From Chloroflexota bacterium (GTDB taxonomy: Bacteria; Chloroflexota; Anaerolineae; Anaerolineales; Anaerolineaceae): a stretch of DNA of 64,000 nucleotides. Shown piece after piece: positions 1 through 64,000 of this stretch. Where the stretch lies: contig JBFMBX010000003.1 in NCBI GenBank assembly GCA_040754815.1, forward strand, positions 346,329 to 410,328, given 5' to 3'. A program made the position numbers and the translations under genes. Position 1 is the stretch's first letter. The number at the start of each line of letters is the position of its first letter. The notes beneath the pieces were generated by a model, which made no database searches, was not told the origin of the DNA, and saw nothing but the letters and a program-made list of their open reading frames with translations.

Positions 1-2
1 AG

Positions 3-3000
3 TCACTACAAAATGCAGTTGATCGAGTGATGCCTGGTGGCAAGATTTATATATCGGATGGGGTTTATAGCAGCAGCACAATCAATATTTCTAAACCCCT
101 TACCATCACAGGCGAGAGTCGAAGTGGAGTTGTAATTAAAGCCGGTGCTTCTGGCGGGTATGGATTGGATATTCAAGCAAACCATTTTACGATTCAAAAT
201 GTCACCATTGAAAATAACAATAACGCACTTTATGGCTTGAAAATTTCAGGGTCATCCAATGTTGCGGTACAAAACATTGAAGTAAAGAATTTCATTCGAT
301 CCGGTGTTGATCTGATTGGTTGTAATGAAGCGACGGTCGAGGATGTCTATTCTCATGACAATGGCGGGGTGGGAGTTGCTGTTTCCAATTCAACCAACAT
401 TACTTTGCGTGATATTTCCACATCAAATAATGTTTGGGGTGGCGTAGGTTTATTTACAAATGCCGGTTATTACACGGGCAATTTGAGCGACGGAAAGACT
501 GGATCGGACGGGATTATTCTTGAGGGAACGAATTCATTTGGCGAAGTAAATCCATTGTATCTGGATTATGCTGATCCTTCTCATGTCATTCGAAATTTTG
601 TTCAGAGTGATTTCGAATATGTGGTGAAAAGCACCCTCATTACTCAAAAAATTTACTATCAGAAAACAAAAGAAAGCGCGTTGGCTTTTATCAATGCTGC
701 TGATTCTTTACCACCCGCTGGTACGTTTAAACCCACTGCCGGAATTCAAAGGTTATCGGATGGTTCATTCCATGTACTGAATACCATGAAAATTCAGCCG
801 GCAATTGATTTGGTGAGCACCAATGGTACGATTTATATTTACCCCGGAACCTATAACGAGATTGCTCAAAACAGGTATGTATTGGGCACAAATGGCCCCC
901 ACCAGTTTGGGCTGTTCATTGCCGATGACAAAGATGGTATCAGCCTGATCGGTGTCGATTCAAATGGGAACCCAATTTCCAATTACACTCAAGTTGAAGC
1001 AACAATCAATACGAACGCTACCAATAATTTTGGACCTAGTGGTATTTTTATTGAGGCTGATAATGTCACTCTGCAGGGTCTTCGGATTGGTCCCAATCCA
1101 CCAGGGGAAAACAAAACGATTGAGGTGATTGGCGATGGTTTTGTGTTGCGCAATTCACATATTGCGGTACCGGCTGGGGGTTCGGTATATATTAATGACT
1201 GGAGATTCGATGAGACAAACCAGGTCTCCCATGTGAAATCTTATTTCATCGAAAATAACTGGTTTGAATACGGTTCCAGTGTAGATATTGCCAGCGGAGC
1301 AGGATACTCCGGAGACATCCAAAATCGGAGGATAACCGGAAATAAATTCACCGGAAATGAGGATGTCTTTTGGGCACTGGTGTCCTTCAATGGCTATGGG
1401 GAAATTCCCTGGTTTGAATATCCAATTGGAGGAGCGATAGTTCAAAATAACGATTTCAGCGGTAGCCCACAATACATCCGCGCCCGCTCCAATTACGATA
1501 ATTCCCAATTCGATTGGGAAACATTTTGGGAAGAGAATGCCTTCGATAAGGCTGTGGTTACTCTCTCCGATGTGGATAATTTCGAAGTTCGTTCTTATGA
1601 GTACACGAGCGGTTCGTATAAATTTACCAATGTGAGAAGAATCGCCGGCGCGATTCAGGGTGAGATCAATAATGCGGTCGCTGGTGACACAATTCTTGCA
1701 AAGGGGGGTGTTTTCACTGAGGATGTGGAGATCACCAAAGCCGTAACCATCACCGGTCAGAACCGGCCGGTGCTGGACGGGCGCTTCTGGGTCAATGCAG
1801 ACAATGTGACCATCCAAAGCTTTGAAATCCGCAATGGGCTGGCTTCCCTCGGTGTTGACCAGGCTGCGATTTACATCAGCGAAGCACAGAATGTCACCAT
1901 CCGGGATAATCACCTGATTGGCGCATGGACGGGTGGTGAGAATAATTTTGTCGGCGGGCGGGGTATTTTGACCTCGGGGAATGTCGGCAACCTGCAGGTG
2001 GATAGCAATCTCATTGAAAAATGGGTGAGCGGTCTTTACCTCAACCCGACCGGCGGAAAAATTACGGTGAGCAACAACGAAATCCGCGATAACTGGGCGG
2101 GTGCCGGTACAGACGGTCAGACGAATGTGACCTTCCGCAATAATTACTTCATCGGCAACATCGAAGGAATTGGCGCTTCCGCCGTCGGTGCTTCCTTTGT
2201 GGTGGAGGAAAACTCCTTTACAAACAACACCACAGCAATGAAGCACTACGGCGGTGGTAACCCAATCGGTGCCGAACGCAACTGGTGGGGTCATCAAAGC
2301 GGCCCGACCAATACCAGCAATCAGGGCGGTAATGGCCAACCGGTGGTGGGTGAGGTGGATTTTGCCCCCTGGCTGTGCGATGGTACGGACAGCCAGCCTG
2401 CCCTGATTGGCTTCCAGCCTGCTGAAGATGCAGCGGCCTGCACCACAATCTCCGAAGCCAAACTGGTGTTCACCGCTTACCCGACCGGCGGTTTTGAAGG
2501 TGTGCCCTTCGCCGTGCAACCGGTGGTTCGCGCCGAGGATGATGAAGGCAATCTGGCCGTGAACTTCAATGGGGTTGTTATTCTTGTTCTGGCCAATAAC
2601 CCCGCCGGCGGAGCCTTGCAGGGCAGCCTGCTGGTCAACGCCGTCAACGGCGTGGCAACCTTCAGCGGTGTGAGCATCAACAAGGCTGGTGAGGATTATC
2701 AACTGGCGGCGATTGCCACCTCCCTCGATCCTGCTGTGGGCGGTTACTTTGATATTCTGCCGCAAAATGCCGATCTGGCTGTTTCAATCACCGCCACACC
2801 TAACCCGGTTGAAACCGGAGCTGCCTTGGCCTACACCGTGGGAGTTCAGAATCTGGGTCCGCTGGATGCCAGCAACCTGACGCTGACGGTCACCCTGCCC
2901 TCGGGGGTTTCATTCCTCAATGCAGGGGGCACTGGCTGGACTTGCTCACAAAGCGGTGGTGTGGTTACCTGCACCCGCTTCTCACTCGCTGCGGCCAGCA

Positions 3001-3188
3001 CTGCGCCGAACGTGACTATAGCCGTCAATGCACCGGATGAGGCGGGTAATGTCACGGCAACGGCTTCCGTGGAGGCGGCGTCTCTCGATCTGGTACCGAC
3101 CAACAATTCTGCCAGCACCACTACGCTGGTGGTGACAATTCCTGAAACCGGTGGAGTAACCATATACCTGCCGCTGGTGAAAAAATAA
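3..3188 (+). CDS. Large secreted/surface protein, 5'-truncated by window edge: right-handed parallel beta-helix repeats, Ig-like module, DUF11-type domain, C-terminal IYLPLVKK motif
   Basis: Frame is open from base 3 (SLQNAVDRVMPGGKIYI...). Recurring 'IQxAIDxxxxGxxIxxxxGxY' module starts and N/G-rich beta-helix coils. DUF11-like ADLAVSITATPNPV...YTVGVQNLGP...DLVPTNNSAS. Confidence 0.8.
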   Translation, partial: SLQNAVDRVMPGGKIYISDGVYSSSTINISKPLTITGESRSGVVIKAGASGGYGLDIQANHFTIQNVTIENNNNALYGLKISGSSNVAVQNIEVKNFIRSGVDLIGCNEATVEDVYSHDNGGVGVAVSNSTNITLRDISTSNNVWGGVGLFTNAGYYTGNLSDGKTGSDGIILEGTNSFGEVNPLYLDYADPSHVIRNFVQSDFEYVVKSTLITQKIYYQKTKESALAFINAADSLPPAGTFKPTAGIQRLSDGSFHVLNTMKIQPAIDLVSTNGTIYIYPGTYNEIAQNRYVLGTNGPHQFGLFIADDKDGISLIGVDSNGNPISNYTQVEATINTNATNNFGPSGIFIEADNVTLQGLRIGPNPPGENKTIEVIGDGFVLRNSHIAVPAGGSVYINDWRFDETNQVSHVKSYFIENNWFEYGSSVDIASGAGYSGDIQNRRITGNKFTGNEDVFWALVSFNGYGEIPWFEYPIGGAIVQNNDFSGSPQYIRARSNYDNSQFDWETFWEENAFDKAVVTLSDVDNFEVRSYEYTSGSYKFTNVRRIAGAIQGEINNAVAGDTILAKGGVFTEDVEITKAVTITGQNRPVLDGRFWVNADNVTIQSFEIRNGLASLGVDQAAIYISEAQNVTIRDNHLIGAWTGGENNFVGGRGILTSGNVGNLQVDSNLIEKWVSGLYLNPTGGKITVSNNEIRDNWAGAGTDGQTNVTFRNNYFIGNIEGIGASAVGASFVVEENSFTNNTTAMKHYGGGNPIGAERNWWGHQSGPTNTSNQGGNGQPVVGEVDFAPWLCDGTDSQPALIGFQPAEDAAACTTISEAKLVFTAYPTGGFEGVPFAVQPVVRAEDDEGNLAVNFNGVVILVLANNPAGGALQGSLLVNAVNGVATFSGVSINKAGEDYQLAAIATSLDPAVGGYFDILPQNADLAVSITATPNPVETGAALAYTVGVQNLGPLDASNLTLTVTLPSGVSFLNAGGTGWTCSQSGGVVTCTRFSLAAASTAPNVTIAVNAPDEAGNVTATASVEAASLDLVPTNNSASTTTLVVTIPETGGVTIYLPLVKK

Positions 3189-3207
3189 ATCCTGAATAAA
3201 ACAAAAT

Positions 3208-3246
3208 CCCCCTCCGCCATTTTCCACGGCGGAGGGGGTCTTTTTT
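3208..3246. terminator. Intrinsic terminator between convergent genes, probably bidirectional
   Basis: 11-bp perfect stem ccccctccgcc / ggcggaggggg with 9-nt loop, followed by tctttttt and preceded by an A-run. Confidence 0.85.
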
Positions 3247-3265
3247 ATTGTAGAACAGAATCGGT

Positions 3266-4357
3266 TTATGGTTCGGGCTGCTGCTGAGTGATGCAGTGGA
3301 TATTGCCACCTCCCAGCAATATTTCGCGTGCAGGGACGGGGACAATTTGCCGTTCCGGCATCAGTTCGGCCAGTTTTTGCAGAGCCGGCTGATCATGGGG
3401 GTCGTCAAAAACCGGCACAATCGCCGCACCGTTGGCCATGTAAAAGTTGATGTAAGAGCCGGCTAAACGGTCGCCTTCCTCTCGAGGGAGTGTGCCCTCG
3501 ACGGCATCCACCCCTTCGCTTTCCTCACGGGTGATGTAAATTGGCCCGGGCTGATGGATTTTGTGCACTTCCAGTCGGCGTCCGCGCGCGTCGGTCATGT
3601 GCATCAGCCGTTCGTAAGCATCGGCGGAGATTTCATATTGTGGATCACTCTTGTCGTCGGTCCATGTGAGAGCAATCACACCGGGGCGGATGAAACAAGC
3701 CAGATTGTCCACATGACCGCTGGTTTCATCGTTGTACACACCTTTGCCCAGCCAGAGGATTTTCTCGACATTCAGGTATTCCATTAAGAAATTTTCAATC
3801 TCCGATTTGGAAAGTTGCGGGTTGCGGTTGGGGTTGAGCAGGCACTCTTCGGTAGTGAGCAGCGTACCCTGACCATCCACATGGATGGAGCCGCCTTCCA
3901 GTACCAGTGGGGCTTTATAACGGTCAACCCATTCAATTTCGGCCACCTTGCGGGCGACTAAATCATCCAGATCCCATGGGAAGTACAGGCCACCATCCAG
4001 ACCTCCCCAGGCGTTAAAATCCCAGTCCACAGCGCGGACAACCTCACCATTGGTGACAAAGGTCGGTCCGCAGTCGCGCATCCACGAATCGTTATATGAA
4101 AGTTCGACCACGCGGATGTGAGCAGGCAGCATGTTGCGGGCATTCTGAAATTGACCGGCAGAGACGCCCATGGTTACTCTTTCAAAACGGGCTATGACTG
4201 TTGCAACGGCGGCAAAGGCTTTTTGAGCCGGTTTTGCGCCTAATCGCCAGTTGTCCGGTCTTTCCGGCCAAAGCATCCAGCAACCGGTGTGAGGTTCAAA
4301 TTCGGCCGGCATGTGAAAGCCGTCTTTTCGGGGAGTACTATTAATTAGCGATGACAT
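3266..4357 (-). CDS. aguA: Agmatine deiminase
   Basis: [55 protein letters not shown], and [13 protein letters not shown] with the catalytic Cys. Confidence 0.95.
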
Positions 4358-4381
4358 AGAAAATCCCTCACAAGGAATAGA

Positions 4382-5764
4382 TTACCGTTTGATCAGGAAT
4401 TCACCAATGATCAGGGTTACAGCAACACCGACAAGCACCGGAATTGCATAACCCCAATCTACCGGCTCACCCGGTACCCAAATAAAGAAAACGATAGCCT
4501 GCAGGATAAACATAACACAGACGATGGTCATCAATACAGCGGTAAGGTGATTGCCCGGTACGCGGTAGGGGCGGGGGCGGTCGGCATCGGTACGGCGCAA
4601 TTTCAGGAAAGCCGGGAAGAGAGCCAGGTATGGCATAAGAAATACAATAGAAGAGAAGGCAAATAACGACCAGAACAAATCTTCTGCCGTGGTGGCCATG
4701 AGGCCGTAAATGATTAAAACCGCACTGGAAACGATACCCGTGAGGATATATGCGCCGACCGGCGTTTTATTTACGGGATGGAGTTGACCAAAGAAAGCCG
4801 GTAGTTCGCCTTCGTTGGCGGCTTCGGCAGCAGTTCGATTGGCGCCCATTGTCCAGGTGACCATGTTGGTCAGGAAGGTGTAGAGACCACCAATGCCGAG
4901 GATAGTCACAATGGCGCCGCCAATTCCGCTTTCTCCAAACAGAATGCGCAGCGTGTCAATGACCCCAGAAACCAGACCCAGTTCCTCAGCGGGTAAAGCC
5001 ATCAACATGCCGATGGTGCCCATCAGATAGAAGAACGCAATCAATATGCCAGCAGTAATAATTGCCCGGGGAATATCGCGTTGCGGGTTTTGCATTTCCT
5101 CCCCAGCACCAGACATTAACTCAAAGCCCATGAAGTTATAAACAATCACCGGCAAGAAGTACAAACCGGCGTCCCAGCGGGGCAAGATGTTACGGAAGGA
5201 AAGGTCATTGGCAACCCCATGTTGAGACGCATAAATGAAAGCGCCAACACCGATGACCAGCATGATGAAAACTTTGATCAATGCGCCGATATTAGGTACC
5301 CATTTACCAATATCAAGGGCAACAATTCCGATGATCACCGTCACCCACGTCATCAAGACACCGATTGCAATTTGACCCCAAAGGCTGAGGTCTGGAATGA
5401 ACAACTGGGCGAACATACCGGCAAAGAGAACATAAACGGATGGCATCCACAAAGCAACATTAATCCAGTAAAGCCAGGTAGTGCGGGCTGCCCAACGTTC
5501 ACCGAATGCGTTGCGTACCCAAATGTATAATCCACCCTGTTCGGGGTAGGTTGTGCCCAACTCGGCGGTGATCAGACCGTAAGGAATGAAAAACAGGACC
5601 AGAGTGATGATCCACCATGAAATTGAAGATGGACCAATTGCCGCCGAAGGTGCCAAGGTATCTATCACAAGAATGGCGGCTACAGTGAAAAGGGTCATAT
5701 CAACGGCACGAAAGGCTTTTTTGAAACCATTACTTTTTTTTGTAGGGGCAATAGCGGTATCCAT
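4382..5764 (-). CDS. APC-family permease, likely agmatine/putrescine transporter (AguD position)
   Basis: About 12 hydrophobic segments, AELGTTYPEQGGLYIW, GFELMSGAGEEM and C-terminal RPYRVP; lies between ptcA and aguA. Confidence 0.85.
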   Translation of the reverse strand: MDTAIAPTKKSNGFKKAFRAVDMTLFTVAAILVIDTLAPSAAIGPSSISWWIITLVLFFIPYGLITAELGTTYPEQGGLYIWVRNAFGERWAARTTWLYWINVALWMPSVYVLFAGMFAQLFIPDLSLWGQIAIGVLMTWVTVIIGIVALDIGKWVPNIGALIKVFIMLVIGVGAFIYASQHGVANDLSFRNILPRWDAGLYFLPVIVYNFMGFELMSGAGEEMQNPQRDIPRAIITAGILIAFFYLMGTIGMLMALPAEELGLVSGVIDTLRILFGESGIGGAIVTILGIGGLYTFLTNMVTWTMGANRTAAEAANEGELPAFFGQLHPVNKTPVGAYILTGIVSSAVLIIYGLMATTAEDLFWSLFAFSSIVFLMPYLALFPAFLKLRRTDADRPRPYRVPGNHLTAVLMTIVCVMFILQAIVFFIWVPGEPVDWGYAIPVLVGVAVTLIIGEFLIKR

Positions 5765-5804
5765 GAGGAAATCTCCTTGAGTATGAAAGAAAGAAAAAAT
5801 TGGG

Positions 5805-5836
5805 CTCGGCAGGGATTAAGAATAATCCCTGCCGAG
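5805..5836 (-). terminator. Intercistronic hairpin between ptcA and permease (partial terminator or mRNA stabiliser)
   Basis: 14-bp perfect stem ctcggcagggatta / taatccctgccgag with 4-nt loop; U-rich run follows on the minus strand. Confidence 0.65.
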
Positions 5837-5848
5837 AAAAGGACGGTA

Positions 5849-6856
5849 TTAGCGGTTGAGGAAGTTTTCAATTTTACCGCGATGAAAGGCGGCCAGTTCG
5901 GCTGAAGGGCGTTTCAGGCGCGGGTAAATCAACCAGACCAGAATACCTTTTTCGGTGTGCAGGCGGTTTTCAGCCTGGTCGAAGATAATGGATTGAGCAG
6001 AGTCCATCACTTCGTCGGTGACCTCTACACCGCGTGAAGCGGGCAGGCAATGCATGAATTTACAATGGGCGGGTGCTTTTGCCATCAGTTCTTTATTGAC
6101 CTGATATTTCGGCATGAAAGCAGCCCGTCGTTCGGGAATCTGATCTTCTTGACCGACCCACCACCATAAATCGGTGTAGATAAAATCGGCATTTCGCACT
6201 GCTTCGATTGGATCTTCGGTAATGTTCAACGTTCCACCGGAAATTTTATTATTTTCCTCAGCCCATTTAATCCATTCGGTCGGTGCTTGATATTTCTTAG
6301 GGGCAGCATGAGTAAAATTCATCCCGAGTCGGGTGCAAATTAACATCAGGGATGAAAGAACATTGGTGGCATCGCCGATGAAGGTCACGTTGAAATCCTC
6401 CAATTTCTTACCGGCGGGGGCGTGTTCGATCATGGTCAGCACATCACATACCACCTGAGTGGGATGATTGTAGTCGGTCAGGCCGTTGATGACCGGTACG
6501 GTGGCATGTTTTGCCAGACCGGTGATGGTTTCATGCTTTAGGGTTCGAGCCATGATTGCATCACACATGCGAGAGAGCACCTGGGCGGTATCGCCGAGTG
6601 ACTCACGCACGCCGAGGTGAATTTCTCCCGGTTTGAGGTAGAGGGCATGTCCCCCCAGTTCGGTCATGGCGACTTCGAAAGAGACACGGGTGCGAGTGGA
6701 GGGTTCTTCGAAGATCATTGCCAGGGTGGCATCCTGTAACAATTTGGGTGTGCATCCCTGTTTATCGGCGGCTTTGATTAAACGGGTAAGTTCGATAAGT
6801 TCCAGGAGTTCCTCTTTGGTGAAATCCTGCGTATCAATAAAGTGTTTTAGGGTCAT
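5849..6856 (-). CDS. ptcA: Putrescine carbamoyltransferase
   Basis: STRTRVSF, HPTQ and HCLP carbamoyltransferase motifs; no ornithine-type SMG loop; C-terminal helical extension; agmatine deiminase context. Confidence 0.85.
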   Translation of the reverse strand: MTLKHFIDTQDFTKEELLELIELTRLIKAADKQGCTPKLLQDATLAMIFEEPSTRTRVSFEVAMTELGGHALYLKPGEIHLGVRESLGDTAQVLSRMCDAIMARTLKHETITGLAKHATVPVINGLTDYNHPTQVVCDVLTMIEHAPAGKKLEDFNVTFIGDATNVLSSLMLICTRLGMNFTHAAPKKYQAPTEWIKWAEENNKISGGTLNITEDPIEAVRNADFIYTDLWWWVGQEDQIPERRAAFMPKYQVNKELMAKAPAHCKFMHCLPASRGVEVTDEVMDSAQSIIFDQAENRLHTEKGILVWLIYPRLKRPSAELAAFHRGKIENFLNR

Positions 6857-6906
6857 AAAGTTGCTCCTTGATATAAAAAATTCGTATAGCCATTTAATTG
6901 TCTGGT

Positions 6907-7386
6907 CTAACCTTCAAAATCCTCGGGTTTGGGAAGCCACTCGTCAATGTTACGAAGAATACGCGGTACAAGTGCATAACCCTTGACTTTTACACCGGGA
7001 ATTGAAGGTAAAACTTTACCTAAAAAGTGACGCATTTCGGCATTGTCTTTAAAACGGGCTTCGATGGAAATGTCCTGAGTGCCCAATCCGTAAGCGAGGT
7101 AAGAGACTTCCTGCATGGACAGTAATTGTTGAATGGCGGTTTGTTCGTGTTCCAGCTGAACCTCCAAAAAAATATCCACCGTGTTTACATAGCCAAATGC
7201 GTGAGGATCGAGGATGGAGGTTAATCGAACTGCGCCGGACTCAACCAGCCGGTCAATTCGATTGCGAATGGTACGTTCATTGGCATTGAGCGTGCGGGCA
7301 ATCTCAGATGCGGATTTGCGAGCATCTTTTCGCAATTCAAGGATAATTTGATAATCGAGTTGATCAAAGGAAATTGGTCTGGTCAT
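6907..7386 (-). CDS. Lrp/AsnC-family transcriptional regulator
   Basis: LDYQIILELRKDARKSASEIARTL...RIDRLVESG HTH plus AsnC ligand domain; ATG at 7386 preferred over the ORF-track start at 7506. Confidence 0.9.
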   Translation of the reverse strand: MTRPISFDQLDYQIILELRKDARKSASEIARTLNANERTIRNRIDRLVESGAVRLTSILDPHAFGYVNTVDIFLEVQLEHEQTAIQQLLSMQEVSYLAYGLGTQDISIEARFKDNAEMRHFLGKVLPSIPGVKVKGYALVPRILRNIDEWLPKPEDFEG

Positions 7387-7608
7387 GAGATATTCCGAAA
7401 CGGAAATATAAATTACCGAATTGGCAACATAATTATAGCAAAAATTTGTCTTAATTTCAATACCCATCCCTGTGATTAAGCACAATATCATAAGTTTTTG
7501 TGACACTTGTAAAATAACAAGGCGGCAGAAATTATCTATTTACATAATAGACCGGTGTTCCGACATGCCAATGGTTGTGTGTTACAATTTTTTTTACTTT
7601 TTACACTT

Positions 7609-9360
7609 ATGAATACTGAATTTACCCTTCAAAATTTATCCTCAACCGACCGCCGTGGACCGGTGCGGTGGATTATTTCACACCTTAAATCTCAGTGGTG
7701 GCTGGTTATTATTGCTGTGGCTGGCGCGATAGGCAATGCTGGCCTGGCTGGTGTGGTGCCGGTCATGATCGGGCAGGCGGTGAATCTGGTGAGTGGTGGT
7801 GCCTTTGACCGAAACCGCCTGTTGCAAATCGTTTTCATCATTGTCATATCCCAAACGGTTCGTGGTGTGTTGCAGTTTGCCCGTAATTTTGGATTTGAGG
7901 TGATTGCCCAACGGATTGAACGCAAAATACGAGAGGAGTTATATGTATCTCTTCTGGGAAAAAGCATGACTTTTCATAATCTGCAACCGGTTGGTGATAC
8001 GATGGCTCGCGCAACCAACGATGTGCGGGAGGTTAATTTTTTATTTTCACCGGGGGTTAATCTGGTGGTTGGTTCATTAATCTTTATCTTCGTGCCAATC
8101 TTTGTAGCCCCTCGTTATCATCCTTCGTTAGTGCTGGTTCCGCTCTTATTTGTAATTATCTATTTTGTTTTGTTGAAATTTTACTTGAAGGAACTCGAGC
8201 CGGTCACCGATGAAGTGCGCCACTCGTTTGGCATTTTGAACACCCGCTTAAACGAAGCATTGGATGGCATAGAAGTTGTTAAGGGCGCCGCGCAAGAAGA
8301 GGGGGAGGTGGTGCTTTTCGGAAAAAATGTTGATCGTTATCGAAAGGCTGCTGTTCGCCAGGGTGATATTGAAGCGCGGTTCTTACCGGCTTTGTTGCTG
8401 GCTCTGGCTATGGCGGGTGGTCTTCTCCATGCGCTGAGCCTTTTTCAACGCGGATTGATCGACACCGGCGATGTTGTTGCCTATTTTGGGCTTCTGGTCA
8501 TGCTCTCGTTTCCAACATTCGTCTCCATATTTGCCTATTCTCGTATCTCGTTGGGACTGGCTGGGGCGCGCCGGATTCTTGAGTTGATGAATCGTGAAAA
8601 CAACCTTGACCAAAACGAAAAAGGGTATCAGGGGAAAATGCAGGGGGCGGTGGAGTTTAAGGATGTTTGTTTTGCGTATCAAAATGATGAACCAGTTTTG
8701 AAAAATATATCTTTTCGGGTAGAACCGGGGCAAACTGTTGCCATTGTTGGACAGACCGGCAGCGGCAAGACCACACTTGTCAAATTGATTAATCGCATCT
8801 ACGATGTGAATGGTGGTGAAGTGCGGGTAGATAATGTGAATGTACGAGATTGGAATCTTGAGGCACTGCGTCGGCAGATTTCCATTATTGAACAGGACAT
8901 TTTTTTGTTTTCACAATCCATTGCAGACAATATTGCCTTTGGTAAACCTGATGCGAGCCGAGAGGAAATTATAGAAGCCGCAGTTGCGGCTCAGGCTGAT
9001 GAATTCATACGTTCTTTTGAAAAAGGATATGACACAATCATTGGCGAGCGAGGTGTTACTCTTTCAGGCGGGCAACAGCAGCGTTTAGCATTAGCGCGTG
9101 CCTTTTTAACCCAACCAAGTATTCTGATACTGGATGATTCAACCAGCGCAATCGATTCGGCAACCGAGGACAGGATTCAAAGGGCAATTTATGCTGCCGC
9201 CCGAGGAAGGACAACCTTTATCATTACCCACCGCCTTTCACAAATTCGCTGGGCAGATGTGATTTTAGTTTTACGCAAAGGTGAACTGGTTGCTTCTGGT
9301 AGTCACGACGAACTGATGAAGAGCAGTGAAGCCTATCGTGATATCTTTCAGGAATTGTGA
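7609..9360 (+). CDS. ABC exporter fused permease/ATPase, heterodimer subunit A
   Basis: 6-TM domain, Walker A GQTGSGKT, signature LSGGQQQR, non-canonical Walker B LDDSTSAID; ATG 7609 preferred. Confidence 0.9.
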   Translation: MNTEFTLQNLSSTDRRGPVRWIISHLKSQWWLVIIAVAGAIGNAGLAGVVPVMIGQAVNLVSGGAFDRNRLLQIVFIIVISQTVRGVLQFARNFGFEVIAQRIERKIREELYVSLLGKSMTFHNLQPVGDTMARATNDVREVNFLFSPGVNLVVGSLIFIFVPIFVAPRYHPSLVLVPLLFVIIYFVLLKFYLKELEPVTDEVRHSFGILNTRLNEALDGIEVVKGAAQEEGEVVLFGKNVDRYRKAAVRQGDIEARFLPALLLALAMAGGLLHALSLFQRGLIDTGDVVAYFGLLVMLSFPTFVSIFAYSRISLGLAGARRILELMNRENNLDQNEKGYQGKMQGAVEFKDVCFAYQNDEPVLKNISFRVEPGQTVAIVGQTGSGKTTLVKLINRIYDVNGGEVRVDNVNVRDWNLEALRRQISIIEQDIFLFSQSIADNIAFGKPDASREEIIEAAVAAQADEFIRSFEKGYDTIIGERGVTLSGGQQQRLALARAFLTQPSILILDDSTSAIDSATEDRIQRAIYAAARGRTTFIITHRLSQIRWADVILVLRKGELVASGSHDELMKSSEAYRDIFQEL

Positions 9361-9383
9361 TTGCAGTCCAGGAGTGTTTTCAT

Positions 9384-11225
9384 ATGGGATTTTTTGCCGG
9401 TTTGGATGCCGAAAAATATGACCGAAAATACAAAGACCGGGAGTTGATCCGGCGAATTTTGTTGTATTTTCGTCCCCATTATTCACGTTTGATAATGGTG
9501 GGAATACTGGTTTTAGTCGTTTCTGGGTCGGGAGCTTTACTTCCTATTCTGGTTTCAAGAGGGATTGATTTTCTCAAAGATGAATTGACACCGGTTAATG
9601 TATTACTTATTCCCTTTGCAGTTATGCTGACCGGCGTGATTGCATGGCTGGCAAACTGGCAGGCACGGCGTCTGGTTGTTCGGTCGGTAGCCGATGTGGT
9701 TGCCCGCCTTGCCAATGAGGCATTTGCCTCAGCAGCGGAACACGACCTGTCTTTTTATGATCAGTTTTCTTCGGGAAAAATTGCATCTCGGATTACCAGT
9801 GATACGCAGGACTTTGGTCAACTGGTAATTTTGATAACGGATCTTGTTTCGCAGGTAGTTGAATCGGTGATTCTTGCCATTGTTTTGATTAACATTGAAC
9901 CGCGTTTATCTTTGACCTTATTTGTGATTGTACCGGTCATTAGTTTGCTGGCCGCCAGTTTTCGCAGTCTAGCCCGTAAAGTAACACGCGCCGGCATGAG
10001 GGCTATGGCGAATGTCAATCAAACCATTAAAGAAACCGTTTCGGGAATTGCAGTAGCAAAAAATTTCCGCCAGGAAAAGCGGATATTTGAGATTTTCGAC
10101 CAGTCCAACCGTTTATCCTATCAAGTCAATGTTCGGCGTGGTCTGGTGTTATCAATGGTGTTTCCGATTATGAATACAGTCGGTGGTTGGATGACGTCTT
10201 TACTTGTGTATTTGGGTGGTATAAGCGCTGTTCAAGGAGCAGTGACGGTTGGGGCATGGTATCTCTTTTTATTGAGTCTGGATCGTTTCATGTTCCCGGT
10301 CATGAACCTATCCTCTTTCTGGACTCAAGTTCAAAATGGTCTATCGGCTGCGGAGCGTGTTTTTGCTCTGATTGATGCCGATCCCAGTGTGGTACAGACG
10401 GGAAGCATCAAAGCTCCGCAATTGAAGGGCCGGATTGAGTTCAGACATGTGGATTTTCATTATAAAGATAATGAAGCGGTTTTAGAGGATTTCAATTTGC
10501 ATATTCAACCAGGCGAGTCGGTTGCACTGGTTGGTCATACCGGGGCGGGAAAGTCATCGATTGTTAAATTAATCGCCCGTTTTTATGAATTTCAACGGGG
10601 TGAAATTTTAATTGATGGTATGGATATTCGCAGTTTCGATTTGGGGAGTTATCGCTGTCAATTGGGAATTGTTTCTCAAGTACCATTCCTTTTTTCCGGA
10701 ACGATTCTTGAAAATATTCAATATTCCTGCAAAGGGGCCAGTGAGAAAGAGATTGAGAGATTGGCATATCAGATTGGTAACGGCGAATGGCTTGAATCGC
10801 TGCCGGATGGATTAATGACCCAGGTGGGGGAGCGCGGTAGCAGACTTTCGATGGGACAGCGTCAGCTGGTTTCTTTGATGAGGGTGCTGGTTCAGAAACC
10901 GGCTATATTTATGCTGGACGAAGCGACGGCGAGTATTGATCCATTTACCGAGCGGCAAATTCAACAAGCATTGGGGATGGTGCTTGCGCAATCAACCAGC
11001 ATTTTAATTGCCCACCGACTCTCAACGGTCAAAGCGGCGGATCGAATCATCGTACTCGATCATGGAAAAATTATCGAAGAGGGCAATCACCAACAATTAA
11101 TGGAGAAGGGAGGTCATTACGCAGAATTATATAATACCTACTTCCGTCATCAGTCGCTGTCTTATATTGAACAATCTGGAATGATGAAAGAACAAGCAAA
11201 GATTGAGATTACGAGGTTGCAATGA
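9384..11225 (+). CDS. ABC exporter fused permease/ATPase, heterodimer subunit B
   Basis: Walker A GHTGAGKS, degenerate signature LSMGQRQL, canonical LDEATASID; AGGAG RBS before ATG 9384. Confidence 0.9.
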   Translation: MGFFAGLDAEKYDRKYKDRELIRRILLYFRPHYSRLIMVGILVLVVSGSGALLPILVSRGIDFLKDELTPVNVLLIPFAVMLTGVIAWLANWQARRLVVRSVADVVARLANEAFASAAEHDLSFYDQFSSGKIASRITSDTQDFGQLVILITDLVSQVVESVILAIVLINIEPRLSLTLFVIVPVISLLAASFRSLARKVTRAGMRAMANVNQTIKETVSGIAVAKNFRQEKRIFEIFDQSNRLSYQVNVRRGLVLSMVFPIMNTVGGWMTSLLVYLGGISAVQGAVTVGAWYLFLLSLDRFMFPVMNLSSFWTQVQNGLSAAERVFALIDADPSVVQTGSIKAPQLKGRIEFRHVDFHYKDNEAVLEDFNLHIQPGESVALVGHTGAGKSSIVKLIARFYEFQRGEILIDGMDIRSFDLGSYRCQLGIVSQVPFLFSGTILENIQYSCKGASEKEIERLAYQIGNGEWLESLPDGLMTQVGERGSRLSMGQRQLVSLMRVLVQKPAIFMLDEATASIDPFTERQIQQALGMVLAQSTSILIAHRLSTVKAADRIIVLDHGKIIEEGNHQQLMEKGGHYAELYNTYFRHQSLSYIEQSGMMKEQAKIEITRLQ

Positions 11226-11701
11226 TTTATCGATTGTTGTCTATTTTTAACCGTATCGATCCGTTGATAACCGGTTTCATGGTGCGATATTCCATAATCT
11301 TTTTGCGAATCAGTCTGGGGATCAACTTTTTCTGGTTTGGAATATTAAAGTTTTTTCCGGGTTTAAGTCCTGCTCAAGGACTTGCAGCAAAAACTATTGA
11401 AGTTCTTTCTTTTGGGCTTATTGGCAGCGAGATTTCGGTACCAATTCTGGCATTATGGGAGTGCCTGATTGGGTTGGGGTTAATCAGTGGCAAGTTTTTA
11501 AGGCTCACCTTGTTCTTGCTTTTCCTGCAAATGGCAGGGACAATGACACCGCTGGTATTATTTCCTGCTGAAACGTTTGTTCGATTCCCGTACGCTCCCA
11601 CGTTAGAAGGTCAGTATATCATCAAGAATCTGGTCTTAATTTCGGCAGGGCTGGTTGTGGGTGCAACCGTGCGCGGCGGCCGAATTGTGGAAAAAATTTG
11701 A
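11222..11701 (+). CDS. DoxX/DUF417-like membrane protein
   Basis: FLRISLGINFFWFGILKFF and LEGQYIIKNLVLI; ATGA overlap with upstream gene. Confidence 0.8.
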   Translation: MIYRLLSIFNRIDPLITGFMVRYSIIFLRISLGINFFWFGILKFFPGLSPAQGLAAKTIEVLSFGLIGSEISVPILALWECLIGLGLISGKFLRLTLFLLFLQMAGTMTPLVLFPAETFVRFPYAPTLEGQYIIKNLVLISAGLVVGATVRGGRIVEKI

Positions 11702-11762
11702 GCAGGATTTCCCGATGAGTAATTGATTAATTCAAAGTTCTGAATTTGAGGGAGTGGTCAAA

Positions 11763-12890
11763 TCATAAGCCGCTGAAACTTTCTATATCCTTCCAGCCGG
11801 TAGTCACATATGTGGTCAGTTCGCTGACACTCAGGTCTTTAATTCCTAATTTATCTAACGTTCTGCCCCGCCGCCAGTAATCGGTACGATGAATAATGCA
11901 TGCCAGACGAATTACGCTGTTGATTCCATTTACCGAAACGCCGTAACGTTCCCCGAGAGAGGCTATCGGTACCAGACTCATGGGTACATCTTCAAAAATA
12001 TAGCGATGGTTAAGGGTGGCAGGTGCTTTGATGCCGTAATATCCGGTCTGATTGTGGATGCGCTCATGCAGCGTTTCACCCGTTACATTGTATGCTAATT
12101 CAAGCCATTCAAGGGCGGTGCGCGCACGAATACCCAATGCAGAAGCAACCGTTACCCTTTCGCGATCAAGAATTTCAAGGACTCGGGCAACTGAAGGTGT
12201 AACCCCGTCAATGTAAAATTCAAAATCTCCGTGTGTGGCTTCAATCCAACCGGCATTGAGAATGGTTAAGGCGGGATGAAAAATTGCACCCATATTGTTT
12301 AAACCGGTATGCAGTACATTCACCCCGTCAATATATTGGGGATATGCAACTCGAATCTGTTCCAGCACTAAAGGGGTCTTTACGGCTGGCAGGGCTGCTA
12401 ATGGCACCGCTTCTTTTATGCGGAAGATGCGTGCCTGGGCCGGACCATCCGCTCGACTGGCGTAAATGAAGGTTTCTGCTTCGGCGACGTTTACATCCAA
12501 ATTACAACCGCTGCGCCGGAGAATAACATCGAACTCAATGGCACCAAGGGTTCTACCGGGATGAAGGATGATGGTTTGACCTTCTCTTAAATGGCAGGCC
12601 ATCTTTTGGGCTATTTCGGCGTGAGCAGATGAAGGCAATACCACCATAATCACCTGTGCATCTTTAATGGCTGCGGCAATATCATCGGTAACCAGTTTTA
12701 TTCTGCCAAAGCCGCGTGGACCGCCTTCATAACTTTCCAAATCAATGCCGCCTCTTTTTGCTATTATTTCAATATGGGCATAGGTTCGATTATACAAAGT
12801 TACATCAAACCCCATCAAAGCCAGGTGGGCAGCCATTGCTTTTCCACCATTCCCCGCCCCAATCACTGCAAAGCGTGAAATCTCAGTCAT
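11763..12890 (-). CDS. NAD/NADP opine (octopine/nopaline) dehydrogenase family protein
   Basis: Rossmann VIGAGNGG, LHPGRTLG, NMGAIFHP and RYIFEDVPMSLVP, typical of the opine dehydrogenase C-terminal domain. Confidence 0.85.
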   Translation of the reverse strand: MTEISRFAVIGAGNGGKAMAAHLALMGFDVTLYNRTYAHIEIIAKRGGIDLESYEGGPRGFGRIKLVTDDIAAAIKDAQVIMVVLPSSAHAEIAQKMACHLREGQTIILHPGRTLGAIEFDVILRRSGCNLDVNVAEAETFIYASRADGPAQARIFRIKEAVPLAALPAVKTPLVLEQIRVAYPQYIDGVNVLHTGLNNMGAIFHPALTILNAGWIEATHGDFEFYIDGVTPSVARVLEILDRERVTVASALGIRARTALEWLELAYNVTGETLHERIHNQTGYYGIKAPATLNHRYIFEDVPMSLVPIASLGERYGVSVNGINSVIRLACIIHRTDYWRRGRTLDKLGIKDLSVSELTTYVTTGWKDIESFSGL

Positions 12891-14536
12891 TTTCTTTCAA
12901 TCCCTCCCGATGTGAAAATTTTTTCCAGACGCTGAAGTTCAGAAATGGGTTTCCCTGCATCATCAACAGCCAAACAAGCGCCCCCGATAATGCGGGTTTT
13001 GATTTGACCTTTACCAAAGCGATTATTTTTTAATTGGGGGGCATCCAGGATTCCGGATGTGACAGCCAATGCCAATCCTTCCGGATCGGTGAAGGCATCC
13101 CTTTCAGGATATTTGGACAATTTTTGTATGGCACTTAATGTTACTTTTGCTTCCGAAATTAATTGTTCTTTGCGCTTAATGATGGCTGGATCATAAAGCA
13201 TGACGGGTTGACCGGCCATGGCATTTTCAATAGCCCGACGAGCCATTCTTGCAGCTTCGATCACATCCTCGGCGGTGGCGGCATGATCTGCTTCGGTATG
13301 ACCAACAATATGAACAATATCTGGTTTAAGAGCCATTTGCAAATAAATGCTGGCGGCTAAATGAGCACGGGCAGCTGATTGTTCCAGCGGATAAGAAAGC
13401 AGGCCGGTTCTGGTTTGTAACCAGATACGGAAATCGGGACCGGCGAGAGGTTTAATCATCTCGATGATCGCCAGCATTTTGGCGAGATCCATGGCATCGG
13501 AAGTGCCGGCTGGGCTGTTAAACATCAATTGGGCAATATAATCCTTTACGCCAAATGCCTTCGCGTTATAAGCGGAAAGAAAGGCTGAGACTACAAAAAT
13601 TACATCGGGGGCATCGCGCATTCCCCAATGATGCGGCTCATTCAACTCCACGGGAACATTCCTCTCGCCGTACCATGCCATGACCTTCTGATGTTCGCGG
13701 ATTGATCCTGCCAGATCCCAAGGTCCTCGTCCATCCATTTGATTAAACCAGAACAATGGAATGGCGCACCAGGCATTATTGATGGTATCCATATACAATT
13801 CGGCAAGGCGGATAAAATCATCCGTGCCGGAGTATGTTCTCAAAAGCGGGTAATTTCCGGTTCGACTGGCTTCGTAAAGCAATCGGTAATCATCTGCAGA
13901 TCGAACCGGCACACCACCCGCGCCTTTACGCCGCGGGTTCTGTCTTTCGGGATGAAAAAAGTTCTCTTGAGCATCCTGGTCAATTCCTAATGAAATCACA
14001 TCAATTACGCGTGCTTCAGCAATTTCCTGTATGCCTTTCTTTGTTTCTTCGAGATCCGGTAAGCCGAAATGATGACGTAAAAGGGGATAGGGGGCTTTCC
14101 ATAAGCGTCGCTCAACCATAGTCTGTGGATATGAGGAGGCATCAGCAGAATATTCTGAATCTCCGCGCAGGTAGGTCAGGGTTTCTTCAGTCAATTCAGA
14201 ACCATCAAAGACCCTTTCAAAGAAGCCTAATTTTCGAGCTCGATCTGCCACGGGTGGTGTTCCTGCAAACGCAAAGCGAACCCCCTTCGATTTCAATTCA
14301 TCGGCGGCTTCGGCAAACTCACCCAACAACCTTTCACCGGATTCAGCCGTCAAACGGTAGGACACCCCAACCAAATCTGCTTTTTCATCAATCGCGGCCT
14401 GTATAAAATCTTTGACAGACACTGCCGGGCCAAGAAAAACCGTCCGCCAGCCTGCCATTTCTGCCAGTTTCAAAAAATTACTGACGCCGGCGACGTGAAC
14501 ACATTCGCCCAATGCACCGGCAACAACCGTTTTCAT
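12887..14536 (-). CDS. Cobalamin-binding protein: N-terminal glutamate-mutase-S-like B12 domain fused to a putative barrel domain; function unknown
   Basis: KTVVAGALGECVHVAG...FIQAAIDEKADLVGVSYRL resembles a base-off/His-on B12 domain; stop overlaps the opine dehydrogenase start. Confidence 0.75.
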   Translation of the reverse strand: MKTVVAGALGECVHVAGVSNFLKLAEMAGWRTVFLGPAVSVKDFIQAAIDEKADLVGVSYRLTAESGERLLGEFAEAADELKSKGVRFAFAGTPPVADRARKLGFFERVFDGSELTEETLTYLRGDSEYSADASSYPQTMVERRLWKAPYPLLRHHFGLPDLEETKKGIQEIAEARVIDVISLGIDQDAQENFFHPERQNPRRKGAGGVPVRSADDYRLLYEASRTGNYPLLRTYSGTDDFIRLAELYMDTINNAWCAIPLFWFNQMDGRGPWDLAGSIREHQKVMAWYGERNVPVELNEPHHWGMRDAPDVIFVVSAFLSAYNAKAFGVKDYIAQLMFNSPAGTSDAMDLAKMLAIIEMIKPLAGPDFRIWLQTRTGLLSYPLEQSAARAHLAASIYLQMALKPDIVHIVGHTEADHAATAEDVIEAARMARRAIENAMAGQPVMLYDPAIIKRKEQLISEAKVTLSAIQKLSKYPERDAFTDPEGLALAVTSGILDAPQLKNNRFGKGQIKTRIIGGACLAVDDAGKPISELQRLEKIFTSGGIERK

Positions 14537-14760
14537 AAGAACCTCCGTTTTTTTTTACACAAAACACGTTCGAAAAGCTTTCATCTCATCCACCATTAAA
14601 GACCTACGAATGTGCAGGTGGGTGATGGCGAGTTTTTAATAACGCCATAATGCAGTTTCTGAAAATTCATTATAACGGAAAAATCTTTAAATTTATGCAA
14701 CCAAACTGCAAATTGATCATCTAATACCATGGCTAAACTTATTATCTGGAGCAGTGAACC

Positions 14761-15018
14761 ATGAGTGGAACAACTATGAATTATCCCAGAGTGATCATCT
14801 TTACTACACCGACCTGTACCTATTGTAATATGACAAAAAAATACCTGCGTGAAAAGGGTGTTCGGTTCAAGGAGGTGGATGTCAGTCGCGATTCGGCAGC
14901 TGCACGAGACATGGTGAGAAGATCGGGACAAATGGGGGTGCCGGTGCTGGATATTGGAGGAAAAATCGTGGTCGGATTTGACCGATCTAAAATTAATCAA
15001 TATTTAGGCATTAAATAA
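14761..15018 (+). CDS. Glutaredoxin-like (NrdH/YruB type) redoxin
   Basis: FTTPTCTYC CxxC, SGQMGVP cis-Pro motif, IVVGFDR. Confidence 0.9.
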   Translation: MSGTTMNYPRVIIFTTPTCTYCNMTKKYLREKGVRFKEVDVSRDSAAARDMVRRSGQMGVPVLDIGGKIVVGFDRSKINQYLGIK

Positions 15019-15032
15019 TTGTGGAGGTAAAT

Positions 15033-15308
15033 ATGTCAGAAATCAAAATTCAACCGATGGGTGCCCGCATTCTCGTTAAACCGCTGGAGCAAGAATCCAA
15101 AACTGCCACAGGTTTGTATATTCCAGAAACTGCCAAAGAGAAACCTCAAACCGGTATTGTTATGGCGGTTGGAGATGAGGAGGAGATCAAGCTCAGAGTC
15201 AATGATAAAGTGTTATTTGCAAAGTACAGCGGAACTGAAATAAAAATTGGCAATGAGGATTATCTCATTATGGAATGTGGGGATGTTTTAGCTAAGGTTT
15301 TGGATTAA
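15033..15308 (+). CDS. groES: Co-chaperonin GroES
   Basis: IQPMGARILVK, GLYIPETAKEKPQTGIV, KVLFAKYSGTEIK; GGAGG RBS before ATG 15033. Confidence 0.95.
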   Translation: MSEIKIQPMGARILVKPLEQESKTATGLYIPETAKEKPQTGIVMAVGDEEEIKLRVNDKVLFAKYSGTEIKIGNEDYLIMECGDVLAKVLD

Positions 15309-15335
15309 ATTTTTGATTCTTGTTTAAATTGAATT

Positions 15336-15362
15336 GGGCTGTCTGAAATAATCAGGCAGCCC
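15336..15362 (+). terminator. Hairpin after grx-groES
   Basis: gggctgtctga / tcaggcagccc stem (one G-U pair) with aataa loop; weak U tail. Confidence 0.5.
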
Positions 15363-15365
15363 ATT

Positions 15366-16052
15366 ATGAGTTTATGGCCTATAATTAAGGTCATGTTCGA
15401 GGGTCTGAGAATTCGTCCTTATCGAGCGGAAGATCGGGAATCGTTATTAAAAATCGCGGCAGATACAGCGTTTTTTGGTGAAGCCGTCGAAAAGTTTATT
15501 GAAGATCGGCGGATTTTTCTGGATGCTTTCTACCTTTATTACACCGACTATGAACCGCAACATAGCTGGGTTGCGGTATGTAATGAGCAGGTAGTAGGAT
15601 TTTTGACGGGTTGTTATGACACCAGATTACAAAGAGAATACACCGGTAAAGTGCTGGAAAAACGAGCACTGAAAAAAGTATTGACTGGTAAATATCGGTT
15701 GGGCAAAAAATTCTTACGATATTTATTCAGATATTGGATGAGCAAGATGATTTTTGAAAAAACGGCAGTGGACTTGACCCAATATCCTGCCCATTTCCAT
15801 ATCAACGTTGAAAGTAAATGGCGGGGTCAGGGGATTGGAAGAAATTTAATCGAGACGTATTTGAAACATCTGGAAAAGGATGGAATTTGCGGTGTTCATT
15901 TACAGACGACGAGTTTCAATAAGGTTGCGGTAGGTTTATACGAAAAAATGGGGTTTAAACTTTTATCCTCTGTACCTTCCTATCTCTGGCAGTCGCTGGT
16001 AAATGAGCCGATTTATGAGCTGACTTATGGAAAGATTTTGCTTCTGAGGTAA
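15366..16052 (+). CDS. GNAT-family N-acetyltransferase
   Basis: AHFHINVESKWRGQGIG acetyl-CoA motif and AVGLYEKMGF; true start may be ATG 15393. Confidence 0.85.
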   Translation: MSLWPIIKVMFEGLRIRPYRAEDRESLLKIAADTAFFGEAVEKFIEDRRIFLDAFYLYYTDYEPQHSWVAVCNEQVVGFLTGCYDTRLQREYTGKVLEKRALKKVLTGKYRLGKKFLRYLFRYWMSKMIFEKTAVDLTQYPAHFHINVESKWRGQGIGRNLIETYLKHLEKDGICGVHLQTTSFNKVAVGLYEKMGFKLLSSVPSYLWQSLVNEPIYELTYGKILLLR

Positions 16053-16212
16053 AATTTCCCTTGGAGGGGGTGAATAAGACCACTTAACAATTCTGAAAGT
16101 AAAATCGCAAAAATATTGCATAGAAAATTATCTATTTCATTACAATTATTATTACAATTGATTTATTCAGGGCTGGTAAGATTAAATAAACCATGAAGCT
16201 GGTGGTCAAATA

Positions 16213-19149
16213 ATGACATTATTCAATCGTTCAGCATCAAGAAGTATCCGCAATCAGATGCGTCTGATTCTATTGTTGATATTTCTTGCTTTTTTAGTCA
16301 TTGATGGCTTGGGTATCTGGTTATTTGTTTATCGCCTCGAACGGAACGGTTGGGATCAAAGACAAAATGAAGCGACAATAAATGCAAGCAATTCCATCAA
16401 TCAGAGTCTTGAACGAGTAAAGTCGGCGCTTTACTGGTTGGGAAACTTTGGAGATCCTGCCAGTTTAGAGGATCCGGTAGTTGTCCGCACTCTCGAAAGC
16501 CAGTTGCCGGATTTGTTGGAGTTTGTCTATCTTGATCGGAACGGTGAGGTTTTAACCAATGTCGTTTACGATAAAGGAGAAAGCCTGGTAGATAACGAAC
16601 AATTGAGGCATTCCCCCTGGTTTTTACACGCCCGCAATGGTGATTCTTTTGTAGGGGGGGTGAACTTTACTGGGGATAATAGACCTTACATAATTTTTTC
16701 AGCGCCGGTAATTAGAAATGGGAATATTATTGCCGTACGATTGAACGCTCAATTTCTACGAGAAGTGGTTGATCGGTTTGAGTTTGGAAATATGGGGGTT
16801 GTATATATTGTGGATACGGATGGTTCGATTATTATCCATTCCGATCCCAATGCGAGTTTAAATCAGGTCAATTTAAGAAATCGCCCTGAAATCAGAGAGA
16901 TTATCCAATCGGATAATTACAGATGGGAAGGAGAATATACTAATTTTCAAGATAAATATGTTTCTGGAGTCAGCATTGCCATCCCTGCAACCAGTTGGAT
17001 ATTGATTACAGAAATTCCATTGGATGAAATTTATCAAAATACGCGGCTGGCGGCCACGTTACTAATAACCGGTTTGTTAATTTTGGGATTGTTGTTAATA
17101 CCAGTTTATTATCTATTATTTGAAAGGATGTTATTGAGACCATTAAATGTATTAAGTGAAGGTTTTCAAAGGATTGGAGATGGTGATTTGGAATTTCGAG
17201 TTTCTTCATTTCCTGTAATTGAATGGAATGATTTGGGATCTTCACTCAACCAGATGGCTTCTGAATTGCAGAAAAGAGATACTACTTTGAGAATTCAATA
17301 TCAAAAAATAGAACAGGAAATAGAAGAAAGGCAAAAAGCAGAAGAGGCGCTGCGCATTCTTAACCTGGAACTCGAACAGCGTGTGGAAGAACGTACCCGA
17401 CAATTATCTGCAATAAATGAGAACTTGAAAAAAGAAATTTTAGAACGAGAGAGATTAGAAAGGTTGTATCAAAACTTGATCGAGAAAATGCCGGCGGTTT
17501 TCTATGTGCTTGATATCAATAAAATTGCTTTTTCCTTTGTAAGCCCCCAAATATTTGAATTAACTGGATGGACACAGAAAGACTGGATTGAAAACGATAA
17601 TCTTCGTCTTTATGCAATTCATCCTGAGGATGTTCAGGAATTTACAACATCCTTTAGGCGTGCTATTGAACATGGAGAGCCTTATCATCTGGAATATCGA
17701 ATGATCCATCGAAATGGAGATGTGATTTGGGTGGAAGATTATGCATCTCCATTGAGTGATGGAGAAAAAGAGATTGAATCGTATCAGGGCGTGATTTTAG
17801 ATATTACCATTCGCAAAAAGGCTGAAGCGGAACTGGTTTATAACGCATATCACGACGTGCTTACCGGTTTGAAAAACCGGGCATACCTGGTCGAAAGGCT
17901 TAATCAAATATTATCCCGCCGACATCACTCCGATGATCAGCCATTATTTAGTCTTTTGTTTATGGATCTGGATCGTTTCAAAATTATCAATGATAGTCTG
18001 GGACATCGGACTGGGGATCAGTTATTAATTGAAGCGGCAAGTCGGTTGCAAAAGAATTTATTCCCAACCAGTACTCTGGCTCGTTTTGGGGGAGATGAGT
18101 TTGTATTACTGGTTGAAGGTGAGGATCCAAGGCGGGATGCTATACAATTGGCCGATCAAATTTTGATTGATTTTCAATCACCATTTCTGCTGGATGGTCG
18201 TTCATTATTTACTACAATCAGTATGGGAGTGGTCATTGATAATGGAGAATATCAGCAGCCGGATGAAGTTTTAAGAGACGCGGATATTGCCATGTACCGG
18301 GCAAAGGCAAGAGGTAGAGCGTGTTATGAGGTGTTTTCAAAACCGTTGCTGGATCAGGTGATTAGCCGGCATCAAATTGAAGCGCTATTACGAGATGCCC
18401 TTAATAAAAATGAGTTTAATTTATATTACCAGCCGATTATTTCTCTGCGAGACAATCGGGTGGTTGGTTTTGAGGCTCTAATCCGTTGGGTTACCCCGCA
18501 ACTGGGTCTGATTCAACCATCTGAATTTATTACCCTGGCGGAAGAAACCGGGTTAATTCATCAAATAGACCGCTGGGTTATGTATGAGGCATGCAGACAG
18601 GTGCAGGAGTGGTATCAGAGAGGATTATCTGCTCACCCATTCACGGTTAGTGTAAACTTATCTGGGAGTTTGCTGCAGCAAGGCAACGTGGTGGAAATGA
18701 TCAGAGAAATTTTGAAAGATACCGGTTTGCCTTCCAAGGCTTTGAAAATTGAGTTAACGGAGAGTGTGTTTTTAGAGACCAGCGGTTTGATAAATCAACA
18801 ACTTCAGGAAATTCGGGATCTAGGCATCCATTTGCAAATTGATGATTTTGGCACGGGTTATTCTTCCCTCTCGTATTTGCAGCGGTTTCCAATTACCGCC
18901 ATTAAAATTGATCGAAGTTTTATCAGCCGGATTAATTCAAAATCCTCTGGCACGGAAATAGTTCAGGCAATTATTGTGCTAGCCAAAGAACTTGGATTAG
19001 AAACAATTGCCGAAGGGGTGGAAACCATTGATCAGCTTCACTGGTTGAAGCAAGCCGGCTGTGATTATGGACAGGGTTATTTACTTTACAGACCTATGGA
19101 TGCCGAATCGACAGAAAAATTATTAAGCAATCTCGACAATGAGAATTGA
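16213..19149 (+). CDS. Membrane sensor with Cache-like, HAMP, PAS/PAC, GGDEF and EAL domains
   Basis: Two TM helices flank an extracellular domain; HPED...[14 protein letters not shown]; ARFGGDEF; GFEALIRW; [14 protein letters not shown]. Confidence 0.92.
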
Positions 19150-19246
19150 ACAATCTCGTTAGAAGTAACCCGGTTACAGTATCCAATTCTTTCCAATAAA
19201 TGAAGAAAGGTATTTTCGAAAATAAATGAATTATTAAAGGTGTCGA

Positions 19247-19813
19247 ATGGAAAAAATAAAACACTTTGATTGGCTTGCCCCGGTTTATGAAAAATTTTTT
19301 TCCAAAAAAGCTTCTCAGAAGTTATTACAATCTCTGACTCTGATGGAAAACCAATTAATTCTGGATATCGGAGGAGGAACAGGTCGCGTTGCACAAGGAC
19401 TTATAGGTGATGGCAGAAAGGTTGTCGTCGCAGATTTTTCATTTCAAATGTTATTGGAAGCAAAACATAAAAGCGATCTGTGCTGTGTTACTTGTAATGC
19501 ATTGGTTTTACCTTTTGAAGATCATCTTTTTGATAGAATTGTCATGGTAGACACTCTTCATCATCTTTTTGAACAGGAAATTTCCCTTAGAGAATTATGG
19601 CGAGTTTTGAAACCATCGGGTTTGATTGTAATTGAAGAGCCGGATATTTCACGATTTACGGTTAAGATCATAGCACTCATAGAGAAGGTTCTGTTGATGA
19701 AAAGTAAGTTCCTCAAATCGCAGGAATTGATTAACTTACTCAAACTTGTGAATCCTGTTGAAATAAGCGAATATAAAGAAAACAATACCTATTGGATAGT
19801 TGCCACTAAATAA
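19247..19813 (+). CDS. Class I SAM-dependent methyltransferase
   Basis: ILDIGGGTG motif I, VVVADFS, LPFEDHLFD. Confidence 0.85.
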   Translation: MEKIKHFDWLAPVYEKFFSKKASQKLLQSLTLMENQLILDIGGGTGRVAQGLIGDGRKVVVADFSFQMLLEAKHKSDLCCVTCNALVLPFEDHLFDRIVMVDTLHHLFEQEISLRELWRVLKPSGLIVIEEPDISRFTVKIIALIEKVLLMKSKFLKSQELINLLKLVNPVEISEYKENNTYWIVATK

Positions 19814-19828
19814 GGAGGATTTATTAAG

Positions 19829-20845
19829 TTGAGTACAAATGAAAATTTTAAAGAACCCGTTTGGAAATTTCGCGGTTATGAATTGAGACCATCTGAATTT
19901 ACTACTGCGATGGTTCATTATTATCGTGCAGAAATTCAAAGAAGTAATGTATGGAGAACAAGACTCGACTCCACAACTAATTGGGCGGTTGTAACAACAG
20001 GAGCAACCCTCTCTTTTGTTCTTTCCAGTCCGGATAATCATTTTGTGATTATTTTGTTAACCACCATCCTGATTGCCGTATTTCTCTGGATGGAAGCCCG
20101 CCGTTACCGATATTATGAATTGTGGAGTTACAGGGCTCGATTGCTCGAAACCGATTTTTTCGCGGCAATGCTTGTACCCCCATTCGCACCTCATGCTGAA
20201 TGGGCAGAAAGTCTGGCTCAATCCCTTCTCCAGCCTGATTTTCCAATAACAATGTGGGAGGCAATTGGAAGACGGCTACGGCGAAATTACTTTTGGATTT
20301 TTATCGTCCTGCTTGTATCGTGGATTATTAAAATTGTATTGCATCCATATCCTTTGACCAGCTGGTCTGAATTTATCCAGAGATCGACTCTTGCTGGTAT
20401 TCCGGGAGAAGTGATTATTGCTGGAGGCGTATTATTTTATTTTGGGTTAGTTGTTTTAGCAATTTGGACAGCCAGATTTCATCAGGCCAGCGGCGAGGTC
20501 TTGCCAAAATATGATGTATTCAGTCCAGCAGAAAAGACGGGGACACGCAGGCCGGAATTTGCGAAAAGGAAGCAGCTGCTGGTCTGGATTGTGACCGATC
20601 AGCAAGATTTGATTTCAAAAGCCATTATGGAAATCATGCATCGCGGGGTTACTTCGATAAGCGGCACGGGGATGTATACACAAAAAAGTCACTCGGTTTT
20701 GATGGTGGCTTTAACTGTTACTGAGATTGCGGAATTGAAACGAATTGTTCAAAATATTGACCCCAAGGCATTTATCGTGGTAAACCCTGCTCAGGGTGTT
20801 TTTGGAGGTGGTTTCCAGCCACTTTCCGTTGAGGATGAAAATTAG
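19829..20845 (+). CDS. DUF2270-like membrane protein with C-terminal DUF2179/YitT-type (PII-like) domain
   Basis: HYYRAE...WRTRLDSTTNWAVV (DUF2270-like); C-terminal HRGVTSISGTGMYT...IDPKAFI...V.GGGF (DUF2179-like); TTG start with AGGAGG RBS. Confidence 0.7.
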   Translation: MSTNENFKEPVWKFRGYELRPSEFTTAMVHYYRAEIQRSNVWRTRLDSTTNWAVVTTGATLSFVLSSPDNHFVIILLTTILIAVFLWMEARRYRYYELWSYRARLLETDFFAAMLVPPFAPHAEWAESLAQSLLQPDFPITMWEAIGRRLRRNYFWIFIVLLVSWIIKIVLHPYPLTSWSEFIQRSTLAGIPGEVIIAGGVLFYFGLVVLAIWTARFHQASGEVLPKYDVFSPAEKTGTRRPEFAKRKQLLVWIVTDQQDLISKAIMEIMHRGVTSISGTGMYTQKSHSVLMVALTVTEIAELKRIVQNIDPKAFIVVNPAQGVFGGGFQPLSVEDEN

Positions 20846-20866
20846 GAAATAAACATTGCGTTACGG

Positions 20867-21586
20867 CTATTTCTCGGGAATTGAGTTTGAATTTTGATCT
20901 GAAAACCAGTATCCTACCCCCCATTTTGTCATGATATAGCGCGGATTGCTGGGGTCTTGTTCAACTTTTTCCCGCAGGTAGCGAACATAGAGCGACAGGC
21001 TTGCTACTGCATCCGTGTAATTTTCTCCCCATGCTTCTTTCAGAAGATCTTCATGGGTTACTACCGCGCCAATATTACGTACAAGACAAGCCAGCAACCG
21101 ATATTCGGTTGGTGTCAGATGGATCATTTTCCCTTCTCGATAGACATGTTTCGTTTCCAAATTGATGCGTAAAAATCCATCATCGTATTCTAAAATACCC
21201 GAATCCGAACTGTTCGATGATTTTTTGCTGCGTTTTAGCAGGGCGGAAATGCGAGCCTCCAATTCTCTCAAACTGAAAGGTTTACGAACATAATCATCAC
21301 CCCCAACCTCAAAACCTTTGATCAAGTCCTGTTCTCGGCCCTTGGCTGTCAAAAAAAGGATTGGTGCTTCGGTAATTTTCCGCAGTCGCTTGCATACTTC
21401 ATAACCATCCAATCCCGGCATCATAATATCCAGAATAATGAGATCCGGACGATTTTTTTGAACGGCAAGAATTGCCTCGTTGCTATTGTTTATGCCAATA
21501 ACCTCATAACCGCGCGGGGAGAGATTGACCCGCACCAATTCGCATAAAGTTTCATCATCATCAATCATTATGATTTTGGGTTTCAT
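20867..21586 (-). CDS. OmpR/KdpE-family response regulator
   Basis: IDDD, LDIMMPGLDG, FLTAK, KPF, winged helix LTPTEYRLL...TKWGVGY. Confidence 0.95.
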   Translation of the reverse strand: MKPKIIMIDDDETLCELVRVNLSPRGYEVIGINNSNEAILAVQKNRPDLIILDIMMPGLDGYEVCKRLRKITEAPILFLTAKGREQDLIKGFEVGGDDYVRKPFSLRELEARISALLKRSKKSSNSSDSGILEYDDGFLRINLETKHVYREGKMIHLTPTEYRLLACLVRNIGAVVTHEDLLKEAWGENYTDAVASLSLYVRYLREKVEQDPSNPRYIMTKWGVGYWFSDQNSNSIPEK

Positions 21587-24002
21587 GGGTAGCCTCCATT
21601 ATGGGAAGTGAAATTCTAAAACAGCTGCCTTCTCCCGGTTTGCTTTCTACCCAAATCTTACCTCCCAGCGACTCGGTGAGCATTTTGGCAACATATAACC
21701 CAATGCCATGACCGTAAACTTCTTGTGAATCGCCCCCAGTCGCCCGATAAAAACGGTTAAAGATCAAGGATTGTTTTTCGGGTTCGATACCTGGACCAAA
21801 ATCAATAACGCTTACTTCAGCTGTTTTATTGTTCGAAATTGATAATTCAACCCGAATTTCGCTATGTTGAGGGGAATATTTCACTGCATTATCTATTAGA
21901 TTGCTAAGAATTGAATTCAAGGCATTTTCGTCCGCCATTACCCAAACGGAAGTTTTCGGTTTGACAAATTCTATCCTTCTTCTAGGAACAATAATACGCC
22001 ACTCTTCAATTAAGTTTTCCACAATAAATGTTAATGGTAATGGGCGAAGTTCAACTTGAAATTGATGGGTTTCAAGTTGGTGAACATCCAGTATTCGGTC
22101 TAAAAATTGAGATAACCGCTGGCTTTCTGTAGATAATGTATCCAGATATTTTCGGTCAGGAATGGGTTCATTTCTTTCCAAAGAAGATGTGATTAGATCG
22201 CTAATGGATTGAATTTTTGTCAGAGGAGTGCGCATTTCATGAGAAATAGAAGAGATCATCTCTTCCTGAAGTCGATTTAATTCTTCACGTTCGGTGATAT
22301 CTCTTAATAAAATTACCGCACGGGAAGGAGATGTGTTTTCCTCGAAGACGGGGGCGGCAGAAATGTTGACAATTCTGCGTTTTGAATTGTGTGGTTGAAT
22401 TGGAACAAGTTCTAAGTTAAAGGAGGATTGATTTTCCCACGCTTTTTGTAATTCTTTATAAAACTGTGCGCAGATTTCGGTTGATAATCCCAGAGTTTCA
22501 CAAAAGTATGTCCCGATTATGTCTTTTTCCGGTTGGCCAAGTTGCTCTTGAGCGGCTGGATTGGCAGAAAGGATTGTGCCATTCCTGTTGATTGTGATGA
22601 GTCCATCCGTAATTGATTCGATTATCAGACTGGTTTGCTGCTTTTCTTTTGAGATTTCCTGAAACAATCTTACATTGGCGAGTGAGGTTGCGGCATGATC
22701 GGCAAGTAAGGATAAAACCCATTGACTGGTACGATCAAATGCCTCAACACGATTACTTTCTACGATTATGATGCCATTCAACGACTTTCCGTGAGTAATG
22801 GTACAGGATAGTTGCGAAGCAGACTGTTTAAAGACAAAGGGTAAAGATAAATCAATATCGTTATTGAGTTGTTGAGATAATGAGGAAATTGCTTCTTGAA
22901 GAATTTGAGTTGTGCGCTCAGTGCTTACTTCATCGCCGATGATTTTTTGTATGATTAAATTCTCATCCAACTTAATCCAGATAACACCCGATTCTGCCTG
23001 GGTGATATCCAGCGCTGTTGAGAGAGTTAATTCCACCACCTTTTCTGCATCTAAAAGATTATTCAAAACCTGACTTGTACGTTGAATGGTTGAAAGCTGG
23101 GAAATTTGTCTTTCGAGTGCATAATCTGTACGGGTATAACGATATGCCTGTTCAATGGCTTTTTCCACTGCTGTTAAGAGTTCATTCAATCTCCCAATGT
23201 CCTCATCATAAAAATAGCCTGTTAGTTTGTTTATTAATACTATATAACCAATTTCGTTACCGCTGCTGTTATATAAGAGACGGCTCAATATTGAATTGAC
23301 CGTGTTGGGCTGAGGAAAATTTTCCAGAAGAATTGAATCGGGAGCATCTAAATTATTAATATAAAAAGACTCATTTTGAGATAATATATAATTTCCTAAG
23401 GTAGGATACTCATTTTCGGAACGGGTGCGTAAAGCAGCCCGCCCTTTGATAGTGTAAACCTGCCATTGTCTGGTTATGGGATTTTGTAATAAAACACAAA
23501 CCTGTTGCACACGAATAATTTTGTGAATTTGTTCGATAGTTATCCGCGTGATTTCTTCCAGATTTAGAGCTTGACTGAGTAGTGTTTCATGGCTTTTAAG
23601 GGCCAGTCTTAATAAAGTTCTTTGGCGTACCGAGGTGGATAAATCGCCAATAACCAAAGCTGAAATGAATAAAAGTAAACTTACGCCGACCCTTTCTATG
23701 GATTCAAAAGTAAAACCCTTAAGCTGGATAACAAATGGAATTTCTAACAATAACAAACTGCTAAATATGCCCGCGCCCATCACTCCGGCAGGAACACCAA
23801 AAAAATATGCCATCGAAATAACCGGTAAAAGGGAGATTAGATGTAAAAAATATGAGACAGTGAGATTGTTGATGAGGTTAAGGTGATAAACCCCGATAAG
23901 CACCATGCTGATAGAAGAGACAAATAACAAAGCCAAATCGCGAGGGCGAAAGTGTTGTTTTAACTGTTTTTGGGTAGTGAAAGATGTACTTAAGTTACTC
24001 AT
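21561..24002 (-). CDS. Sensor histidine kinase (N-terminal TM, two GAF-like domains, PAS, HisKA, HATPase)
   Basis: SHEMRTPLT H-box, NLIDNAVKYS, DFGPGI, GHGIGL, SKPGEGSCF. Confidence 0.92.
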   Translation of the reverse strand: MSNLSTSFTTQKQLKQHFRPRDLALLFVSSISMVLIGVYHLNLINNLTVSYFLHLISLLPVISMAYFFGVPAGVMGAGIFSSLLLLEIPFVIQLKGFTFESIERVGVSLLLFISALVIGDLSTSVRQRTLLRLALKSHETLLSQALNLEEITRITIEQIHKIIRVQQVCVLLQNPITRQWQVYTIKGRAALRTRSENEYPTLGNYILSQNESFYINNLDAPDSILLENFPQPNTVNSILSRLLYNSSGNEIGYIVLINKLTGYFYDEDIGRLNELLTAVEKAIEQAYRYTRTDYALERQISQLSTIQRTSQVLNNLLDAEKVVELTLSTALDITQAESGVIWIKLDENLIIQKIIGDEVSTERTTQILQEAISSLSQQLNNDIDLSLPFVFKQSASQLSCTITHGKSLNGIIIVESNRVEAFDRTSQWVLSLLADHAATSLANVRLFQEISKEKQQTSLIIESITDGLITINRNGTILSANPAAQEQLGQPEKDIIGTYFCETLGLSTEICAQFYKELQKAWENQSSFNLELVPIQPHNSKRRIVNISAAPVFEENTSPSRAVILLRDITEREELNRLQEEMISSISHEMRTPLTKIQSISDLITSSLERNEPIPDRKYLDTLSTESQRLSQFLDRILDVHQLETHQFQVELRPLPLTFIVENLIEEWRIIVPRRRIEFVKPKTSVWVMADENALNSILSNLIDNAVKYSPQHSEIRVELSISNNKTAEVSVIDFGPGIEPEKQSLIFNRFYRATGGDSQEVYGHGIGLYVAKMLTESLGGKIWVESKPGEGSCFRISLPIMEATHETQNHND

Positions 24003-24922
24003 AAGTAGAAGGGTTGAATAATAATCATGGAGAAAGCAACATTAGCCGCAAACCCCACATAAATATTACGCCATCTATATATAATATATGTACTTATCGT
24101 TGACAGGATCAGTTTGTAAATCAAAACGATTGTGCCATACAATAAGGCGTTGGGGTTGCTGGCAAGGTAAATCCAGGCGGGCACGTATAAAATGATATTC
24201 AATGTGTCCACCCAAAGAATAGTTTTTCTCAGGGAAAATAATTTCTCGTCAAATAAGAGTGTGAATATCTTACCACGGTAGAAAAGTTCCTCGGAGGGGA
24301 TTAAAAGACCGGCGAATAATCCAAATAACCAGATGACTTTTTCGGTGTACAAAGCCGGTAAGGGGAGATCGGGGATGGGGAAAAATCGGGCAACTAACAA
24401 AGCGTGTAATGCTAATCCTGCTCCTACAAATGCACCTGTTGCAATGTGGATATAAGGGTAAGCCGGGATAAGGCTATATCTTCTGGTTTGAGGTATATTT
24501 TTTTCAAATAACCATGATAAAACGACCCAGGTAATTACTAAAGCAATCAAGGAAAACCAACCCGAATTTGGAAAAATTTTTGGATTAAGGTCTGGGTTAA
24601 TCAACCAGACAAACGTGGCTAATGCTATGGTAACCAGTAAAAATGCGATTTTGAGGGTTAGTTTTTGTGGTAAATTTTGAAAAAAATCGTTTAATCCGAA
24701 CAGCAATAACAAGGGAGAGAAAACATAGATCAAGAATAAATTTTTAAATGGCAAATTTTTTATGAGCGGATATGCAACAATTAACAAAAATGGAACTGCC
24801 AAATTCAGGATGAGAATATTTCGCCATTCCATTTTTCGGATGGCCATAAACTTTTGACGATACGTTCGAAAATCGCTTCGAATTCTTAGAAATAATGCTT
24901 CCATGGATATATAAATTTGCAA
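23999..24922 (-). CDS. CPBP (Abi/CAAX protease-like) membrane protein with apparently degenerate metal-binding motifs
   Basis: Multi-TM with SEELFYRG motif; the downstream FxxxH and HxxxN histidines are not seen; start may be ATG 24904. Confidence 0.6.
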   Translation of the reverse strand: MQIYISMEALFLRIRSDFRTYRQKFMAIRKMEWRNILILNLAVPFLLIVAYPLIKNLPFKNLFLIYVFSPLLLLFGLNDFFQNLPQKLTLKIAFLLVTIALATFVWLINPDLNPKIFPNSGWFSLIALVITWVVLSWLFEKNIPQTRRYSLIPAYPYIHIATGAFVGAGLALHALLVARFFPIPDLPLPALYTEKVIWLFGLFAGLLIPSEELFYRGKIFTLLFDEKLFSLRKTILWVDTLNIILYVPAWIYLASNPNALLYGTIVLIYKLILSTISTYIIYRWRNIYVGFAANVAFSMIIIQPFYL

Positions 24923-24983
24923 AAGGATGAAATAAATCTATCGCTAATCTTTATTATACTCATACAATAACTAATATTAAATC

Positions 24984-25010
24984 GCGATTCTGGTGAAGAA
25001 TCGCTTTTTT
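24984..25010. terminator. Hairpin downstream of htrA
   Basis: gcgattct / agaatcgc stem with T-run on the plus side; orientation ambiguous. Confidence 0.35.
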
Positions 25011-25052
25011 TCAAAACTGACAGGGTAGCTACTTAGAGGAATGGAATAAATA

Positions 25053-26189
25053 TTATTTTGATGCCCCCAGAGTGATTTTGATTTCTAGAATGCGTTGGCG
25101 ACGGTATAACTTGACATTGATTGTATCGCCGGGTTTTTGTGCAAATAAAGCATTTAAGTATGATCTTTGTTGGTTAATTTCTAAATCACCAATCTGGATG
25201 ATGATATCTCCCCTTTGTATACCACCAAGATCGGCCGGGCTGCCCGGTTCAACGCTCATTACGTACGCACCCCAATCAACAGGCAACTGGTAACGTCGCG
25301 CTATGGAAGGTGTAATCCCTTGCCATGTAATGCCTAAATACGGTCTGGAAAAATATCCGTTGGTTATAATTTGTTCGCTGATTAGACGAACTGTATTGGA
25401 GGGAATTGCAAAACCCAATCCCTCAGCAACAGTGGTGCTGCCCAATCCGCCACGAACGATCAGGGTGTTTATTCCAATTACTTCCCCGTTCAGGTTCACC
25501 AGCGGCCCACCCGAATTGCCCTGATTAATCGCCGCATCTGTTTGAATTAAATCCTCCATCGTGTAACCTTTTCCGGTGTCTAAAACCCTACCTGTGGCGC
25601 TAACTACACCTACAGTTACGGTATTGCGAAATTCTCCAAGCGGCGATCCGATTGCTATGACCGTTTCGCCGGGGGTTAAGCGATCCGAATCTCCAAAAAC
25701 TGCAACAGCGGGCATACTTCCTTCGGCTTTGAGGACAGCCAGATCGGCATAGACATCGCCGTTGATCAAGGATGCCTTGACCTGTTCGCCATTTGAAAGG
25801 ATTACATAAATGTCACTGGTGCCTTCTATAACATGATAATTTGTAACGATGTGGCCTTGTTCGGAAACAATAACTCCACTCCCACTTACTGTTTCGTCGG
25901 GTGCCCTTCCAAACAGGGTCATTTGACCGGCTATGGTGCCAACCACAGTGACAACTGCGGGGGATACTTTTTCAACGGCTTGAGTGATGCTAGTCTGGAT
26001 ATCGCTTTGCGAAAAATTCAATACTTGAGTAGTGGGAGTGGGGTTGGGAGCGGTTAAACTATCAGATACTTTCGCATTTGGGTTTTGACTTAGAACAAAT
26101 AAACCACCGCCAATTGCGCCGGCAAAGGCACTAAAGCAGGAAAGGATGATAATGATTAATCCAAAGACAACAATTTTTTTCGTTGACAT
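25053..26189 (-). CDS. htrA: HtrA/DegP-family serine protease with N-terminal TM and one PDZ domain
   Basis: SGSGVI, VTNYHVI (His), DLAVLK (Asp), GNSGGPL (Ser), C-terminal PDZ GSPADLGGIQRGDII. Confidence 0.93.
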   Translation of the reverse strand: MSTKKIVVFGLIIIILSCFSAFAGAIGGGLFVLSQNPNAKVSDSLTAPNPTPTTQVLNFSQSDIQTSITQAVEKVSPAVVTVVGTIAGQMTLFGRAPDETVSGSGVIVSEQGHIVTNYHVIEGTSDIYVILSNGEQVKASLINGDVYADLAVLKAEGSMPAVAVFGDSDRLTPGETVIAIGSPLGEFRNTVTVGVVSATGRVLDTGKGYTMEDLIQTDAAINQGNSGGPLVNLNGEVIGINTLIVRGGLGSTTVAEGLGFAIPSNTVRLISEQIITNGYFSRPYLGITWQGITPSIARRYQLPVDWGAYVMSVEPGSPADLGGIQRGDIIIQIGDLEINQQRSYLNALFAQKPGDTINVKLYRRQRILEIKITLGASK

Positions 26190-26286
26190 ATTAACCCTCC
26201 GTTTGAGGATTATATGGCTGGATTATTAGGAAGTTGTTAAGGTTTTATATTACGATTATTAGAAAATGAGCTCAGAGAGAGGTTCC

Positions 26287-26670
26287 CTATTCCAGTTTGC
26301 CATCTGACAGAATTGATTTTTTTAATTGAGTTCTCAATTGAGTGATCTGATCAGTCACTTGCTGAATGTGGGCAAACAATTCCGTATTGTGTTTTATTCC
26401 TTCATTAATCAATAATGCGGCAGCTTCGGAACGGCTTTTGGCAATTTCAGCTTCGACCAGCATATCAAGATGTTTGAGGGTTTCATCGTTGACTCGAACC
26501 ATAACCACGTTTCCTCTGGCTTGTAATGCTTCGCCAAGAGTTTGACCGAGATTCTCTACTTGCTTCCACGCTTCTTTGAGGGGATCGGTGTTTTGTCTTC
26601 TTGTTTTTGGTTCGGTGCCTGCCTCGTTTATGGTAGGGTCAGGTTGATTATCAAATTGTTGGTTTTCCAT
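26287..26670 (-). CDS. Small protein with a ribbon-helix-helix-like core and C-terminal coiled coil
   Basis: NVVMVRVNDETLKHLDMLVEAEIAKSRSEAAALLINEG matches a beta-helix-helix pattern; GGAG RBS present. Confidence 0.6.
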   Translation of the reverse strand: MENQQFDNQPDPTINEAGTEPKTRRQNTDPLKEAWKQVENLGQTLGEALQARGNVVMVRVNDETLKHLDMLVEAEIAKSRSEAAALLINEGIKHNTELFAHIQQVTDQITQLRTQLKKSILSDGKLE

Positions 26671-26712
26671 AGGTGTGAAATCTCCAGTTTTGTAATTTAA
26701 TTACACGTAATT

Positions 26713-26740
26713 ATTATACCATTAAAATCGTTAATTGCAA
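26713..26740 (-). promoter_or_regulatory. Sigma70-type promoter with extended -10 for the RHH-like gene (and possibly htrA)
   Basis: Minus strand TTGCAA-16 nt-TATAAT, with TG immediately upstream in TGn position. Confidence 0.55.
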
Positions 26741-26741
26741 C

Positions 26742-26771
26742 AAAAAATCGCGACCTGAATAAAGATCGCGA
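26742..26771 (-). terminator. Intrinsic terminator closing the glycan operon after gmhB
   Basis: Minus strand UCGCGAUC-loop8-GGUCGCGA followed by U6. Confidence 0.7.
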
Positions 26772-26803
26772 GTGATAATAAATTTCAATTAATCAAAAGA
26801 ATG

Positions 26804-27385
26804 TTAAAAAACAGTCTTCACAATTTCAAAAAAGTTTTTATGAATTTTCACCAAATCAAAATATGGCAATTCCTTTATAAACGGCAGTTGCTTATTTCCG
26901 CGTCCAGTTTTTACAAAATATAAATTTCGAATACCAGCAGCGTAACCTGCTTCAATGTCAGATCTGGCATCACCAATAAGCATGGTGTTATGGATGTTAT
27001 GGTTATATTTTTTTATTGCTTCTAAAATTAATCCGGGTTTTGGTTTCCGACATTCGCAATTTTCAAATGGAGCGTGCGGGCAAAAATATATTTTTTCTAT
27101 TTTTCCGCCATGCGATAATATGACTTTTTGAATATATTGACTGATCTCGTTGTATTTTTCGAAGGAAAGAATTCCCCGCCCAATGGAGGATTGATTGGTG
27201 ACAATATAAATTTTGGGCGGGTTGGGAATTTGATTTAATCGGCGAAGAGCGAGCAAAGAGGTTGGGTAAAACCGCACATCGGAGATATCACGGACGTAGT
27301 TTGCCCTGTTATGAATGATTACTCCGTCGCGATCTAAAAAAATGGCCTCAATGATGGTTCTTTCCTGAGTCGTTTCGATGTTCAA
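26804..27385 (-). CDS. gmhB: D,D-heptose 1,7-bisphosphate phosphatase-like HAD IIIA enzyme
   Basis: FLDRDGVI, VTNQS, Zn site CPH...CECRKPKPG, IGDARSDIEAG. Confidence 0.8.
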   Translation of the reverse strand: MNIETTQERTIIEAIFLDRDGVIIHNRANYVRDISDVRFYPTSLLALRRLNQIPNPPKIYIVTNQSSIGRGILSFEKYNEISQYIQKVILSHGGKIEKIYFCPHAPFENCECRKPKPGLILEAIKKYNHNIHNTMLIGDARSDIEAGYAAGIRNLYFVKTGRGNKQLPFIKELPYFDLVKIHKNFFEIVKTVF

Positions 27386-27389
27386 AAAA

Positions 27390-28982
27390 CTACTTTTTTA
27401 CTGCGCTTTTTTCAATTTCAACCGTCTTGCCGTTGGAATTTTCCTTTTTCATGCCGGCATAATAATAATGACTATAATAATAGGCACTTTTAGGAGAGAT
27501 TCCATTAACGATGTAACCTACTACGTTTGCCTTTGCGCGAAGCAACTGGCTCTTGATTTTTTGCAACACATCGCGGCGTGATTTTCCTAAACTGACTACA
27601 ACGAGAACACCATCTACCTGTGCAGAAAGGACCAGCGCATCCGATATAATAAACGGCGGTCCATCAATTATGATTACATCGGCGATCTCTTTGAGCATTT
27701 CAAGAGTTCGATTCATCTCTTGAGAGCCTAATTGCTCGGAAGGATTCGGCGGTGTTGTTCCAGATGGCAGTAAGAAGACCTGATTTTTAAATAAAGGAAT
27801 AAGACATTCTTTCCCAATCTTTCCGTCCAGGAGTAAATCACCTAATCCCTTTTTGTTTTTCAGGTTAAATTTTTCATCAAGTTCCGATTTGTAAAAATCT
27901 GCATCAATGACAATTACGCGTTTTTTCGTTTTGGCAAGCGACAACGCTAAGTTAATTGAAATAGTAGTTTTTCCCTCTGAGTCGCCCGGACTTGAAATTA
28001 ACAAGGTTTTGATGGAATTTCCAAGACCAACGAATTCCAAATTCGTTCGTAGAGAACGAAACGAATCGGTTATAGGAGAAAAGGGCTGATCATTTACATA
28101 ACTTAATGATTCGGAATCTTTAGGAAAGCGGGGGATTTCTCCAAGAAGAGGTTTTTGAAGGATACGCTCTACTTCTTGTGATGAGTGAATCGCCTGATCA
28201 ATCCACTCGATAATATAGGCGCTTGAAGCGGCAAGCCCAAGCCCAATCAGCATGGAAGTTATTACCGTTATCAGCCTATTAGGTCCGATAGGACGTGTTG
28301 GAACTTCTGCAGGTTCAATAACGCTCAGGGTGTTTAATGCGCCACGTGAACTACTGGATAGTAAGCGTGCATAATTCTCTTGCAGGCTTCTCAATTTGTT
28401 TTCTAGGGCGTTAATTTGTTGTTGAGTATCGCTTATCTGACTAGCGCTGCTCAAATTTCCTAAAGTTATTTTTAATTCTTCCAATTCATCAGTGGTATCC
28501 GAGATACTCTGTTCAAGAGTGGATAATTGTTGATCAATGAATGCTTGCCGCTCTGCATCTTCTTCCTGGTTGCCAGAAGGACCTCTTTTGATAAGTTGAT
28601 TGGCTAATTCCGCAGCAACGGCCTGAGCTCGAATGGGATCGGCATCGGTTACTACGATTTCGATAAGCTGAGTATCAGGGAGGGCTTGAGAAGTATATTG
28701 AGGCAACCAGTTGAGATTTAAAGATTCCATAACAGCCCTGCGCACCGGTTCTCGGGTGGCCATATCGGCGTATATGGATGCGAGTTGTTGTTCCAGTAAA
28801 AATTGAGAAGTGCTGGGGTTGGGGTTAGTCAACGATTGACCAATGATTAAAGTAGTTCTGGATTGATACATTGCGGGTTGGCCAAGTGTAATGACGAAGC
28901 TGGCGGCTGCGGCGATCAAACCGGCTGCTAAAATCATCCACCACCATTTTAGTAGAGGGGCATAGTATGTCTTTAAGTCCAT
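27390..28982 (-). CDS. wzc: Wzc-like polysaccharide co-polymerase / BY-kinase
   Basis: Two TM helices around a coiled coil; Walker A SPGDSEGKT, IDAD, IIDGPP, Tyr cluster AYYYSHYYY. Confidence 0.9.
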   Translation of the reverse strand: MDLKTYYAPLLKWWWMILAAGLIAAAASFVITLGQPAMYQSRTTLIIGQSLTNPNPSTSQFLLEQQLASIYADMATREPVRRAVMESLNLNWLPQYTSQALPDTQLIEIVVTDADPIRAQAVAAELANQLIKRGPSGNQEEDAERQAFIDQQLSTLEQSISDTTDELEELKITLGNLSSASQISDTQQQINALENKLRSLQENYARLLSSSSRGALNTLSVIEPAEVPTRPIGPNRLITVITSMLIGLGLAASSAYIIEWIDQAIHSSQEVERILQKPLLGEIPRFPKDSESLSYVNDQPFSPITDSFRSLRTNLEFVGLGNSIKTLLISSPGDSEGKTTISINLALSLAKTKKRVIVIDADFYKSELDEKFNLKNKKGLGDLLLDGKIGKECLIPLFKNQVFLLPSGTTPPNPSEQLGSQEMNRTLEMLKEIADVIIIDGPPFIISDALVLSAQVDGVLVVVSLGKSRRDVLQKIKSQLLRAKANVVGYIVNGISPKSAYYYSHYYYAGMKKENSNGKTVEIEKSAVKK

Positions 28983-29059
28983 GTCAATTCCTATTATTTA
29001 CAATACCCTCAGTTACATTCAAATTGTAACTGTTTTTATTCGATTTATCTATAAAATAT

Positions 29060-30265
29060 TTATAGAATATTTTTATAATTTCTTTGGTTAATTGCATCCA
29101 AATATACTTGTTCCAACCTTTTTCCAATTTTTAACCAGGAATGTTCATCTTCAACATACTTGCGGCCTGAATTACCTATTTTTGCGCTCAGGTCGTGATT
29201 GGTCAGTAAAGAGATGATATGTTCTACAAAATGGTTTGTGTCCTCAGCAATCATTAACTGATTCCCGTGAGTAACTTTTAATGCTGAAGCCGCTAAGGGC
29301 GAAGCAATAACAGGGGTTGCACAAGCCATTGCTTCGAGTACTTTGTTTTGAACACCCGCCCCATAATTTAAAGGCGCTAAGGCCAAAGCGGCACTTTGTA
29401 AATATGATTTTAATTCCGGGACTGAGCCTGTTATTTTGATCATGCGATTATCAGAAAATTTTTGTAAATATGAGGGAGGATCTTTACCCACTATCCACAA
29501 TTCAATCTCTGAATTATGTTTCCAAACTTGCGGCATGATTTCTTCGATAGCATATATAGCCATGTTGATATTGGCGTGATAACTCATTTTCCCGCTGATA
29601 AGAATCGTATTCTTATTTCTGTTTTCATAGGGTACCGGAGAGAAATATTCAAGATCCACGCCATTGGTTACCACTTCAACCGGACTGTCGGGCATCATGT
29701 TTAAGAATTGCCGCTGATCAATTGAAGAGGTTACGAGGACAGAATCAAATTTTTTCAAAAGGAATTTCTCATACCTTTTTGTGCGGGCGAGTTCAAATGT
29801 GATCAAAAAGCGGATCAATTTGTTAGGGTGTTTTTTCTTTGTTTGCTCAAAAAGATGAGAAATTGAATCGACACTATCCCATATTACCGGAATTGAAAAA
29901 TGATTTTTGATAAACATCGCATACTTGGCTGCACGCAGATGTTCGACATGAACGACATCAATTTGTTGGTTTTGTAAAATATCTTTTATGGATTTTGCAA
30001 GTTCTTTTTTCCAGCTATAAACTGCCTGGAGAGGTTGATCGGTCGGAATTGCTTTAATGCAATTAAACAAAGAATCCCATCGCGATAAATTAACCGACTT
30101 CTTTTTATGTAAAGGAAAAGTATTTAATTTTTCGTCATGAATATCTTTTTCGAGGATGTAAAGTAAATTTACCTGATGTCCCAATTCTAACAATGTACGG
30201 ATAAGATTCAACGATCTAACCCGAATGGGGCTTGGCGTATAAGGAACAACAAAAAGAATGTTCAT
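29060..30265 (-). CDS. GT4 glycosyltransferase
   Basis: GT-B fold; VVTNGVD, GAGVQNKVLEAMACATPV. Confidence 0.9.
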   Translation of the reverse strand: MNILFVVPYTPSPIRVRSLNLIRTLLELGHQVNLLYILEKDIHDEKLNTFPLHKKKSVNLSRWDSLFNCIKAIPTDQPLQAVYSWKKELAKSIKDILQNQQIDVVHVEHLRAAKYAMFIKNHFSIPVIWDSVDSISHLFEQTKKKHPNKLIRFLITFELARTKRYEKFLLKKFDSVLVTSSIDQRQFLNMMPDSPVEVVTNGVDLEYFSPVPYENRNKNTILISGKMSYHANINMAIYAIEEIMPQVWKHNSEIELWIVGKDPPSYLQKFSDNRMIKITGSVPELKSYLQSAALALAPLNYGAGVQNKVLEAMACATPVIASPLAASALKVTHGNQLMIAEDTNHFVEHIISLLTNHDLSAKIGNSGRKYVEDEHSWLKIGKRLEQVYLDAINQRNYKNIL

Positions 30266-31596
30266 ATATTTGTAGGGTTTGCTCTTTTATTGACAAAATT
30301 CAAAATATTCTGGATTCCAATTGCGGCAAACAAAATTAATACCGCATCAACCGGCAGGCGGTAGCGGATTAATGTCCAGGTAAAAATATGAATCAAGCTA
30401 TAAATTACAACAAAAACTAACAATAATATCTTTGGAGAAGAAATGGAAAAATTATCTTTGAAACCCAAAAGTGTCGAAACGGTTCCGCATATCATAAAGG
30501 GAAGAAGGATTCCAAAGCTGGCCAGTCTGGAAAGGTTGCTGAGAATAGAAGAAGATGGAGATGGCCAAAACATAAAATAAATTGGAATTCTACTCAAGGA
30601 AAGAAATAAATAGCGCACCGGATCCTGAATAACAAATTCTAAGCCGCGTTTTAATAGCTCTCGATCCAGAGCAGCTTCATTCAAACCATATAATTCTTTG
30701 GGAAGTAAATCAAGGTAGGTTGATTTTGTTAAAATGCCTTCGAAATGTGTGCCGTAAATAGGGTGGTTTGCCCAGTAAAAAGCAAAGCCGGCATTTGTAT
30801 TCAGTAAAACAAATTGATTAAATCGTAAGTAATTTAGAATTGTGATGGGGAAGATCAACAAAAAAGTAATTGTTAAGCTTAGGGCAGCAAACTTGATGCT
30901 TTTTCCAAAGTTCTTCTTTCCCAAAGATAAAATTATCCAAAAGTAAAGAAAGGGCAAAAAAAGCAGAAATACCTGTCTCAACAGGATAGTAATAAAAGAT
31001 GTTATGCTTATCAAAAATATGAAAAGCAAAAAACTTTTCCTGTCATTGGAAATTTGATCGAAGTTTTTTACAAGCAAAATGGCCAACAATAAAATAAGCA
31101 ATATGCCTGTAATATAAAAAGGCTCGGTCATGAGGGTTGCAGAATAATAAATAAAGTATATATAGAGAGAAGAGATGGCAGCGGCAAGCAAGCCGATTTT
31201 TTCACTGAAAGCATGTTTTCCAATTTGGTAAACCAAAACCGGATGAAGAAAACCAACAATCAACACCTGGATAAGCCGAACCATCAAGGGTTGCGGGCCG
31301 AAAACCCAATAAATGGCAGCCACAAAAATCGAATAAAAATAACTCCAATGGGCAGTTGGTTCACCCGCAGGTGTTGCCGGCCACCACGGCCGATCAAAGG
31401 TGAAGCCATAACCGTTTGCTATCCGGATTCCTAAATTGTGATAACTGATTTGATCGGAAACTCCCGGTAAATCGCTGATCTGATTTCCAAGCAATATGGC
31501 TGACCCTATCCTTATCAGGATGGAAAAGGAAATAATGATAATTAGAATTTTGGGAGTGTTTTTATTGTCGGCGAGCCAAATTATTAATTTTTTCAT
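30262..31596 (-). CDS. GT-C (ArnT/PMT-like) membrane glycosyltransferase
   Basis: About 11 TM helices, N-terminal loop DQISYH, LMTEPFY, large C-terminal external loop. Confidence 0.7.
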   Translation of the reverse strand: MKKLIIWLADNKNTPKILIIIISFSILIRIGSAILLGNQISDLPGVSDQISYHNLGIRIANGYGFTFDRPWWPATPAGEPTAHWSYFYSIFVAAIYWVFGPQPLMVRLIQVLIVGFLHPVLVYQIGKHAFSEKIGLLAAAISSLYIYFIYYSATLMTEPFYITGILLILLLAILLVKNFDQISNDRKSFLLFIFLISITSFITILLRQVFLLFLPFLYFWIILSLGKKNFGKSIKFAALSLTITFLLIFPITILNYLRFNQFVLLNTNAGFAFYWANHPIYGTHFEGILTKSTYLDLLPKELYGLNEAALDRELLKRGLEFVIQDPVRYLFLSLSRIPIYFMFWPSPSSSILSNLSRLASFGILLPFMICGTVSTLLGFKDNFSISSPKILLLVFVVIYSLIHIFTWTLIRYRLPVDAVLILFAAIGIQNILNFVNKRANPTNI

Positions 31597-32804
31597 CAGT
31601 TTTTATAGATCGTTTCAAGTTCTTGTAGTGAGATTTTCCAATCGTATTTTGATGTCACCAGATTGCGCGCATTGATGGCCAGTTGCTCTTGAAGTTGAAA
31701 ATCTTGCAGAAGACGAATCACTGCTTGCGCAAAATTTTCGGGAGTATCTTCAACAAGAACCTCGATGCCATCGGTTGCGGAAATTCCTTCTAAACCAATG
31801 GTCGTGGTTACCACCGGAATCCCTCTGGAAAATGCCTCCAATATTCTGACCCTCATCCCTCCACCTGCCAGTACCGGTACAACCATAAGGGCGGAATTTT
31901 CCAGATAGGGAATCAGGTCTTCCACATAACCCGTTATTTGCACCTCATTATGAAAATCTTTGGCAAGGTCAAAAAAATCTTTGGGAGGATTTTTACCAAT
32001 CACCGTAAGGGTTACTTCTGGTTTTTGTCTTTTTATAATGGGGAATACCTCTCGTAGAAACCAGCGTACTCCGTCTGCGTTTGGTGGATAGTTTAAAGAT
32101 GCAACGGTAAGTATGTGATTGGAGTCTGGCTTCCGTTTTACTGGCCTGAGAAGATCTGTGTTGACTGCAATTGGAATCACATGCACTTTTGAGTTATTGT
32201 GGTGACCGTTTTTACCCTTGAGGATTAAGTTTTTGTCAATTTCAGTTACAGTTATAACGTGATCAAATTCTTCAACCAGCCTGTTTTCATAAGCCTTCAT
32301 TCTATGGACTTCTAAAGATAAAAACGGTCTGAGGGCTAGCGGAATTTTATGGCGCATTCGATCCAATATGACCCATGTTGCGTTGTGAGCATCGAAAATT
32401 GTTTTGATCCTTTTTGAATCTAAAAAAGATTTGGATATAAATTGAGCCATATTAACCTGATCTACGTGGATTGCATCGTAGTGATGGGTTGTTAGCAATT
32501 CTGTCGTTGTTTTTGCCATTAAGGGACGGAAATCACGTTCAATTAAAAAAGGAGTTCTTTTTATTTGACTCCTCAACAATGCCCGCACTTCCTCGATTCT
32601 GGTTCGTTTTATCGGAATTGGGATGATTTGTTGACATACCTCACTGAGTTTGGAGAGATGTTTTTCCTCATCTTTGCGGACGAAGGAAAGAAGAGTGATA
32701 TCGTGACCACTGTTTGCAAGATACTGTAATACATGCCATGTTTTAATCCGCGGCCCAGCATCCGGCGGGTAAGGGATAATTTGAGTTAGGAAAAGAATTT
32801 TCAT
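31596..32804 (-). CDS. GT4 glycosyltransferase
   Basis: PYPPDAGPRIKTW, LNYPPNADGVRWF, GGGMRVRILEAFSRG. Confidence 0.9.
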   Translation of the reverse strand: MKILFLTQIIPYPPDAGPRIKTWHVLQYLANSGHDITLLSFVRKDEEKHLSKLSEVCQQIIPIPIKRTRIEEVRALLRSQIKRTPFLIERDFRPLMAKTTTELLTTHHYDAIHVDQVNMAQFISKSFLDSKRIKTIFDAHNATWVILDRMRHKIPLALRPFLSLEVHRMKAYENRLVEEFDHVITVTEIDKNLILKGKNGHHNNSKVHVIPIAVNTDLLRPVKRKPDSNHILTVASLNYPPNADGVRWFLREVFPIIKRQKPEVTLTVIGKNPPKDFFDLAKDFHNEVQITGYVEDLIPYLENSALMVVPVLAGGGMRVRILEAFSRGIPVVTTTIGLEGISATDGIEVLVEDTPENFAQAVIRLLQDFQLQEQLAINARNLVTSKYDWKISLQELETIYKN

Positions 32805-32810
32805 ATTAAT

Positions 32811-33743
32811 TTAAAAATTCGTTAAATGGCTCAGTAAGGTTTGATAATTCTTTTGTAATTTAATGTTTATGGCTTTGTTCTGTGGTTTAAAGATAGAATT
32901 AACCGGCAAGAGCAATAGACGAAAGGACGATGCAACCAGCAAGATGGTCTTATATAAAAATACTGTAACTTGGCTGTAGTGTTTTTTAAAGAATTGAATT
33001 TTTGCACGATAAAGCTGTAAAAACATTTCTTGTGCAAATTGTGACGTGCTTTGACCGCCAAAATGGATTATTTTTGATGAGGGAACCCAGAAGCGTTCAA
33101 ATCCTTCTTTTTTCATGCGATAGCAAAAATCAACTTCTTCTGAGTACATAAAAAACGAATCGTCGAAACCGCCTAATTTTTCCCAAACCGAGCGTTTAAC
33201 CATCAGACTTGTGCCTTGAATTACATCCACTTTGCGGGGTTTGTTTTTATCCCACGTTGATTGGGGGTATGAACCATAGTGAAAGATTTTATCCAGATGG
33301 AATAATCGCCATGCTTCTCTGCTTAATGTGGGGAAGGGAAAGCAGGATGGTTGAAGCGTTCCATCGGGATTTTTAAGATCAGAACCCGCTGCGCCTGCAC
33401 TTTGATTTGAAACTAAAAAAGAGTGAAGTTCCTGAATGGCGTTATCCAGAACAAGGGTATCGGGGTTGAGAAGGTAAAGAAAATTACTTCTTGCAAAGGT
33501 TGCTCCGAGGTTGTTTGCTGCAGCAAACCCCATATTTCTGCCGGAATCGATCAGACGCACTTGCGGGAAATTTTCCTGAACCTTAGGGATTGTATCATCG
33601 GTAGAGTTATTATCAACCACGATGACTTCGAATGGAATGTTGCATTGATGGTCATAAAGGCTTTTCAGACAACCCAGTAAAAATTTGCTGACATTATATG
33701 AAACAATAATGACGGATACTGCCGGTGATTGATTATTGGTCAT
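32811..33743 (-). CDS. GT2 glycosyltransferase
   Basis: VSVIIVSYN, VVDNNSTD, GFAAANN, LLNPDT, FMYSEEVDFC. Confidence 0.92.
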   Translation of the reverse strand: MTNNQSPAVSVIIVSYNVSKFLLGCLKSLYDHQCNIPFEVIVVDNNSTDDTIPKVQENFPQVRLIDSGRNMGFAAANNLGATFARSNFLYLLNPDTLVLDNAIQELHSFLVSNQSAGAAGSDLKNPDGTLQPSCFPFPTLSREAWRLFHLDKIFHYGSYPQSTWDKNKPRKVDVIQGTSLMVKRSVWEKLGGFDDSFFMYSEEVDFCYRMKKEGFERFWVPSSKIIHFGGQSTSQFAQEMFLQLYRAKIQFFKKHYSQVTVFLYKTILLVASSFRLLLLPVNSIFKPQNKAINIKLQKNYQTLLSHLTNF

Positions 33744-35151
33744 GGGGGGTAGTATTTTTCAGTTTCAATTCTACAAAGACTAATGCGCCCATAAAAAACC
33801 AGCCCAAGACACTGGCGCGAAATCCTTCCATACCCACGTTATAAACAAACGGAATTACCCAATCCCCAAACATTCCTGCTATCAAAATTCCAATAATTCC
33901 ACCCAATGCGGAATAAACAAAGGCATATTCAAAATTTTTCTTAACAAGCAAGGCTCGGGTACGCCAACCGGAAAGGAATACTTCCAGAATAATCCACAAA
34001 TAAGCAAAAAGACCGAGTAAACCAACCTGAGCAACTATGTCAATGTAGTTGTTGTGGGAGTTGAAGTTTACGGAATAACCCAAAATCCTGTAGAATGGTG
34101 TGAAAAAATAGTAATTGGAAGGGCCGAGACCAAAGAGGGGGTTGACTTTTATTATTTCTCCGAGGATTTTCCATGCTTCAATTCTCGTCAATAAACTGTA
34201 TTCATTATCTCCCCCCATGACCAGTTCGTTTGCGATTTGAGATGAGATGAGTAAAAATATTCCCCCTAAACCAACCATCGCAAACGCTAATTTGGGCTTT
34301 ATTATTAAAACTATAAAAAATACAGAAGCCAGGGCAGGTAACCAGCCTGAAGTCCATGATTGTCTGATTACTAAAAGGTTATACAAAATAACAGAAAAAC
34401 TCACCATTAACAGTAGTTTCAACTTGAAATTCAATTCACTATTGAGAAATGCCTGTCCAAAAGTTAATACCAGTAACCAGCACCAGAAAAGACTGTCCAC
34501 CACAGCGCGTTGAAAGGTTCGATTGATGTAAGGCCTAAGTTGTGGAACAAGAAACGCTAAATTATAAAGACCACCAAGGATAATCAATGACCAGACCGCA
34601 AATTTTAGCCAGCGGATCTCTGACAGGCGATGAACAGTAACTATTAAAGTGAGTGTAAGAAGGATGAATAAACTCAAACCACCAATTTGCGAAAAAAGGG
34701 AAGCAGACCTGCCCGGATACCATGGAAATTGTCCAAATAAAAAGGCAATACACGCAATTGCTATAAATAGCAATGATGGAGTAATTACGCGAGCTGGAAG
34801 TAATTTAATTTCTCTTTCGCGACTAATCATATCAAATAACCAGAGTCCAATTAGCGCGATTGAAACAATCATGGAACCATTGATACTGGTTTGTGTTCCA
34901 GTACTGATTCGTATGGGGATAATAAGGCTTGTTGTTACCAGAATTGGGAATCCGGCGCCGGGCCATTCCAGCAGAACAAAAACGCCGATTATTGCTGCAA
35001 TTCCTCCAAAAATTAAATAAGCAAAAATACTCCCCACGGCTAAAAGTGGAGAGATTAGCGCCGATAAAATCAGCACTACGGGAACGATAATCCACCGAAA
35101 CAGGGGATGTTCCGGGGAAAATGGAAAGGGTGGAGGGGGGGACATTTTCAT
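33733..35151 (-). CDS. O-antigen ligase / Wzy polymerase / oligosaccharyltransferase-like membrane protein
   Basis: About 12 TM helices, TRIEAW...NPLFGLGP, SHNNYIDIVAQVGLLG; ATG 35151 forms an ATGA overlap. Confidence 0.8.
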   Translation of the reverse strand: MKMSPPPPFPFSPEHPLFRWIIVPVVLILSALISPLLAVGSIFAYLIFGGIAAIIGVFVLLEWPGAGFPILVTTSLIIPIRISTGTQTSINGSMIVSIALIGLWLFDMISREREIKLLPARVITPSLLFIAIACIAFLFGQFPWYPGRSASLFSQIGGLSLFILLTLTLIVTVHRLSEIRWLKFAVWSLIILGGLYNLAFLVPQLRPYINRTFQRAVVDSLFWCWLLVLTFGQAFLNSELNFKLKLLLMVSFSVILYNLLVIRQSWTSGWLPALASVFFIVLIIKPKLAFAMVGLGGIFLLISSQIANELVMGGDNEYSLLTRIEAWKILGEIIKVNPLFGLGPSNYYFFTPFYRILGYSVNFNSHNNYIDIVAQVGLLGLFAYLWIILEVFLSGWRTRALLVKKNFEYAFVYSALGGIIGILIAGMFGDWVIPFVYNVGMEGFRASVLGWFFMGALVFVELKLKNTTPHDQ

Positions 35152-36344
35152 TGCTGAATTGTCAAGTTTTTTATTGCCCTGTTTAACTTTTCGCCAATGA
35201 TTCGCCAATCATAACAGGTTTCGACCAGTTTTCGCGCTTCTCTGGTTAGTCTATCCTTGAGTTGTGTATTTCTTAAAACCTGTATCGTCGCAGAAGCAAA
35301 CTCGTGAGGGTTATCTTTGATCAGCAGATGTTGATCATTGATCACCTCTAGACCTTCGGCACCTTTGGAGGTGGTTATAACGGGTGTTCCAACCGCCATT
35401 GCTTCGAGTATTTTTAATCGTGTTCCTGCCCCGTGTCTTAATGGAATTACACAAGCATCACATGAAGATACGAGCGAATTGATATCCTCAACAAAACCCG
35501 TAAATACAACCTTTTCATTAATGGAGGGTAATTTTTCAACATTATCGGTTTTACCAGTGATCAGCAATTGACAATCCGGGATTTCTTCTAGGATGAGCGG
35601 GAAAATCTCGGAGATAAAATAATTCATTGCGTCAAAATTTGGCCAATAGGATAAAGATCCATTGAATATAATTCGCGGTGATGTTGATGAAATAGAGTGG
35701 TTCTTTTGATGATTAACTTCCACGCCGTTGGGAATTGAAATGATTTTATTCTGATCGAGTTGAATATAATTGCGAGACCGAATCTTATCTAATTCCGAGC
35801 AGACTAAAGCAAGATCGAATTTACGATAAATTTTGTTTTCATAGTTCTTGAATTTCCAGTACGCAAGATAACGTCTAATTTTTTCAATCCCTCCCTTACT
35901 CTCTTTGTAAAGATCTTTCAACATAAGCGCTAAAAGATTGTCCATATCCACGACATGAAAGATATCGGGAATTTGAAGCGCATAAGGTGCGGTCACAAAA
36001 GTCAGAGCAAAAGCCATATCAGGTTTCCAGGTTTCTGCAATTTTCTGTACCTTTTCCCTCATTTCTCTGGAATAACCGGCTACAACCGCACTGGGCAGAG
36101 GGGAGAAAAATCCCAGAAACTTTCTGAACCTGGAGTAGTCAAAGGGTTTTCTATTGACAATAACAATTTCGTTGCAATAAGTTTTTAAATGAGTTATCCA
36201 TTGTTTCTCAACTGGATTATCGCAGAATGAAATCAGATAGATCTCGTTTTCCTCACTCAAGCTCCTGAGGAGGTTGTATGCCCGAATTTTACTGCCTTGT
36301 GTTGGCGGATATGGAAACCAGGTTGTGAGATAAAGGATTTTCAT
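35148..36344 (-). CDS. GT4 glycosyltransferase
   Basis: PYPPTQGSKIRAY, GSLSYWPNFDA, GAGTRLKILEAMAVG. Confidence 0.9.
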   Translation of the reverse strand: MKILYLTTWFPYPPTQGSKIRAYNLLRSLSEENEIYLISFCDNPVEKQWITHLKTYCNEIVIVNRKPFDYSRFRKFLGFFSPLPSAVVAGYSREMREKVQKIAETWKPDMAFALTFVTAPYALQIPDIFHVVDMDNLLALMLKDLYKESKGGIEKIRRYLAYWKFKNYENKIYRKFDLALVCSELDKIRSRNYIQLDQNKIISIPNGVEVNHQKNHSISSTSPRIIFNGSLSYWPNFDAMNYFISEIFPLILEEIPDCQLLITGKTDNVEKLPSINEKVVFTGFVEDINSLVSSCDACVIPLRHGAGTRLKILEAMAVGTPVITTSKGAEGLEVINDQHLLIKDNPHEFASATIQVLRNTQLKDRLTREARKLVETCYDWRIIGEKLNRAIKNLTIQQ

Positions 36345-36368
36345 TTAATTGACGGTATCTTTTTATTC

Positions 36369-37178
36369 CTAATCTTCAAAAAATGCGGCCCATTCAGTGT
36401 TATTAAACCTTGATTTTAAGTCCTCATAATTTTCTATGATTTGAGATAAAGGTTGCTGAATCTGTTTGTGAGTTTGGGCTTTTACCGGAACTTTCGAAAG
36501 GTTTAAGAATTTCTGGATTTTTTGAATTTCTGCGTCGGTATTTTGAGACAGGTGTTCATAAATAACTTCAATTTTGGGGTGGTCACAAAAAAATTCATCA
36601 GCTTCATTTTCCCATGCCCGCGTTTGTATAAAGTCTTTCAATAAAGATTCATAATCCAGTTTATAAGTTTGGACCTGAATATTTTTACCATCCGTATTAA
36701 CCCATTGTCCGGTCTTGAGAGCATTTTCACGCGATAAATGCGTTCTTAGAATATTTTTTCGTTTGATGTGGACGATGTGAATATCTTTTTGTTTCTTCAA
36801 TTCTTCCCATAACTGAGAGAAAGGAAACTCTCTCGCGTGGTAATAAAACAACTTGAAACCGACAGCCTTAATGCCGGCATGAACTTTATTAAAAACAATC
36901 TTCTTCAGAAAGGAAATCGGATCGTTCTGGTAAATTTTCAGAATCTTTGGAGATAATTGAAATTGCGGATGGTCAAAGTCAATGGTATCGGTATTACGAA
37001 AGATTTCACCCAGAACAAGGACTTCGGGATGCGAAAAGAGCAGGCTGCGAAGAAAATTACTACCCGTACGAGATCTTCCTAATATGATAAATTTCGTATA
37101 GTCGAGAGTATTGGATAAAAAACCGAGTTGAAGAGCGATATTTTTTAATGGGGAATGGGGAGATAATAATTTTTTCAC
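36369..37178 (-). CDS. Stf0-like sulfotransferase
   Basis: PAPS loop GRSRTGSNFL, GFKLF, HIKRKNILRTHLS, YEHL. Confidence 0.8.
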   Translation of the reverse strand: MKKLLSPHSPLKNIALQLGFLSNTLDYTKFIILGRSRTGSNFLRSLLFSHPEVLVLGEIFRNTDTIDFDHPQFQLSPKILKIYQNDPISFLKKIVFNKVHAGIKAVGFKLFYYHAREFPFSQLWEELKKQKDIHIVHIKRKNILRTHLSRENALKTGQWVNTDGKNIQVQTYKLDYESLLKDFIQTRAWENEADEFFCDHPKIEVIYEHLSQNTDAEIQKIQKFLNLSKVPVKAQTHKQIQQPLSQIIENYEDLKSRFNNTEWAAFFED

Positions 37179-37216
37179 AATTTTGTCCGATTATTGAAAG
37201 GCTGATGGGGGGGGTG

Positions 37217-38137
37217 CTAATTCAGCGATTTTATTTTCCTTCTCATTCCTAGATTACCGGAATAATAATCTAGCAGACCTTGTAGCAATGCATTGCGATG
37301 TGCTTTCTTATCTTTCCATTTTGGAAAGAATGTCCACGCAAATAGGGTTCGAAAGAGAGAAGCATTAACCATTAATTTTGAAGTCAATGGAGCGTGATGC
37401 TTATATAGAGTAAGCAGGCGATTCCGAGCTGCATAATAGGTTACGTTTGGCGATGGTTGATAATCTCTTTGAACACCTTTGTGCCAGATTTTCGCCTGGG
37501 GAATGAGCCAGATTCCCCAGCCGGCTTTCCGAGCGCGTATACACCATTCGGTTTCTTCCCAGTAATAAAAATATCTTTCGTCCAATCCTCCGATTTTTTC
37601 AATCACTTCTCTTTTGAGCATTATTGCACAACCGGAAATCCAATCTACCTGATGGGGTTGTGAATACTGACCAACATCTGGTTCGTTTTCTCCAATATGG
37701 ATGGCTCGCCAGTCTGAAGTTAATTTCCCGCCTGCGCTTTGAATTAGCTGTGGCTCATTATAGTGATAAACCATTGGTCCAACTACACCGGCGCGAGGGT
37801 TTGTTTCTCCAAATGCAACGAGATGGGAAATTGATTCTGGATCAATAATGATATCTTCGTTGATCACGAAGATATAATCCGCACCTTCATCCAAGGCAAG
37901 TTGGATGCCGGTATTGTTATTTCCCGCGTACCCCTTGTTTTCTTTCAGATGGATTATTTTTGTAGAGGGGTACTTTTCACGGATTGCTTCTATGGAACCA
38001 TCTTTTGATGAGTTATCCAATACCCAAACGATGATGTTGGGATAATTGTTTAGTTGCAGTGATGCGAGACAGGCCAGCGTATCTTCTTTGCGGTTAGTAT
38101 TCAAGATAATAACGCCAACGAGAGGGTTAATTTTCAT
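37217..38137 (-). CDS. GT2 glycosyltransferase
   Basis: VIILNTN, VLDNSSKDGS, GYAGNNN, INEDI, YYWEETEWC; ATG 38137 forms an ATGA overlap. Confidence 0.92.
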   Translation of the reverse strand: MKINPLVGVIILNTNRKEDTLACLASLQLNNYPNIIVWVLDNSSKDGSIEAIREKYPSTKIIHLKENKGYAGNNNTGIQLALDEGADYIFVINEDIIIDPESISHLVAFGETNPRAGVVGPMVYHYNEPQLIQSAGGKLTSDWRAIHIGENEPDVGQYSQPHQVDWISGCAIMLKREVIEKIGGLDERYFYYWEETEWCIRARKAGWGIWLIPQAKIWHKGVQRDYQPSPNVTYYAARNRLLTLYKHHAPLTSKLMVNASLFRTLFAWTFFPKWKDKKAHRNALLQGLLDYYSGNLGMRRKIKSLN

Positions 38138-39129
38138 TCTACCCACGCAGAAGGCAAGTTTTTCATGATCTCAATATTGCTAAATTTTTGAGATTGCCGG
38201 GAACCAGCTTTTTTCACCCAACAGGCCATAAGATCCAGCCCTTCCTCAAGAGAGGTTGTTGAACGTTTTCCAAAAATTCGTTCAATTTTTTCGTGGCTGG
38301 AATAGGCATCCTTAACTTCGTTGCGTGGCGGCAAATATACGATGTTTGGAGAAACACCCATTGCCCTGGCGACTGCACGAGCGAGCTGGTTGACCGAATA
38401 GGGGGTATCAGCGCCGATATTGAATATCTGATTATACGCCTGGGGAATTTCAATTGACTCAGCCATGAGAGGTGCAACATCACGGATATAACTGAATGCT
38501 CTGGTCTGGTTGCCGTCACCAAAGATGGTCATTGGTTTACCCTGTAAAATCTGATTCATGAAAATTCCAACAACGTTTCGATATTTATCCCCAATATTTT
38601 GCCTTTCTCCATAAACATTATGTGGGCGAAAAATAATGTAATTGAGTCCGAACATCTCGTGACTGACTCTTAATTCCTGTTCAACGGCGAATTTCGCGAT
38701 TCCATACGGATCTTCAGGATGGGGGGAATCTTCTTCGCTCATGGGTAATTTTGGACTGGCTCCATAGACAGCAATTGATGAAGTAAAAACAAAACATTTA
38801 ACATCGTGGTTAATAGAGGCGTTTATCAGATTAACACTTCCAATGAGATTATTTGTGTAATTGAAGTGTTTTATAAAATGGCTCAGTCCCTCGGCGGCAT
38901 AAGCGGCGAGGTGAAAAACATAATCGAACCGCTCGGTTTTGAAGAGGTTCTTCACCAACTCACCGTCGGTTATGCTCCCCTTGATGAAATGTACACCGTC
39001 AACAAGGTTGTCTTCAAAACCACCGGATAAATCATCTAACACATATACCTCATATCCTCGATTGAGTAACTGCTCACTCAGGTGAGAACCGATGAAACCT
39101 GCACCACCTGTGACTAAAACTTTGCTCAT
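38134..39129 (-). CDS. NAD-dependent nucleotide-sugar epimerase/dehydratase
   Basis: TGGAGFIGSH, FTSSIAVYG, YGIAK (YxxxK), NVYGERQ. Confidence 0.92.
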   Translation of the reverse strand: MSKVLVTGGAGFIGSHLSEQLLNRGYEVYVLDDLSGGFEDNLVDGVHFIKGSITDGELVKNLFKTERFDYVFHLAAYAAEGLSHFIKHFNYTNNLIGSVNLINASINHDVKCFVFTSSIAVYGASPKLPMSEEDSPHPEDPYGIAKFAVEQELRVSHEMFGLNYIIFRPHNVYGERQNIGDKYRNVVGIFMNQILQGKPMTIFGDGNQTRAFSYIRDVAPLMAESIEIPQAYNQIFNIGADTPYSVNQLARAVARAMGVSPNIVYLPPRNEVKDAYSSHEKIERIFGKRSTTSLEEGLDLMACWVKKAGSRQSQKFSNIEIMKNLPSAWVE

Positions 39130-39142
39130 GTTATTTCCTCGA

Positions 39143-40252
39143 TTATCCAAAAATATATGGATATATTGATTTGAGTATGGAATTCCTGGTTATGCCCATT
39201 AAGATCAATGGGATGGCTAAGCCAAATCCTAATAAAACGATACAGAAAAACACCGGAACGATAAGTAGTTGGGGGAGGAAATGATAAATGATTCTCGCTA
39301 CGATGATGAGGATTATGGAATGGGAAAGATAGATCCCGTAGGTTTTCGTACCTAAATTCTCAAGGTGTTTTTCGAGTGGAAGCTTCAAGTCAATGAAGCC
39401 AATAAAAGAAAATAAAATGCAGGCGGAGAATAAATTATCCACAAGCGTTTCGTGAGGGCTAAGCCATTGCTGACCGGATTGAACCAGTAAAAATTCCCAC
39501 TCCACCATTCCTAATAAAAATAAAATCCCGGCAATGAGTAATAGCGGCCATCGAATTTTCTTGAGATAATTTTTGGTTTCTTGAACTCTGATACCCAATA
39601 CAATTCCAAACAAAAACCAGAAGATGTGCCCCGCAAAGAACCATCCCGAGTTGAGCAAGGAAAAAAAATGGTTAAGAGTTGTTTGTATTCCTAAGGTTAC
39701 TGGATAATCCACGGCCTTTATCGCAATTTGAATAATTGCTGAGAGCCATAAAGTTATTTTCCAATTCCAGTTCACCAGCCGAATTAAGAAAGGCGATAAT
39801 GCATACAATGTAACCAGTAATGGAACGAAATAATATGCCTCGGTTGCCTGACCAGTGAGGAAGATGCGGCCCAACTGTATGGGTGAGTACCGTTCCCCCT
39901 GCAATATATTGTAGATAATCATCAGAATTGACCAAAATAAGTAAGGAATGACAAGATACTTTATTCGACTCAGAACGAAATTCCACTCAACTTTTTTCTG
40001 CTTCCCTGCTGAAAAAGCAACAATGTATCCTGAGACCATTAAGAATGCCGGAATGCTGGGAATGATCCATTGTTCTAAAAATCGAAGAATGAAATAAGAA
40101 GGTGAATAAATTTGTGAAAAATTGGGTGAAGACATGGGGGAATAACGGTGTACCCACCAGAACATTGCAACAAATGCCCACCCAATGGAATGATTGAGAA
40201 CAACATTGATAATGGCAATGCCGTTTAATAGTAAAAATCGTTTAGCAATCAC
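39143..40252 (-). CDS. Acyltransferase family 3 (OafA-like) membrane acyltransferase, paralog 3
   Basis: LNGIAI...NH, IPAFLMVSGY, RIKYLVIPYLFWS, AYYFVP, TYGIYLSH; about 10 TM helices. Confidence 0.85.
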   Translation of the reverse strand: MIAKRFLLLNGIAIINVVLNHSIGWAFVAMFWWVHRYSPMSSPNFSQIYSPSYFILRFLEQWIIPSIPAFLMVSGYIVAFSAGKQKKVEWNFVLSRIKYLVIPYLFWSILMIIYNILQGERYSPIQLGRIFLTGQATEAYYFVPLLVTLYALSPFLIRLVNWNWKITLWLSAIIQIAIKAVDYPVTLGIQTTLNHFFSLLNSGWFFAGHIFWFLFGIVLGIRVQETKNYLKKIRWPLLLIAGILFLLGMVEWEFLLVQSGQQWLSPHETLVDNLFSACILFSFIGFIDLKLPLEKHLENLGTKTYGIYLSHSIILIIVARIIYHFLPQLLIVPVFFCIVLLGFGLAIPLILMGITRNSILKSIYPYIFG

Positions 40253-40260
40253 GAGGAAGT

Positions 40261-41355
40261 TTACCCGAATATAAATACATATAATGGTTTAAGTTTATTT
40301 GTGGAAGTTATGATTTGAATAACAAGGAGAGGAACTCCGATACCGGTCAGAAATATAACTACATAAAATAGTAAGGGAAAAGGTAATATCCAGGGAGCAA
40401 AATGATAGATTCCCCTTGCAACGATCTCCATCACCGGTACATGGGCAAGATACAATCCATAAGATTTGCTCCCTAAAAAGTTAAGGGTTTTGGAAAAAGG
40501 TAAAACCCCTTTTTCACCTATGCTAATGAAACTTAGTAGAACGGATAACCCGAACAAAAAATCTGTAATGGTTTCACGGTTTTGTAATGAACCATTGAGA
40601 ATTTCCCACTCAAGAAATCCAATAAAATATAAAAGCAGAGATGAAATTTTCCAGATTCGGGCATGGCGAAAAACAAAAGCTTTGATTTGAGAATAATGTA
40701 TGCCAATCACAATGCCAGCCGAAAACCAAAACAACCGTGATATGAACAACCATTTGGGGATCTGAGGCAAAGAAATAATCCACTCATGGCGATAACCGAG
40801 TAGGGTCAGCATAACTGGCAGATGGATAAATATTTGCAGAATACCGGTCGTGATGAGTAGAATGCGCCAATTCTTTTTTGCAAGGGGTATAAGGAGGGGG
40901 GCGACCAAATAAAGCTGGATAATCAGAGGAACATAATAGTAAGCAGGGGTTGTGTCGCCTGTTAGGAAGTTAATCAACAAACGGTCGGGTTGGAGATTTT
41001 TCCCCTCGATTATTCCTAGGAAAAGGAAGAGGATAGTCCATAGAAGATAAGGGATTAACAAACCTTTTATGCGGATGAGGGTTTGTTTATAGTGCATCCC
41101 GATTGAATGCCTGCCCGATAGAAAGGCAGCAAAATAACCGGAAACAAAAATAAACGCAGGAATGCTAAACACAACCAGCTGCTCGATTGCGCGCATCAGA
41201 TAATAAGAAAAGCTACCGGTTGGGTCGGCAACGGCAGGGGTGGTTGGGTAACGACTGCCCCATGAGAACATGGACGTCATTACCCAACCCGCGCTATGAA
41301 AGAGGATGACGCAGAAGGCTGCTACGCCATTCAGGGAAAGTAGGTTCTTTGTCAG
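40261..41355 (-). CDS. Acyltransferase family 3 membrane acyltransferase, paralog 2 (probable CTG start)
   Basis: IPAFIFVSGY, LIPYLLWT, AYYYVP, SYGLYLAH; frame stays open upstream of ATG 41280 through TKNLLSLNGVAAFCVILFH, matching the paralog N-termini. Confidence 0.85.
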   Translation of the reverse strand: MTKNLLSLNGVAAFCVILFHSAGWVMTSMFSWGSRYPTTPAVADPTGSFSYYLMRAIEQLVVFSIPAFIFVSGYFAAFLSGRHSIGMHYKQTLIRIKGLLIPYLLWTILFLFLGIIEGKNLQPDRLLINFLTGDTTPAYYYVPLIIQLYLVAPLLIPLAKKNWRILLITTGILQIFIHLPVMLTLLGYRHEWIISLPQIPKWLFISRLFWFSAGIVIGIHYSQIKAFVFRHARIWKISSLLLYFIGFLEWEILNGSLQNRETITDFLFGLSVLLSFISIGEKGVLPFSKTLNFLGSKSYGLYLAHVPVMEIVARGIYHFAPWILPFPLLFYVVIFLTGIGVPLLVIQIITSTNKLKPLYVFIFG

Positions 41356-41365
41356 CGGTCAGTCC

Positions 41366-42667
41366 TTAATCCTGAGATACTTGTGTAAATTCAGGAAGAT
41401 CATCAATTGGCATACTGGTGAGTTTAGAGCGAAGTATGTGGTTTTCTGTTTTTTCAACAGTTTCAATATACTGGCGCATAGCAGCCAGTACGGGTACTTC
41501 CTTACGGTCATAAACTTCACCTTGAAGAAGCCGAAGCACTTCCAGACGATATTTTTTCGACTGAATGAAGTGGGTAAAGAGGGGCAGCAATTTGTAATAC
41601 AGGCGAATAAATTCATACCACACACTAACCCCGGCCCGCATTTTTACTTCATAGGGTTTGAATGCTTCTTCACTGAAATCGCCGGTTTCGAACGCCTGCC
41701 GTATAAATTGTGAACCATATTTTGCTGAATACAGGGCAATGCTAACACCCGAAGAGAAGATGGGATCAACGAAGCGAGCAGCATCTCCAATCAGCATAAA
41801 GCCGTTGCCCACGAATTTATCCATAGAGTATGAATAATCGCCTTCCTGCTTGAATTCATTAATCCTTCTTGCTTCGGAAAGTGCATATTGCAGGCCCTCA
41901 TTTGAATTGACATATTTGTAGAAATAACCTTCTATATCCCCCTTGGCCTCCATGAAGACTTCTTTTTCTGCAACGATGCCCATCGAAGTGATTTTATCGG
42001 TGATAGGAATTTGCCAGGCCCAACCTCTTTCTACGGGAAGGAAATAAATGTGGATGAAATCGGCGGTATCTGGTTCACCGCGTTTGACATTTTCGAACCA
42101 GGCGTGAACAGCGTATTGGTTAAAAATGGGATCTTTCTTCTTGATCCCCAACTGGCGGCCAAGGAGGGTGTTCCTTCCACTGGCATCCACAATCATCCTT
42201 GCCGGCAGATCAACTTCCTGATCGGCAAATTTTACACGAACACCCGTGGCATAATTTTTTTCATCAAATAATACCTGTTTTACAGTCACACCTTGAATAA
42301 TCTCACTACCAAGGTTCTGTGCGTGCTTGAGCAAGAGTAAATCCAACTTTCCCCGATCCACATGGTACGTGTAGGGTTGATTGACGCCTTCCTGTGGAAA
42401 TTCGTCGAACCAAATATGAGAAGCACCCCGGCCTTTGATATCATGCCACGATGCACCGTATTTATGAGGAAAACCTTCTTTTTCCATGGTGGGGAGAAAT
42501 CCAATTTCGTTGTAGACGCGGGTGGAAGAGGTGACCATCGATTCGCCCACGTGAGGACGCGGATGAATGGCCGATTCAAGGATGACATTCTTGATACCTG
42601 CCATTGACAGATAACTACCCATGACCGATCCGGCAGGGCCACCACCAATAATGATTACGCGATTCAT
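41366..42667 (-). CDS. pltA: Carrier-protein-dependent flavin halogenase, PltA-like
   Basis: IIGGGPAGS, HVGES, catalytic-Lys region FPHKYGASW, HVDRGK, WAWQIP (WxWxIP), GDAARFVDPIFSSGVS, and a C-terminal WYEFIxLYY...YRLxxLxLLQGxVY block recalled from PltA; GGAGG RBS before ATG 42667. Confidence 0.88.
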   Translation of the reverse strand: MNRVIIIGGGPAGSVMGSYLSMAGIKNVILESAIHPRPHVGESMVTSSTRVYNEIGFLPTMEKEGFPHKYGASWHDIKGRGASHIWFDEFPQEGVNQPYTYHVDRGKLDLLLLKHAQNLGSEIIQGVTVKQVLFDEKNYATGVRVKFADQEVDLPARMIVDASGRNTLLGRQLGIKKKDPIFNQYAVHAWFENVKRGEPDTADFIHIYFLPVERGWAWQIPITDKITSMGIVAEKEVFMEAKGDIEGYFYKYVNSNEGLQYALSEARRINEFKQEGDYSYSMDKFVGNGFMLIGDAARFVDPIFSSGVSIALYSAKYGSQFIRQAFETGDFSEEAFKPYEVKMRAGVSVWYEFIRLYYKLLPLFTHFIQSKKYRLEVLRLLQGEVYDRKEVPVLAAMRQYIETVEKTENHILRSKLTSMPIDDLPEFTQVSQD

Positions 42668-42716
42668 TTTAGCCTCCAATATTTGGAAATTTGAAATAGA
42701 TGAAATGAGGTTTGGT

Positions 42717-43829
42717 TTAACCCCACACATACGAATAGAATTGTTTGATTGGGAAGCGATTCCAGATTGACATCATCACCAAAGGAGTACCGATTCCCAC
42801 TACAACCAAAATTCCAAGGAAAAAAAGGGTCTGTCCTAATAAAAAAGGAATTACATGATAAATCAGGCGGGCACAAATTTCGATGACCAGGATATGACTT
42901 AAGTAAATTCCATAAGATTTTGTTCCGATAAATTGAATATTTGGAGAGGTCTTGAGATTATCGATAAATCCAATTACCGCGAGAATGAAAAGAGAATAAA
43001 CCAACTTTGTAATAAATGAGGCTTGTGAATTAATCCAGTTTTTTTGGCTTAAATTCATCAGGTATTGTATTTCTATCTGACTCAGGACAATGAAAAATAA
43101 TAGAATGGAAACCAATATAAAACGATACCGCCGGATTACCTTGAGTAATCCATCGCGTTTTATAAAAATTAACATTCCCAAAACAAACCAGAAAAGGTGA
43201 GAAGCAAGATAGCCATTTTTTAAAAAAGCGAAGTTGCTCAACCACTCGGGAACAGACAGATTCATGGTGCTAAAGTACCAAAATATACTACTTAAGAATT
43301 GCAACAAAAATGATCCACCCAATACAATATAGGGTGTTTTATTGAGCATTCTTATCAGGAGAGGAGATAATAAAATCAACTTGATAATGAGGGGAACGTA
43401 ATAAAATGGTCCATCTGCTTCTCCCATGAGATAAACTCTAACCAGTTTTCCGGGAGTGTAATCATTTCCTTCAAGGATCCTAAAGAACACGGTTATCGTT
43501 GACCAAAAAAGGTACGGTGGAATTAGATAAATCAACCGGTTGTAAATGGTTTGAATGTTTTGTTTAAACGGCTTTTGATTTGTTGAAAAGGCATAAAAAT
43601 ATCCAGAAACAAATAAAAAAATGGGTACCGCTACTCCGGCGATTTCATCGGTTATCCGTAAAAATAATGAGGTGGGATTTGCGGTTAGTAGGGTTTGTGA
43701 ATTTATATTGCTTACAAACCGATCATTCCAATGGAATATGGCTGTAACTGCCCAATAAATGGCATGGTGATAGACGGCAAAAATGATCGCAACGCCATTC
43801 AGGAAAAGAAGTTTAACGGTCATGGTCAA
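42717..43829 (-). CDS. Acyltransferase family 3 membrane acyltransferase, paralog 1
   Basis: LNGVAI...HH, VPIFLFVSGY, LIPPYLFWS, PFYYVP, SYGIYLSH. Confidence 0.85.
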   Translation of the reverse strand: MTMTVKLLFLNGVAIIFAVYHHAIYWAVTAIFHWNDRFVSNINSQTLLTANPTSLFLRITDEIAGVAVPIFLFVSGYFYAFSTNQKPFKQNIQTIYNRLIYLIPPYLFWSTITVFFRILEGNDYTPGKLVRVYLMGEADGPFYYVPLIIKLILLSPLLIRMLNKTPYIVLGGSFLLQFLSSIFWYFSTMNLSVPEWLSNFAFLKNGYLASHLFWFVLGMLIFIKRDGLLKVIRRYRFILVSILLFFIVLSQIEIQYLMNLSQKNWINSQASFITKLVYSLFILAVIGFIDNLKTSPNIQFIGTKSYGIYLSHILVIEICARLIYHVIPFLLGQTLFFLGILVVVGIGTPLVMMSIWNRFPIKQFYSYVWG

Positions 43830-43836
43830 TTTTCGG

Positions 43837-43867
43837 GAGCAGGGAAAATTCTAAAATTTCCCTGCTC
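43837..43867. repeat. Intercistronic inverted repeat directly 3' of the carrier-protein gene
   Basis: 11-bp perfect stem gagcagggaaa / tttccctgctc with 9-nt loop and no U tail on the minus strand. Confidence 0.7.
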
Positions 43868-43873
43868 TCTTAT

Positions 43874-44119
43874 CTACTTGACCAGTTTTTGATCAAGGTA
43901 ATTGCTAATGGCATTCACGCTCATGAAATTTTCAATCACAACGTCTTCGTCTGGTACGGTGTAGTTGAATTTTTCTTCGATGAACGCCACCAGCTGCAAG
44001 ATGCCCAATGAATCAATAATGCCTTCGCCGAGAAGGTCTTCATCCTCGCTGATGTTTTTTTTACGACCCTTGGCAAGTTCATCAAGGATGAATTTATGGA
44101 TGACGGCTTTGGTTTCCAT
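43874..44119 (-). CDS. Stand-alone peptidyl/acyl carrier protein (PltL/RedO/DltC-like)
   Basis: 81 aa, acidic, GIIDSLG phosphopantetheine Ser, C-terminal ENFMSV. Confidence 0.92.
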   Translation of the reverse strand: METKAVIHKFILDELAKGRKKNISEDEDLLGEGIIDSLGILQLVAFIEEKFNYTVPDEDVVIENFMSVNAISNYLDQKLVK

Positions 44120-44140
44120 TCCTTATATTCCTTTCAATGA

Positions 44141-45724
44141 TTATGATTTATTTCTGGTTAGAGCAATTTCTTGCAATTCCCGCCTGTTAATTTTGCCGGT
44201 TGAGGTCCGAGGAAAATCGTCGGATATTATGATTTTGGCGGGAATTGCATAATTAGGCAATCGCCCGGAAAGGTGTTTAATCAGATCATCCTCACTCAAA
44301 TTCCCTCCTTCAACTAAAATAACCGCAGCCTCAATTAAATTGCTGCCTTCTACATCGGGGACAGGGTAAGCAGCTGCCTCATGAACAGTGGGATGAGAGA
44401 GCAATGCGGCCTCAACTTCGTCCAGTTCAACGCGGTAGCCCCTTGTTTTTATTTGACGATCTTTTCTGCCTAAAAATTTATAGTTGCCATCGGGGAGTTT
44501 TTGCACTAAATCGCCTGTGCGATAAAAAATATCTTCGCAATAGCCAAAAACCGGGCGTCGGCAAAAGCCTTTTTCGGTTAAATCGGGTCTCCCCCAGTAA
44601 CCTTTCATTACTGTTCCCCCTCTGATGAGTAATTCTCCGATTTCACCCTCCGGAAGTTGATTCCCATTACTATCCACAACAATATCTTCGATATTCTCGC
44701 ATGCAATGCCAATCGGAATGGGTTCATCGGAATCGGGTGGCAGAAGAGGGACATGGTAATAGGTGCAAACGTTTGTTTCCGTAGGTCCATAGAGATTCGA
44801 GAACTTCACCCATGGAAGTTTATTCATCAATGTCCGTAAGTGTTTGGTCGGAAAAGGTTCACCGGCAAATAAAATCCATCTCAGTGATGATAAATCCTTT
44901 GATTCTAAATTGCCCCTTTCAAGCATTTGTATTAATGCAAACGGAACAGAGTACCATATAGTAATTTTTTCATCCTGAATCCATTTTGCCATGCTGGCCG
45001 GCAGTTTTGTAATTCCTTCCGGGATAATAATCGTGGTTGCGCCGGCAATTGAGGAGGCAAAAAAGTCGAATGTAGAGAGGTCAAAATGGAGGGGGGCATG
45101 ATTGCTGATGCGATCCGTTGAATTAACTTGATAAGTCTGTACTGCCCATTCGGCAAAGCTCAAGCCGCTTCGATGGGTGTGCATGATTCCTTTGGGGGTT
45201 CCGGTAGAACCAGATGTGTAAAGGATATACGCCAAATCTTGTTCAACAAGAGATAAGAGGGGAGGGGAGGAAGGCAAGGTAAAAATTTTTTCCCATGAGG
45301 TTGCCGGAATTTTTATTTCCGGATTGTTCTGTATCCCGATCAAACCCGACAATTGGGTTTGTTTGATGATTTCACTCAATTGTTCTGACTTCGATTCATT
45401 CGTGATAATAAATTTGATTCCACAGTCATTAATGACAAAAGATAATCGTTCGGTGGGGGCAAAAGGATCCAGGGGAACATAAGCTGCGCCAGCGATCAAA
45501 ATTCCATAAATTGCCACAGCAGAATAGATGTTTTTGTTCATATAAATCCCAACCCGATCGCCGCGCCCCACACCTGCTTTTTGAAGATAATTGGCTAATT
45601 GGGCGGATTTTTCCGCTAATTGCTGATAGGTTAGCTCTTCCCTCATGTAGCGGATTGCCACTTGAGAAGGTGCTGATTCGGCATTTTCAAAAACGCCATG
45701 ATGGAGTAGATAACGATATTTCAT
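44141..45724 (-). CDS. Stand-alone amino-acid adenylation enzyme, proline-type (PltF/RedM-like)
   Basis: YTSGSTGTPKG, NHAPLHFDLS, WYSVP, LFAGE, NLYGPTETNVC, YRTGD, TGK; specificity code read by eye is DLFYLALVCK. Confidence 0.85.
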   Translation of the reverse strand: MKYRYLLHHGVFENAESAPSQVAIRYMREELTYQQLAEKSAQLANYLQKAGVGRGDRVGIYMNKNIYSAVAIYGILIAGAAYVPLDPFAPTERLSFVINDCGIKFIITNESKSEQLSEIIKQTQLSGLIGIQNNPEIKIPATSWEKIFTLPSSPPLLSLVEQDLAYILYTSGSTGTPKGIMHTHRSGLSFAEWAVQTYQVNSTDRISNHAPLHFDLSTFDFFASSIAGATTIIIPEGITKLPASMAKWIQDEKITIWYSVPFALIQMLERGNLESKDLSSLRWILFAGEPFPTKHLRTLMNKLPWVKFSNLYGPTETNVCTYYHVPLLPPDSDEPIPIGIACENIEDIVVDSNGNQLPEGEIGELLIRGGTVMKGYWGRPDLTEKGFCRRPVFGYCEDIFYRTGDLVQKLPDGNYKFLGRKDRQIKTRGYRVELDEVEAALLSHPTVHEAAAYPVPDVEGSNLIEAAVILVEGGNLSEDDLIKHLSGRLPNYAIPAKIIISDDFPRTSTGKINRRELQEIALTRNKS

Positions 45725-45732
45725 GGAAAACC

Positions 45733-47034
45733 TCAATTAATATTTTTTTCAGGAATAGGTGAAGATGAAATTTCTGCTTCTACGGAAGATTTATTGACTT
45801 TTTGTTTCAAAAAGTATGTCATCAACGGCCCTGCGATAAGGGATGTTGTGACTGCCATGACAAATAAGGCTACGAATATACGTTCGTCAATCAGCCCTTG
45901 GGATAATCCTATGCCCGCAAGGATAATGCCGGTCGCTCCTCGAGCATTCAATCCACTTGCTATTGCCAATGTGTAATGATCAATTTTCATACCACCGATT
46001 TTTGCACCGATCAATACGGCAGAAAATTTTGAGAAGATGGCAAAAATGAGGAGAATTAACACAAGGGGAAAATCAAAATTTGCCACAAAGTTCGTTTTCA
46101 TGCCAATTGAAACAAAATAAATCGGTGCAAAGAACGCCATTACAAATTGAGAAATAACCGCATGAGCTTCTTCCGCTTCCGGGTGTTTACCCGCAACAAT
46201 GGCACCTAATAAAAATGCGCCCAGAAAAGCATCAATTCCGATGAGTTCAGTTACGGATGAAGTGAGTAAAATTGCTACCGTTGTAAAGGCGATAAAACCG
46301 GTTGGCCACATCAGGGTTTTGCGGATAAACCGCAACGCTTTAGGTGCAAACCAACGACCCAGTGTTAACATTAAGATGAAAAAGATCAGGATAAGAACAA
46401 TAGTTGAACCTGTTCCTAACATGAATTCACTGGTTTGAATGGTTGATACACTAAGCATCATCGCAAATAAAATCCAAATAATTACATCATCCACCACCGT
46501 TGCAGTCATTGTGATTGCCCCGATTTCTTTATCGAGAAGCTTGAGATCTTGAAGTATCCGAATAATTACCGGATTGGCTGAGTTTGCGAGATTAATACCT
46601 ATGAAAAGACCAAATATAGAGAGATTTTTTTCGGCAATTTCTCCCCAAAAATGGGAAGGTATCAGATGGACTAATGCAAATCCCAAACCGATTGGGAGGA
46701 TAGTTCCGAATGAACCGATAAAAAAGGCGTATTTTCCAATATGATTTCCTTTTGAGAAATTAATTTCCAAACCTGCAATGAACAAAAAAAATAACATCCC
46801 CATTTTGATGGAAGCGTCCCGCAATATACCTACCTCTTGGGAGGATAAAAACAACCAATGATAAATATCAGGGAATAACAATCCCAAAATAGTAGGACCA
46901 AGAATTACTCCACCAATAAGCTCTCCCAATACTGCTGGCTGGCGAAATTTTTGCATTGCCTTGCCCATAATGAGAGCACACGAAAGCATAACAGCAATTT
47001 GTAAAAAGAATTTAATCAGGTCTGAATTGTTCAT
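45733..47034 (-). CDS. Cation:proton antiporter (CPA2 family)
   Basis: About 12 TM helices, VLGELIGGVILGPT, FLFIAGLE, VVDDV, FFAPIYFVSIG, LNARG. Confidence 0.9.
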   Translation of the reverse strand: MNNSDLIKFFLQIAVMLSCALIMGKAMQKFRQPAVLGELIGGVILGPTILGLLFPDIYHWLFLSSQEVGILRDASIKMGMLFFLFIAGLEINFSKGNHIGKYAFFIGSFGTILPIGLGFALVHLIPSHFWGEIAEKNLSIFGLFIGINLANSANPVIIRILQDLKLLDKEIGAITMTATVVDDVIIWILFAMMLSVSTIQTSEFMLGTGSTIVLILIFFILMLTLGRWFAPKALRFIRKTLMWPTGFIAFTTVAILLTSSVTELIGIDAFLGAFLLGAIVAGKHPEAEEAHAVISQFVMAFFAPIYFVSIGMKTNFVANFDFPLVLILLIFAIFSKFSAVLIGAKIGGMKIDHYTLAIASGLNARGATGIILAGIGLSQGLIDERIFVALFVMAVTTSLIAGPLMTYFLKQKVNKSSVEAEISSSPIPEKNIN

Positions 47035-47042
47035 GATATATC

Positions 47043-48257
47043 TCAGGTTCTATTTGGAACGGCTTTTTCAAAATTTTCTTGTATCTTTTGAATCGAAGCA
47101 CTCCAGCTCCATTTTTCTTTCACATCTTGCAGGCTTTTATTTCCATATTCCCGAGCCTTTAATGGGTTTTGGAGTAAATCCATAATGGAATGGGAGAAAA
47201 TTGACTCATTTCTTTCGACGAGACGACCGGTAACCTGATCTTGAACGGTTTCAAGAAGGCCGCCCTCTCTAACACCAACAACCGGCGTAGCGCAGGCCAT
47301 CGATTCGAGAGCGACAAGACCAAAGGGCTCTCGATAAGGCGTGTATGCAGTCAATGTCGCAGAATTGTACAATTCAACCAGTTTATCGTCCGATATATTC
47401 GACATGAAGTAAACCCGCACGTTTTTGGTTTTGGCGAGATCGGTTAAAAAATTCAGTTCCTCATCATTGGTAAAATTGCTCGAAATGACAAGGGGGACTC
47501 TTTTATCGGGTGGAAGTAAAGCGAGCGAACGGATGATAAAATCAAAGCCCTTTAAAGGGGTTAGTGAGCCAACCGAAAGGATAAAGGTTGATTTTTGCAC
47601 ATTTGCAAGCGGATGAAATTTGTCGGTATCCACTCCCAGATAACTGACAATTGCTTCAATCCCGTAAATTCGTTCCACTTGTTTTTTTGTGTAATTGGAG
47701 TTGACAAACACCCTATCGGCGTGGCGGATATTTTGAAAGTCGTTTTTTCTGAGCAATTTATTGTAAAGAAATAAAAAGGGGTCTATGCTGTCAGCAACCC
47801 TTCGGAAGGCAGATTTATTCTTATAGTAAGGGCGAGGAGGTTGTTCTTCGTAAAGGATACGATAGGGTTCATGGCAGTAAAAAACGGTGGGGAGGTCATG
47901 AATGTATCTTAAAACCGAAGGTGCATTTTCAAATTGACAGGGTTCAAAAAAAACCAGATCCGGCTTATTTTGCTCAATATCTTTTGCTATAAATTTGCCC
48001 AGTTCACGAAGTTTAACTAGATCGAGAGTCCGTATCAGAGCATTCAACCTTCCAAACGGGGAGTGGAACAGCTTGCCCGGTTGGAAGGGATATATTTTAT
48101 GGGAGTTTACATAAGGACGAATATCACAAAAGTCATGATTGGCTGTTTGAAGTGTGTAGATATCAATTTGGTTGCGATCACAAATTCTCCGCACGATCTC
48201 ATAGAGCGATCTTTTTGCTCCACCAGAAGTTAAATTGTGAAAAATAGCAATTTTCAT
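47043..48257 (-). CDS. GT4 glycosyltransferase
   Basis: GGAKR, KGFDFII, EPFGLVALESMACATPV. Confidence 0.9.
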   Translation of the reverse strand: MKIAIFHNLTSGGAKRSLYEIVRRICDRNQIDIYTLQTANHDFCDIRPYVNSHKIYPFQPGKLFHSPFGRLNALIRTLDLVKLRELGKFIAKDIEQNKPDLVFFEPCQFENAPSVLRYIHDLPTVFYCHEPYRILYEEQPPRPYYKNKSAFRRVADSIDPFLFLYNKLLRKNDFQNIRHADRVFVNSNYTKKQVERIYGIEAIVSYLGVDTDKFHPLANVQKSTFILSVGSLTPLKGFDFIIRSLALLPPDKRVPLVISSNFTNDEELNFLTDLAKTKNVRVYFMSNISDDKLVELYNSATLTAYTPYREPFGLVALESMACATPVVGVREGGLLETVQDQVTGRLVERNESIFSHSIMDLLQNPLKAREYGNKSLQDVKEKWSWSASIQKIQENFEKAVPNRT

Positions 48258-48259
48258 TT

Positions 48260-49369
48260 TTATATCCCCGAGGGGAAATAGATCTTGTTTTCCGAGCGCA
48301 AAAGTTGCCTTACTTTGAGCAAGGTTTGTAAAACCATCGGATTAATATCTAATAGAAATTTGACTAACCTCGTTTTTTTATCGGAAGGGTATTTGATTAC
48401 TGCGTTTTTGAGCAATTTTCTGTAAAGAGGGGTATGGTCTAAATGATTTAGAATTCCTTCGAGAACTGCCAGACGGATAAGCTGATTTTGATATGGGGGT
48501 GAAAGATTTTCAAAAGCGGGATGAGTAAGTAGTTTGTTGATTAAATTGCCGTCACCGTGTAAAAGATTAACAAAAAGGTCATAAAAGACGTAATAGCGCG
48601 TCTCTTCGCTGCATTCATGAAAGCGAGGCAAATCCAACATTTTAGTTCTACAGAGAATCAATGATTGGGTTTTCTTTATACTACCTGCCGTCAGTGAAAT
48701 ATTGGTTTGGTGAATTCGGTAATAACACAACTTGTGATCGAGATATCCATAACGAATAAACTGAGATGCTCGCGTGAAGAAATCCCAATCAGGTCCGATG
48801 ACGATTCTTGTGTCAAAAGAGATGTTCAAGGGGAGAATTCTGCTGCTTCTCATCATGACGGTCAAAGGAGGACCAAAGACATCGGATGCCCTTACCAGTT
48901 GTTCAAATAAATCTCCCATGAACGGTCCTCTGCGAAATTTTGAGAGAGAGGACAGGACTTTATTTTCCGAATTAATATAAAAACCGTCGCAATAAACTGC
49001 GTCCAACTCGGGATGTTGATTTAAAAAAGAGACCATCAGCGCTAAATAGGTCGGAGCGTATTGATCATCCGAATCCAAAAATGCAAGAAATTCTCCATTA
49101 ATCTTTGTCAAGGCATTATTTCTGGCATCTGCCTCGCCTGAATTTGGTTGGTGAAAAACCCGTATGCGTGAGTCGGTATAGGATTTGAGAATTTCAGCGG
49201 TATGATCGGTTGAGCCATCGTTAATGATGATCAATTCCCAGAGTGAATAGGTTTGGTGTAAAACACTTTCTATTGCTTGGGCAATAAATTTTTCTGCGTT
49301 ATAAGCCGGCATCATGATAGAAACTAAACCGGGTTGAAAGATGGACATTGAAAGAGAATTGTTATTCAA
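48260..49369 (-). CDS. GT2 glycosyltransferase
   Basis: VSIMMPAYN, INDGSTD, ARN, FLDSDD, DWDFF. Confidence 0.92.
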   Translation of the reverse strand: MNNNSLSMSIFQPGLVSIMMPAYNAEKFIAQAIESVLHQTYSLWELIIINDGSTDHTAEILKSYTDSRIRVFHQPNSGEADARNNALTKINGEFLAFLDSDDQYAPTYLALMVSFLNQHPELDAVYCDGFYINSENKVLSSLSKFRRGPFMGDLFEQLVRASDVFGPPLTVMMRSSRILPLNISFDTRIVIGPDWDFFTRASQFIRYGYLDHKLCYYRIHQTNISLTAGSIKKTQSLILCRTKMLDLPRFHECSEETRYYVFYDLFVNLLHGDGNLINKLLTHPAFENLSPPYQNQLIRLAVLEGILNHLDHTPLYRKLLKNAVIKYPSDKKTRLVKFLLDINPMVLQTLLKVRQLLRSENKIYFPSGI

Positions 49370-50583
49370 GACCGCAATCCTGTTGTTTCTTCAATGGCAT
49401 AAAGTATATTTTGGGCGGTGTGTCTCCACGAATGTCGGGTTTCGGCTTCCAGACGGGCTTGTTGTCCCATTTGTTTTCTGCACGCATGATTACTGATCAG
49501 ATATATCAATGCGTCTGTTAAGGCCTGTTCATCACAAGGAGGAATGATCATACCGGTTTGCATATGGGTCAGGGTATCGGGTTGTCCATTTTCCCCCGAT
49601 GCGATTACGGCCAAACCAGCGGCTTTATAATCAAATAATTTCAGCCCCGAATACTCATTCCAGCCGCAATAGGGAGAAAGACCAATTTCACAGGAGGCTA
49701 AAATAGGTGCATATTCTTCGGGAGTAAGGGAACCAGTAAAAGTAACATTTCTTTCAATGCCCAATTCCCTAGTTAAGGCTTTCGTTTTTTCCAGTTCACT
49801 TCCTGCACCAATCATAAACAGGTGAACGTTCTGTTCTTGTTCCATTAATCTACTGAAGGATTTAACCGCGCTTATCGTGCCATGCCAGGGAAAGAATCCC
49901 CCTAAATATGCAATATTAATTGGGGTGGATGAAGATGTTTCTTGAAAGTTTGAAAGTTCATGCCTTTTCAGCAGATCAATCAGGGGTGTGCCGTTTTCAA
50001 CAACCCTTACTTTATGGGAGGGAACACCCCACCTTTCGGTCAAATTATTTTTCCACCCTTTGCCTGACGCTATGATGAGAGATGCGCTGTTAAGGATTTT
50101 GCGAAAAATCCAAATTGAGGTGGACAATTGAACACCATTGGGTACCTGGCCCTTTGATTTCAAATCGTGCAAGGGGTCGCCGTTGAATTCCAATATCAGG
50201 GGGATGCGAAGTTTTTTTGCGGCAAGCAAGCCGCCGTAACCCATCCACGATACTCTTTCGTATAGACAGTGGAAGTTGCTGGAATTAATGCGGATGCTTT
50301 CTGCAAAACGTTTGCTTGCAAAGTAATTCACATACGGCGCTCCAGTCATGGACTGGATTTTTCTAATTGCGCTTTCATAAATGCTCTTTTTCTTCTGGTT
50401 TATCTTTTTAAAATTCTGTAAGTCCTCTGTTGTCCAGTATGCAGAGTCGATTCCCCCTATAAACCGGACATGATGACCCATTTTCAACCACTCGGCAATG
50501 ATATGTCTGATGTGGTTTGCCGGCCCATCAAAGGGTGGAAATCGAATTTCAGGACTGAGCTGTGCCAGATAGATAATATTCAT
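49366..50583 (-). CDS. GT4 glycosyltransferase
   Basis: GPANHI, ENG, YLGGFFPWHG, SGLKLFDYKAAG; TAATG overlap at 50583. Confidence 0.88.
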   Translation of the reverse strand: MNIIYLAQLSPEIRFPPFDGPANHIRHIIAEWLKMGHHVRFIGGIDSAYWTTEDLQNFKKINQKKKSIYESAIRKIQSMTGAPYVNYFASKRFAESIRINSSNFHCLYERVSWMGYGGLLAAKKLRIPLILEFNGDPLHDLKSKGQVPNGVQLSTSIWIFRKILNSASLIIASGKGWKNNLTERWGVPSHKVRVVENGTPLIDLLKRHELSNFQETSSSTPINIAYLGGFFPWHGTISAVKSFSRLMEQEQNVHLFMIGAGSELEKTKALTRELGIERNVTFTGSLTPEEYAPILASCEIGLSPYCGWNEYSGLKLFDYKAAGLAVIASGENGQPDTLTHMQTGMIIPPCDEQALTDALIYLISNHACRKQMGQQARLEAETRHSWRHTAQNILYAIEETTGLRS

Positions 50584-51569
50584 TATCCGGCAATTTCCTC
50601 GATTGTTTGACAAATTTTTGGACTGATCAAGTTACTATCGCATTTTGCGAGGACTGCTTCTCTTAATTTGAGCTGTTTTGCTATTTTTACCTCGTGGTTA
50701 AGTTGATCGTATTCTATTAACTTTTCAACAAATTCTCCATCAGTAAAAAACAGATTTTCCTGAGGCAACAGTTCATCTGCGCCCGGCCAGAAATGGGATA
50801 GGCAGTAACATCCTGTTGCAATGGCTTCCATTGGCGAAACCTGCAATCCTTCTGAATAACTGTTCGAGACAAAAACATCAATGTTGCGGAAGAATTCCGG
50901 TGTATTTTCGACCTGCCCATAAAAATGTACGTTTTTTTCAATCCCTAAACGGCAAGGTAAATCAGTTAAGGCGTTGTAATAATCCAAAAATCTGGGATGG
51001 GCGCCACCGCCAATGTGTAGATGAAATCCTTCTTTGTGCAAATTGTTCTCAAAAAATCCCAAAATCAATTCGTAAACTCTTTTACGGGGGATGAGATTGC
51101 CTAAAATTCCGATGTTTCTTTTATATAAACGCGGTTGATAGGGAAATCTGGTCGGGTTAACGGATTCCGGTATTACCAGTATTTTTTCGTTATAACCCGG
51201 AAATTTAAGATTGAATTCCCGGCGTTTGGCTTCGCTCACCAGAATAATTCGATCTACTTTTGACCAGTCTATCTGATCTCCCCATTGATATAGTTCGTAG
51301 CGATGTAAGCGGGTAATAATCGAGGTTGTCTTGGGAAGTCGAGTGGTATAAGCAAGAAGCTCGCTTGCCCACTCAAAGAAAACAATCTGGTTTTTCTTTA
51401 AGAAATTCCTCAATTGAAGATCAAAATGTCTTTTTTGCAGTCTTTCTCGAAAGACGGGGAATTTAATGATTTGCGGTTCAAAAGTGTTTACCGAGTGATA
51501 TTTACCCAGTTCTTCATAAATATCCCGAAAAAATGCCCATGTTTCATTATTTACTACACCAATGTGCAT
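50583..51569 (-). CDS. GT-B (GT4-like) glycosyltransferase
   Basis: RLHRYE, LVSEAK, KRVYE, SYSEGLQVSPMEAIATG. Confidence 0.8.
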   Translation of the reverse strand: MHIGVVNNETWAFFRDIYEELGKYHSVNTFEPQIIKFPVFRERLQKRHFDLQLRNFLKKNQIVFFEWASELLAYTTRLPKTTSIITRLHRYELYQWGDQIDWSKVDRIILVSEAKRREFNLKFPGYNEKILVIPESVNPTRFPYQPRLYKRNIGILGNLIPRKRVYELILGFFENNLHKEGFHLHIGGGAHPRFLDYYNALTDLPCRLGIEKNVHFYGQVENTPEFFRNIDVFVSNSYSEGLQVSPMEAIATGCYCLSHFWPGADELLPQENLFFTDGEFVEKLIEYDQLNHEVKIAKQLKLREAVLAKCDSNLISPKICQTIEEIAG

Positions 51570-51575
51570 GTCAAT

Positions 51576-53420
51576 TTAATCCAGATACAACTTGTGCCAG
51601 AGTTCGATGGACATTAATGCGCCAATTTTGACGGCGTTATTTTCTCCAGCCATGTGGTCTTTAACAATTTTTTGAATAACAACGGGTTTGAAATAACCGC
51701 GATTCAGACAATCGGTGGATAACAGCGTATCTTCTACCCATCCTCGAAGTGTTGTCCGGAACCAGGTTTGGTAGTCTTTATAAGGGCGGTTTTCAGGTCC
51801 AACCAACCACTTAAATCCACGATTTCTTAAGTGCCACTTAATGAAATTCAGATTTCGAGCTGCAACCTCTCTTGCACAATGACTTAATGGGAGATGATCT
51901 CTTGGGGTGGGGATTCGGGCTAATTGAGGGTAGGCTTTGATAAAAGAGTCCACCATCAATCTTCGTTCGAACATCAAGTAAGGTGGAACAGTTAAGGAAA
52001 ATTCAACAAAGTCATTGTCTGTAAAAGGTAGTCGGATAATCGCCCGGTCTCTAGCGACCAAAACCCCGTTTATTGTCATTCGGGGAACGCGTTGGGTGAG
52101 ATCGAAATAGAGGCGTTGAGTAGCAAGCTGACGAACTCCAGAGGCTCTCATCCCATTTTGAAAGTCTCTCATTAATTCATCGCCGGTTTGCTGAAGGAAT
52201 GAATCGGTGAAAAGGTAAGGGTGTTCAGGAAGATCAAAAGTCAAAACGCGGTAATCTCGATACGCCTGTAAATGCTGCTGAATTTCAATCTCAGGAGAAT
52301 AATTTGCCCAAAACCGCGGGCGCAGCCCGAAGCCGAACATTGCATCCCCCATAAAGCCTTTATAAATGACGGATGCGAATTGGGCTTCCTCTTCAAGAGT
52401 TGCAATTGCATGAAGATTGACAATGTTTCCCATCCCGTCAGTTAATTTGACGGATTTTTCTCCCAAGGTTAGCAGCCAGTCCGGTTTAAGTTCAAAGAAA
52501 TGATGGTTGGTTCTGAGGGTACGCGCTGCTTCCTGTGCATAGCGGGCATCATCGGAACCCGGTATGCTCCAGGTAAATGTATGAAGTGAAGATGGGCCGA
52601 GTAAATCGGCCAATAAACCAAGTAAGAACCTGGAATCCAATCCGCCAGAAAGCATCAATCCCTTTGATTGACTACCAATCGTTTGCCTTTGAACTGCGTT
52701 CTTTATCTCTATTAAGAATTTTTCCTGGTACGAAGCGGGTTCACAAAAAGGATACTCATCGAGGTAATTAAAGTCATAATAGCGATTAATGGTGAAGTAA
52801 TCGTTATTTAGCTTCAGAATGCTCCCTTGAGGTAATAACTTTACATTCTCTAAAAATGTTCTTTGATGCAACACGTGATCAAAAGTGAGAAATTCTTGTA
52901 TGGCTGTAAAATCCACTTTTCGGGATAGGGACGGATCGGCGAGTAAAGCCCTTACACCTGATGCAAATAAAAAGTTGTTTGCATAGTGAGCATAGTAGAT
53001 GGGGTGGAGGCCTAAACGGTCGTTGATCAAATAAACTGAGTTATCCCGTAAATCTAATAGAGCCATACAGAAGGCTCCATTTAGCCGGCGGGGGAATTTT
53101 TCACCTTCCAGCCGGAATAAATTTAAAATGATTTCCGCGTCTGTATCGGCTGGTAAGCGGTGTTGATTCAGATACTGTTTTATTGATTCGGTGTCAAATA
53201 GTTCTCCATCAAAAGCCAGACCAATGGTTTTATTCTCGTCCCAATAGATTTTTGTGTCCGGTTTAATTTCTACTAACGAATTAACTCCAAGTCCCCATCC
53301 ATCTCCGACCTGGAAATCCCGCTTGAAGCGATCTTCCCAATCGAGAGCATGGGACATATTCCTGATCAAATTCTGGCTTTCAGCCTTTGAAGCATTTTTT
53401 TTGAAACCAAAAATACCCAT
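51576..53420 (-). CDS. Asparagine-synthase-like amidotransferase/amide ligase lacking the N-terminal Cys
   Basis: Ntn-like domain (AFDGELF, LNGAF, NDRLGLHPIYY) and ATP-pyrophosphatase motif LSGGLDSR; N-terminus reads MGIFG rather than MCGI. Confidence 0.85.
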   Translation of the reverse strand: MGIFGFKKNASKAESQNLIRNMSHALDWEDRFKRDFQVGDGWGLGVNSLVEIKPDTKIYWDENKTIGLAFDGELFDTESIKQYLNQHRLPADTDAEIILNLFRLEGEKFPRRLNGAFCMALLDLRDNSVYLINDRLGLHPIYYAHYANNFLFASGVRALLADPSLSRKVDFTAIQEFLTFDHVLHQRTFLENVKLLPQGSILKLNNDYFTINRYYDFNYLDEYPFCEPASYQEKFLIEIKNAVQRQTIGSQSKGLMLSGGLDSRFLLGLLADLLGPSSLHTFTWSIPGSDDARYAQEAARTLRTNHHFFELKPDWLLTLGEKSVKLTDGMGNIVNLHAIATLEEEAQFASVIYKGFMGDAMFGFGLRPRFWANYSPEIEIQQHLQAYRDYRVLTFDLPEHPYLFTDSFLQQTGDELMRDFQNGMRASGVRQLATQRLYFDLTQRVPRMTINGVLVARDRAIIRLPFTDNDFVEFSLTVPPYLMFERRLMVDSFIKAYPQLARIPTPRDHLPLSHCAREVAARNLNFIKWHLRNRGFKWLVGPENRPYKDYQTWFRTTLRGWVEDTLLSTDCLNRGYFKPVVIQKIVKDHMAGENNAVKIGALMSIELWHKLYLD

Positions 53421-53428
53421 GGTGTTCC

Positions 53429-54163
53429 TTATGCAACCAAAACTTCATCAAACATATACTCGAAAGGGGTGTTAACATATAGGGAACGAAGCTGGTCAAA
53501 ATTCAAAATGACTTCTCGCAAATTATCGTTGGTGTTTTTCAAAGTATTTGCCTGCACCGGAAATGGTTCAACCCCCAAGAATTCAAATACCCGAGAAAGC
53601 ACAGCATCGCGATTGACTAAAATATCTTCGTACACCATTTTCAAGGTTGGTAAACCTAAATTCACGGTAAAAGTATTCAATTCCTGATCAGCTTCTATTC
53701 TTTCCTGAAGATATTGCTGAAAAATGACGGGATCAATTTCAAATGCCGGTAGTCGTTCTTTTTCATTGTATAAATTCCACTTGCCCGAAGCATCGAATAA
53801 TCTTTTAGCGTTTATTCTGGAAACAACGGCTTTTACCTGATTTCTTCTTTGCATCTGAAGGATTTTTACTTTCTTTTCTCTCAGTAAATTTACAAATCCT
53901 TCTTTATCTAAAACATCTACCAGTTTGGTTTTAAACCCTACCGCTGCATATTTATTGATTAATGAAGGAGTGTAAAAATTCCTTGCCCAATTCAATTGAT
54001 CTTCAGCAGTTGCGCCTTGTTGACGCAAAACTGCAAACCTTTCATAGACTGCTTGAATTTGCGGATGGGAAGTCATCAAACTGATCATATAAGTGCTCCC
54101 ATCTCGTTCGATAAACAGGATCACATAGGGGGTAACTTGATTACGAAAAAAGAATTTTCTCAT
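53429..54163 (-). CDS. Stf0-like sulfotransferase (variant PAPS loop)
   Basis: FIERDGSTYM, GFKTK, QRRNQVKAVVS, YEDI. Confidence 0.7.
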   Translation of the reverse strand: MRKFFFRNQVTPYVILFIERDGSTYMISLMTSHPQIQAVYERFAVLRQQGATAEDQLNWARNFYTPSLINKYAAVGFKTKLVDVLDKEGFVNLLREKKVKILQMQRRNQVKAVVSRINAKRLFDASGKWNLYNEKERLPAFEIDPVIFQQYLQERIEADQELNTFTVNLGLPTLKMVYEDILVNRDAVLSRVFEFLGVEPFPVQANTLKNTNDNLREVILNFDQLRSLYVNTPFEYMFDEVLVA

Positions 54164-54167
54164 TGGA

Positions 54168-55346
54168 TTATTCCTTGGTGTTGGAATTTATCAAAGGCAC
54201 AGGACTCTTAAGGATGGATTTTATTAAGACCGTGAAAGCGCCAAAGTTCTTAAATAAGGGGGGATAAGTGAAAAACGCTTTCCAAACCAGTTTTCTGGCT
54301 TTAGAAAAATTCTTGTTGTGATAGGCTTGAAAGGCTTCATTCAAGGCAGCTCTGCCGATAATCAGGTTGTGTTCTTTTTGTAAATCATCCAGTTCTTCGG
54401 GTAAATTTTGGTAAATGGTGCTTAGAAACGCTATCGGTTGATCGGTCTTGGGCAATTCCGTCCAACCCGCGAATATGTTTTTGAGCTCTTTGTAATTATC
54501 TTCGGCTAGAGTCGGGTCGAGAGAAAGGGCTTTTCGTAAGTGAAAATGAGCAAATGAAAAATCTGAGGACAAATACCCATGTGCGGTTGCTCTCAGATGG
54601 GCGTGAGCATAAGCGAGTGGCTTCATCCTTTCCCAATCATCACTCAATCCTGCCGTCGAGAATAATTTCTCCAGAACAGCCATATTTGCATTGGTCATTT
54701 GAACTCCCTTGCGGGTCATTTGTCCGGTGTGGAAACGATATTTTGACACCGGCTCGGGGATGACTTCCATTGGGCAGCCTGCGATTGCCAGCCGTAACCA
54801 GAAATCCCAATCCTCATAAGAGCGAAGACTTTCATCAAAATAACCAATTCTTTCCTGCCATTCTTTTTTGACTAAAACACTTCCTACATGAAATGGGTTG
54901 CCCAAGGTAAGTTTTTGAATGGGGGAGGGGAGTATCGTTTCAAATTCTCTGGGAATAATATCTCCGTTTTGATCAATGAGAATCGCCCTGCCGGCTACAA
55001 ACCCCAGAGATGGGTTTTGTTTCATCTTATCGAGCAACAATTCCAATTTCCTGGATAAAAAGCAATCATCCGAATCTAGAAAAGTCAGATATTCTCCCTG
55101 TGAATTACGTATACCTGTATTTCTTGCTGCGGGTAATCCTCGGTTTTCCTGAAAAATATATTTGACCCGGCTATCAGAAAAAGATTTGGCCACTTCCGCT
55201 GTATTATCTGTAGAACCATCATCAACGATCAGGATTTCAAAGAAAGGATACGTTTGACTTAAACAGCTTTGTACGGCTTCGCGAAGATAATGACCCTGAT
55301 TGAAGGCCGGGATGATGATACTTACAAGTCCCTTTTCTGCTTTCAA
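54168..55346 (-). CDS. GT2 glycosyltransferase with helical C-terminal extension
   Basis: VSIIIPAFN, VDDGSTD, NRGLPAARN, FLDSDD, EDWDFWLR. Confidence 0.92.
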   Translation of the reverse strand: MKAEKGLVSIIIPAFNQGHYLREAVQSCLSQTYPFFEILIVDDGSTDNTAEVAKSFSDSRVKYIFQENRGLPAARNTGIRNSQGEYLTFLDSDDCFLSRKLELLLDKMKQNPSLGFVAGRAILIDQNGDIIPREFETILPSPIQKLTLGNPFHVGSVLVKKEWQERIGYFDESLRSYEDWDFWLRLAIAGCPMEVIPEPVSKYRFHTGQMTRKGVQMTNANMAVLEKLFSTAGLSDDWERMKPLAYAHAHLRATAHGYLSSDFSFAHFHLRKALSLDPTLAEDNYKELKNIFAGWTELPKTDQPIAFLSTIYQNLPEELDDLQKEHNLIIGRAALNEAFQAYHNKNFSKARKLVWKAFFTYPPLFKNFGAFTVLIKSILKSPVPLINSNTKE

Positions 55347-56948
55347 TTACTTAGAACCTCCAATAAGTGTTCCATCCTCAAACGTTTGGTAAGGGATATT
55401 CGAAGAAATGGTTTTTTCAATCTCTTTGAGATCTGGAAAGGAATTGCTTCTTATGGAATGGAAATAAATGATCATCGAATTACCAGCAAGAACATCAGCG
55501 ATTAATTTATCGAATTTCTCATCAAAATCTGGATTGACTGTTTGCCGCGTCAGGTCAACTTTTCGCGGTAATGAGGTTGATGAACGACCTGTCAGTAAAT
55601 AAATTGCTTCGGGTGAATTGGTTACCACATTCAGGGAAGTGGGTATTTGAGATACTGCGGCAATTGTGGATGAGTTTCGCCAATTTGTTTGTGAAAAACC
55701 TACACCCTGAAGATGATAAATTTTGTAAAGGTCACCCTGCAAACTAAATGAAATAAAAAGGTAAATGATGAGTATAGCTAATGTTGCTGAGATGAATATA
55801 TTTCTTTTACTTCCATTTTCGGGAAATAACAAAACCAGAGCGAAAATAATGAGCAGATTTATCGAAACAAACAGGGGGGATAAAATTCTGTCATCTAACG
55901 GGGTATTGGCATCCATGAAGGTTAGAGAAAATAGAAGAAATAATGGATAAACTACCGAAAAACCGCTTATCAGGTAAAAAGTCCACTTTCCTGTTTCGTT
56001 CAATTTATGGAAATTTTTGAATATTAGTAACAGGCATATCGAAAGTATGGATGCGATTATGCCGAATTTTAGAACGCTGCTTGAATTGGATGGGATAAAA
56101 AACCAACCGGAAATGGTATTCAATGCTTGCAAGCCCTTACTGAAAGCGGGCAGATGAAATTCAATCGCTCTATTTCCGATTTGCCCATTTAACAGGAAAG
56201 AACGGATAGGCCAGATGGCGGATAAAATCAATGCCGGCAAACCGCCTAATAAACAATATCTCAGTCTTTCCAGAAAATTTCCTTTTTTGAAAATCAGGAT
56301 TGTAATCATCACAGCAGCGATGACCGAAACACCAGCATATCGAGTTAAGGCCGACATGCCGAGAAGAAGGCTGCCTGTTGCTATTAATGAGGAATTTGTT
56401 CGGCTTAATCCTGAAATAGTCACCGCAAAGCCGGCAAAAGTCACTAATAAAAATAAGGGTTCTGACCATGCCATCATAAATAAATTTAGGATGACGCTTC
56501 CGCTCGCAAAGGGAAATAAAAACAGCGCAGTAAACCATTGGGGGGTGGGTGACGCTTTGATGATTAGCGCTGCCAGGATCGTAATAAAACCGCACAATAA
56601 AATCACATTTAACCAGCGAGCGCTTTGGAGCAAAGAAACACCGGGCACCAATGCGCCACTGAGAGATAACATAACCGGATAGAGCGGCGGATAAAAGTTG
56701 AGTTCACGGTTTGGTGGATCACCAAATGGAATGGTTAACCCTTTGCCATTCAGTAAATTATCGGCGGCGCCAAGGTAAATTGCCGAGTCGGGTGATGTGC
56801 CAATTCCCCATTGAGTAATGTAAATCAAAACAACAGAAGAAAACATAATCCAAAACAAGGTGATTAGAGCAGGGAATTGTCTGTTTTTGATTGTGAATCT
56901 GAGTGCTGCTGAGTTGTTATAAAGCATTTGTGAGAATTTAATTTCCAA
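55347..56948 (-). CDS. GT-C (PMT/ArnT-like) membrane glycosyltransferase
   Basis: SPDSAIY loop, YPPLYP, WSEPLF, TRYAG, many TM helices; start may be ATG 56927. Confidence 0.65.
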   Translation of the reverse strand: MEIKFSQMLYNNSAALRFTIKNRQFPALITLFWIMFSSVVLIYITQWGIGTSPDSAIYLGAADNLLNGKGLTIPFGDPPNRELNFYPPLYPVMLSLSGALVPGVSLLQSARWLNVILLCGFITILAALIIKASPTPQWFTALFLFPFASGSVILNLFMMAWSEPLFLLVTFAGFAVTISGLSRTNSSLIATGSLLLGMSALTRYAGVSVIAAVMITILIFKKGNFLERLRYCLLGGLPALILSAIWPIRSFLLNGQIGNRAIEFHLPAFSKGLQALNTISGWFFIPSNSSSVLKFGIIASILSICLLLIFKNFHKLNETGKWTFYLISGFSVVYPLFLLFSLTFMDANTPLDDRILSPLFVSINLLIIFALVLLFPENGSKRNIFISATLAILIIYLFISFSLQGDLYKIYHLQGVGFSQTNWRNSSTIAAVSQIPTSLNVVTNSPEAIYLLTGRSSTSLPRKVDLTRQTVNPDFDEKFDKLIADVLAGNSMIIYFHSIRSNSFPDLKEIEKTISSNIPYQTFEDGTLIGGSK

Positions 56949-58134
56949 TCCGATAGGAATTCAGCACTAGTTTGAGTAAGGAAAAACCAAAACCTCTTGT
57001 TTTTAATTCCTCTGACTCAGAAATCCAGAATATCTTTTCCCCCTTCCATAAGGATTGGAATACAGTCAAAATAATCGCTGAGATTGCTCGAATCCGGTCA
57101 AATAATCCCTTTTTGTTTAAGGGATTTCCAACAATCAATTTTGCATACGGTGTTTCCTGAGGGTTTTTCTTCCAAACTCGTATACCCTGGGCTGCAATCT
57201 TTGATACACCATTGCCATACTGGTGGAGTGCTTGCTGGCTGAGGATAAACATTCCATAATGAGGGAAATTTTCCAAAAGAGGATAACCGTAACACAATAG
57301 ACGATCTCCAATCATCGCTTCTGTATATTGATTCAGTTCACGGCTTAATTCGTGTTTCCAACCACCAGCGCGATTTTTATCAATTGGTTGTTCCACTTTT
57401 TTCTTCCATGGTACATTTTGGCTGTTGACTTGTTTTCCGGTTGAAGAAGTATCCAACATCGCGTATTCGAAATCTTCACCAATAAATGTGCACAATTTTC
57501 TCAATTCACGTTCAGGATTGTCTATTAAATCTTCATATCTTAAGGTGTAAGAATTTTCGTCCTTCTCGAAAAATTCGCGGCTTTTCTCATCCATAAACTT
57601 CCAATATTCGATGGCTTCGAAAAATGTTTTCGCTCCCCATGGCACCTTTAGCAGAGATAAAGCAACATCTCTGGGGTCGCGCAAGATGCGGATAATTGGA
57701 GAATTGGGAAATGTTGTCCGAATGATTTCGAGATAGAGAAGATGATCTGGAGTTTTTTCAACCCATCGAGATTTGCCCTGCCTTTGCATGTAAGGCTCAA
57801 CTACCGATTTCAGCAGAGAAGAAATTGAGGGTTCTTGTTCTCGTAAAAATTCATCTATTTGCTGTTCGGTCACTTGATATTTTTCCAGGATGCTTATTCG
57901 CCGATTGCTTTGACCGGTAAAATTGGAATAGGAAATTGAACAGATAAAATTTTTACCCTTTTCTGGCCACCCCTTGGGATCAATCAACTGGTCAATGTTT
58001 TCGCCAGCCAACCGTTGGAAGAAGTGAGTTTCAGGTCCGCAGCTCATTCGACTGTGAGCAGCCAGCATTGCCGAAAGTAATGTAGTGCCAGAACGCTGAA
58101 CGCCGGTTATGAAAACAGGATGGCGATTATTCAT
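56938..58134 (-). CDS. Sulfotransferase (P-loop family 3 type)
   Basis: GVQRSGTTLL, EKTPDH, RDPRDVALS, RYEDL; ATG 58134 forms an ATGA overlap with wzt. Confidence 0.88.
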   Translation of the reverse strand: MNNRHPVFITGVQRSGTTLLSAMLAAHSRMSCGPETHFFQRLAGENIDQLIDPKGWPEKGKNFICSISYSNFTGQSNRRISILEKYQVTEQQIDEFLREQEPSISSLLKSVVEPYMQRQGKSRWVEKTPDHLLYLEIIRTTFPNSPIIRILRDPRDVALSLLKVPWGAKTFFEAIEYWKFMDEKSREFFEKDENSYTLRYEDLIDNPERELRKLCTFIGEDFEYAMLDTSSTGKQVNSQNVPWKKKVEQPIDKNRAGGWKHELSRELNQYTEAMIGDRLLCYGYPLLENFPHYGMFILSQQALHQYGNGVSKIAAQGIRVWKKNPQETPYAKLIVGNPLNKKGLFDRIRAISAIILTVFQSLWKGEKIFWISESEELKTRGFGFSLLKLVLNSYRIGN

Positions 58135-59342
58135 TTCACCGTTTCCCATTCGTGAGGCAGGTATGCAATCCCATTGATCTCGTTACCGCCCCTAACGATC
58201 AGGTGCGAAGCGTGGTTGACTCGATCATAAAATGTATATCCATCCGAATGGAATATAACCGCATCCAGTGTGTAGGCATTGGGTAAAAGATTGAAACAGG
58301 GAATAGCTATATCAATATATCCATCCCCTTCAAGGTAACCCGTGGAAATTCTATCCACATCCGAGCGTATTCCGGTTACCTGATATCCATTCAGAATGTG
58401 AATCACCACATTGAAGATTGGATTTTCAACCCGCTTGAAAGCTCGATAATAAAGGCGAATCTTAATTCCTTCCCCAACCCGAATTTCGTCCAGTTTTTCG
58501 TTTTGAGGATTCAAAATCTCCACTTTTTGAATTTTTATTTCCCCTGTTCCCCCACGAATGACATTGTCAAAATTTTTGTAGGTTTTCAATAATGAATCCC
58601 GATATACATCGATTGCTGTTTCTGTATCACCGTCATAAATTATTTGACCTTTTTCAAGAGTGATTGAGCGGTTACAGATGTGACTTATGGTGTGTAAATT
58701 GTGTGATACCAGAATAATTGCTACACCATTATTGCGTAGTTCCTGGATCCTTACCTGGCACTTGGTGCGAAATGCCAGATCTCCAACCGAAAGAACCTCA
58801 TCCACGAGAAGGATATCGGGCTCAAGAAAAGCGGCTACCGAAAATCCTAAACGTACGGTCATGCCCGAACTATAACTCTGAACCGGCATGTCTAAAAATT
58901 CACCAATGCCCGAAAAATCAACGATTTCATCAAATCGTTTCTTAATTTGCTCTTTTGAAAAACCCAGGAGTGAGGCATTGATAATGATATTTTCACGCCC
59001 GGTCAGCACCGGATTGAAGCCGGCCCCCAATGCGATTAAGGCTTGCACCCTGCCCCGAATCTCAATTTCTCCCTTATCCGGTTTTATCAAGCCCCCCAAC
59101 ATTCTTAATAAGGATGTTTTGCCTGCCCCATTATGACCAATCAGTCCAACGGTCTCACCGGCGTGCACCTGGAAACTGACATCTTTTACCGCCCAGAATT
59201 CATCTTTTCGTAATGCATCGTGGTTTTGATTGTTCCCTACCAGTTCCGCACCCAAATCCAGAACGCCATACCATAATGACCTTTTCAAACTGCGGCAAAA
59301 TTTTTTACTTACATGGTTGACTTTAATGACAGGGTTACTCAT
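58131..59342 (-). CDS. wzt: Wzt polysaccharide ABC ATPase with C-terminal carbohydrate-binding-type domain
   Basis: GHNGAGKT, YSSGM, VDEVLSVGD, VSH, and about 150 aa of Wzt_C-like extension. Confidence 0.93.
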   Translation of the reverse strand: MSNPVIKVNHVSKKFCRSLKRSLWYGVLDLGAELVGNNQNHDALRKDEFWAVKDVSFQVHAGETVGLIGHNGAGKTSLLRMLGGLIKPDKGEIEIRGRVQALIALGAGFNPVLTGRENIIINASLLGFSKEQIKKRFDEIVDFSGIGEFLDMPVQSYSSGMTVRLGFSVAAFLEPDILLVDEVLSVGDLAFRTKCQVRIQELRNNGVAIILVSHNLHTISHICNRSITLEKGQIIYDGDTETAIDVYRDSLLKTYKNFDNVIRGGTGEIKIQKVEILNPQNEKLDEIRVGEGIKIRLYYRAFKRVENPIFNVVIHILNGYQVTGIRSDVDRISTGYLEGDGYIDIAIPCFNLLPNAYTLDAVIFHSDGYTFYDRVNHASHLIVRGGNEINGIAYLPHEWETVK

Positions 59343-60202
59343 TATGATCCGATCTTTTCAATAATAATTGGCAGTGAAACCCGATATATGATCAGAGCGA
59401 TAAATGACGCGATCAGGAAAACGAAAGCAACGATTAGAAAGTTATTGAGATTGTTTATATACCCTACCGTCATCAAGTCCCTAATTCCCGTCAGGATTGG
59501 GCTTACGGGATTGATGACATTAAGAATGGAAAAGGGAAAGCGATCCGGAATGTTATAGACAACCGGCGTTGCAAAAAACAACAATTGGGTGAAGATTGGA
59601 AGTGAAGTGGAAATATCAGAATAGAGCATCCCAATGGGGGTTAAGAACAAACCCAGACACATGCCAATTAGAATTAATACCAGAATTGCAAATGGTGCCA
59701 TCAAAATAGCCCAGGTGGGTTGTATTCCAAAATACACAAAGACTACGATAATAATTGTCGCTCTAATCAAGGTGTTAAATACGACGAGATAGAAAGCAGA
59801 TAAGATTAATGCCTCGTGGGGAAAGTAAATCTTGACCAAAAAGGGCTTGGCGGCGATTGTAGCGCGCAGCGGGGCATTTAAACTATCGGTGAAGATTTGC
59901 CATAATGTTGTTCCAATTAATACATAAACCGGATAGGGGATTGAGGTTTCGCTAATTGATATAATGTTTCTTGATTGCAACAAAATAAAGATTAAAGAGG
60001 TTACAATCGGGGGAAAAAATGCCCAAAATATACCCAATAAACTCTGACGATATTGGGCAGAAATATCTCTGACAAAAATCCTCCAGGCCAAATCTTTGGA
60101 TTGAAACAAATTTTTTAGCAATTCTGATATCAATCTGGCAGGTTTTCTGATAGATGATTCAGCTTTATAAATAATTAAATCGTTTTCTAGTTCGCGATTC
60201 AT
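59342..60202 (-). CDS. wzm: Wzm polysaccharide ABC permease
   Basis: RDISAQYRQSLLGIFW, KIYFP, FFATPVVY, NP. Confidence 0.93.
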   Translation of the reverse strand: MNRELENDLIIYKAESSIRKPARLISELLKNLFQSKDLAWRIFVRDISAQYRQSLLGIFWAFFPPIVTSLIFILLQSRNIISISETSIPYPVYVLIGTTLWQIFTDSLNAPLRATIAAKPFLVKIYFPHEALILSAFYLVVFNTLIRATIIIVVFVYFGIQPTWAILMAPFAILVLILIGMCLGLFLTPIGMLYSDISTSLPIFTQLLFFATPVVYNIPDRFPFSILNVINPVSPILTGIRDLMTVGYINNLNNFLIVAFVFLIASFIALIIYRVSLPIIIEKIGS

Positions 60203-60241
60203 ATTAATCCTGTTTATTTATATCGGTTTTGATGATTATGG

Positions 60242-61759
60242 CTAACGACGTCCCTTTTTTCGATAATAGAAAACAATTGATACGATCACTACAACCGGAA
60301 AAATAATACTGAGATAAACAACCTCACCTGGGTTGCTGGGCGGGGAATTATTACTAAAATCAGGTATTGGAGAGGCTGATGGTTCGGAAGTGGAATCGGG
60401 TGATTCTGGTGTGAAAGTTGCCAATTCGGCAGACAAAGGTTGTATGGTGGGCCAGGGAGTTGGTAACAACGAGGGGGCATCCGTAATCGTTCCCGTCATC
60501 ACATTAATTTCATAAATTTGACTACCATACCATGCTGCAATAATGGTATTACCTCCTACAATTGTTACGGTAGGGTTGGTCATGTTGGTATCTTCTCCAT
60601 ATACTGTGGCGATTGCTGGTTTACTCCATCTTTCATCACCCAAATAAATACTATGCCATAAACCTAACCGATCACCGTAAACGTCATATCCCTCACGAAT
60701 TCGGTTAGCAATAAATACATGCAACCTGTTTAAACTATCTTTGGCAAATTGAACCGCCCCATTGTCGCCAATCAATGTTGGAAAGACATCATAAGGAGTA
60801 GTCCATGTTTTTCCGTGATCATAAGAATACATCACCCCCCGGTAAGCCCTGAACCCACCCTCCCAAATCGAGACCAGTTCACCCGGTCCCAGTAACGCAA
60901 AATTGTTCCAATCACGTTCATATTCGTTTTCCAACCGAACGCTCAATGGAAATGGATTAGCCCAGGTCACACCGTTGTCTTCTGAGTATGTGAAATAGAC
61001 AGCCTGTCCGTTTCCCGATTCATCCCACTCTGTCCAGGATAGATATATGTAATTCGGTGGCTCTAAAAGAATTTTTAGATTGCTTCCACCTCGTTTGGGG
61101 TCAGAAAATTTATAGATATCCCGAGGATAGGACCACGTTTCCCCTTTATCGGGAGAGGAAATATAAGTGATTGCCCTCCCTTCAATTCCACCCGTACCTC
61201 TTGCATAAATAACGTGCAAGCCTTGTTCGGGGTTATAAGCGATATCTGCTGAATATTGTTGACCGGTCAGATCTTCTGCCAGGCGGCTTGGACTGGATTC
61301 GGAGTTTAGCAATGTACCATTTCTCGAAAGAATTTGCTGATAATTTAAAGCATAGCGGGGAAAATTGGGGAGCGTCATCCAAATCAAATGAATGATGCCA
61401 TTTTCGTCAAAAACCCCACGAGGATACGTCGCAACGGGATTACCATCGCTCAAAGGAGAGAGATATAAATCAACAGGTTTTGTCCACGTTTGACCATTCC
61501 AGACGCTGTATAAAATTGTATCTGCACTGTTTCCCGGTGCGGGGCCGGTTTTTTCGGCCCAAAATAAATGTGCAAAACCAGCCGGGTCTGCCAGTAAAAA
61601 TGGGTCTGTAGATGTGGAGGGAGAGTTGGAAATATTAACCGGCGGTTGCCAGTTAATGTTAATTCCCTGAGCCTGTATCTTCATTTGAGGGCGAAAAAAT
61701 AAAGAGATACTTAATAAACAAACCATAAAGGTAATTAAATAATTTTTATAGATTTTCAT
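60242..61759 (-). CDS. Membrane-anchored BNR/Asp-box beta-propeller protein
   Basis: Signal peptide; Asp-boxes SPDKGETW, SEDNGVTW, SYDHGKTW; P/S/T-rich stalk; C-terminal TM followed by RKKGRR. Confidence 0.75.
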   Translation of the reverse strand: MKIYKNYLITFMVCLLSISLFFRPQMKIQAQGININWQPPVNISNSPSTSTDPFLLADPAGFAHLFWAEKTGPAPGNSADTILYSVWNGQTWTKPVDLYLSPLSDGNPVATYPRGVFDENGIIHLIWMTLPNFPRYALNYQQILSRNGTLLNSESSPSRLAEDLTGQQYSADIAYNPEQGLHVIYARGTGGIEGRAITYISSPDKGETWSYPRDIYKFSDPKRGGSNLKILLEPPNYIYLSWTEWDESGNGQAVYFTYSEDNGVTWANPFPLSVRLENEYERDWNNFALLGPGELVSIWEGGFRAYRGVMYSYDHGKTWTTPYDVFPTLIGDNGAVQFAKDSLNRLHVFIANRIREGYDVYGDRLGLWHSIYLGDERWSKPAIATVYGEDTNMTNPTVTIVGGNTIIAAWYGSQIYEINVMTGTITDAPSLLPTPWPTIQPLSAELATFTPESPDSTSEPSASPIPDFSNNSPPSNPGEVVYLSIIFPVVVIVSIVFYYRKKGRR

Positions 61760-61775
61760 TTCCGTTGCTTCATCA

Positions 61776-63998
61776 TCATGATGATTGCTTTAGCCACATT
61801 CGGTACACAGTTACCCCAACTATTAGAATGATTGAGAAAAATACACCGATCAAAATACCAATGGTTGGGTTAATCGTAAGTGATGGAGCCGGGTTTATAA
61901 ATTGAGTGGGCTGCAGGGTGGAAATTGTAGCTGGCTGAGTAGGAGTATTGATCTCCCCGGCATTCGCCTCATTTTCATTAGCCTCGATAATCGGTTGTGG
62001 CGTTTCAAGCATAGGTAGATCTTCAAGTTGCTGGGATGCAAAAATCAACTGATACTCTATGAGGTTTTCAGTCGTTGTAATGCCCAATGAGAAAACTGTT
62101 CCTAAAAATCCGGTTGGTGACATGACGAGGATGGGAGAAGTAAAATGAACGATAGGCTCAAATTCAATCTCTTTGGATGGTTTGGTTAGCCAGTCGTTTT
62201 CCCATGTTTGTTGTTGCAGGGAATATACATCATTTGCCAGGAGCATTTGAACCAGATGAATTCGGCCTGAAGAATCGGAAGTGATTGAAGGTGATCCAAT
62301 TAATTCCCCCAATAATGGGGACAAACTCTCGGTTTGCCAGTCTTCTCCGTTGGTCGATATTTGATGCCAGATTTCTTTTTGATTTTCATTAATTGCCAGC
62401 CAAAACCGATGTAGCGTACCGTTTGAACTCTCCAGAATTTGACTCCAAATGACCGGGTTTTGGCTTACCAGCTCGGGGGATGACCATGTCTTCCCACCAT
62501 CGGGCGAATGACGGTAGTATAGCCCAGTGGGGTATAAGTTATCTGACGAGATTTGGGAACTTCTCCACAAGAGGTGATACTGGTTTGAATTTGAAACCAC
62601 CAGTTGAGGATAACTTATCACGGCCGGCTCAATTTCACTTCCAGTCACTAATCCAATGGGCTGACTCCATGATGCTCCCCCATCATTTGATTCGGACAAA
62701 TAAACACCCCTATTCTCGTTCACGGGTACTGCATAAACAACAATAATCTTTCCGGTAGTATCGGTGATGAGGAACGGTGAATCGGCTCTATGGTCCGGTG
62801 ATGAGATTTTTACAGCAGTGCCCCAGGATGCAGGTATAATTGCCTGGTTGGCGGGGGATGACGAAAAATATATTTCTCCCTTAAAACCATCTTTCCATAC
62901 CAGTAAAAGAGAGTCACGTCGGGCATCGTAACCCGCAGAGATTTGATCGGTAAATTCATTTATTGCTCGTTGAATGGGAACTGGGGCCACCCATAGGCGT
63001 TTATCTTCCCATCGGGAATAAAATATGGTATTGCCGGGTAAATCTGAAATTCCTTCGCTCCCCTTGCTCCAAAATAAGTGGAGTTGTTGTTGTGCATCGG
63101 CAGTTAAAGAAATGGATGAAAAAGGAGTTTCACTAAATGTAATTGTTTCAAAAGAACTCCAGGAATTATCTTGTTCAAACCAGGATCCTATATCGCCGAG
63201 GCTTCTTTGCCTCCACCAGATATCACGTTGTTCCAGATCGGAGCCAATTAAATTCAGATATCCATTGTTATCAACCAGAACTTGCTGCTGGTTGAGCGTC
63301 AGGATTGAGCGTGTAGAAGGGTCAATGACCTGCAGCATTTCGGATTGTTGTTGTGATTTGCTCCACCGCGACCCATCCCATGCGGTTAGTGATACCTGGT
63401 CGCGATTTACCGTCGTCAATAGCAGGTACTGATTAAATTCCAATAACTGATTTGAGGTGGCGCAGCCGGGAACATCCTCCATCATTCTCTTCGGTGTGCT
63501 CCATGAGGTTCCAACATCTTCCGAAAATTGAAACGATTGAGCGCAACTGAAACCTGGCTGTCCGTCCTGATAAACCAGAATTATCTGGTTCCTTGAAATA
63601 CCAATTTGAATGTTGTAAGGGGTTGTTGCACTTGCTCTGGTTTTTTGACTTGCAATCTCGATGGGGGCTTCCCAGTTCGTTCCTCCATCTAAAGATCTGG
63701 CAAAATAAACTGTTTTTAATAGGCGATTATCCCATGCCAGAAAGAGTTGGGGGGCTGCCTCATTACTTGTGGCGGCAATTTGAACGTTTGCAGACCCTGC
63801 TTCCAGTGCCCTGAGATAACGAGAAGCGTAAATCAAAACAGGTGACTGCCAACTGGCACCAGCAGTAGTGGACTTTTGATAATAAACTCCGGCTGGTCTG
63901 TTTTCATCATCAGTTGATTGAATAAATGTTAAATGGATGCTTCCGTCGGAGGCGACCAGCGCATCAAATTCGGCGATGCCGTTTGTGAGGAGTACAGA
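61776..63998 (-). CDS. Large membrane-anchored BNR/Asp-box beta-propeller protein, 5' end beyond window
   Basis: Frame open to the window edge; Asp-boxes STTAGASW, SLDGGTNW, SEDVGTSW, SNDGGASW, SPDGGKTW; P/T-rich stalk and C-terminal TM. Confidence 0.75.
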   Translation of the reverse strand, partial: SVLLTNGIAEFDALVASDGSIHLTFIQSTDDENRPAGVYYQKSTTAGASWQSPVLIYASRYLRALEAGSANVQIAATSNEAAPQLFLAWDNRLLKTVYFARSLDGGTNWEAPIEIASQKTRASATTPYNIQIGISRNQIILVYQDGQPGFSCAQSFQFSEDVGTSWSTPKRMMEDVPGCATSNQLLEFNQYLLLTTVNRDQVSLTAWDGSRWSKSQQQSEMLQVIDPSTRSILTLNQQQVLVDNNGYLNLIGSDLEQRDIWWRQRSLGDIGSWFEQDNSWSSFETITFSETPFSSISLTADAQQQLHLFWSKGSEGISDLPGNTIFYSRWEDKRLWVAPVPIQRAINEFTDQISAGYDARRDSLLLVWKDGFKGEIYFSSSPANQAIIPASWGTAVKISSPDHRADSPFLITDTTGKIIVVYAVPVNENRGVYLSESNDGGASWSQPIGLVTGSEIEPAVISYPQLVVSNSNQYHLLWRSSQISSDNLYPTGLYYRHSPDGGKTWSSPELVSQNPVIWSQILESSNGTLHRFWLAINENQKEIWHQISTNGEDWQTESLSPLLGELIGSPSITSDSSGRIHLVQMLLANDVYSLQQQTWENDWLTKPSKEIEFEPIVHFTSPILVMSPTGFLGTVFSLGITTTENLIEYQLIFASQQLEDLPMLETPQPIIEANENEANAGEINTPTQPATISTLQPTQFINPAPSLTINPTIGILIGVFFSIILIVGVTVYRMWLKQSS

Positions 63999-64000
63999 GC

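Follow-up and report, generated by a model that had tools for sequence, protein, structure and literature searches.

The gene pair and its distribution

A 549-aa open reading frame (12887-14536) lies on the minus strand of the window, the whole 64,000-nt stretch of Chloroflexota DNA that was analysed, and ends in an overlap with the gene for a 375-aa opine dehydrogenase (11763-12890). The elements described in the initial annotation of this DNA (the two reading frames, the B12 motif, the domain fusion, and the overlap of stop and start codons) were all found in place. The features of the pair are as follows.

14542..14546, minus strand: Shine-Dalgarno sequence GGAGG, 5 nt upstream of the mutase ATG (sequence)
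12887..14536, minus strand: mutase gene, encoding a 549-aa single-chain GlmS-GlmE-like cobalamin protein, a putative AdoCbl mutase (ORF)
14162..14536, minus strand: N-terminal B12-binding Rossmann domain, aa 1-125 (Pfam PF02310 and GlmS matches)
14486..14506, minus strand: His loop E11-C12-V13-H14-V15-A16-G17, a DxHxxG variant with Cys for Asp (HMMER alignment to GlmS, conservation)
12890..14125, minus strand: GlmE-like (beta/alpha)8 barrel plus C-terminal subdomain, aa 138-549 (Foldseek, hhalign, DSSP of the model)
13292..13294, minus strand: codon of E415, aligned with GlmE E330 (hhalign and an independent GlmE-HMM alignment)
12903..12908, minus strand: Shine-Dalgarno sequence GGGAGG for the dehydrogenase, within the 3' end of the mutase gene (sequence)
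12887-12889, minus strand: mutase stop codon TGA (sequence)
12887..12890, minus strand: ATGA, in which the dehydrogenase start codon overlaps the mutase stop codon (sequence)
11763..12890, minus strand: dehydrogenase gene, encoding a 375-aa, CENDH-like protein of the opine dehydrogenase family (Pfam Octopine_DH, 1BG6 match)
12783..12791, minus strand: codons N34-R35-T36, where Rossmann strand beta2 ends, with a signature of the NADP(H) type (128 mutase-linked dehydrogenases aligned)
12276..12278, minus strand: codon of H205, the counterpart by alignment of the catalytic His202 in CENDH (HMMER, 1BG6)

Genes for an amino acid permease and an ABC transporter are located near the pair, and a large glycan cluster of the window starts 13 kb from it. 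Neither in the window nor in the Chloroflexota loci does a MutL-type reactivase, adenosyltransferase, or B12 riboswitch lie close to the pair, and both MutL/GlmL and methylaspartate ammonia-lyase are absent from the window and from the conserved neighbours in 80 Chloroflexota loci.

The 549-aa protein has more than 7600 homologues, the best 120 of which are 71-84% identical to it over the full length, and relatives occur in at least 572 stretches of a one-genome-per-species collection. Its family is large and old, with members in bacteria and Asgard archaea; cultured strains with such proteins include Bellilinea caldifistulae and Anaerolinea. The enzyme had been described at first as uncharacterised, and this description stands, as neither a characterised member nor a paper on the family was found in the sources searched.

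A dehydrogenase homologue accompanies the mutase gene in all 80 Chloroflexota loci (gap below 135 nt in 74), and the two are the sole conserved genes among these loci. The dehydrogenase gene also adjoins the mutase gene in 63 of the 67 evaluable loci of clade B, a sister clade with 36-38% identity, as well as in Asgard locus L081, in Clostridiales L084-86, and in L089, L171, and L172. It is absent from four clade B loci and from the clade in which the mutase is fused to MutL. Such pairing across phyla and domains of life argues for a functional tie between the B12 protein and the dehydrogenase, as the initial annotation had proposed. A failure of the two genes to co-occur elsewhere, named there as an argument against the tie, was not observed: the pair recurs across genomes.

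Domain architecture and active site of the B12 protein

Among known systems, the glutamate mutase of Clostridium cochlearium (GlmS/GlmE, EC 5.4.99.1; PDB 1CB7, 1I9C, and 6H9E) is one of the closest. Residues 3-118 of the 549-aa protein matched the Pfam B12-binding family (PF02310) with 40.6 bits, the curated cut-off being 32.1. The best sequence match of this domain in the PDB was GlmS (1be1_A, E 3.2e-6), and the Foldseek alignment with GlmS 1i9c_A gave a TM of 0.75 at 27% identity. When aligned with 1be1_A by HMMER, C12-V13-H14-V15-A16-G17 falls on D-C-H-A-V-G of GlmS, and H14 is presumed to be the lower axial ligand of cobalt. A complete DxHxxG loop is not present: His14 and Gly17 are kept, while the Asp position holds an invariant Cys12 that follows Glu11. 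Since E11, C12, V13, H14, A16, and G17 do not vary among 55 homologues with 71-84% identity, the variant loop is a conserved feature and neither a chance change nor a decayed site. Among 41 divergent representatives of the mutase family, position 12 is Cys in 21 and Asp in 16, and H14 and G17 are kept in 37 of the 38 ungapped sequences; canonical DxHxxG is present in 16 of the 41 and was found in sister clade B. The loss of Asp noticed at the outset is thus real, but, as judged from the alignments, it defines a clade rather than the family, whose sister clade keeps DxHxxG. The whole protein contains only three cysteines (C12, C257, and C521).

Two other classes of B12 proteins were considered and rejected. 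A B12-dependent radical SAM enzyme would be expected to carry the CxxxCxxC cluster motif and to match Radical_SAM (PF04055), and the protein does neither; as to a corrinoid methyltransferase or a CarH-type photoreceptor, the B12-binding_2 cap (PF02607) is lacking and the Rossmann fold starts as early as residue 2.

No Pfam or NCBIfam model matches aa ~130-549, and the 549-aa protein as a whole has no match to PF06368 or to the NCBIfam methylaspartate mutase E equivalog. The fold of this roughly 400-aa domain, which had been left uncharacterised, could nonetheless be recognised from an AF2 model of the protein (pLDDT 84.5, pTM 0.85). A Foldseek comparison with GlmE, OraE, and KamD, suggested earlier as a check, ranked GlmE first (6h9e_B; E 8.5e-14, 440 columns, TM 0.64, 16% identity), above the barrels of D-ornithine 4,5-aminomutase (OraS/OraE, PDB 3KP0; OraE, E 6e-11) and lysine 5,6-aminomutase (KamD/KamE, PDB 1XRS; KamD, E 1.7e-9). 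Comparison with the GlmE family by hhalign gave 372 co-linear columns (E 4.5e-4, probability 33%). The alignable motifs (I-D-x-x-x-[RQ]-x-N, G-T-x-D, and H/S-E-A) are GlmE-like, and in the GlmE-HMM alignment H-E330-A of GlmE lies on S-E-A of the family, with the region after the barrel aligned too. One distant relative, P0127, scores 27.5 bits against Pfam Met_asp_mut_E (cut-off, 26.6), and three others (P0161, P0166, and P0168) are fused to domains of the MutL/GlmL family, a type of protein encoded in glutamate mutase operons. With GlmE as the best match of the model and relatives that either reach Met_asp_mut_E or carry MutL, the 549-aa protein joins, in one natural chain, a B12-binding domain of the GlmS type to a barrel of the GlmE type and so belongs to the glutamate mutase branch of B12 enzymes.

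It shares with GlmS/GlmE the Rossmann B12 domain with its His ligand, the (beta/alpha)8 barrel with a C-terminal subdomain and, by alignment, the Glu that binds the adenosyl ribose (E330, here E415). Unlike the two-subunit GlmS/GlmE, however, it is one chain in S-then-E order, and its partner gene encodes an opine dehydrogenase and not methylaspartase. In the aminomutases the B12 domain is C-terminal or resides on a separate subunit; the initial annotation had stressed its C-terminal position in MCM and ornithine aminomutase. An N-terminal placement nevertheless has a precedent in the fused isobutyryl-CoA mutase IcmF (PDB 4XC6; residues 46-134 of 1113), likewise a single-chain AdoCbl mutase. 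IcmF differs in its acyl-CoA mutase barrel, G-protein chaperone domain, and CoA thioester substrates, and its barrel is much less similar to the window protein.

According to DSSP of the model, conserved polar residues are located on or just after most barrel strands (R154/H156, Q190, R233/Y235, D268/R270, E297/N299, Q336, R376, and H409/E415). R154, D268, E297, and D311 are invariant in the 41 representatives, R270 and R376 are nearly so, and E415 is conserved in 40. Its counterpart in GlmE, E330, hydrogen-bonds the ribose of the 5'-deoxyadenosyl group (PMC11290419), and glutamate is bound in GlmE by an arginine claw (R66/R100/R149), E171, and Y177 (PMC10947579, PMC11290419). In the low-confidence profile alignment (33% probability), R66 falls on H156 (39/41), R100 on Q190 (39/41), and R149 on Y235 (41/41), the E171 loop is remodelled to W-F-N-Q-M-D268-G-R270-G, and the Y177/Y181 segment is deleted. 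This replacement of the claw arginines indicates that the 549-aa protein is probably not a glutamate mutase. The match to a characterised barrel with a known substrate, which the initial annotation had counted against a new enzyme, therefore holds for the fold only, at 16% identity and with the glutamate-binding residues of GlmE not conserved.

In the aminomutases, the Rossmann domain carries the PLP lysine 11 residues downstream of the His that ligates cobalt, which would equal position 25 here. The 549-aa protein has no PLP-lysine at this position but A25, invariant in A1, in agreement with the earlier failure to see such a motif. K353 is the sole nearly invariant lysine of the barrel and is Arg in 3 of the 41 representatives.

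The opine dehydrogenase and the gene neighbourhoods

By its sequence, the downstream gene product is a true member of the opine dehydrogenase family, as first annotated: it matches Octopine_DH (PF02317, E 2.6e-47), has the Rossmann motif G-A-G-N-G-G at aa 11-16, and aligns through aa 2-358 with the full length of N-(1-D-carboxyethyl)-L-norvaline dehydrogenase (CENDH) of Arthrobacter sp. 1C (PDB 1BG6; E 8.4e-78, about 40% identity). The catalytic His and the R-Y-x-x-E-D motif of CENDH are kept, and across 128 mutase-linked sequences the conservation of H205 and R296-Y297-I-F-E300-D301 is 95% or more. These dehydrogenases are 24-39% identical to one another, that is, no closer than to CENDH. They differ from the NADH-dependent CENDH in their link to a B12 protein, in a conserved Arg113 where CENDH has Ala, and at the end of beta2, where the acidic residue of the NAD(H) type (D-I-D in CENDH) is absent and N34-R35-T36 is found instead. 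N-R-[ST] occurs in 71 of 71 clade A sequences and in nearly all those of clade B, and its presence in place of D-I-D suggests the use of NADPH rather than NADH, a difference in cofactor that does not bear on membership in the family.

Other neighbours vary. Ligase genes lie within the flanks in 21/80, 19/80, and 6/13 loci; AsnB-like genes sit between the mutase and dehydrogenase genes in L033 and L076, and in P0127 the mutase itself is fused to an ATP-grasp of the GshB/RimK type. Glycan contexts were found in L081, L082, and L084-86 and, with DegT plus RmlB, in clade B; taken together, genes for DegT, RmlB, ATP-grasp, glycosyltransferase, and flippase proteins are present around clade B and Asgard members. 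Most Chloroflexota loci, that of the window included, have no adjacent ligase or glycan gene. L033 further carries a D-glutamate cyclase-like gene between the pair, L089 and L172 carry genes for a GshB/RimK-type ATP-grasp and a C26 gamma-glutamyl-hydrolase-like protein, and in L173 subunits of an aconitase-family hydratase follow the mutase. The last arrangement recalls the dimethylmaleate hydratase of the nicotinate pathway. Our putative mutase would share its class, the carbon-skeleton mutases with dicarboxylates as substrates, with the 2-methyleneglutarate mutase of Eubacterium barkeri nicotinate fermentation, in which the B12 domain lies at the C-terminus.

Opine acids are known as glycan substituents, such as alanopine on Qui4N in the O35 glycan of Providencia alcalifaciens and N-epsilon-(1-carboxyethyl)-lysine in the O14 glycan of P. 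rustigianii (PMC10609480). These cases show that N-(carboxyalkyl) amino acids are synthesised and attached to sugars through amide bonds; a relation to the present pair is suggested by gene context. Neither a B12 enzyme nor a branched opine of the methylaspartate type is known to us from those opine-bearing glycans.

A candidate two-enzyme B12 pathway

From Chloroflexota and other bacteria to Asgard archaea, the mutase is nearly always paired with the dehydrogenase, which suggests an undescribed two-enzyme B12 pathway. We tentatively favour a module in which an AdoCbl carbon-skeleton mutase and an opine synthase act on a glutamate-like polycarboxylate, a reading that may be correct, with its substrate and order of steps inferred. 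The mutase would bind adenosylcobalamin in the base-off/His-on mode, generate the 5'-deoxyadenosyl radical, and catalyse a 1,2 shift of the carbon skeleton, like that from glutamate to 3-methylaspartate, on a polycarboxylate related to, but distinct from, free L-glutamate. As its substrate we would put forward first an opine-type iminodiacid, that is, an N-(carboxyalkyl) amino acid; the dehydrogenase would form this compound by the NADPH-dependent condensation of a 2-oxo acid, such as 2-oxoglutarate or pyruvate, with an amine or amino acid. Rearrangement of such a compound, already proposed in the initial annotation, is plausible; for example, an N-substituted glutamyl arm could become a 3-methylaspartyl arm. 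The branched product could then be used by amide-forming ligases, AsnB-like or ATP-grasp, and in several lineages would probably end on amino sugars of cell-surface glycans. Points that weigh against this reading are the low probability of the profile alignment behind the residue mapping to GlmE, the loss of the DxHxxG Asp in this clade, the lack of a reactivase, adenosyltransferase, or B12 riboswitch beside the pair, the scarcity of adjacent ligase and glycan genes in Chloroflexota, the divergence of the mutase-linked dehydrogenases from one another, and the loci that lack the dehydrogenase. The full scheme, comprising an undescribed AdoCbl opine rearrangement, an obligate NADPH-dependent opine synthase, and ligation of the branched iminodiacid into envelope glycans or peptides, is more doubtful.

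A divergent, fused but true glutamate mutase converting L-glutamate to (2S,3S)-3-methylaspartate, which the dehydrogenase would use as the amine or deaminate oxidatively, seems unlikely. It would agree with GlmE and GlmS as the best fold matches, with the score of P0127 above the Met_asp_mut_E cut-off, and with the glutamate-related neighbours in L033, L089, and L172, but all three claw arginines are replaced at the aligned positions, the Y177/Y181 loop is absent, the window protein (16% identical to GlmE) matches neither the NCBIfam equivalog nor PF06368, and no methylaspartase or MutL is encoded nearby.

Still less probable is a catabolic module, in which an opine or secondary amine would be oxidised by the dehydrogenase and one of the fragments, or the opine itself, rearranged by the mutase for fermentation. 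In aminomutase pathways a dehydrogenase does act next, as in ornithine and lysine fermentation, where the mutase step precedes the dehydrogenase step. The hosts are anaerobic fermenters, and the permease and transporter genes of the window and the hydratase subunits of L173 would fit as well. The NADP-type N-R-[ST] signature, however, suggests reductive, biosynthetic use, the recurrent partners are ligases and glycan genes and not lyases or CoA-transferases, and the 80 loci have no conserved catabolic neighbour.

The initial annotation also envisaged a PLP-independent aminomutase, the imine of an amine and a 2-oxo acid replacing the PLP aldimine in a 1,2-amino shift. OraE and KamD as the next-best fold matches, and a tight gene coupling compatible with the handover of a labile intermediate, speak for this idea; yet it is very improbable, given the higher rank of GlmE, the GlmE-like motifs, the A25 in place of the PLP-lysine, a chemistry that has no precedent, and the expected hydrolysis of a free imine. 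As GlmE ranks above the aminomutase barrels, a carbon-skeleton shift is the likelier guess, and nothing specific was found in support of the opine imine in the place of PLP. Equally remote is a non-radical cobalamin domain (methyl transfer, light sensing, or regulation) joined to a conventional non-B12 barrel enzyme: the missing Asp of DxHxxG, the label "methionine synthase" given to members by some sources, and the known occurrence of B12 photoreceptor domains in complex architectures (PMC10979010) are outweighed by the missing B12-binding_2 cap with a Rossmann domain from residue 2, the homology of the barrel to an AdoCbl barrel with its adenosyl-binding Glu, the MutL fusions in relatives, and the canonical motif in the sister clade.

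To our knowledge, only about a dozen AdoCbl-dependent isomerase reactions have been described, and each new AdoCbl isomerase has so far taught something about how proteins control radicals. The glutamate mutase scaffold, the altered pocket, the Cys-for-Asp change, and the near-obligatory dehydrogenase partner together yield a short and concrete list of candidate substrates. If the favoured rearrangement of an opine-type iminodiacid is true, ligated branched iminodiacids would occur in Chloroflexota, Firmicutes, Bacteroidota, and Asgard archaea, and the conserved Cys beside the cobalt-ligating His would be a new way to tune or protect the cofactor. Should the link to glycans be true as well, it would mean a B12-dependent step in the decoration of the cell surface and a new requirement for B12 in abundant organisms of anaerobic digesters and the subsurface.

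The gene pair and the conservation of its linkage

We confirmed both open reading frames described by the initial annotation, together with the B12 domain of the first, the opine dehydrogenase nature of the second, and the overlap that joins them:

12887..14536, minus strand, putative B12 mutase, 549 aa (ORF call)
11763..12890, minus strand, opine dehydrogenase, 375 aa (ORF call)

The stop codon of the mutase gene and the start codon of the dehydrogenase gene share the tetranucleotide ATGA, and each gene has a good Shine-Dalgarno sequence (GGAGG and GGGAGG, respectively). A search for an upstream cobalamin riboswitch was negative, Rfam having no match anywhere in the 64-kb window; a promoter and terminator scan gave signals not above the shuffled expectation and was thus uninformative; and the sequencing runs containing the region, searched for evidence of co-transcription, were of DNA only, from groundwater and hot-spring metagenomes.

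We then determined the distribution of the mutase and of the pairing. A word-indexed search with the mutase returned >7600 matches, the best 120 of which were 71 to 84% identical over the full length. The only names given to these are "cobalamin B12-binding domain-containing protein," "methylmalonyl-CoA mutase cobalamin-binding subunit," and, incorrectly, "methionine synthase." When the barrel by itself was the query of an exhaustive search, 569 clusters at 50% identity were obtained, and almost all the full-length members of these carried an N-terminal extension of 130 to 230 residues. Two groups are prominent in the family, clade A (with the window protein) and clade B, and its members come from Chloroflexota, Promethearchaeota (Asgard archaea), Clostridiales, and Rikenellaceae. 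In a one-genome-per-species scan, at least 572 stretches encoded mutase relatives, the best 80 loci being all from Chloroflexota. A tblastn search of a plasmid collection gave no match.

A dehydrogenase homologue turned out to be present in all 80 Chloroflexota loci (like the clade B sample, a nonrandom set of best-scoring loci). It lay immediately downstream with a gap of <135 nt in 74 loci and of 328 nt in one, 2.3 to 4.6 kb downstream past inserted genes in three, and immediately upstream in two. Clustering of the ORFs of these loci left only the mutase and the dehydrogenase conserved (78 and 74 loci), with no conserved third gene, any other neighbour being found in 16 loci at most. In the 80 metagenome loci of clade B, the dehydrogenase gene was adjacent, on the same strand, and usually upstream and overlapping; after tblastn rechecking of apparent absences (high-GC contigs), it was present in 63 of the 67 evaluable loci and genuinely missing from four. 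The pair was also adjacent in an Asgard contig (L081), Clostridiales contigs (L084-86), and the clade A lineages L089, L171, and L172; no dehydrogenase was found near the mutases of the MutL-fused clade. Since the gaps vary between loci, the stop/start overlap is not general, but the tight linkage of the two genes, seen initially in this one genome, is.

The putative mutase and glutamate mutase

The B12-binding domain occupies the N-terminal 118 residues (40.6 bits against the Pfam curated threshold of 32.1), and of all solved structures the small subunit of glutamate mutase, GlmS, matches it best in sequence (E 3.2e-6). On alignment to GlmS, C12-V13-H14-V15-A16-G17 fell on D-C-H-A-V-G, which bears out the Asp-replaced DxHxxG motif reported in the initial annotation. 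Clade A (540 to 650 aa; the window protein, Asgard proteins, and MutL fusions) reads [D/E/N/Q]-C-V/I-H-x-x-G. The Cys in place of Asp (codons 14486-14506 for E11-G17 in the window) is invariant across this clade, MutL-fused and Asgard members included, and is usually preceded by D/E/N/Q, whereas clade B (600 to 636 aa) retains the Asp in a canonical D-[P/A]-H-T-x-G. Since His14 and Gly17 are nearly universal (37/38 ungapped sequences of the alignment of divergent members) and the other clade is canonical, the Asp-to-Cys change is a fixed trait of one clade, and this pattern argues that His-mediated cobalamin binding is ancestral and retained in the family. Residue 25, which lies 11 residues past the ligand His, where aminomutases carry their PLP-binding lysine, is Ala, so that this lysine is absent from the window mutase. 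With only three cysteines, no CxxxCxxC, and no Radical_SAM match, the protein is not a B12-dependent radical SAM enzyme.

Residues from about 130 to 549 matched nothing in Pfam or NCBIfam, and phmmer and a 41-sequence profile run against the PDB returned B12 domains and, apart from these, nothing but spurious matches to de novo TIM-barrel repeats. Since these sequence-only searches missed the barrel, its relationship had to be sought by fold search and profile-profile comparison. A confident AlphaFold2 model built from 55 homologues (pLDDT 84.5, pTM 0.85) consisted of a Rossmann domain followed by a beta/alpha barrel. GlmE, the large subunit of glutamate mutase and one of the barrels (with OraE and KamD) proposed for comparison initially, ranked first in Foldseek against the PDB (chains 6h9e_B and 1cb7_B, E 8.5e-14, 440 columns, TM 0.64, 16% identity), followed by the barrels of ornithine 4,5-aminomutase (6e-11) and lysine 5,6-aminomutase (1.7e-9) and then by acyl-CoA mutases; the N-terminal domain matched GlmS (TM 0.75, 27% identity).

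Between the 41-member family profile and that of the GlmE family, 372 columns aligned co-linearly (probability 33%, E 4.5e-4), a weak agreement of sequence evidence with the fold match. A GlmE HMM, applied directly to family members, placed P-H-E330-A of GlmE on Y-S-E-A of the family and aligned the post-barrel subdomain too. One distant relative, P0127, passed the Pfam Met_asp_mut_E cut-off, and three others, P0161, P0166, and P0168, are fusions with MutL (PF13941); it is a gene for a protein of this family that separates the two subunit genes of glutamate mutase. Taken together, the fold, profile, HMM, P0127, and MutL-fusion evidence predicts that the window mutase is a natural single-chain S-then-E fusion in the glutamate mutase branch of B12 enzymes. 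The N-terminal placement of the B12 domain, contrasted initially with the C-terminal one of MCM and ornithine aminomutase, is shared by IcmF, also a one-chain enzyme, and is therefore not unique.

In GlmE, the substrate contacts are an "arginine claw" (R66, R100, and R149) for the two carboxylates, a hydrogen bond from E171 to the amine, and Y177 at the acrylate fragment (PMC10947579), while E330 hydrogen-bonds the adenosyl ribose and its mutation slows hydrogen abstraction (PMC11290419). These residues were mapped onto the family by a low-confidence profile alignment, and the residue-level statements are accordingly provisional.

GlmE active-site residues and their provisional counterparts in the mutase family (conservation among 41 divergent members)
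R66: H156, 39/41
R100: Q190, 39/41
R149: Y235, 41/41
E171 loop: W-F-N-[Q/E]-x-D268-G-R270-G; D268 41/41, R270 40/41
Y177/Y181 segment: absent from the family
E330: E415, 40/41

In the AlphaFold2 model, the mapped residues are on or just past strands beta1, 2, 3, 4, and 8, the position of a TIM-barrel active site, and the remaining strands and the loops following them carry further polar residues that are invariant or almost so (R154, R233, E297, N299, D311, Q336, and R376). The pocket provisionally appears as polar and arginine-rich as that of GlmE, yet differently built, which suggests that the adenosyl-radical machinery is retained and acts on a different, probably polycarboxylate, substrate.

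The dehydrogenase and the neighbouring genes

The downstream protein matched Octopine_DH (E 2.6e-47) and CENDH, the Arthrobacter N-(1-D-carboxyethyl)-L-norvaline dehydrogenase (1BG6; E 8.4e-78, about 40% identity over the full length), and by these matches clearly belongs to the opine dehydrogenase family. Aligned with one another, 128 mutase-linked dehydrogenases proved to keep the segment R-Y-x-x-E-D-(V/I)-P and the catalytic His, which is H205 here and corresponds to His202 of CENDH. At the end of Rossmann strand beta2, N-R-[S/T] was found in 71/71 Chloroflexota sequences, nearly all those of clade B, and the Asgard and other examples; CENDH, which depends on NADH, reads D-I-D at this place. 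Under the rule usual for Rossmann folds, NADP(H) is the predicted cofactor of the mutase-linked dehydrogenases, and the reaction would hence run in the reductive, biosynthetic direction. R113 (P-G-R-T), which is Ala in CENDH, is at least 95% conserved and may serve an additional substrate carboxylate. A tight subfamily was not seen by overall identity, which between dehydrogenases of different clades was only 24 to 39%, no higher than to CENDH; N-R-[ST] and Arg113 were the only marks of the group. Between the window and the Bellilinea genomes (loci L001-L005), the dehydrogenase was 93 to 96% identical, the mutase 78 to 84%, and the flanking genes 74 to 92%, values suggesting an unusually strong constraint on the dehydrogenase in this lineage.

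An amide-forming ligase was encoded in the flanks of 21/80 Chloroflexota, 19/80 clade B, and 6/13 other loci. AsnB-like genes stood between the two genes in L033 and L076 and beside the pair in the Asgard contig. The order dehydrogenase, mutase, ATP-grasp, C26 peptidase/GATase was seen twice (L089 8001-11407 and L172 1174-3765); in L172, the mutase and a GshB/RimK-type ATP-grasp form one polypeptide, P0127, followed by the C26 (gamma-glutamyl-hydrolase-type) gene. Cell-surface glycan genes were found around the mutase in L082 (glycosyltransferases, Bac_transf, two ATP-grasp genes, SDR, AKR, DegT, FdtA), around the pair in L084-86 (Alg14/Alg13-like genes, a MurJ-like flippase, cell-wall-binding proteins), in L081 (glycosyltransferases), and in clade B loci (DegT and dTDP-glucose 4,6-dehydratase). 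The linkage to ligase and glycan genes concerned a minority of loci only. Opine-type acids occur on bacterial glycans, as alanopine on Qui4N and N-epsilon-(1-carboxyethyl)-lysine on GalA (PMC10609480).

Three arrangements, each seen once, serve as leads only. In a Thermoflexales genome (L033 3403-5846), the pair is split by the AsnB-like gene and a D-glutamate cyclase-like gene (PF14336, E 1.4e-70), which hints at D-glutamate-type chemistry. In L173 (163-4105), a mutase with a C-terminal M15-like peptidase domain (P0137) precedes the large and small subunits of an aconitase-family hydro-lyase, an arrangement reminiscent of dicarboxylate routes, nicotinate fermentation among them; upstream of the mutase-peptidase gene, the contig is truncated. 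The dehydrogenase is missing from the clade B locus L111 (1943-3079), and its function may have passed to a class I/II aminotransferase encoded directly upstream of the mutase.

In the window, the pair stands alone, flanked on one side by a gene for a DoxX-like membrane protein and on the other by a glutaredoxin-like gene with GroES. The dehydrogenase gene is convergent with two fused permease-ATPase ABC exporter genes that overlap by 4 nt (7555-11225, plus strand); exporters of this kind occur close to the pair in 16/80 Chloroflexota loci, mostly close relatives, and their recurrence may reflect shared gene order only. At 14761-16052 (plus strand), the glutaredoxin-like gene, of YruB type, is followed by GroES (Cpn10) and a GNAT acetyltransferase gene, with no GroEL following; the first two hold the same position only in the closest relatives, L001-L005. 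Further genes encode a 978-aa dCache-HAMP-PAS-GGDEF-EAL signalling protein (16213-19149, plus strand) and a DUF2270+DUF2179 membrane protein (19829-20845, plus strand); a DUF5698+DUF2179 protein neighbours the pair in 16/80 Chloroflexota loci. Three adjacent genes at 3266-6856 (minus strand) look like a cluster for the agmatine deiminase pathway; they encode a Porphyromonas-type deiminase (PAD_porph, E 1.9e-127), an amino acid permease, and a carbamoyltransferase of the ornithine/putrescine type. The G+C content is 55.7% at 2001-4000, against about 38 to 46% over most of the window, and this stretch comprises the deiminase gene and the 3' part of the gene for a 1053-aa beta-helix/DUF11 protein (27-3188).

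On the same strand as the pair and starting 13 kb from it, a co-directional array of about 36 kb (27390-63836, minus strand) looks like a large polysaccharide biosynthesis cluster, the following genes among its members:

27390-28982, minus strand, chain-length/kinase-like P-loop ATPase
33733-35208, minus strand, Wzy_C-type protein
41366-42730, minus strand, FAD/Trp-halogenase-like enzyme
44141-45736, minus strand, AMP-binding enzyme
49366-50613, minus strand, GT1
51576-53420, minus strand, AsnB-like amidotransferase
54168-55346, minus strand, GT2
61776-63836, minus strand, BNR-repeat protein

Identity between the AsnB-like gene of this array and those found with the pair at other loci is only 27%.

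A proposed reaction and its alternatives

The analysis shows the fold and the ligase fusion, the conservation of the pairing and of the two B12-loop residues (His and Gly), a conserved Glu at the position that binds the adenosyl group in GlmE, a pocket that has been remodelled, and a signature of NADP type. The cofactor and the substrate we infer as follows. The mutase would bind adenosylcobalamin base-off/His-on; substrate binding would trigger Co-C homolysis, the adenosyl radical would abstract a hydrogen atom, and a 1,2 carbon-skeleton shift would follow before the hydrogen atom is given back. In GlmE, the shift proceeds by fragmentation to a glycyl radical and acrylate and their recombination. 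The substrate would be a glutamate-like moiety with an N-substituent, i.e., an opine-type iminodiacid, as suggested by a partner that makes N-(carboxyalkyl) amino acids, a pocket that has more conserved Arg though it has lost the precise glutamate claw, the Arg gained by the dehydrogenase, and the glutamate-handling enzymes recurring nearby. From an amine and 2-oxoglutarate, reductive condensation would produce an N-substituted glutamate, to be converted by the mutase into an N-substituted 3-methylaspartate, although the reverse order, mutase and then condensation, is equally compatible with the data. The ligases would join the product to amines such as amino sugars. We consider the core of this model, an adenosylcobalamin radical mutase working together with the dehydrogenase, to be likely; the whole, with an opine-type iminodiacid as substrate of the carbon-skeleton mutase and ligation of the product, is put forward tentatively, being nearly as apt to hold as to fail.

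A true glutamate mutase feeding the dehydrogenase would fit the fold and the glutamate-related neighbours, but the loss of the arginine claw and the lack of a family-model match make it rather unlikely. A catabolic role of the pair is still less probable, since the NADP signature speaks against it, as do the neighbours, which are biosynthetic. The PLP-free aminomutase of the initial annotation, in which the opine imine could stand in for PLP, is very improbable, having no specific support in a protein whose fold ranks GlmE above the aminomutases and whose alignable motifs are GlmE-like; equally improbable is a nonradical corrinoid role, given the lack of a cap domain, the conserved adenosyl Glu, and the existence of MutL fusions. 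An opine-type substrate for a radical mutase is our preferred reading.

No characterised member of the mutase family was found, nor any solved structure of its barrel in the PDB, and the full-text literature searched, largely outside the subscription journals, gave no paper that deals with the family or describes a B12 mutase paired with an opine dehydrogenase. Known already are the scaffold and the radical chemistry that is probable for it; new, by these searches, are the fusion into a single chain, the His loop with its Cys, the rebuilding of the pocket, and the nearly obligate partnership with an opine dehydrogenase. With them comes a prospect that we rate as somewhat unlikely though substantial, namely, that the pair may carry out a new B12 reaction.

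Follow-up and report, generated by a model that had tools for sequence, protein, structure and literature searches.

A block of seven genes in a Chloroflexota bacterium (Anaerolineae), uncultured and known from groundwater and hot springs, is read here, with a probability of about 0.55, as a module that adds acyl groups to a sulfated polysaccharide of the cell surface and that would follow a Dlt-like logic with different parts. The block occupies positions 47034 to 39143 of the 64-kb stretch of DNA that was analysed (the window), on the minus strand, as do all features given below. Its order is CPA2 exchanger, PltF-type adenylating enzyme (A), carrier protein (PCP), AT3 acyltransferase AT3a, halogenase, AT3b, and AT3c. 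The earlier note had described a tightly packed, co-oriented block, and all seven genes were indeed present, with −14 to +49 bp between neighbours; profile and PDB matches likewise upheld its naming of the parts, set in a glycan locus, as a PltF-like A domain, a type II PCP, AT3s, and a halogenase like PltA. Its statement that PKS, NRPS condensation (C) domain, and KS are absent also held across the window, where Pfam and NCBIfam scans returned none of these and no thioesterase; neither a flavin reductase nor a phosphopantetheinyl transferase is encoded within the window, which counts against the proposed module. The first gene (45733..47034) encodes a 433-aa CPA2-family cation/proton exchanger (Pfam Na_H_Exchanger, 8.7e-42; TIGR00932, 1e-43), which in related loci occurs only where the cassette has a halogenase, an association that is not significant when the window clade counts as a single lineage. 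An assembly artefact was ruled out, since a 211-kb contig in a groundwater metagenome is identical and independent contigs of about 97–99.5% identity span the exchanger/A junction without gaps.

The second gene (44141..45736) encodes a stand-alone PltF-type adenylating enzyme, a candidate L-proline--[carrier protein] ligase, with AMP-binding and AMP-binding_C matches and 396.5 bits against TIGR01733 (amino acid adenylation domain; cutoff 317.4), while its 293 bits against the DltA models lie under their cutoff. The top single-domain PDB match is PltF (6o6e, 4e-103), and for the pocket segment alone PltF (4e-38) and a second proline ligase (7thn, 7e-30) were followed by matches of 1e-15 or weaker. 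The extracted 10-residue code, DLFYLALVCK, is 9/10 identical to DLLYLALVCK, the PltF code taken from the PDB alignment, and both codes given in the earlier note were thus correct. This code is identical across all glycan-type relatives, dehydrogenase present or not, and proline is the predicted substrate. The free-standing peptidyl/acyl carrier protein (43874..44119; 81 aa) scores 28 bits against Pfam PP-binding (cutoff 20.8), with the phosphopantetheine site at Ser37 in GIIDSLG. Its PDB matches are type II PCPs, among them PltL (5e-6), with DltC matched weakly, and it is 83–85% identical in the closest relatives.

The flavin-dependent halogenase (41366..42730; Trp_halogenase/FAD_binding_3) belongs to the PltA/Mpy16/ChlB4 clade, whose members act on carrier-tethered substrates. 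Its proposed likeness to PltA was confirmed over the full length, including the C-terminal region, by PDB matches to ChlB4 (3e-126), Mpy16 (3e-124), and PltA (1e-123), with about 49–50% identity to ChlB4 and Mpy16. Because homologues are 420–440 aa long, translation probably begins at M22 (42667) and not at the listed 42730. All four motif classes (GxGxxG, Lys, WxWxIP, and FxxPxxSxG) are present, as GGGPAG, GFPHKYGASW with the catalytic Lys, GWAWQIP, and FVDPIFSSG, which are invariant among relatives. It is the most conserved and slowest-evolving gene of the locus, at 87–94% identity across relatives' genomes of 40–56% GC (dN 0.05–0.10, dS saturated), and the window clade carries only three clade-specific substitutions, of which P67, beside the catalytic Lys, is the Mpy16/ChlB4 state. 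One related locus has a 535-aa Trp_halogenase-family enzyme within the cassette, and six further loci have a gene 26–32% identical to the window halogenase, the family of that gene itself not coming from a profile scan; together these suggest that the tethered acyl group came to be halogenated on more than one occasion, with recruitment of a second halogenase family. Flavin halogenases require O2, and the closest named relative is Bellilinea sp., of a strictly anaerobic genus, which is a point against the best explanation.

The cassette lies inside a cell-surface glycan locus, as had been proposed, flanked by GT4, GT2, epimerase, sulfotransferase, Wzy_C, Wzc-like, and Wzm/Wzt genes. Pfam and NCBIfam scans delimited a sulfated-polysaccharide locus of roughly 36 kb (27390..63836, all genes on the minus strand), which contains a Wzc-like protein, GT4s, GT2s, a Wzy_C protein, an AsnB-like amidotransferase, a Wzt/Wzm ABC exporter, BNR-repeat proteins, and three to four sulfotransferase-like genes; the gene order is repeated in L001, L003, L005, L007, L092, and L173. 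Directly beside the AT3 pair, which it always adjoins, is a GalE-like NAD-dependent sugar epimerase/dehydratase (38134..39150; Pfam Epimerase, 1e-56; under every equivalog cutoff), which keeps its syntenic place in nearly all glycan-type loci at 68–83% identity and probably makes the sugar to be acylated. Downstream of it follows a conserved GT2 glycosyltransferase (37217..38146; Pfam Glycos_transf_2, 2.3e-21) that is syntenic in relatives at 51–70% identity.

A PltE-type dehydrogenase (acyl-CoA dehydrogenase, ACAD) is absent from all 64 kb and from within 10 kb of the cassette in the closest relatives, a gap that the earlier note overlooked when it listed PltE in the pathway. To our knowledge, pyrrolyl-S-PCP is the only substrate on record for PltA in the pyoluteorin literature; pyrrole formation, and hence the substrate of the halogenase, is therefore unexplained in the host. 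In most relatives, a PltE-type ACAD lies directly upstream of an A gene with the identical code, which points to proline-to-pyrrole conversion as the default chemistry of the family. The dehydrogenase was lost independently in sister lineages, with clear losses in the window group, L001/L105, L133, and L090; L090 retains a dehydrogenase copy with several frameshifts, and its A gene has several as well. Despite these losses, A, PCP, halogenase, and AT3s are under strong purifying selection (dN 0.05–0.48 with saturated synonymous sites across four ACAD-less lineages). The acyl group in the host may accordingly be chloropyrrolyl, formed either with an oxidase encoded in trans or by a halogenase bypass, or it may be prolyl.

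The last of these, an option that the earlier note had also left room for, is possible, if unlikely: L-proline itself would be transferred in the ACAD-less clade as an aminoacyl ester, much as D-alanine is to teichoic acids, and the halogenase would act elsewhere or on a minor product. It would account for the missing dehydrogenase in the window and its closest relatives, the A code is the same as in proline-type relatives, and an A domain, a carrier, and a membrane acyltransferase are the elements of Dlt or AlmEFG logic. However, the slow evolution of the halogenase after dehydrogenase loss indicates a selected function, its gene is placed between the PCP and the AT3s, and a saturated prolyl ring is unfit for electrophilic aromatic halogenation.

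The reading of the block as a polysaccharide-decorating module turns on the AT3s, of which the window has three, all well above the Pfam Acyl_transf_3 cutoff of 31 bits. AT3a (42717..43829; 6.4e-31, 108 bits) is a divergent third paralogue on an outlying branch of the AT3 tree, restricted to the window's nearest relatives, with an N-X10-H motif in TM1 (LLFLNGVAIIFAVYHH). AT3b (40261..41355; 2e-27, 96.6 bits) belongs to orthogroup AT3-I, found in most loci. The Pfam match of its listed ORF (40261-41280, ATG at 41280) starts at profile position 36, and the upstream in-frame peptide LTKNLLSLNGVAAFCVILFHSAGWV is kept in L005 and L007; the start is probably a CTG at 41355, with AAGGA 7 nt upstream, from which AT3b would regain the first helix, where the catalytic His lies. 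AT3c (39143..40252; 4.8e-22, 78.9 bits) belongs to orthogroup AT3-II and has N10-X10-H21, with R96-I-K-Y where RXXR is expected. Where a locus has a single AT3, it is of orthogroup AT3-II, and as the AT3 retained by minimal cassettes AT3c is the best candidate for an acyl-S-PCP:glycan acyltransferase.

The cassette AT3s keep His25 and have Asn or Ser in place of Arg14 of R-X10-H, a motif termed 'absolutely conserved', and they lack the second Arg of RXXR; both motifs are present in the controls, Oac of phage Sf6 and E. coli OpgC. They form a small, discrete subfamily (751 clusters at E<=1e-3 in a set of 1.84 billion representatives) in which about 80% of members have N or S where the Arg would be. 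Since these arginines have been proposed to bind the CoA 3'-phosphate (PMC9833829), their replacement fits a carrier-protein donor. Counting against such a donor, AT3 proteins are held to use acyl-CoA 'rather than' ACP, the known ones taking acetyl-, succinyl-, or short acyl-CoA (PMC9558356). A PCP–AT3 fusion was searched for and not found. We know of no AT3 that accepts a carrier protein.

Comparative genomics ties the AT3s to the carrier. In more than 60 loci of Chloroflexota, and in a few of Acidobacteriota, A, PCP, and AT3 occur beside the same epimerase and GT2. Relatives both near and far have the A-PCP-(Hal)-AT3-AT3-epimerase-GT2 block in the same locus, and 24 genomes at species level (21 Chloroflexota, 2 Acidobacteriota, 1 unclassified) have it as well. 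An AT3-anchored scan, counted over loci with at least 4.5 kb of upstream flank, found the PCP in 24/24 and the A domain in 23/24. In about 15 loci no flavin-dependent halogenase of any type was found, so that the core is ACAD, A, PCP, and AT3. No C domain, thioesterase, or KS was found in related loci whose genes have precomputed Pfam calls, the loci in which gene families of relatives were checked. This synteny, the reciprocal co-occurrence with PCP and A, and the loss of the CoA-phosphate arginines support the suggestion that the AT3s act as off-loading enzymes.

These same observations bear on whether the pathway instead ends in a small metabolite, a halogenated pyrrole freed by hydrolysis or carried on a small glycolipid, with the AT3s as neighbouring acyl-CoA O-acetyltransferases. 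Every characterised PltF/L/A-type module feeds small natural products, about 30 ACAD–A–PCP loci of other phyla adjoin NRPS genes and lack AT3, and known AT3s use acyl-CoA. We nevertheless consider this outcome rather improbable: the window lacks the releasing and assembly enzymes listed above, the AT3 subfamily accompanies a PCP in every locus with enough flank, its arginines for the CoA 3'-phosphate are gone, and the cassette keeps a fixed position in a syntenic glycan locus over deep divergence.

A halogenase bypass, with chlorination and HCl elimination (cryptic halogenation) turning prolyl-S-PCP into a pyrrole that is then chlorinated, would make the dehydrogenase dispensable. Each clear dehydrogenase loss affects a cassette that has a PltA-like halogenase, the nearest dehydrogenase homologues looked up in a 5.8-billion-protein set all lie within cassettes (0 lone copies), and a secondary amine could, as plausible chemistry, be N-chlorinated and then undergo elimination. 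Yet we know of no flavin-halogenase precedent, the halogenase of the window clade has only its three specific substitutions, with P67 shared with Mpy16 and ChlB4, and the dehydrogenase may be encoded in trans, outside the 64 kb covered; this route thus appears quite improbable. That the cassette is a decaying, non-functional relic, as the missing dehydrogenase and the frameshifts in L090 might suggest, is very improbable given that the window and at least 8 related contigs have all seven genes intact, with low dN, saturated dS, and an intact A code, PCP serine, and halogenase motifs.

Among known systems, the proposed decoration module resembles Dlt (DltA/DltC/DltB/DltD, teichoic acid D-alanylation) and AlmEFG (glycine on Vibrio cholerae lipid A) in pairing a stand-alone A domain and a small carrier with a polytopic membrane acyltransferase for an envelope polymer. 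Here, however, the transferase is an AT3 in place of an MBOAT (DltB) or LPLAT (AlmG), the amino acid is proline-type with predicted on-carrier oxidation and halogenation before transfer, and the predicted acceptor is the product of a sulfated-polysaccharide locus; neither DltD nor DltX was noted among the Pfam/NCBIfam matches. With the pyoluteorin module PltF/PltL/PltE/PltA (relatives Mpy, Bmp, Clz, and Hrm) it shares the near-identical A code, a type II PCP, and the halogenase clade, and its relatives have the dehydrogenase in the canonical position, whereas PKS/NRPS uptake and, in the window, the dehydrogenase itself are lacking, and the setting is a glycan locus with AT3 partners. Clorobiocin/coumermycin (CloN1-N7) and chlorothricin (ChlB2/ChlB4/ChlB6) offer the parallel of a pyrrolyl or halogenated aryl group tailored on a carrier and delivered as a sugar ester, ChlB4 being the best structural-database match of the window halogenase. 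In those pathways the transferases are soluble, of KAS-III-like or alpha/beta-hydrolase type, and the acceptors are small molecules; transferases of this kind are absent here, where the sole transferases are membrane AT3s. The latter resemble OafA/OafB, Oac, ExoH/ExoZ, OpgC, and WecH (PF01757) as stand-alone proteins of about 370 aa in a polysaccharide locus that retain the catalytic His of TM1 and the FxxSG(Y/F) motif of helix 3, but differ in the altered arginines and in always adjoining a carrier protein, with acyl-S-PCP as presumed donor.

In the proposed mechanism, the PltF-type enzyme would adenylate L-proline and load it onto the 81-aa carrier protein, on its phosphopantetheine arm. Across the wider family, the PltE-type ACAD homologue encoded directly upstream would then oxidize prolyl-S-PCP to pyrrole-2-carboxyl-S-PCP; as that gene is missing here, this step would either depend on a gene located elsewhere in the genome or be bypassed. 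The PltA/Mpy16-type halogenase would next halogenate the tethered pyrrole, the halide likely being chloride in a groundwater setting. Finally an AT3, most likely AT3c with AT3b, would take the acyl group from the phosphopantetheine thioester of the carrier, not from acyl-CoA, and esterify a polymer sugar, probably one that the neighbouring epimerase makes and the neighbouring GT2 installs. Phage masking and antifouling, the roles proposed in the earlier note, may be functions of such a decoration. The most likely product is a proline-derived acyl group, probably a chlorinated pyrrole, in ester linkage to a sugar polymer of the cell surface, which would be a kind of sugar-polymer decoration not described before.

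The seven-gene set that an earlier note had picked out in this DNA was borne out. It runs from 47034 down to 39143 on the minus strand with all genes co-oriented, in the order of a CPA2 Na+/H+-exchanger-family protein (45733-47034), a stand-alone adenylating enzyme (A, 44141-45736), an 81-aa carrier protein (PCP, 43874-44119), a divergent Acyl_transf_3 membrane acyltransferase (AT3, 42717-43829), a flavin-dependent halogenase (41366-42730), and two further acyltransferases, AT3-I (40261-41355) and AT3-II (39143-40252). Intergenic spacing within the block ranges from -14 to +49 bp, with a 4-bp overlap between the exchanger and A genes. An assembly artefact at this junction was ruled out by an identical 211-kb contig, present in a groundwater metagenome, and by independent contigs across it; hot-spring and sediment metagenome contigs with approximately 97-99.5% identity cover the block including the junction. 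Among named relatives, a Bellilinea sp. MAG (class Anaerolineae) is the nearest, and no RNA runs holding the halogenase gene were found.

Family scans placed the cassette within an approximately 36-kb minus-strand run of polysaccharide genes, which contains GT4 and GT2 transferases, an epimerase, a Wzy_C protein, a Wzc-like protein, an AsnB-like amidotransferase, Wzt/Wzm, BNR proteins, and three to four sulfotransferase-like genes. Sulfotransferase-like genes lie at 36369-37178, 53429-54163, and 56938-58149, all in one polysaccharide locus; a fourth match, a weak one, is joined to a GT2 in a relative. The locus probably makes a sulfated polymer, a kind best known from cyanobacterial and marine exopolysaccharides. 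As first noticed from the sequence, no PKS, NRPS condensation, or KS domain was present among the window ORFs of at least 130 aa, and no thioesterase family was matched in this set. The window also contains no flavin reductase or phosphopantetheinyl transferase. Three ORFs, at 55347-56948 (533 aa), 30262-31596 (444 aa), and 23999-24922 (307 aa), have no or only a faint family match; the 444-aa ORF matches PMT_2 below threshold, as does its orthologue in the closely related locus L001. Elsewhere, GC content reaches 0.50-0.56 at positions 2001-6000 against approximately 0.40 in the remaining window. The stretch takes in the last part of the gene for a 1053-aa beta-helix/DUF11 protein together with an agmatine-deiminase-like gene, and could be foreign DNA or gene-specific composition.

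The halogenase carries the FAD-binding GxGxxG motif as GGGPAG (ORF residues 29-34), unchanged across 25 relatives. It also has the three motifs that separate halogenases from monooxygenases, namely a catalytic Lys within GFPHKYGASW (aligned to GFPKKYGAAW of ChlB4), WxWxIP (GWAWQIP), and FxxPxxSxG (FVDPIFSSG), all likewise unchanged in relatives. Matches to ChlB4, Mpy16, and PltA cover the whole length at E-values of 3e-126 to 1e-123, with 49-50% identity to ChlB4 and Mpy16. The likeness to PltA along the full length, C-terminal region included, that had been noted earlier was confirmed (1e-123, query 25-442 against chain 11-445), and the comparison proposed at that stage gave strong matches to PltA, Mpy16, and ChlB4 and far weaker ones to CndH, CmlS, and Bmp2. 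By sequence, the enzyme is a flavin-dependent halogenase of the PltA/Mpy16/ChlB4 clade, with a predicted action on pyrrolyl-S-PCP. Its homologues number in the thousands, the best 120 being at least 68% identical and mostly from uncultured Chloroflexota, and no other gene of the locus evolves as slowly. The longest ORF encodes 454 aa and overlaps the upstream AT3 gene by 14 bp; the start is probably at 42667, because homologues are 420-440 aa long, their first residue corresponding to M22 (MNRVIIIGGG). Flavin halogenases require oxygen and the cultured relatives of the lineage are anaerobes, which makes an odd fit.

The adenylating enzyme scored 396.5 bits against TIGR01733 (cutoff, 317.4) and has the A10 Lys inside STGKINRR. 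Its best single-domain relative in the structural database is PltF, and both its own substrate code, DLFYLALVCK, and the PltF code, DLLYLALVCK, are as the earlier note gave them. The sole difference, Phe239, is also found in a second solved proline ligase (7thn), and the pocket segment alone matched PltF at 4e-38 and 7thn at 7e-30, other A domains reaching 1e-15 at best. The protein is predicted to be a PltF-type L-proline--[carrier protein] ligase that activates L-proline. The carrier protein scored 28 bits against PF00550 (cutoff, 20.8) with Ser37 in IDSLG; its PP-binding fold and the Ser in (D/H)SL are those of a type II PCP, and its PDB matches are free-standing PCPs, PltL among them. The earlier note had invoked the PltF/PltL/PltE/PltA pathway: by every sequence criterion tested, the first half of the cassette belongs to the PltF/PltL/PltA family, but PltE, whose absence the note had missed, is not present in the window.

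To place the cassette among relatives, a first scan of species-level genomes took as its anchor the PltE-type acyl-CoA dehydrogenase (ACAD) that adjoins A in related loci. Among the best 80 of 539, the order ACAD-A-PCP-(halogenase)-AT3-(AT3)-epimerase-GT2 was found in 24 genomes (21 Chloroflexota, 2 Acidobacteriota, and 1 unclassified). Approximately 30 of the same 80, from Cyanobacteria, Bacteroidota, and other phyla, had ordinary ACAD-A-PCP clusters with NRPS genes, another A code, and no AT3. A second scan started from the AT3, and the count covers loci whose upstream flank is 4.5 kb or longer. PCP was present in 24/24 of these, A in 23/24, the dehydrogenase in 16/24, and a PltA-like halogenase in 16/24. 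Every halogenase-homologue context examined was the same syntenic glycan locus.

Approximately 15 loci contained no halogenase-like gene at all. A cassette without a PltA-like halogenase (related locus L159:4560-6167) encodes a 535-aa Trp_halogenase-family enzyme (Pfam 7.7e-41) with 26-32% identity to the window halogenase, and a similar gene, known by identity alone (26-32%), occurs in L018, L037, L061, L122, L144, and L156. Judging from these sequences, one and the same carrier-protein module may have taken up halogenases of two lineages. Because some 15 loci have no halogenase and others have divergent genes, the conserved core consists of the dehydrogenase, A, PCP, and AT3 beside one epimerase (window, 38134-39150) and one GT2 (37217-38146). 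Halogenation is a frequent add-on to this core and may have been acquired more than once.

The CPA2 exchanger (window, 45733-47034) is present as an insertion within the cassette or next to it in about five lineages, which include the window and the related loci L004, L029, L104, L122, L144, and L173; each lineage has a halogenase-like gene, PltA-like in most. It occurs in 14/40 halogenase-bearing versus 0/15 halogenase-free loci (p=0.006), and with the window clade collapsed the difference is a hint only (5/31 versus 0/15, p=0.16). A tie to halide or pH handling is possible. At the distal end of the glycan locus, other relatives (L116:17747-20500, L117, L126, L128, L157, and L025) carry a second carrier protein, an A-like ligase approximately 32% identical to the window A, and an AsnB-like gene. 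This set, absent from the window, suggests a second carrier-dependent decoration.

The cassette AT3s belong to PF01757 by profile score (108, 96.6, and 78.9 bits in the window; cutoff, 31) but depart from two motifs of that family. Published work on AT3s reports two motifs, RXXR where TM helix 3 ends on the cytoplasmic side and, in helix 1, an "absolutely conserved" R-X10-H (Arg14/His25 of OafB; PMC9833829). In all three window proteins the Arg of R-X10-H is replaced by Asn and the His is kept. Where the motif could be read, the Arg14 position is Asn or Ser in 58 of 62 cassette AT3s; for the family, the figure is 98 of 123 representatives whose TM1 was readable, a further 27 being truncated. 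Of RXXR, the first Arg is kept, and the window AT3s have Y, G, and Y at the fourth position, in a Pro-anchor alignment that is somewhat ambiguous; in relatives this position is never Arg, and the motif reads R-(I/V)-(K/R)-x. Both motifs are present in the controls, Oac of phage Sf6 and E. coli OpgC. The cassette AT3s form two conserved orthogroups, AT3-I and AT3-II, of which AT3-II is retained in single-AT3 loci, and the divergent third paralogue (42717-43829) is found only in the nearest relatives of the window. At E<=1e-3 the subfamily amounts to 751 clusters out of 1.84 billion representatives, which makes it a small and well-separated group, and no solved structure is similar in sequence to a window AT3.

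A phosphopantetheinyl carrier protein is without the 3'-phospho-ADP part of CoA. Loss of just these arginines from AT3s that always have such a carrier as neighbour is, on sequence grounds, consistent with a carrier-protein acyl donor, which would depart from the published view that AT3 donors are acyl-CoA "rather than" ACP (PMC9558356). No PCP-AT3 gene fusions were found; a long AT3, P0242, was considered as a fusion and rejected as tandem AT3 read-through. The start of the middle AT3 (40261-41355) deserves mention, in that initiation at ATG 41280 leaves out the first helix, and the 25 in-frame upstream codons encode this helix and the catalytic His (LTKNLLSLNGVAAFCVILFHSAGWV). The sole start candidate past the TGA at 41361-41359 is CTG 41355, with AAGGA 7 nt upstream, which is likely a non-canonical start. 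Gene callers differ on this start in relatives (338 versus 375 aa).

We consider it somewhat better than an even chance (roughly 0.55) that the cassette encodes a Dlt-like pathway, in which proline loading, oxidation, and halogenation would take place on the carrier and the AT3s would transfer the product to a sulfated polymer. In this scheme, the A domain would charge PCP with proline, the prolyl group would be oxidised to pyrrole-2-carboxyl-S-PCP by an enzyme that the window does not encode, and the halogenase would halogenate the carrier-bound pyrrole. The N-X10-H AT3s would then take the acyl group off its phosphopantetheine thioester and attach it to one of the sugars in the sulfated polymer, probably the product of the adjacent, highly conserved epimerase as installed by the adjacent GT2. 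The substrates, acceptor, halide, and membrane side are those that we infer from sequence and context. The cassette resembles Dlt and AlmEFG in its working and is not a member of either, because AT3 replaces MBOAT/LPLAT and there is no DltD; neither the MBOAT (DltB) nor the DltD family was matched in the window.

Carrier-built pyrrolyl or chloro-aryl esters on sugars occur in antibiotics such as clorobiocin and chlorothricin, in which sugar acylation uses soluble transferases. PltA-like halogenases in ocean metagenome-assembled genomes were assigned in a survey preprint to "pyrrole-containing natural products", with no context given. A full-text literature search turned up neither a polysaccharide decorated with pyrrolyl groups or halogen nor an AT3 that depends on a carrier. 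A rival explanation is that the product is a small molecule and the AT3s are mere bystanders. In the loci compared here, no off-loading enzyme for the thioester other than the AT3s appears where genes have family assignments.

The remaining alternatives concern the oxidation step. Family scans detected no Acyl-CoA_dh domain in any window ORF, and a dehydrogenase remnant was rejected, since no tblastn hit with the ACADs of the related loci L003 and L004 scored better than E=6 and there is no gap between the overlapping exchanger and A genes. ACAD is also absent in the closest relatives (L001, L005-L007, L097-L101, and L136) and is found in most relatives of the cassette. The dehydrogenase gene is ancestral to the clade of the window; it is intact at the expected site in L104 and L173/L174, whose layout matches L001. 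The placement of loci in the halogenase tree indicates at least two independent ACAD deletions, and a further loss is seen in an unrelated locus with two halogenases (L133). In another relative (L090:3127-5621), the dehydrogenase is N-terminally truncated and multiply frameshifted and the A gene is also frameshifted, with intact exchanger, PCP, halogenase (87% identical to that of the window), and both AT3s. This locus may be in the process of decay, or its halogenase, PCP, and AT3s may function without their own A and dehydrogenase.

Pyrrole formation in the ACAD-less loci could depend on a trans-encoded oxidase, on a bypass by the halogenase, or be omitted through transfer of unoxidised proline, and a trans-encoded oxidase is the most likely of these. 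No dehydrogenase was found on contigs of ACAD-less loci among the best 80 of 539 in the genome scan or among the best 120 from a set of 5.8 billion proteins, and the nearest dehydrogenase homologues looked up in the latter set were all within cassettes. The bypass forms part of a bolder proposal, in which carrier-dependent AT3s would esterify chlorinated pyrrole-2-carboxylate on sulfated polysaccharide in many Chloroflexota and, in the window's clade with its repeated loss of the PltE-type enzyme, the PltA-like halogenase itself would carry out the four-electron oxidation of prolyl-S-PCP via chlorination and elimination. We regard this combination as very improbable. The halogenase of the ACAD-less clade has three fixed specific substitutions, which are uninformative as a sign of new chemistry; the one adjoining the catalytic Lys is a return to the residue found in Mpy16/ChlB4. 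A prolyl ester as the transferred group is hard to reconcile with the conservation of the halogenase, and a substrate switch of the A domain was rejected so far as the 10-residue code shows, the code being the same with and without ACAD. A relic cassette was ruled out, because after ACAD loss A, PCP, halogenase, and AT3s remain intact with low dN (0.05-0.48) and saturated synonymous sites.

If the Dlt-like pathway is true, the cassette would represent a new class of glycan decoration, in which a non-ribosomal-type heteroaromatic acyl group, often halogenated, is placed on a bacterial surface polysaccharide, and it would provide a compact module for site-specific acylation or halogenation of polysaccharides. 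Its AT3s would be the first shown with a carrier-protein acyl donor, where the literature assumes acyl-CoA. The repeated loss of a dehydrogenase from loci that have yet kept the halogenase could reveal a reaction new to halogenases or an oxidase, so far overlooked, that acts in trans. The decoration would occur widely among the uncultured Chloroflexota that live in groundwater, hot springs, sediments, and sludge, and would constitute a biological source of macromolecular, polymer-bound organochlorine. Organohalide-respiring relatives share these subsurface habitats, and halogenation and dehalogenation would thereby be linked within one phylum.
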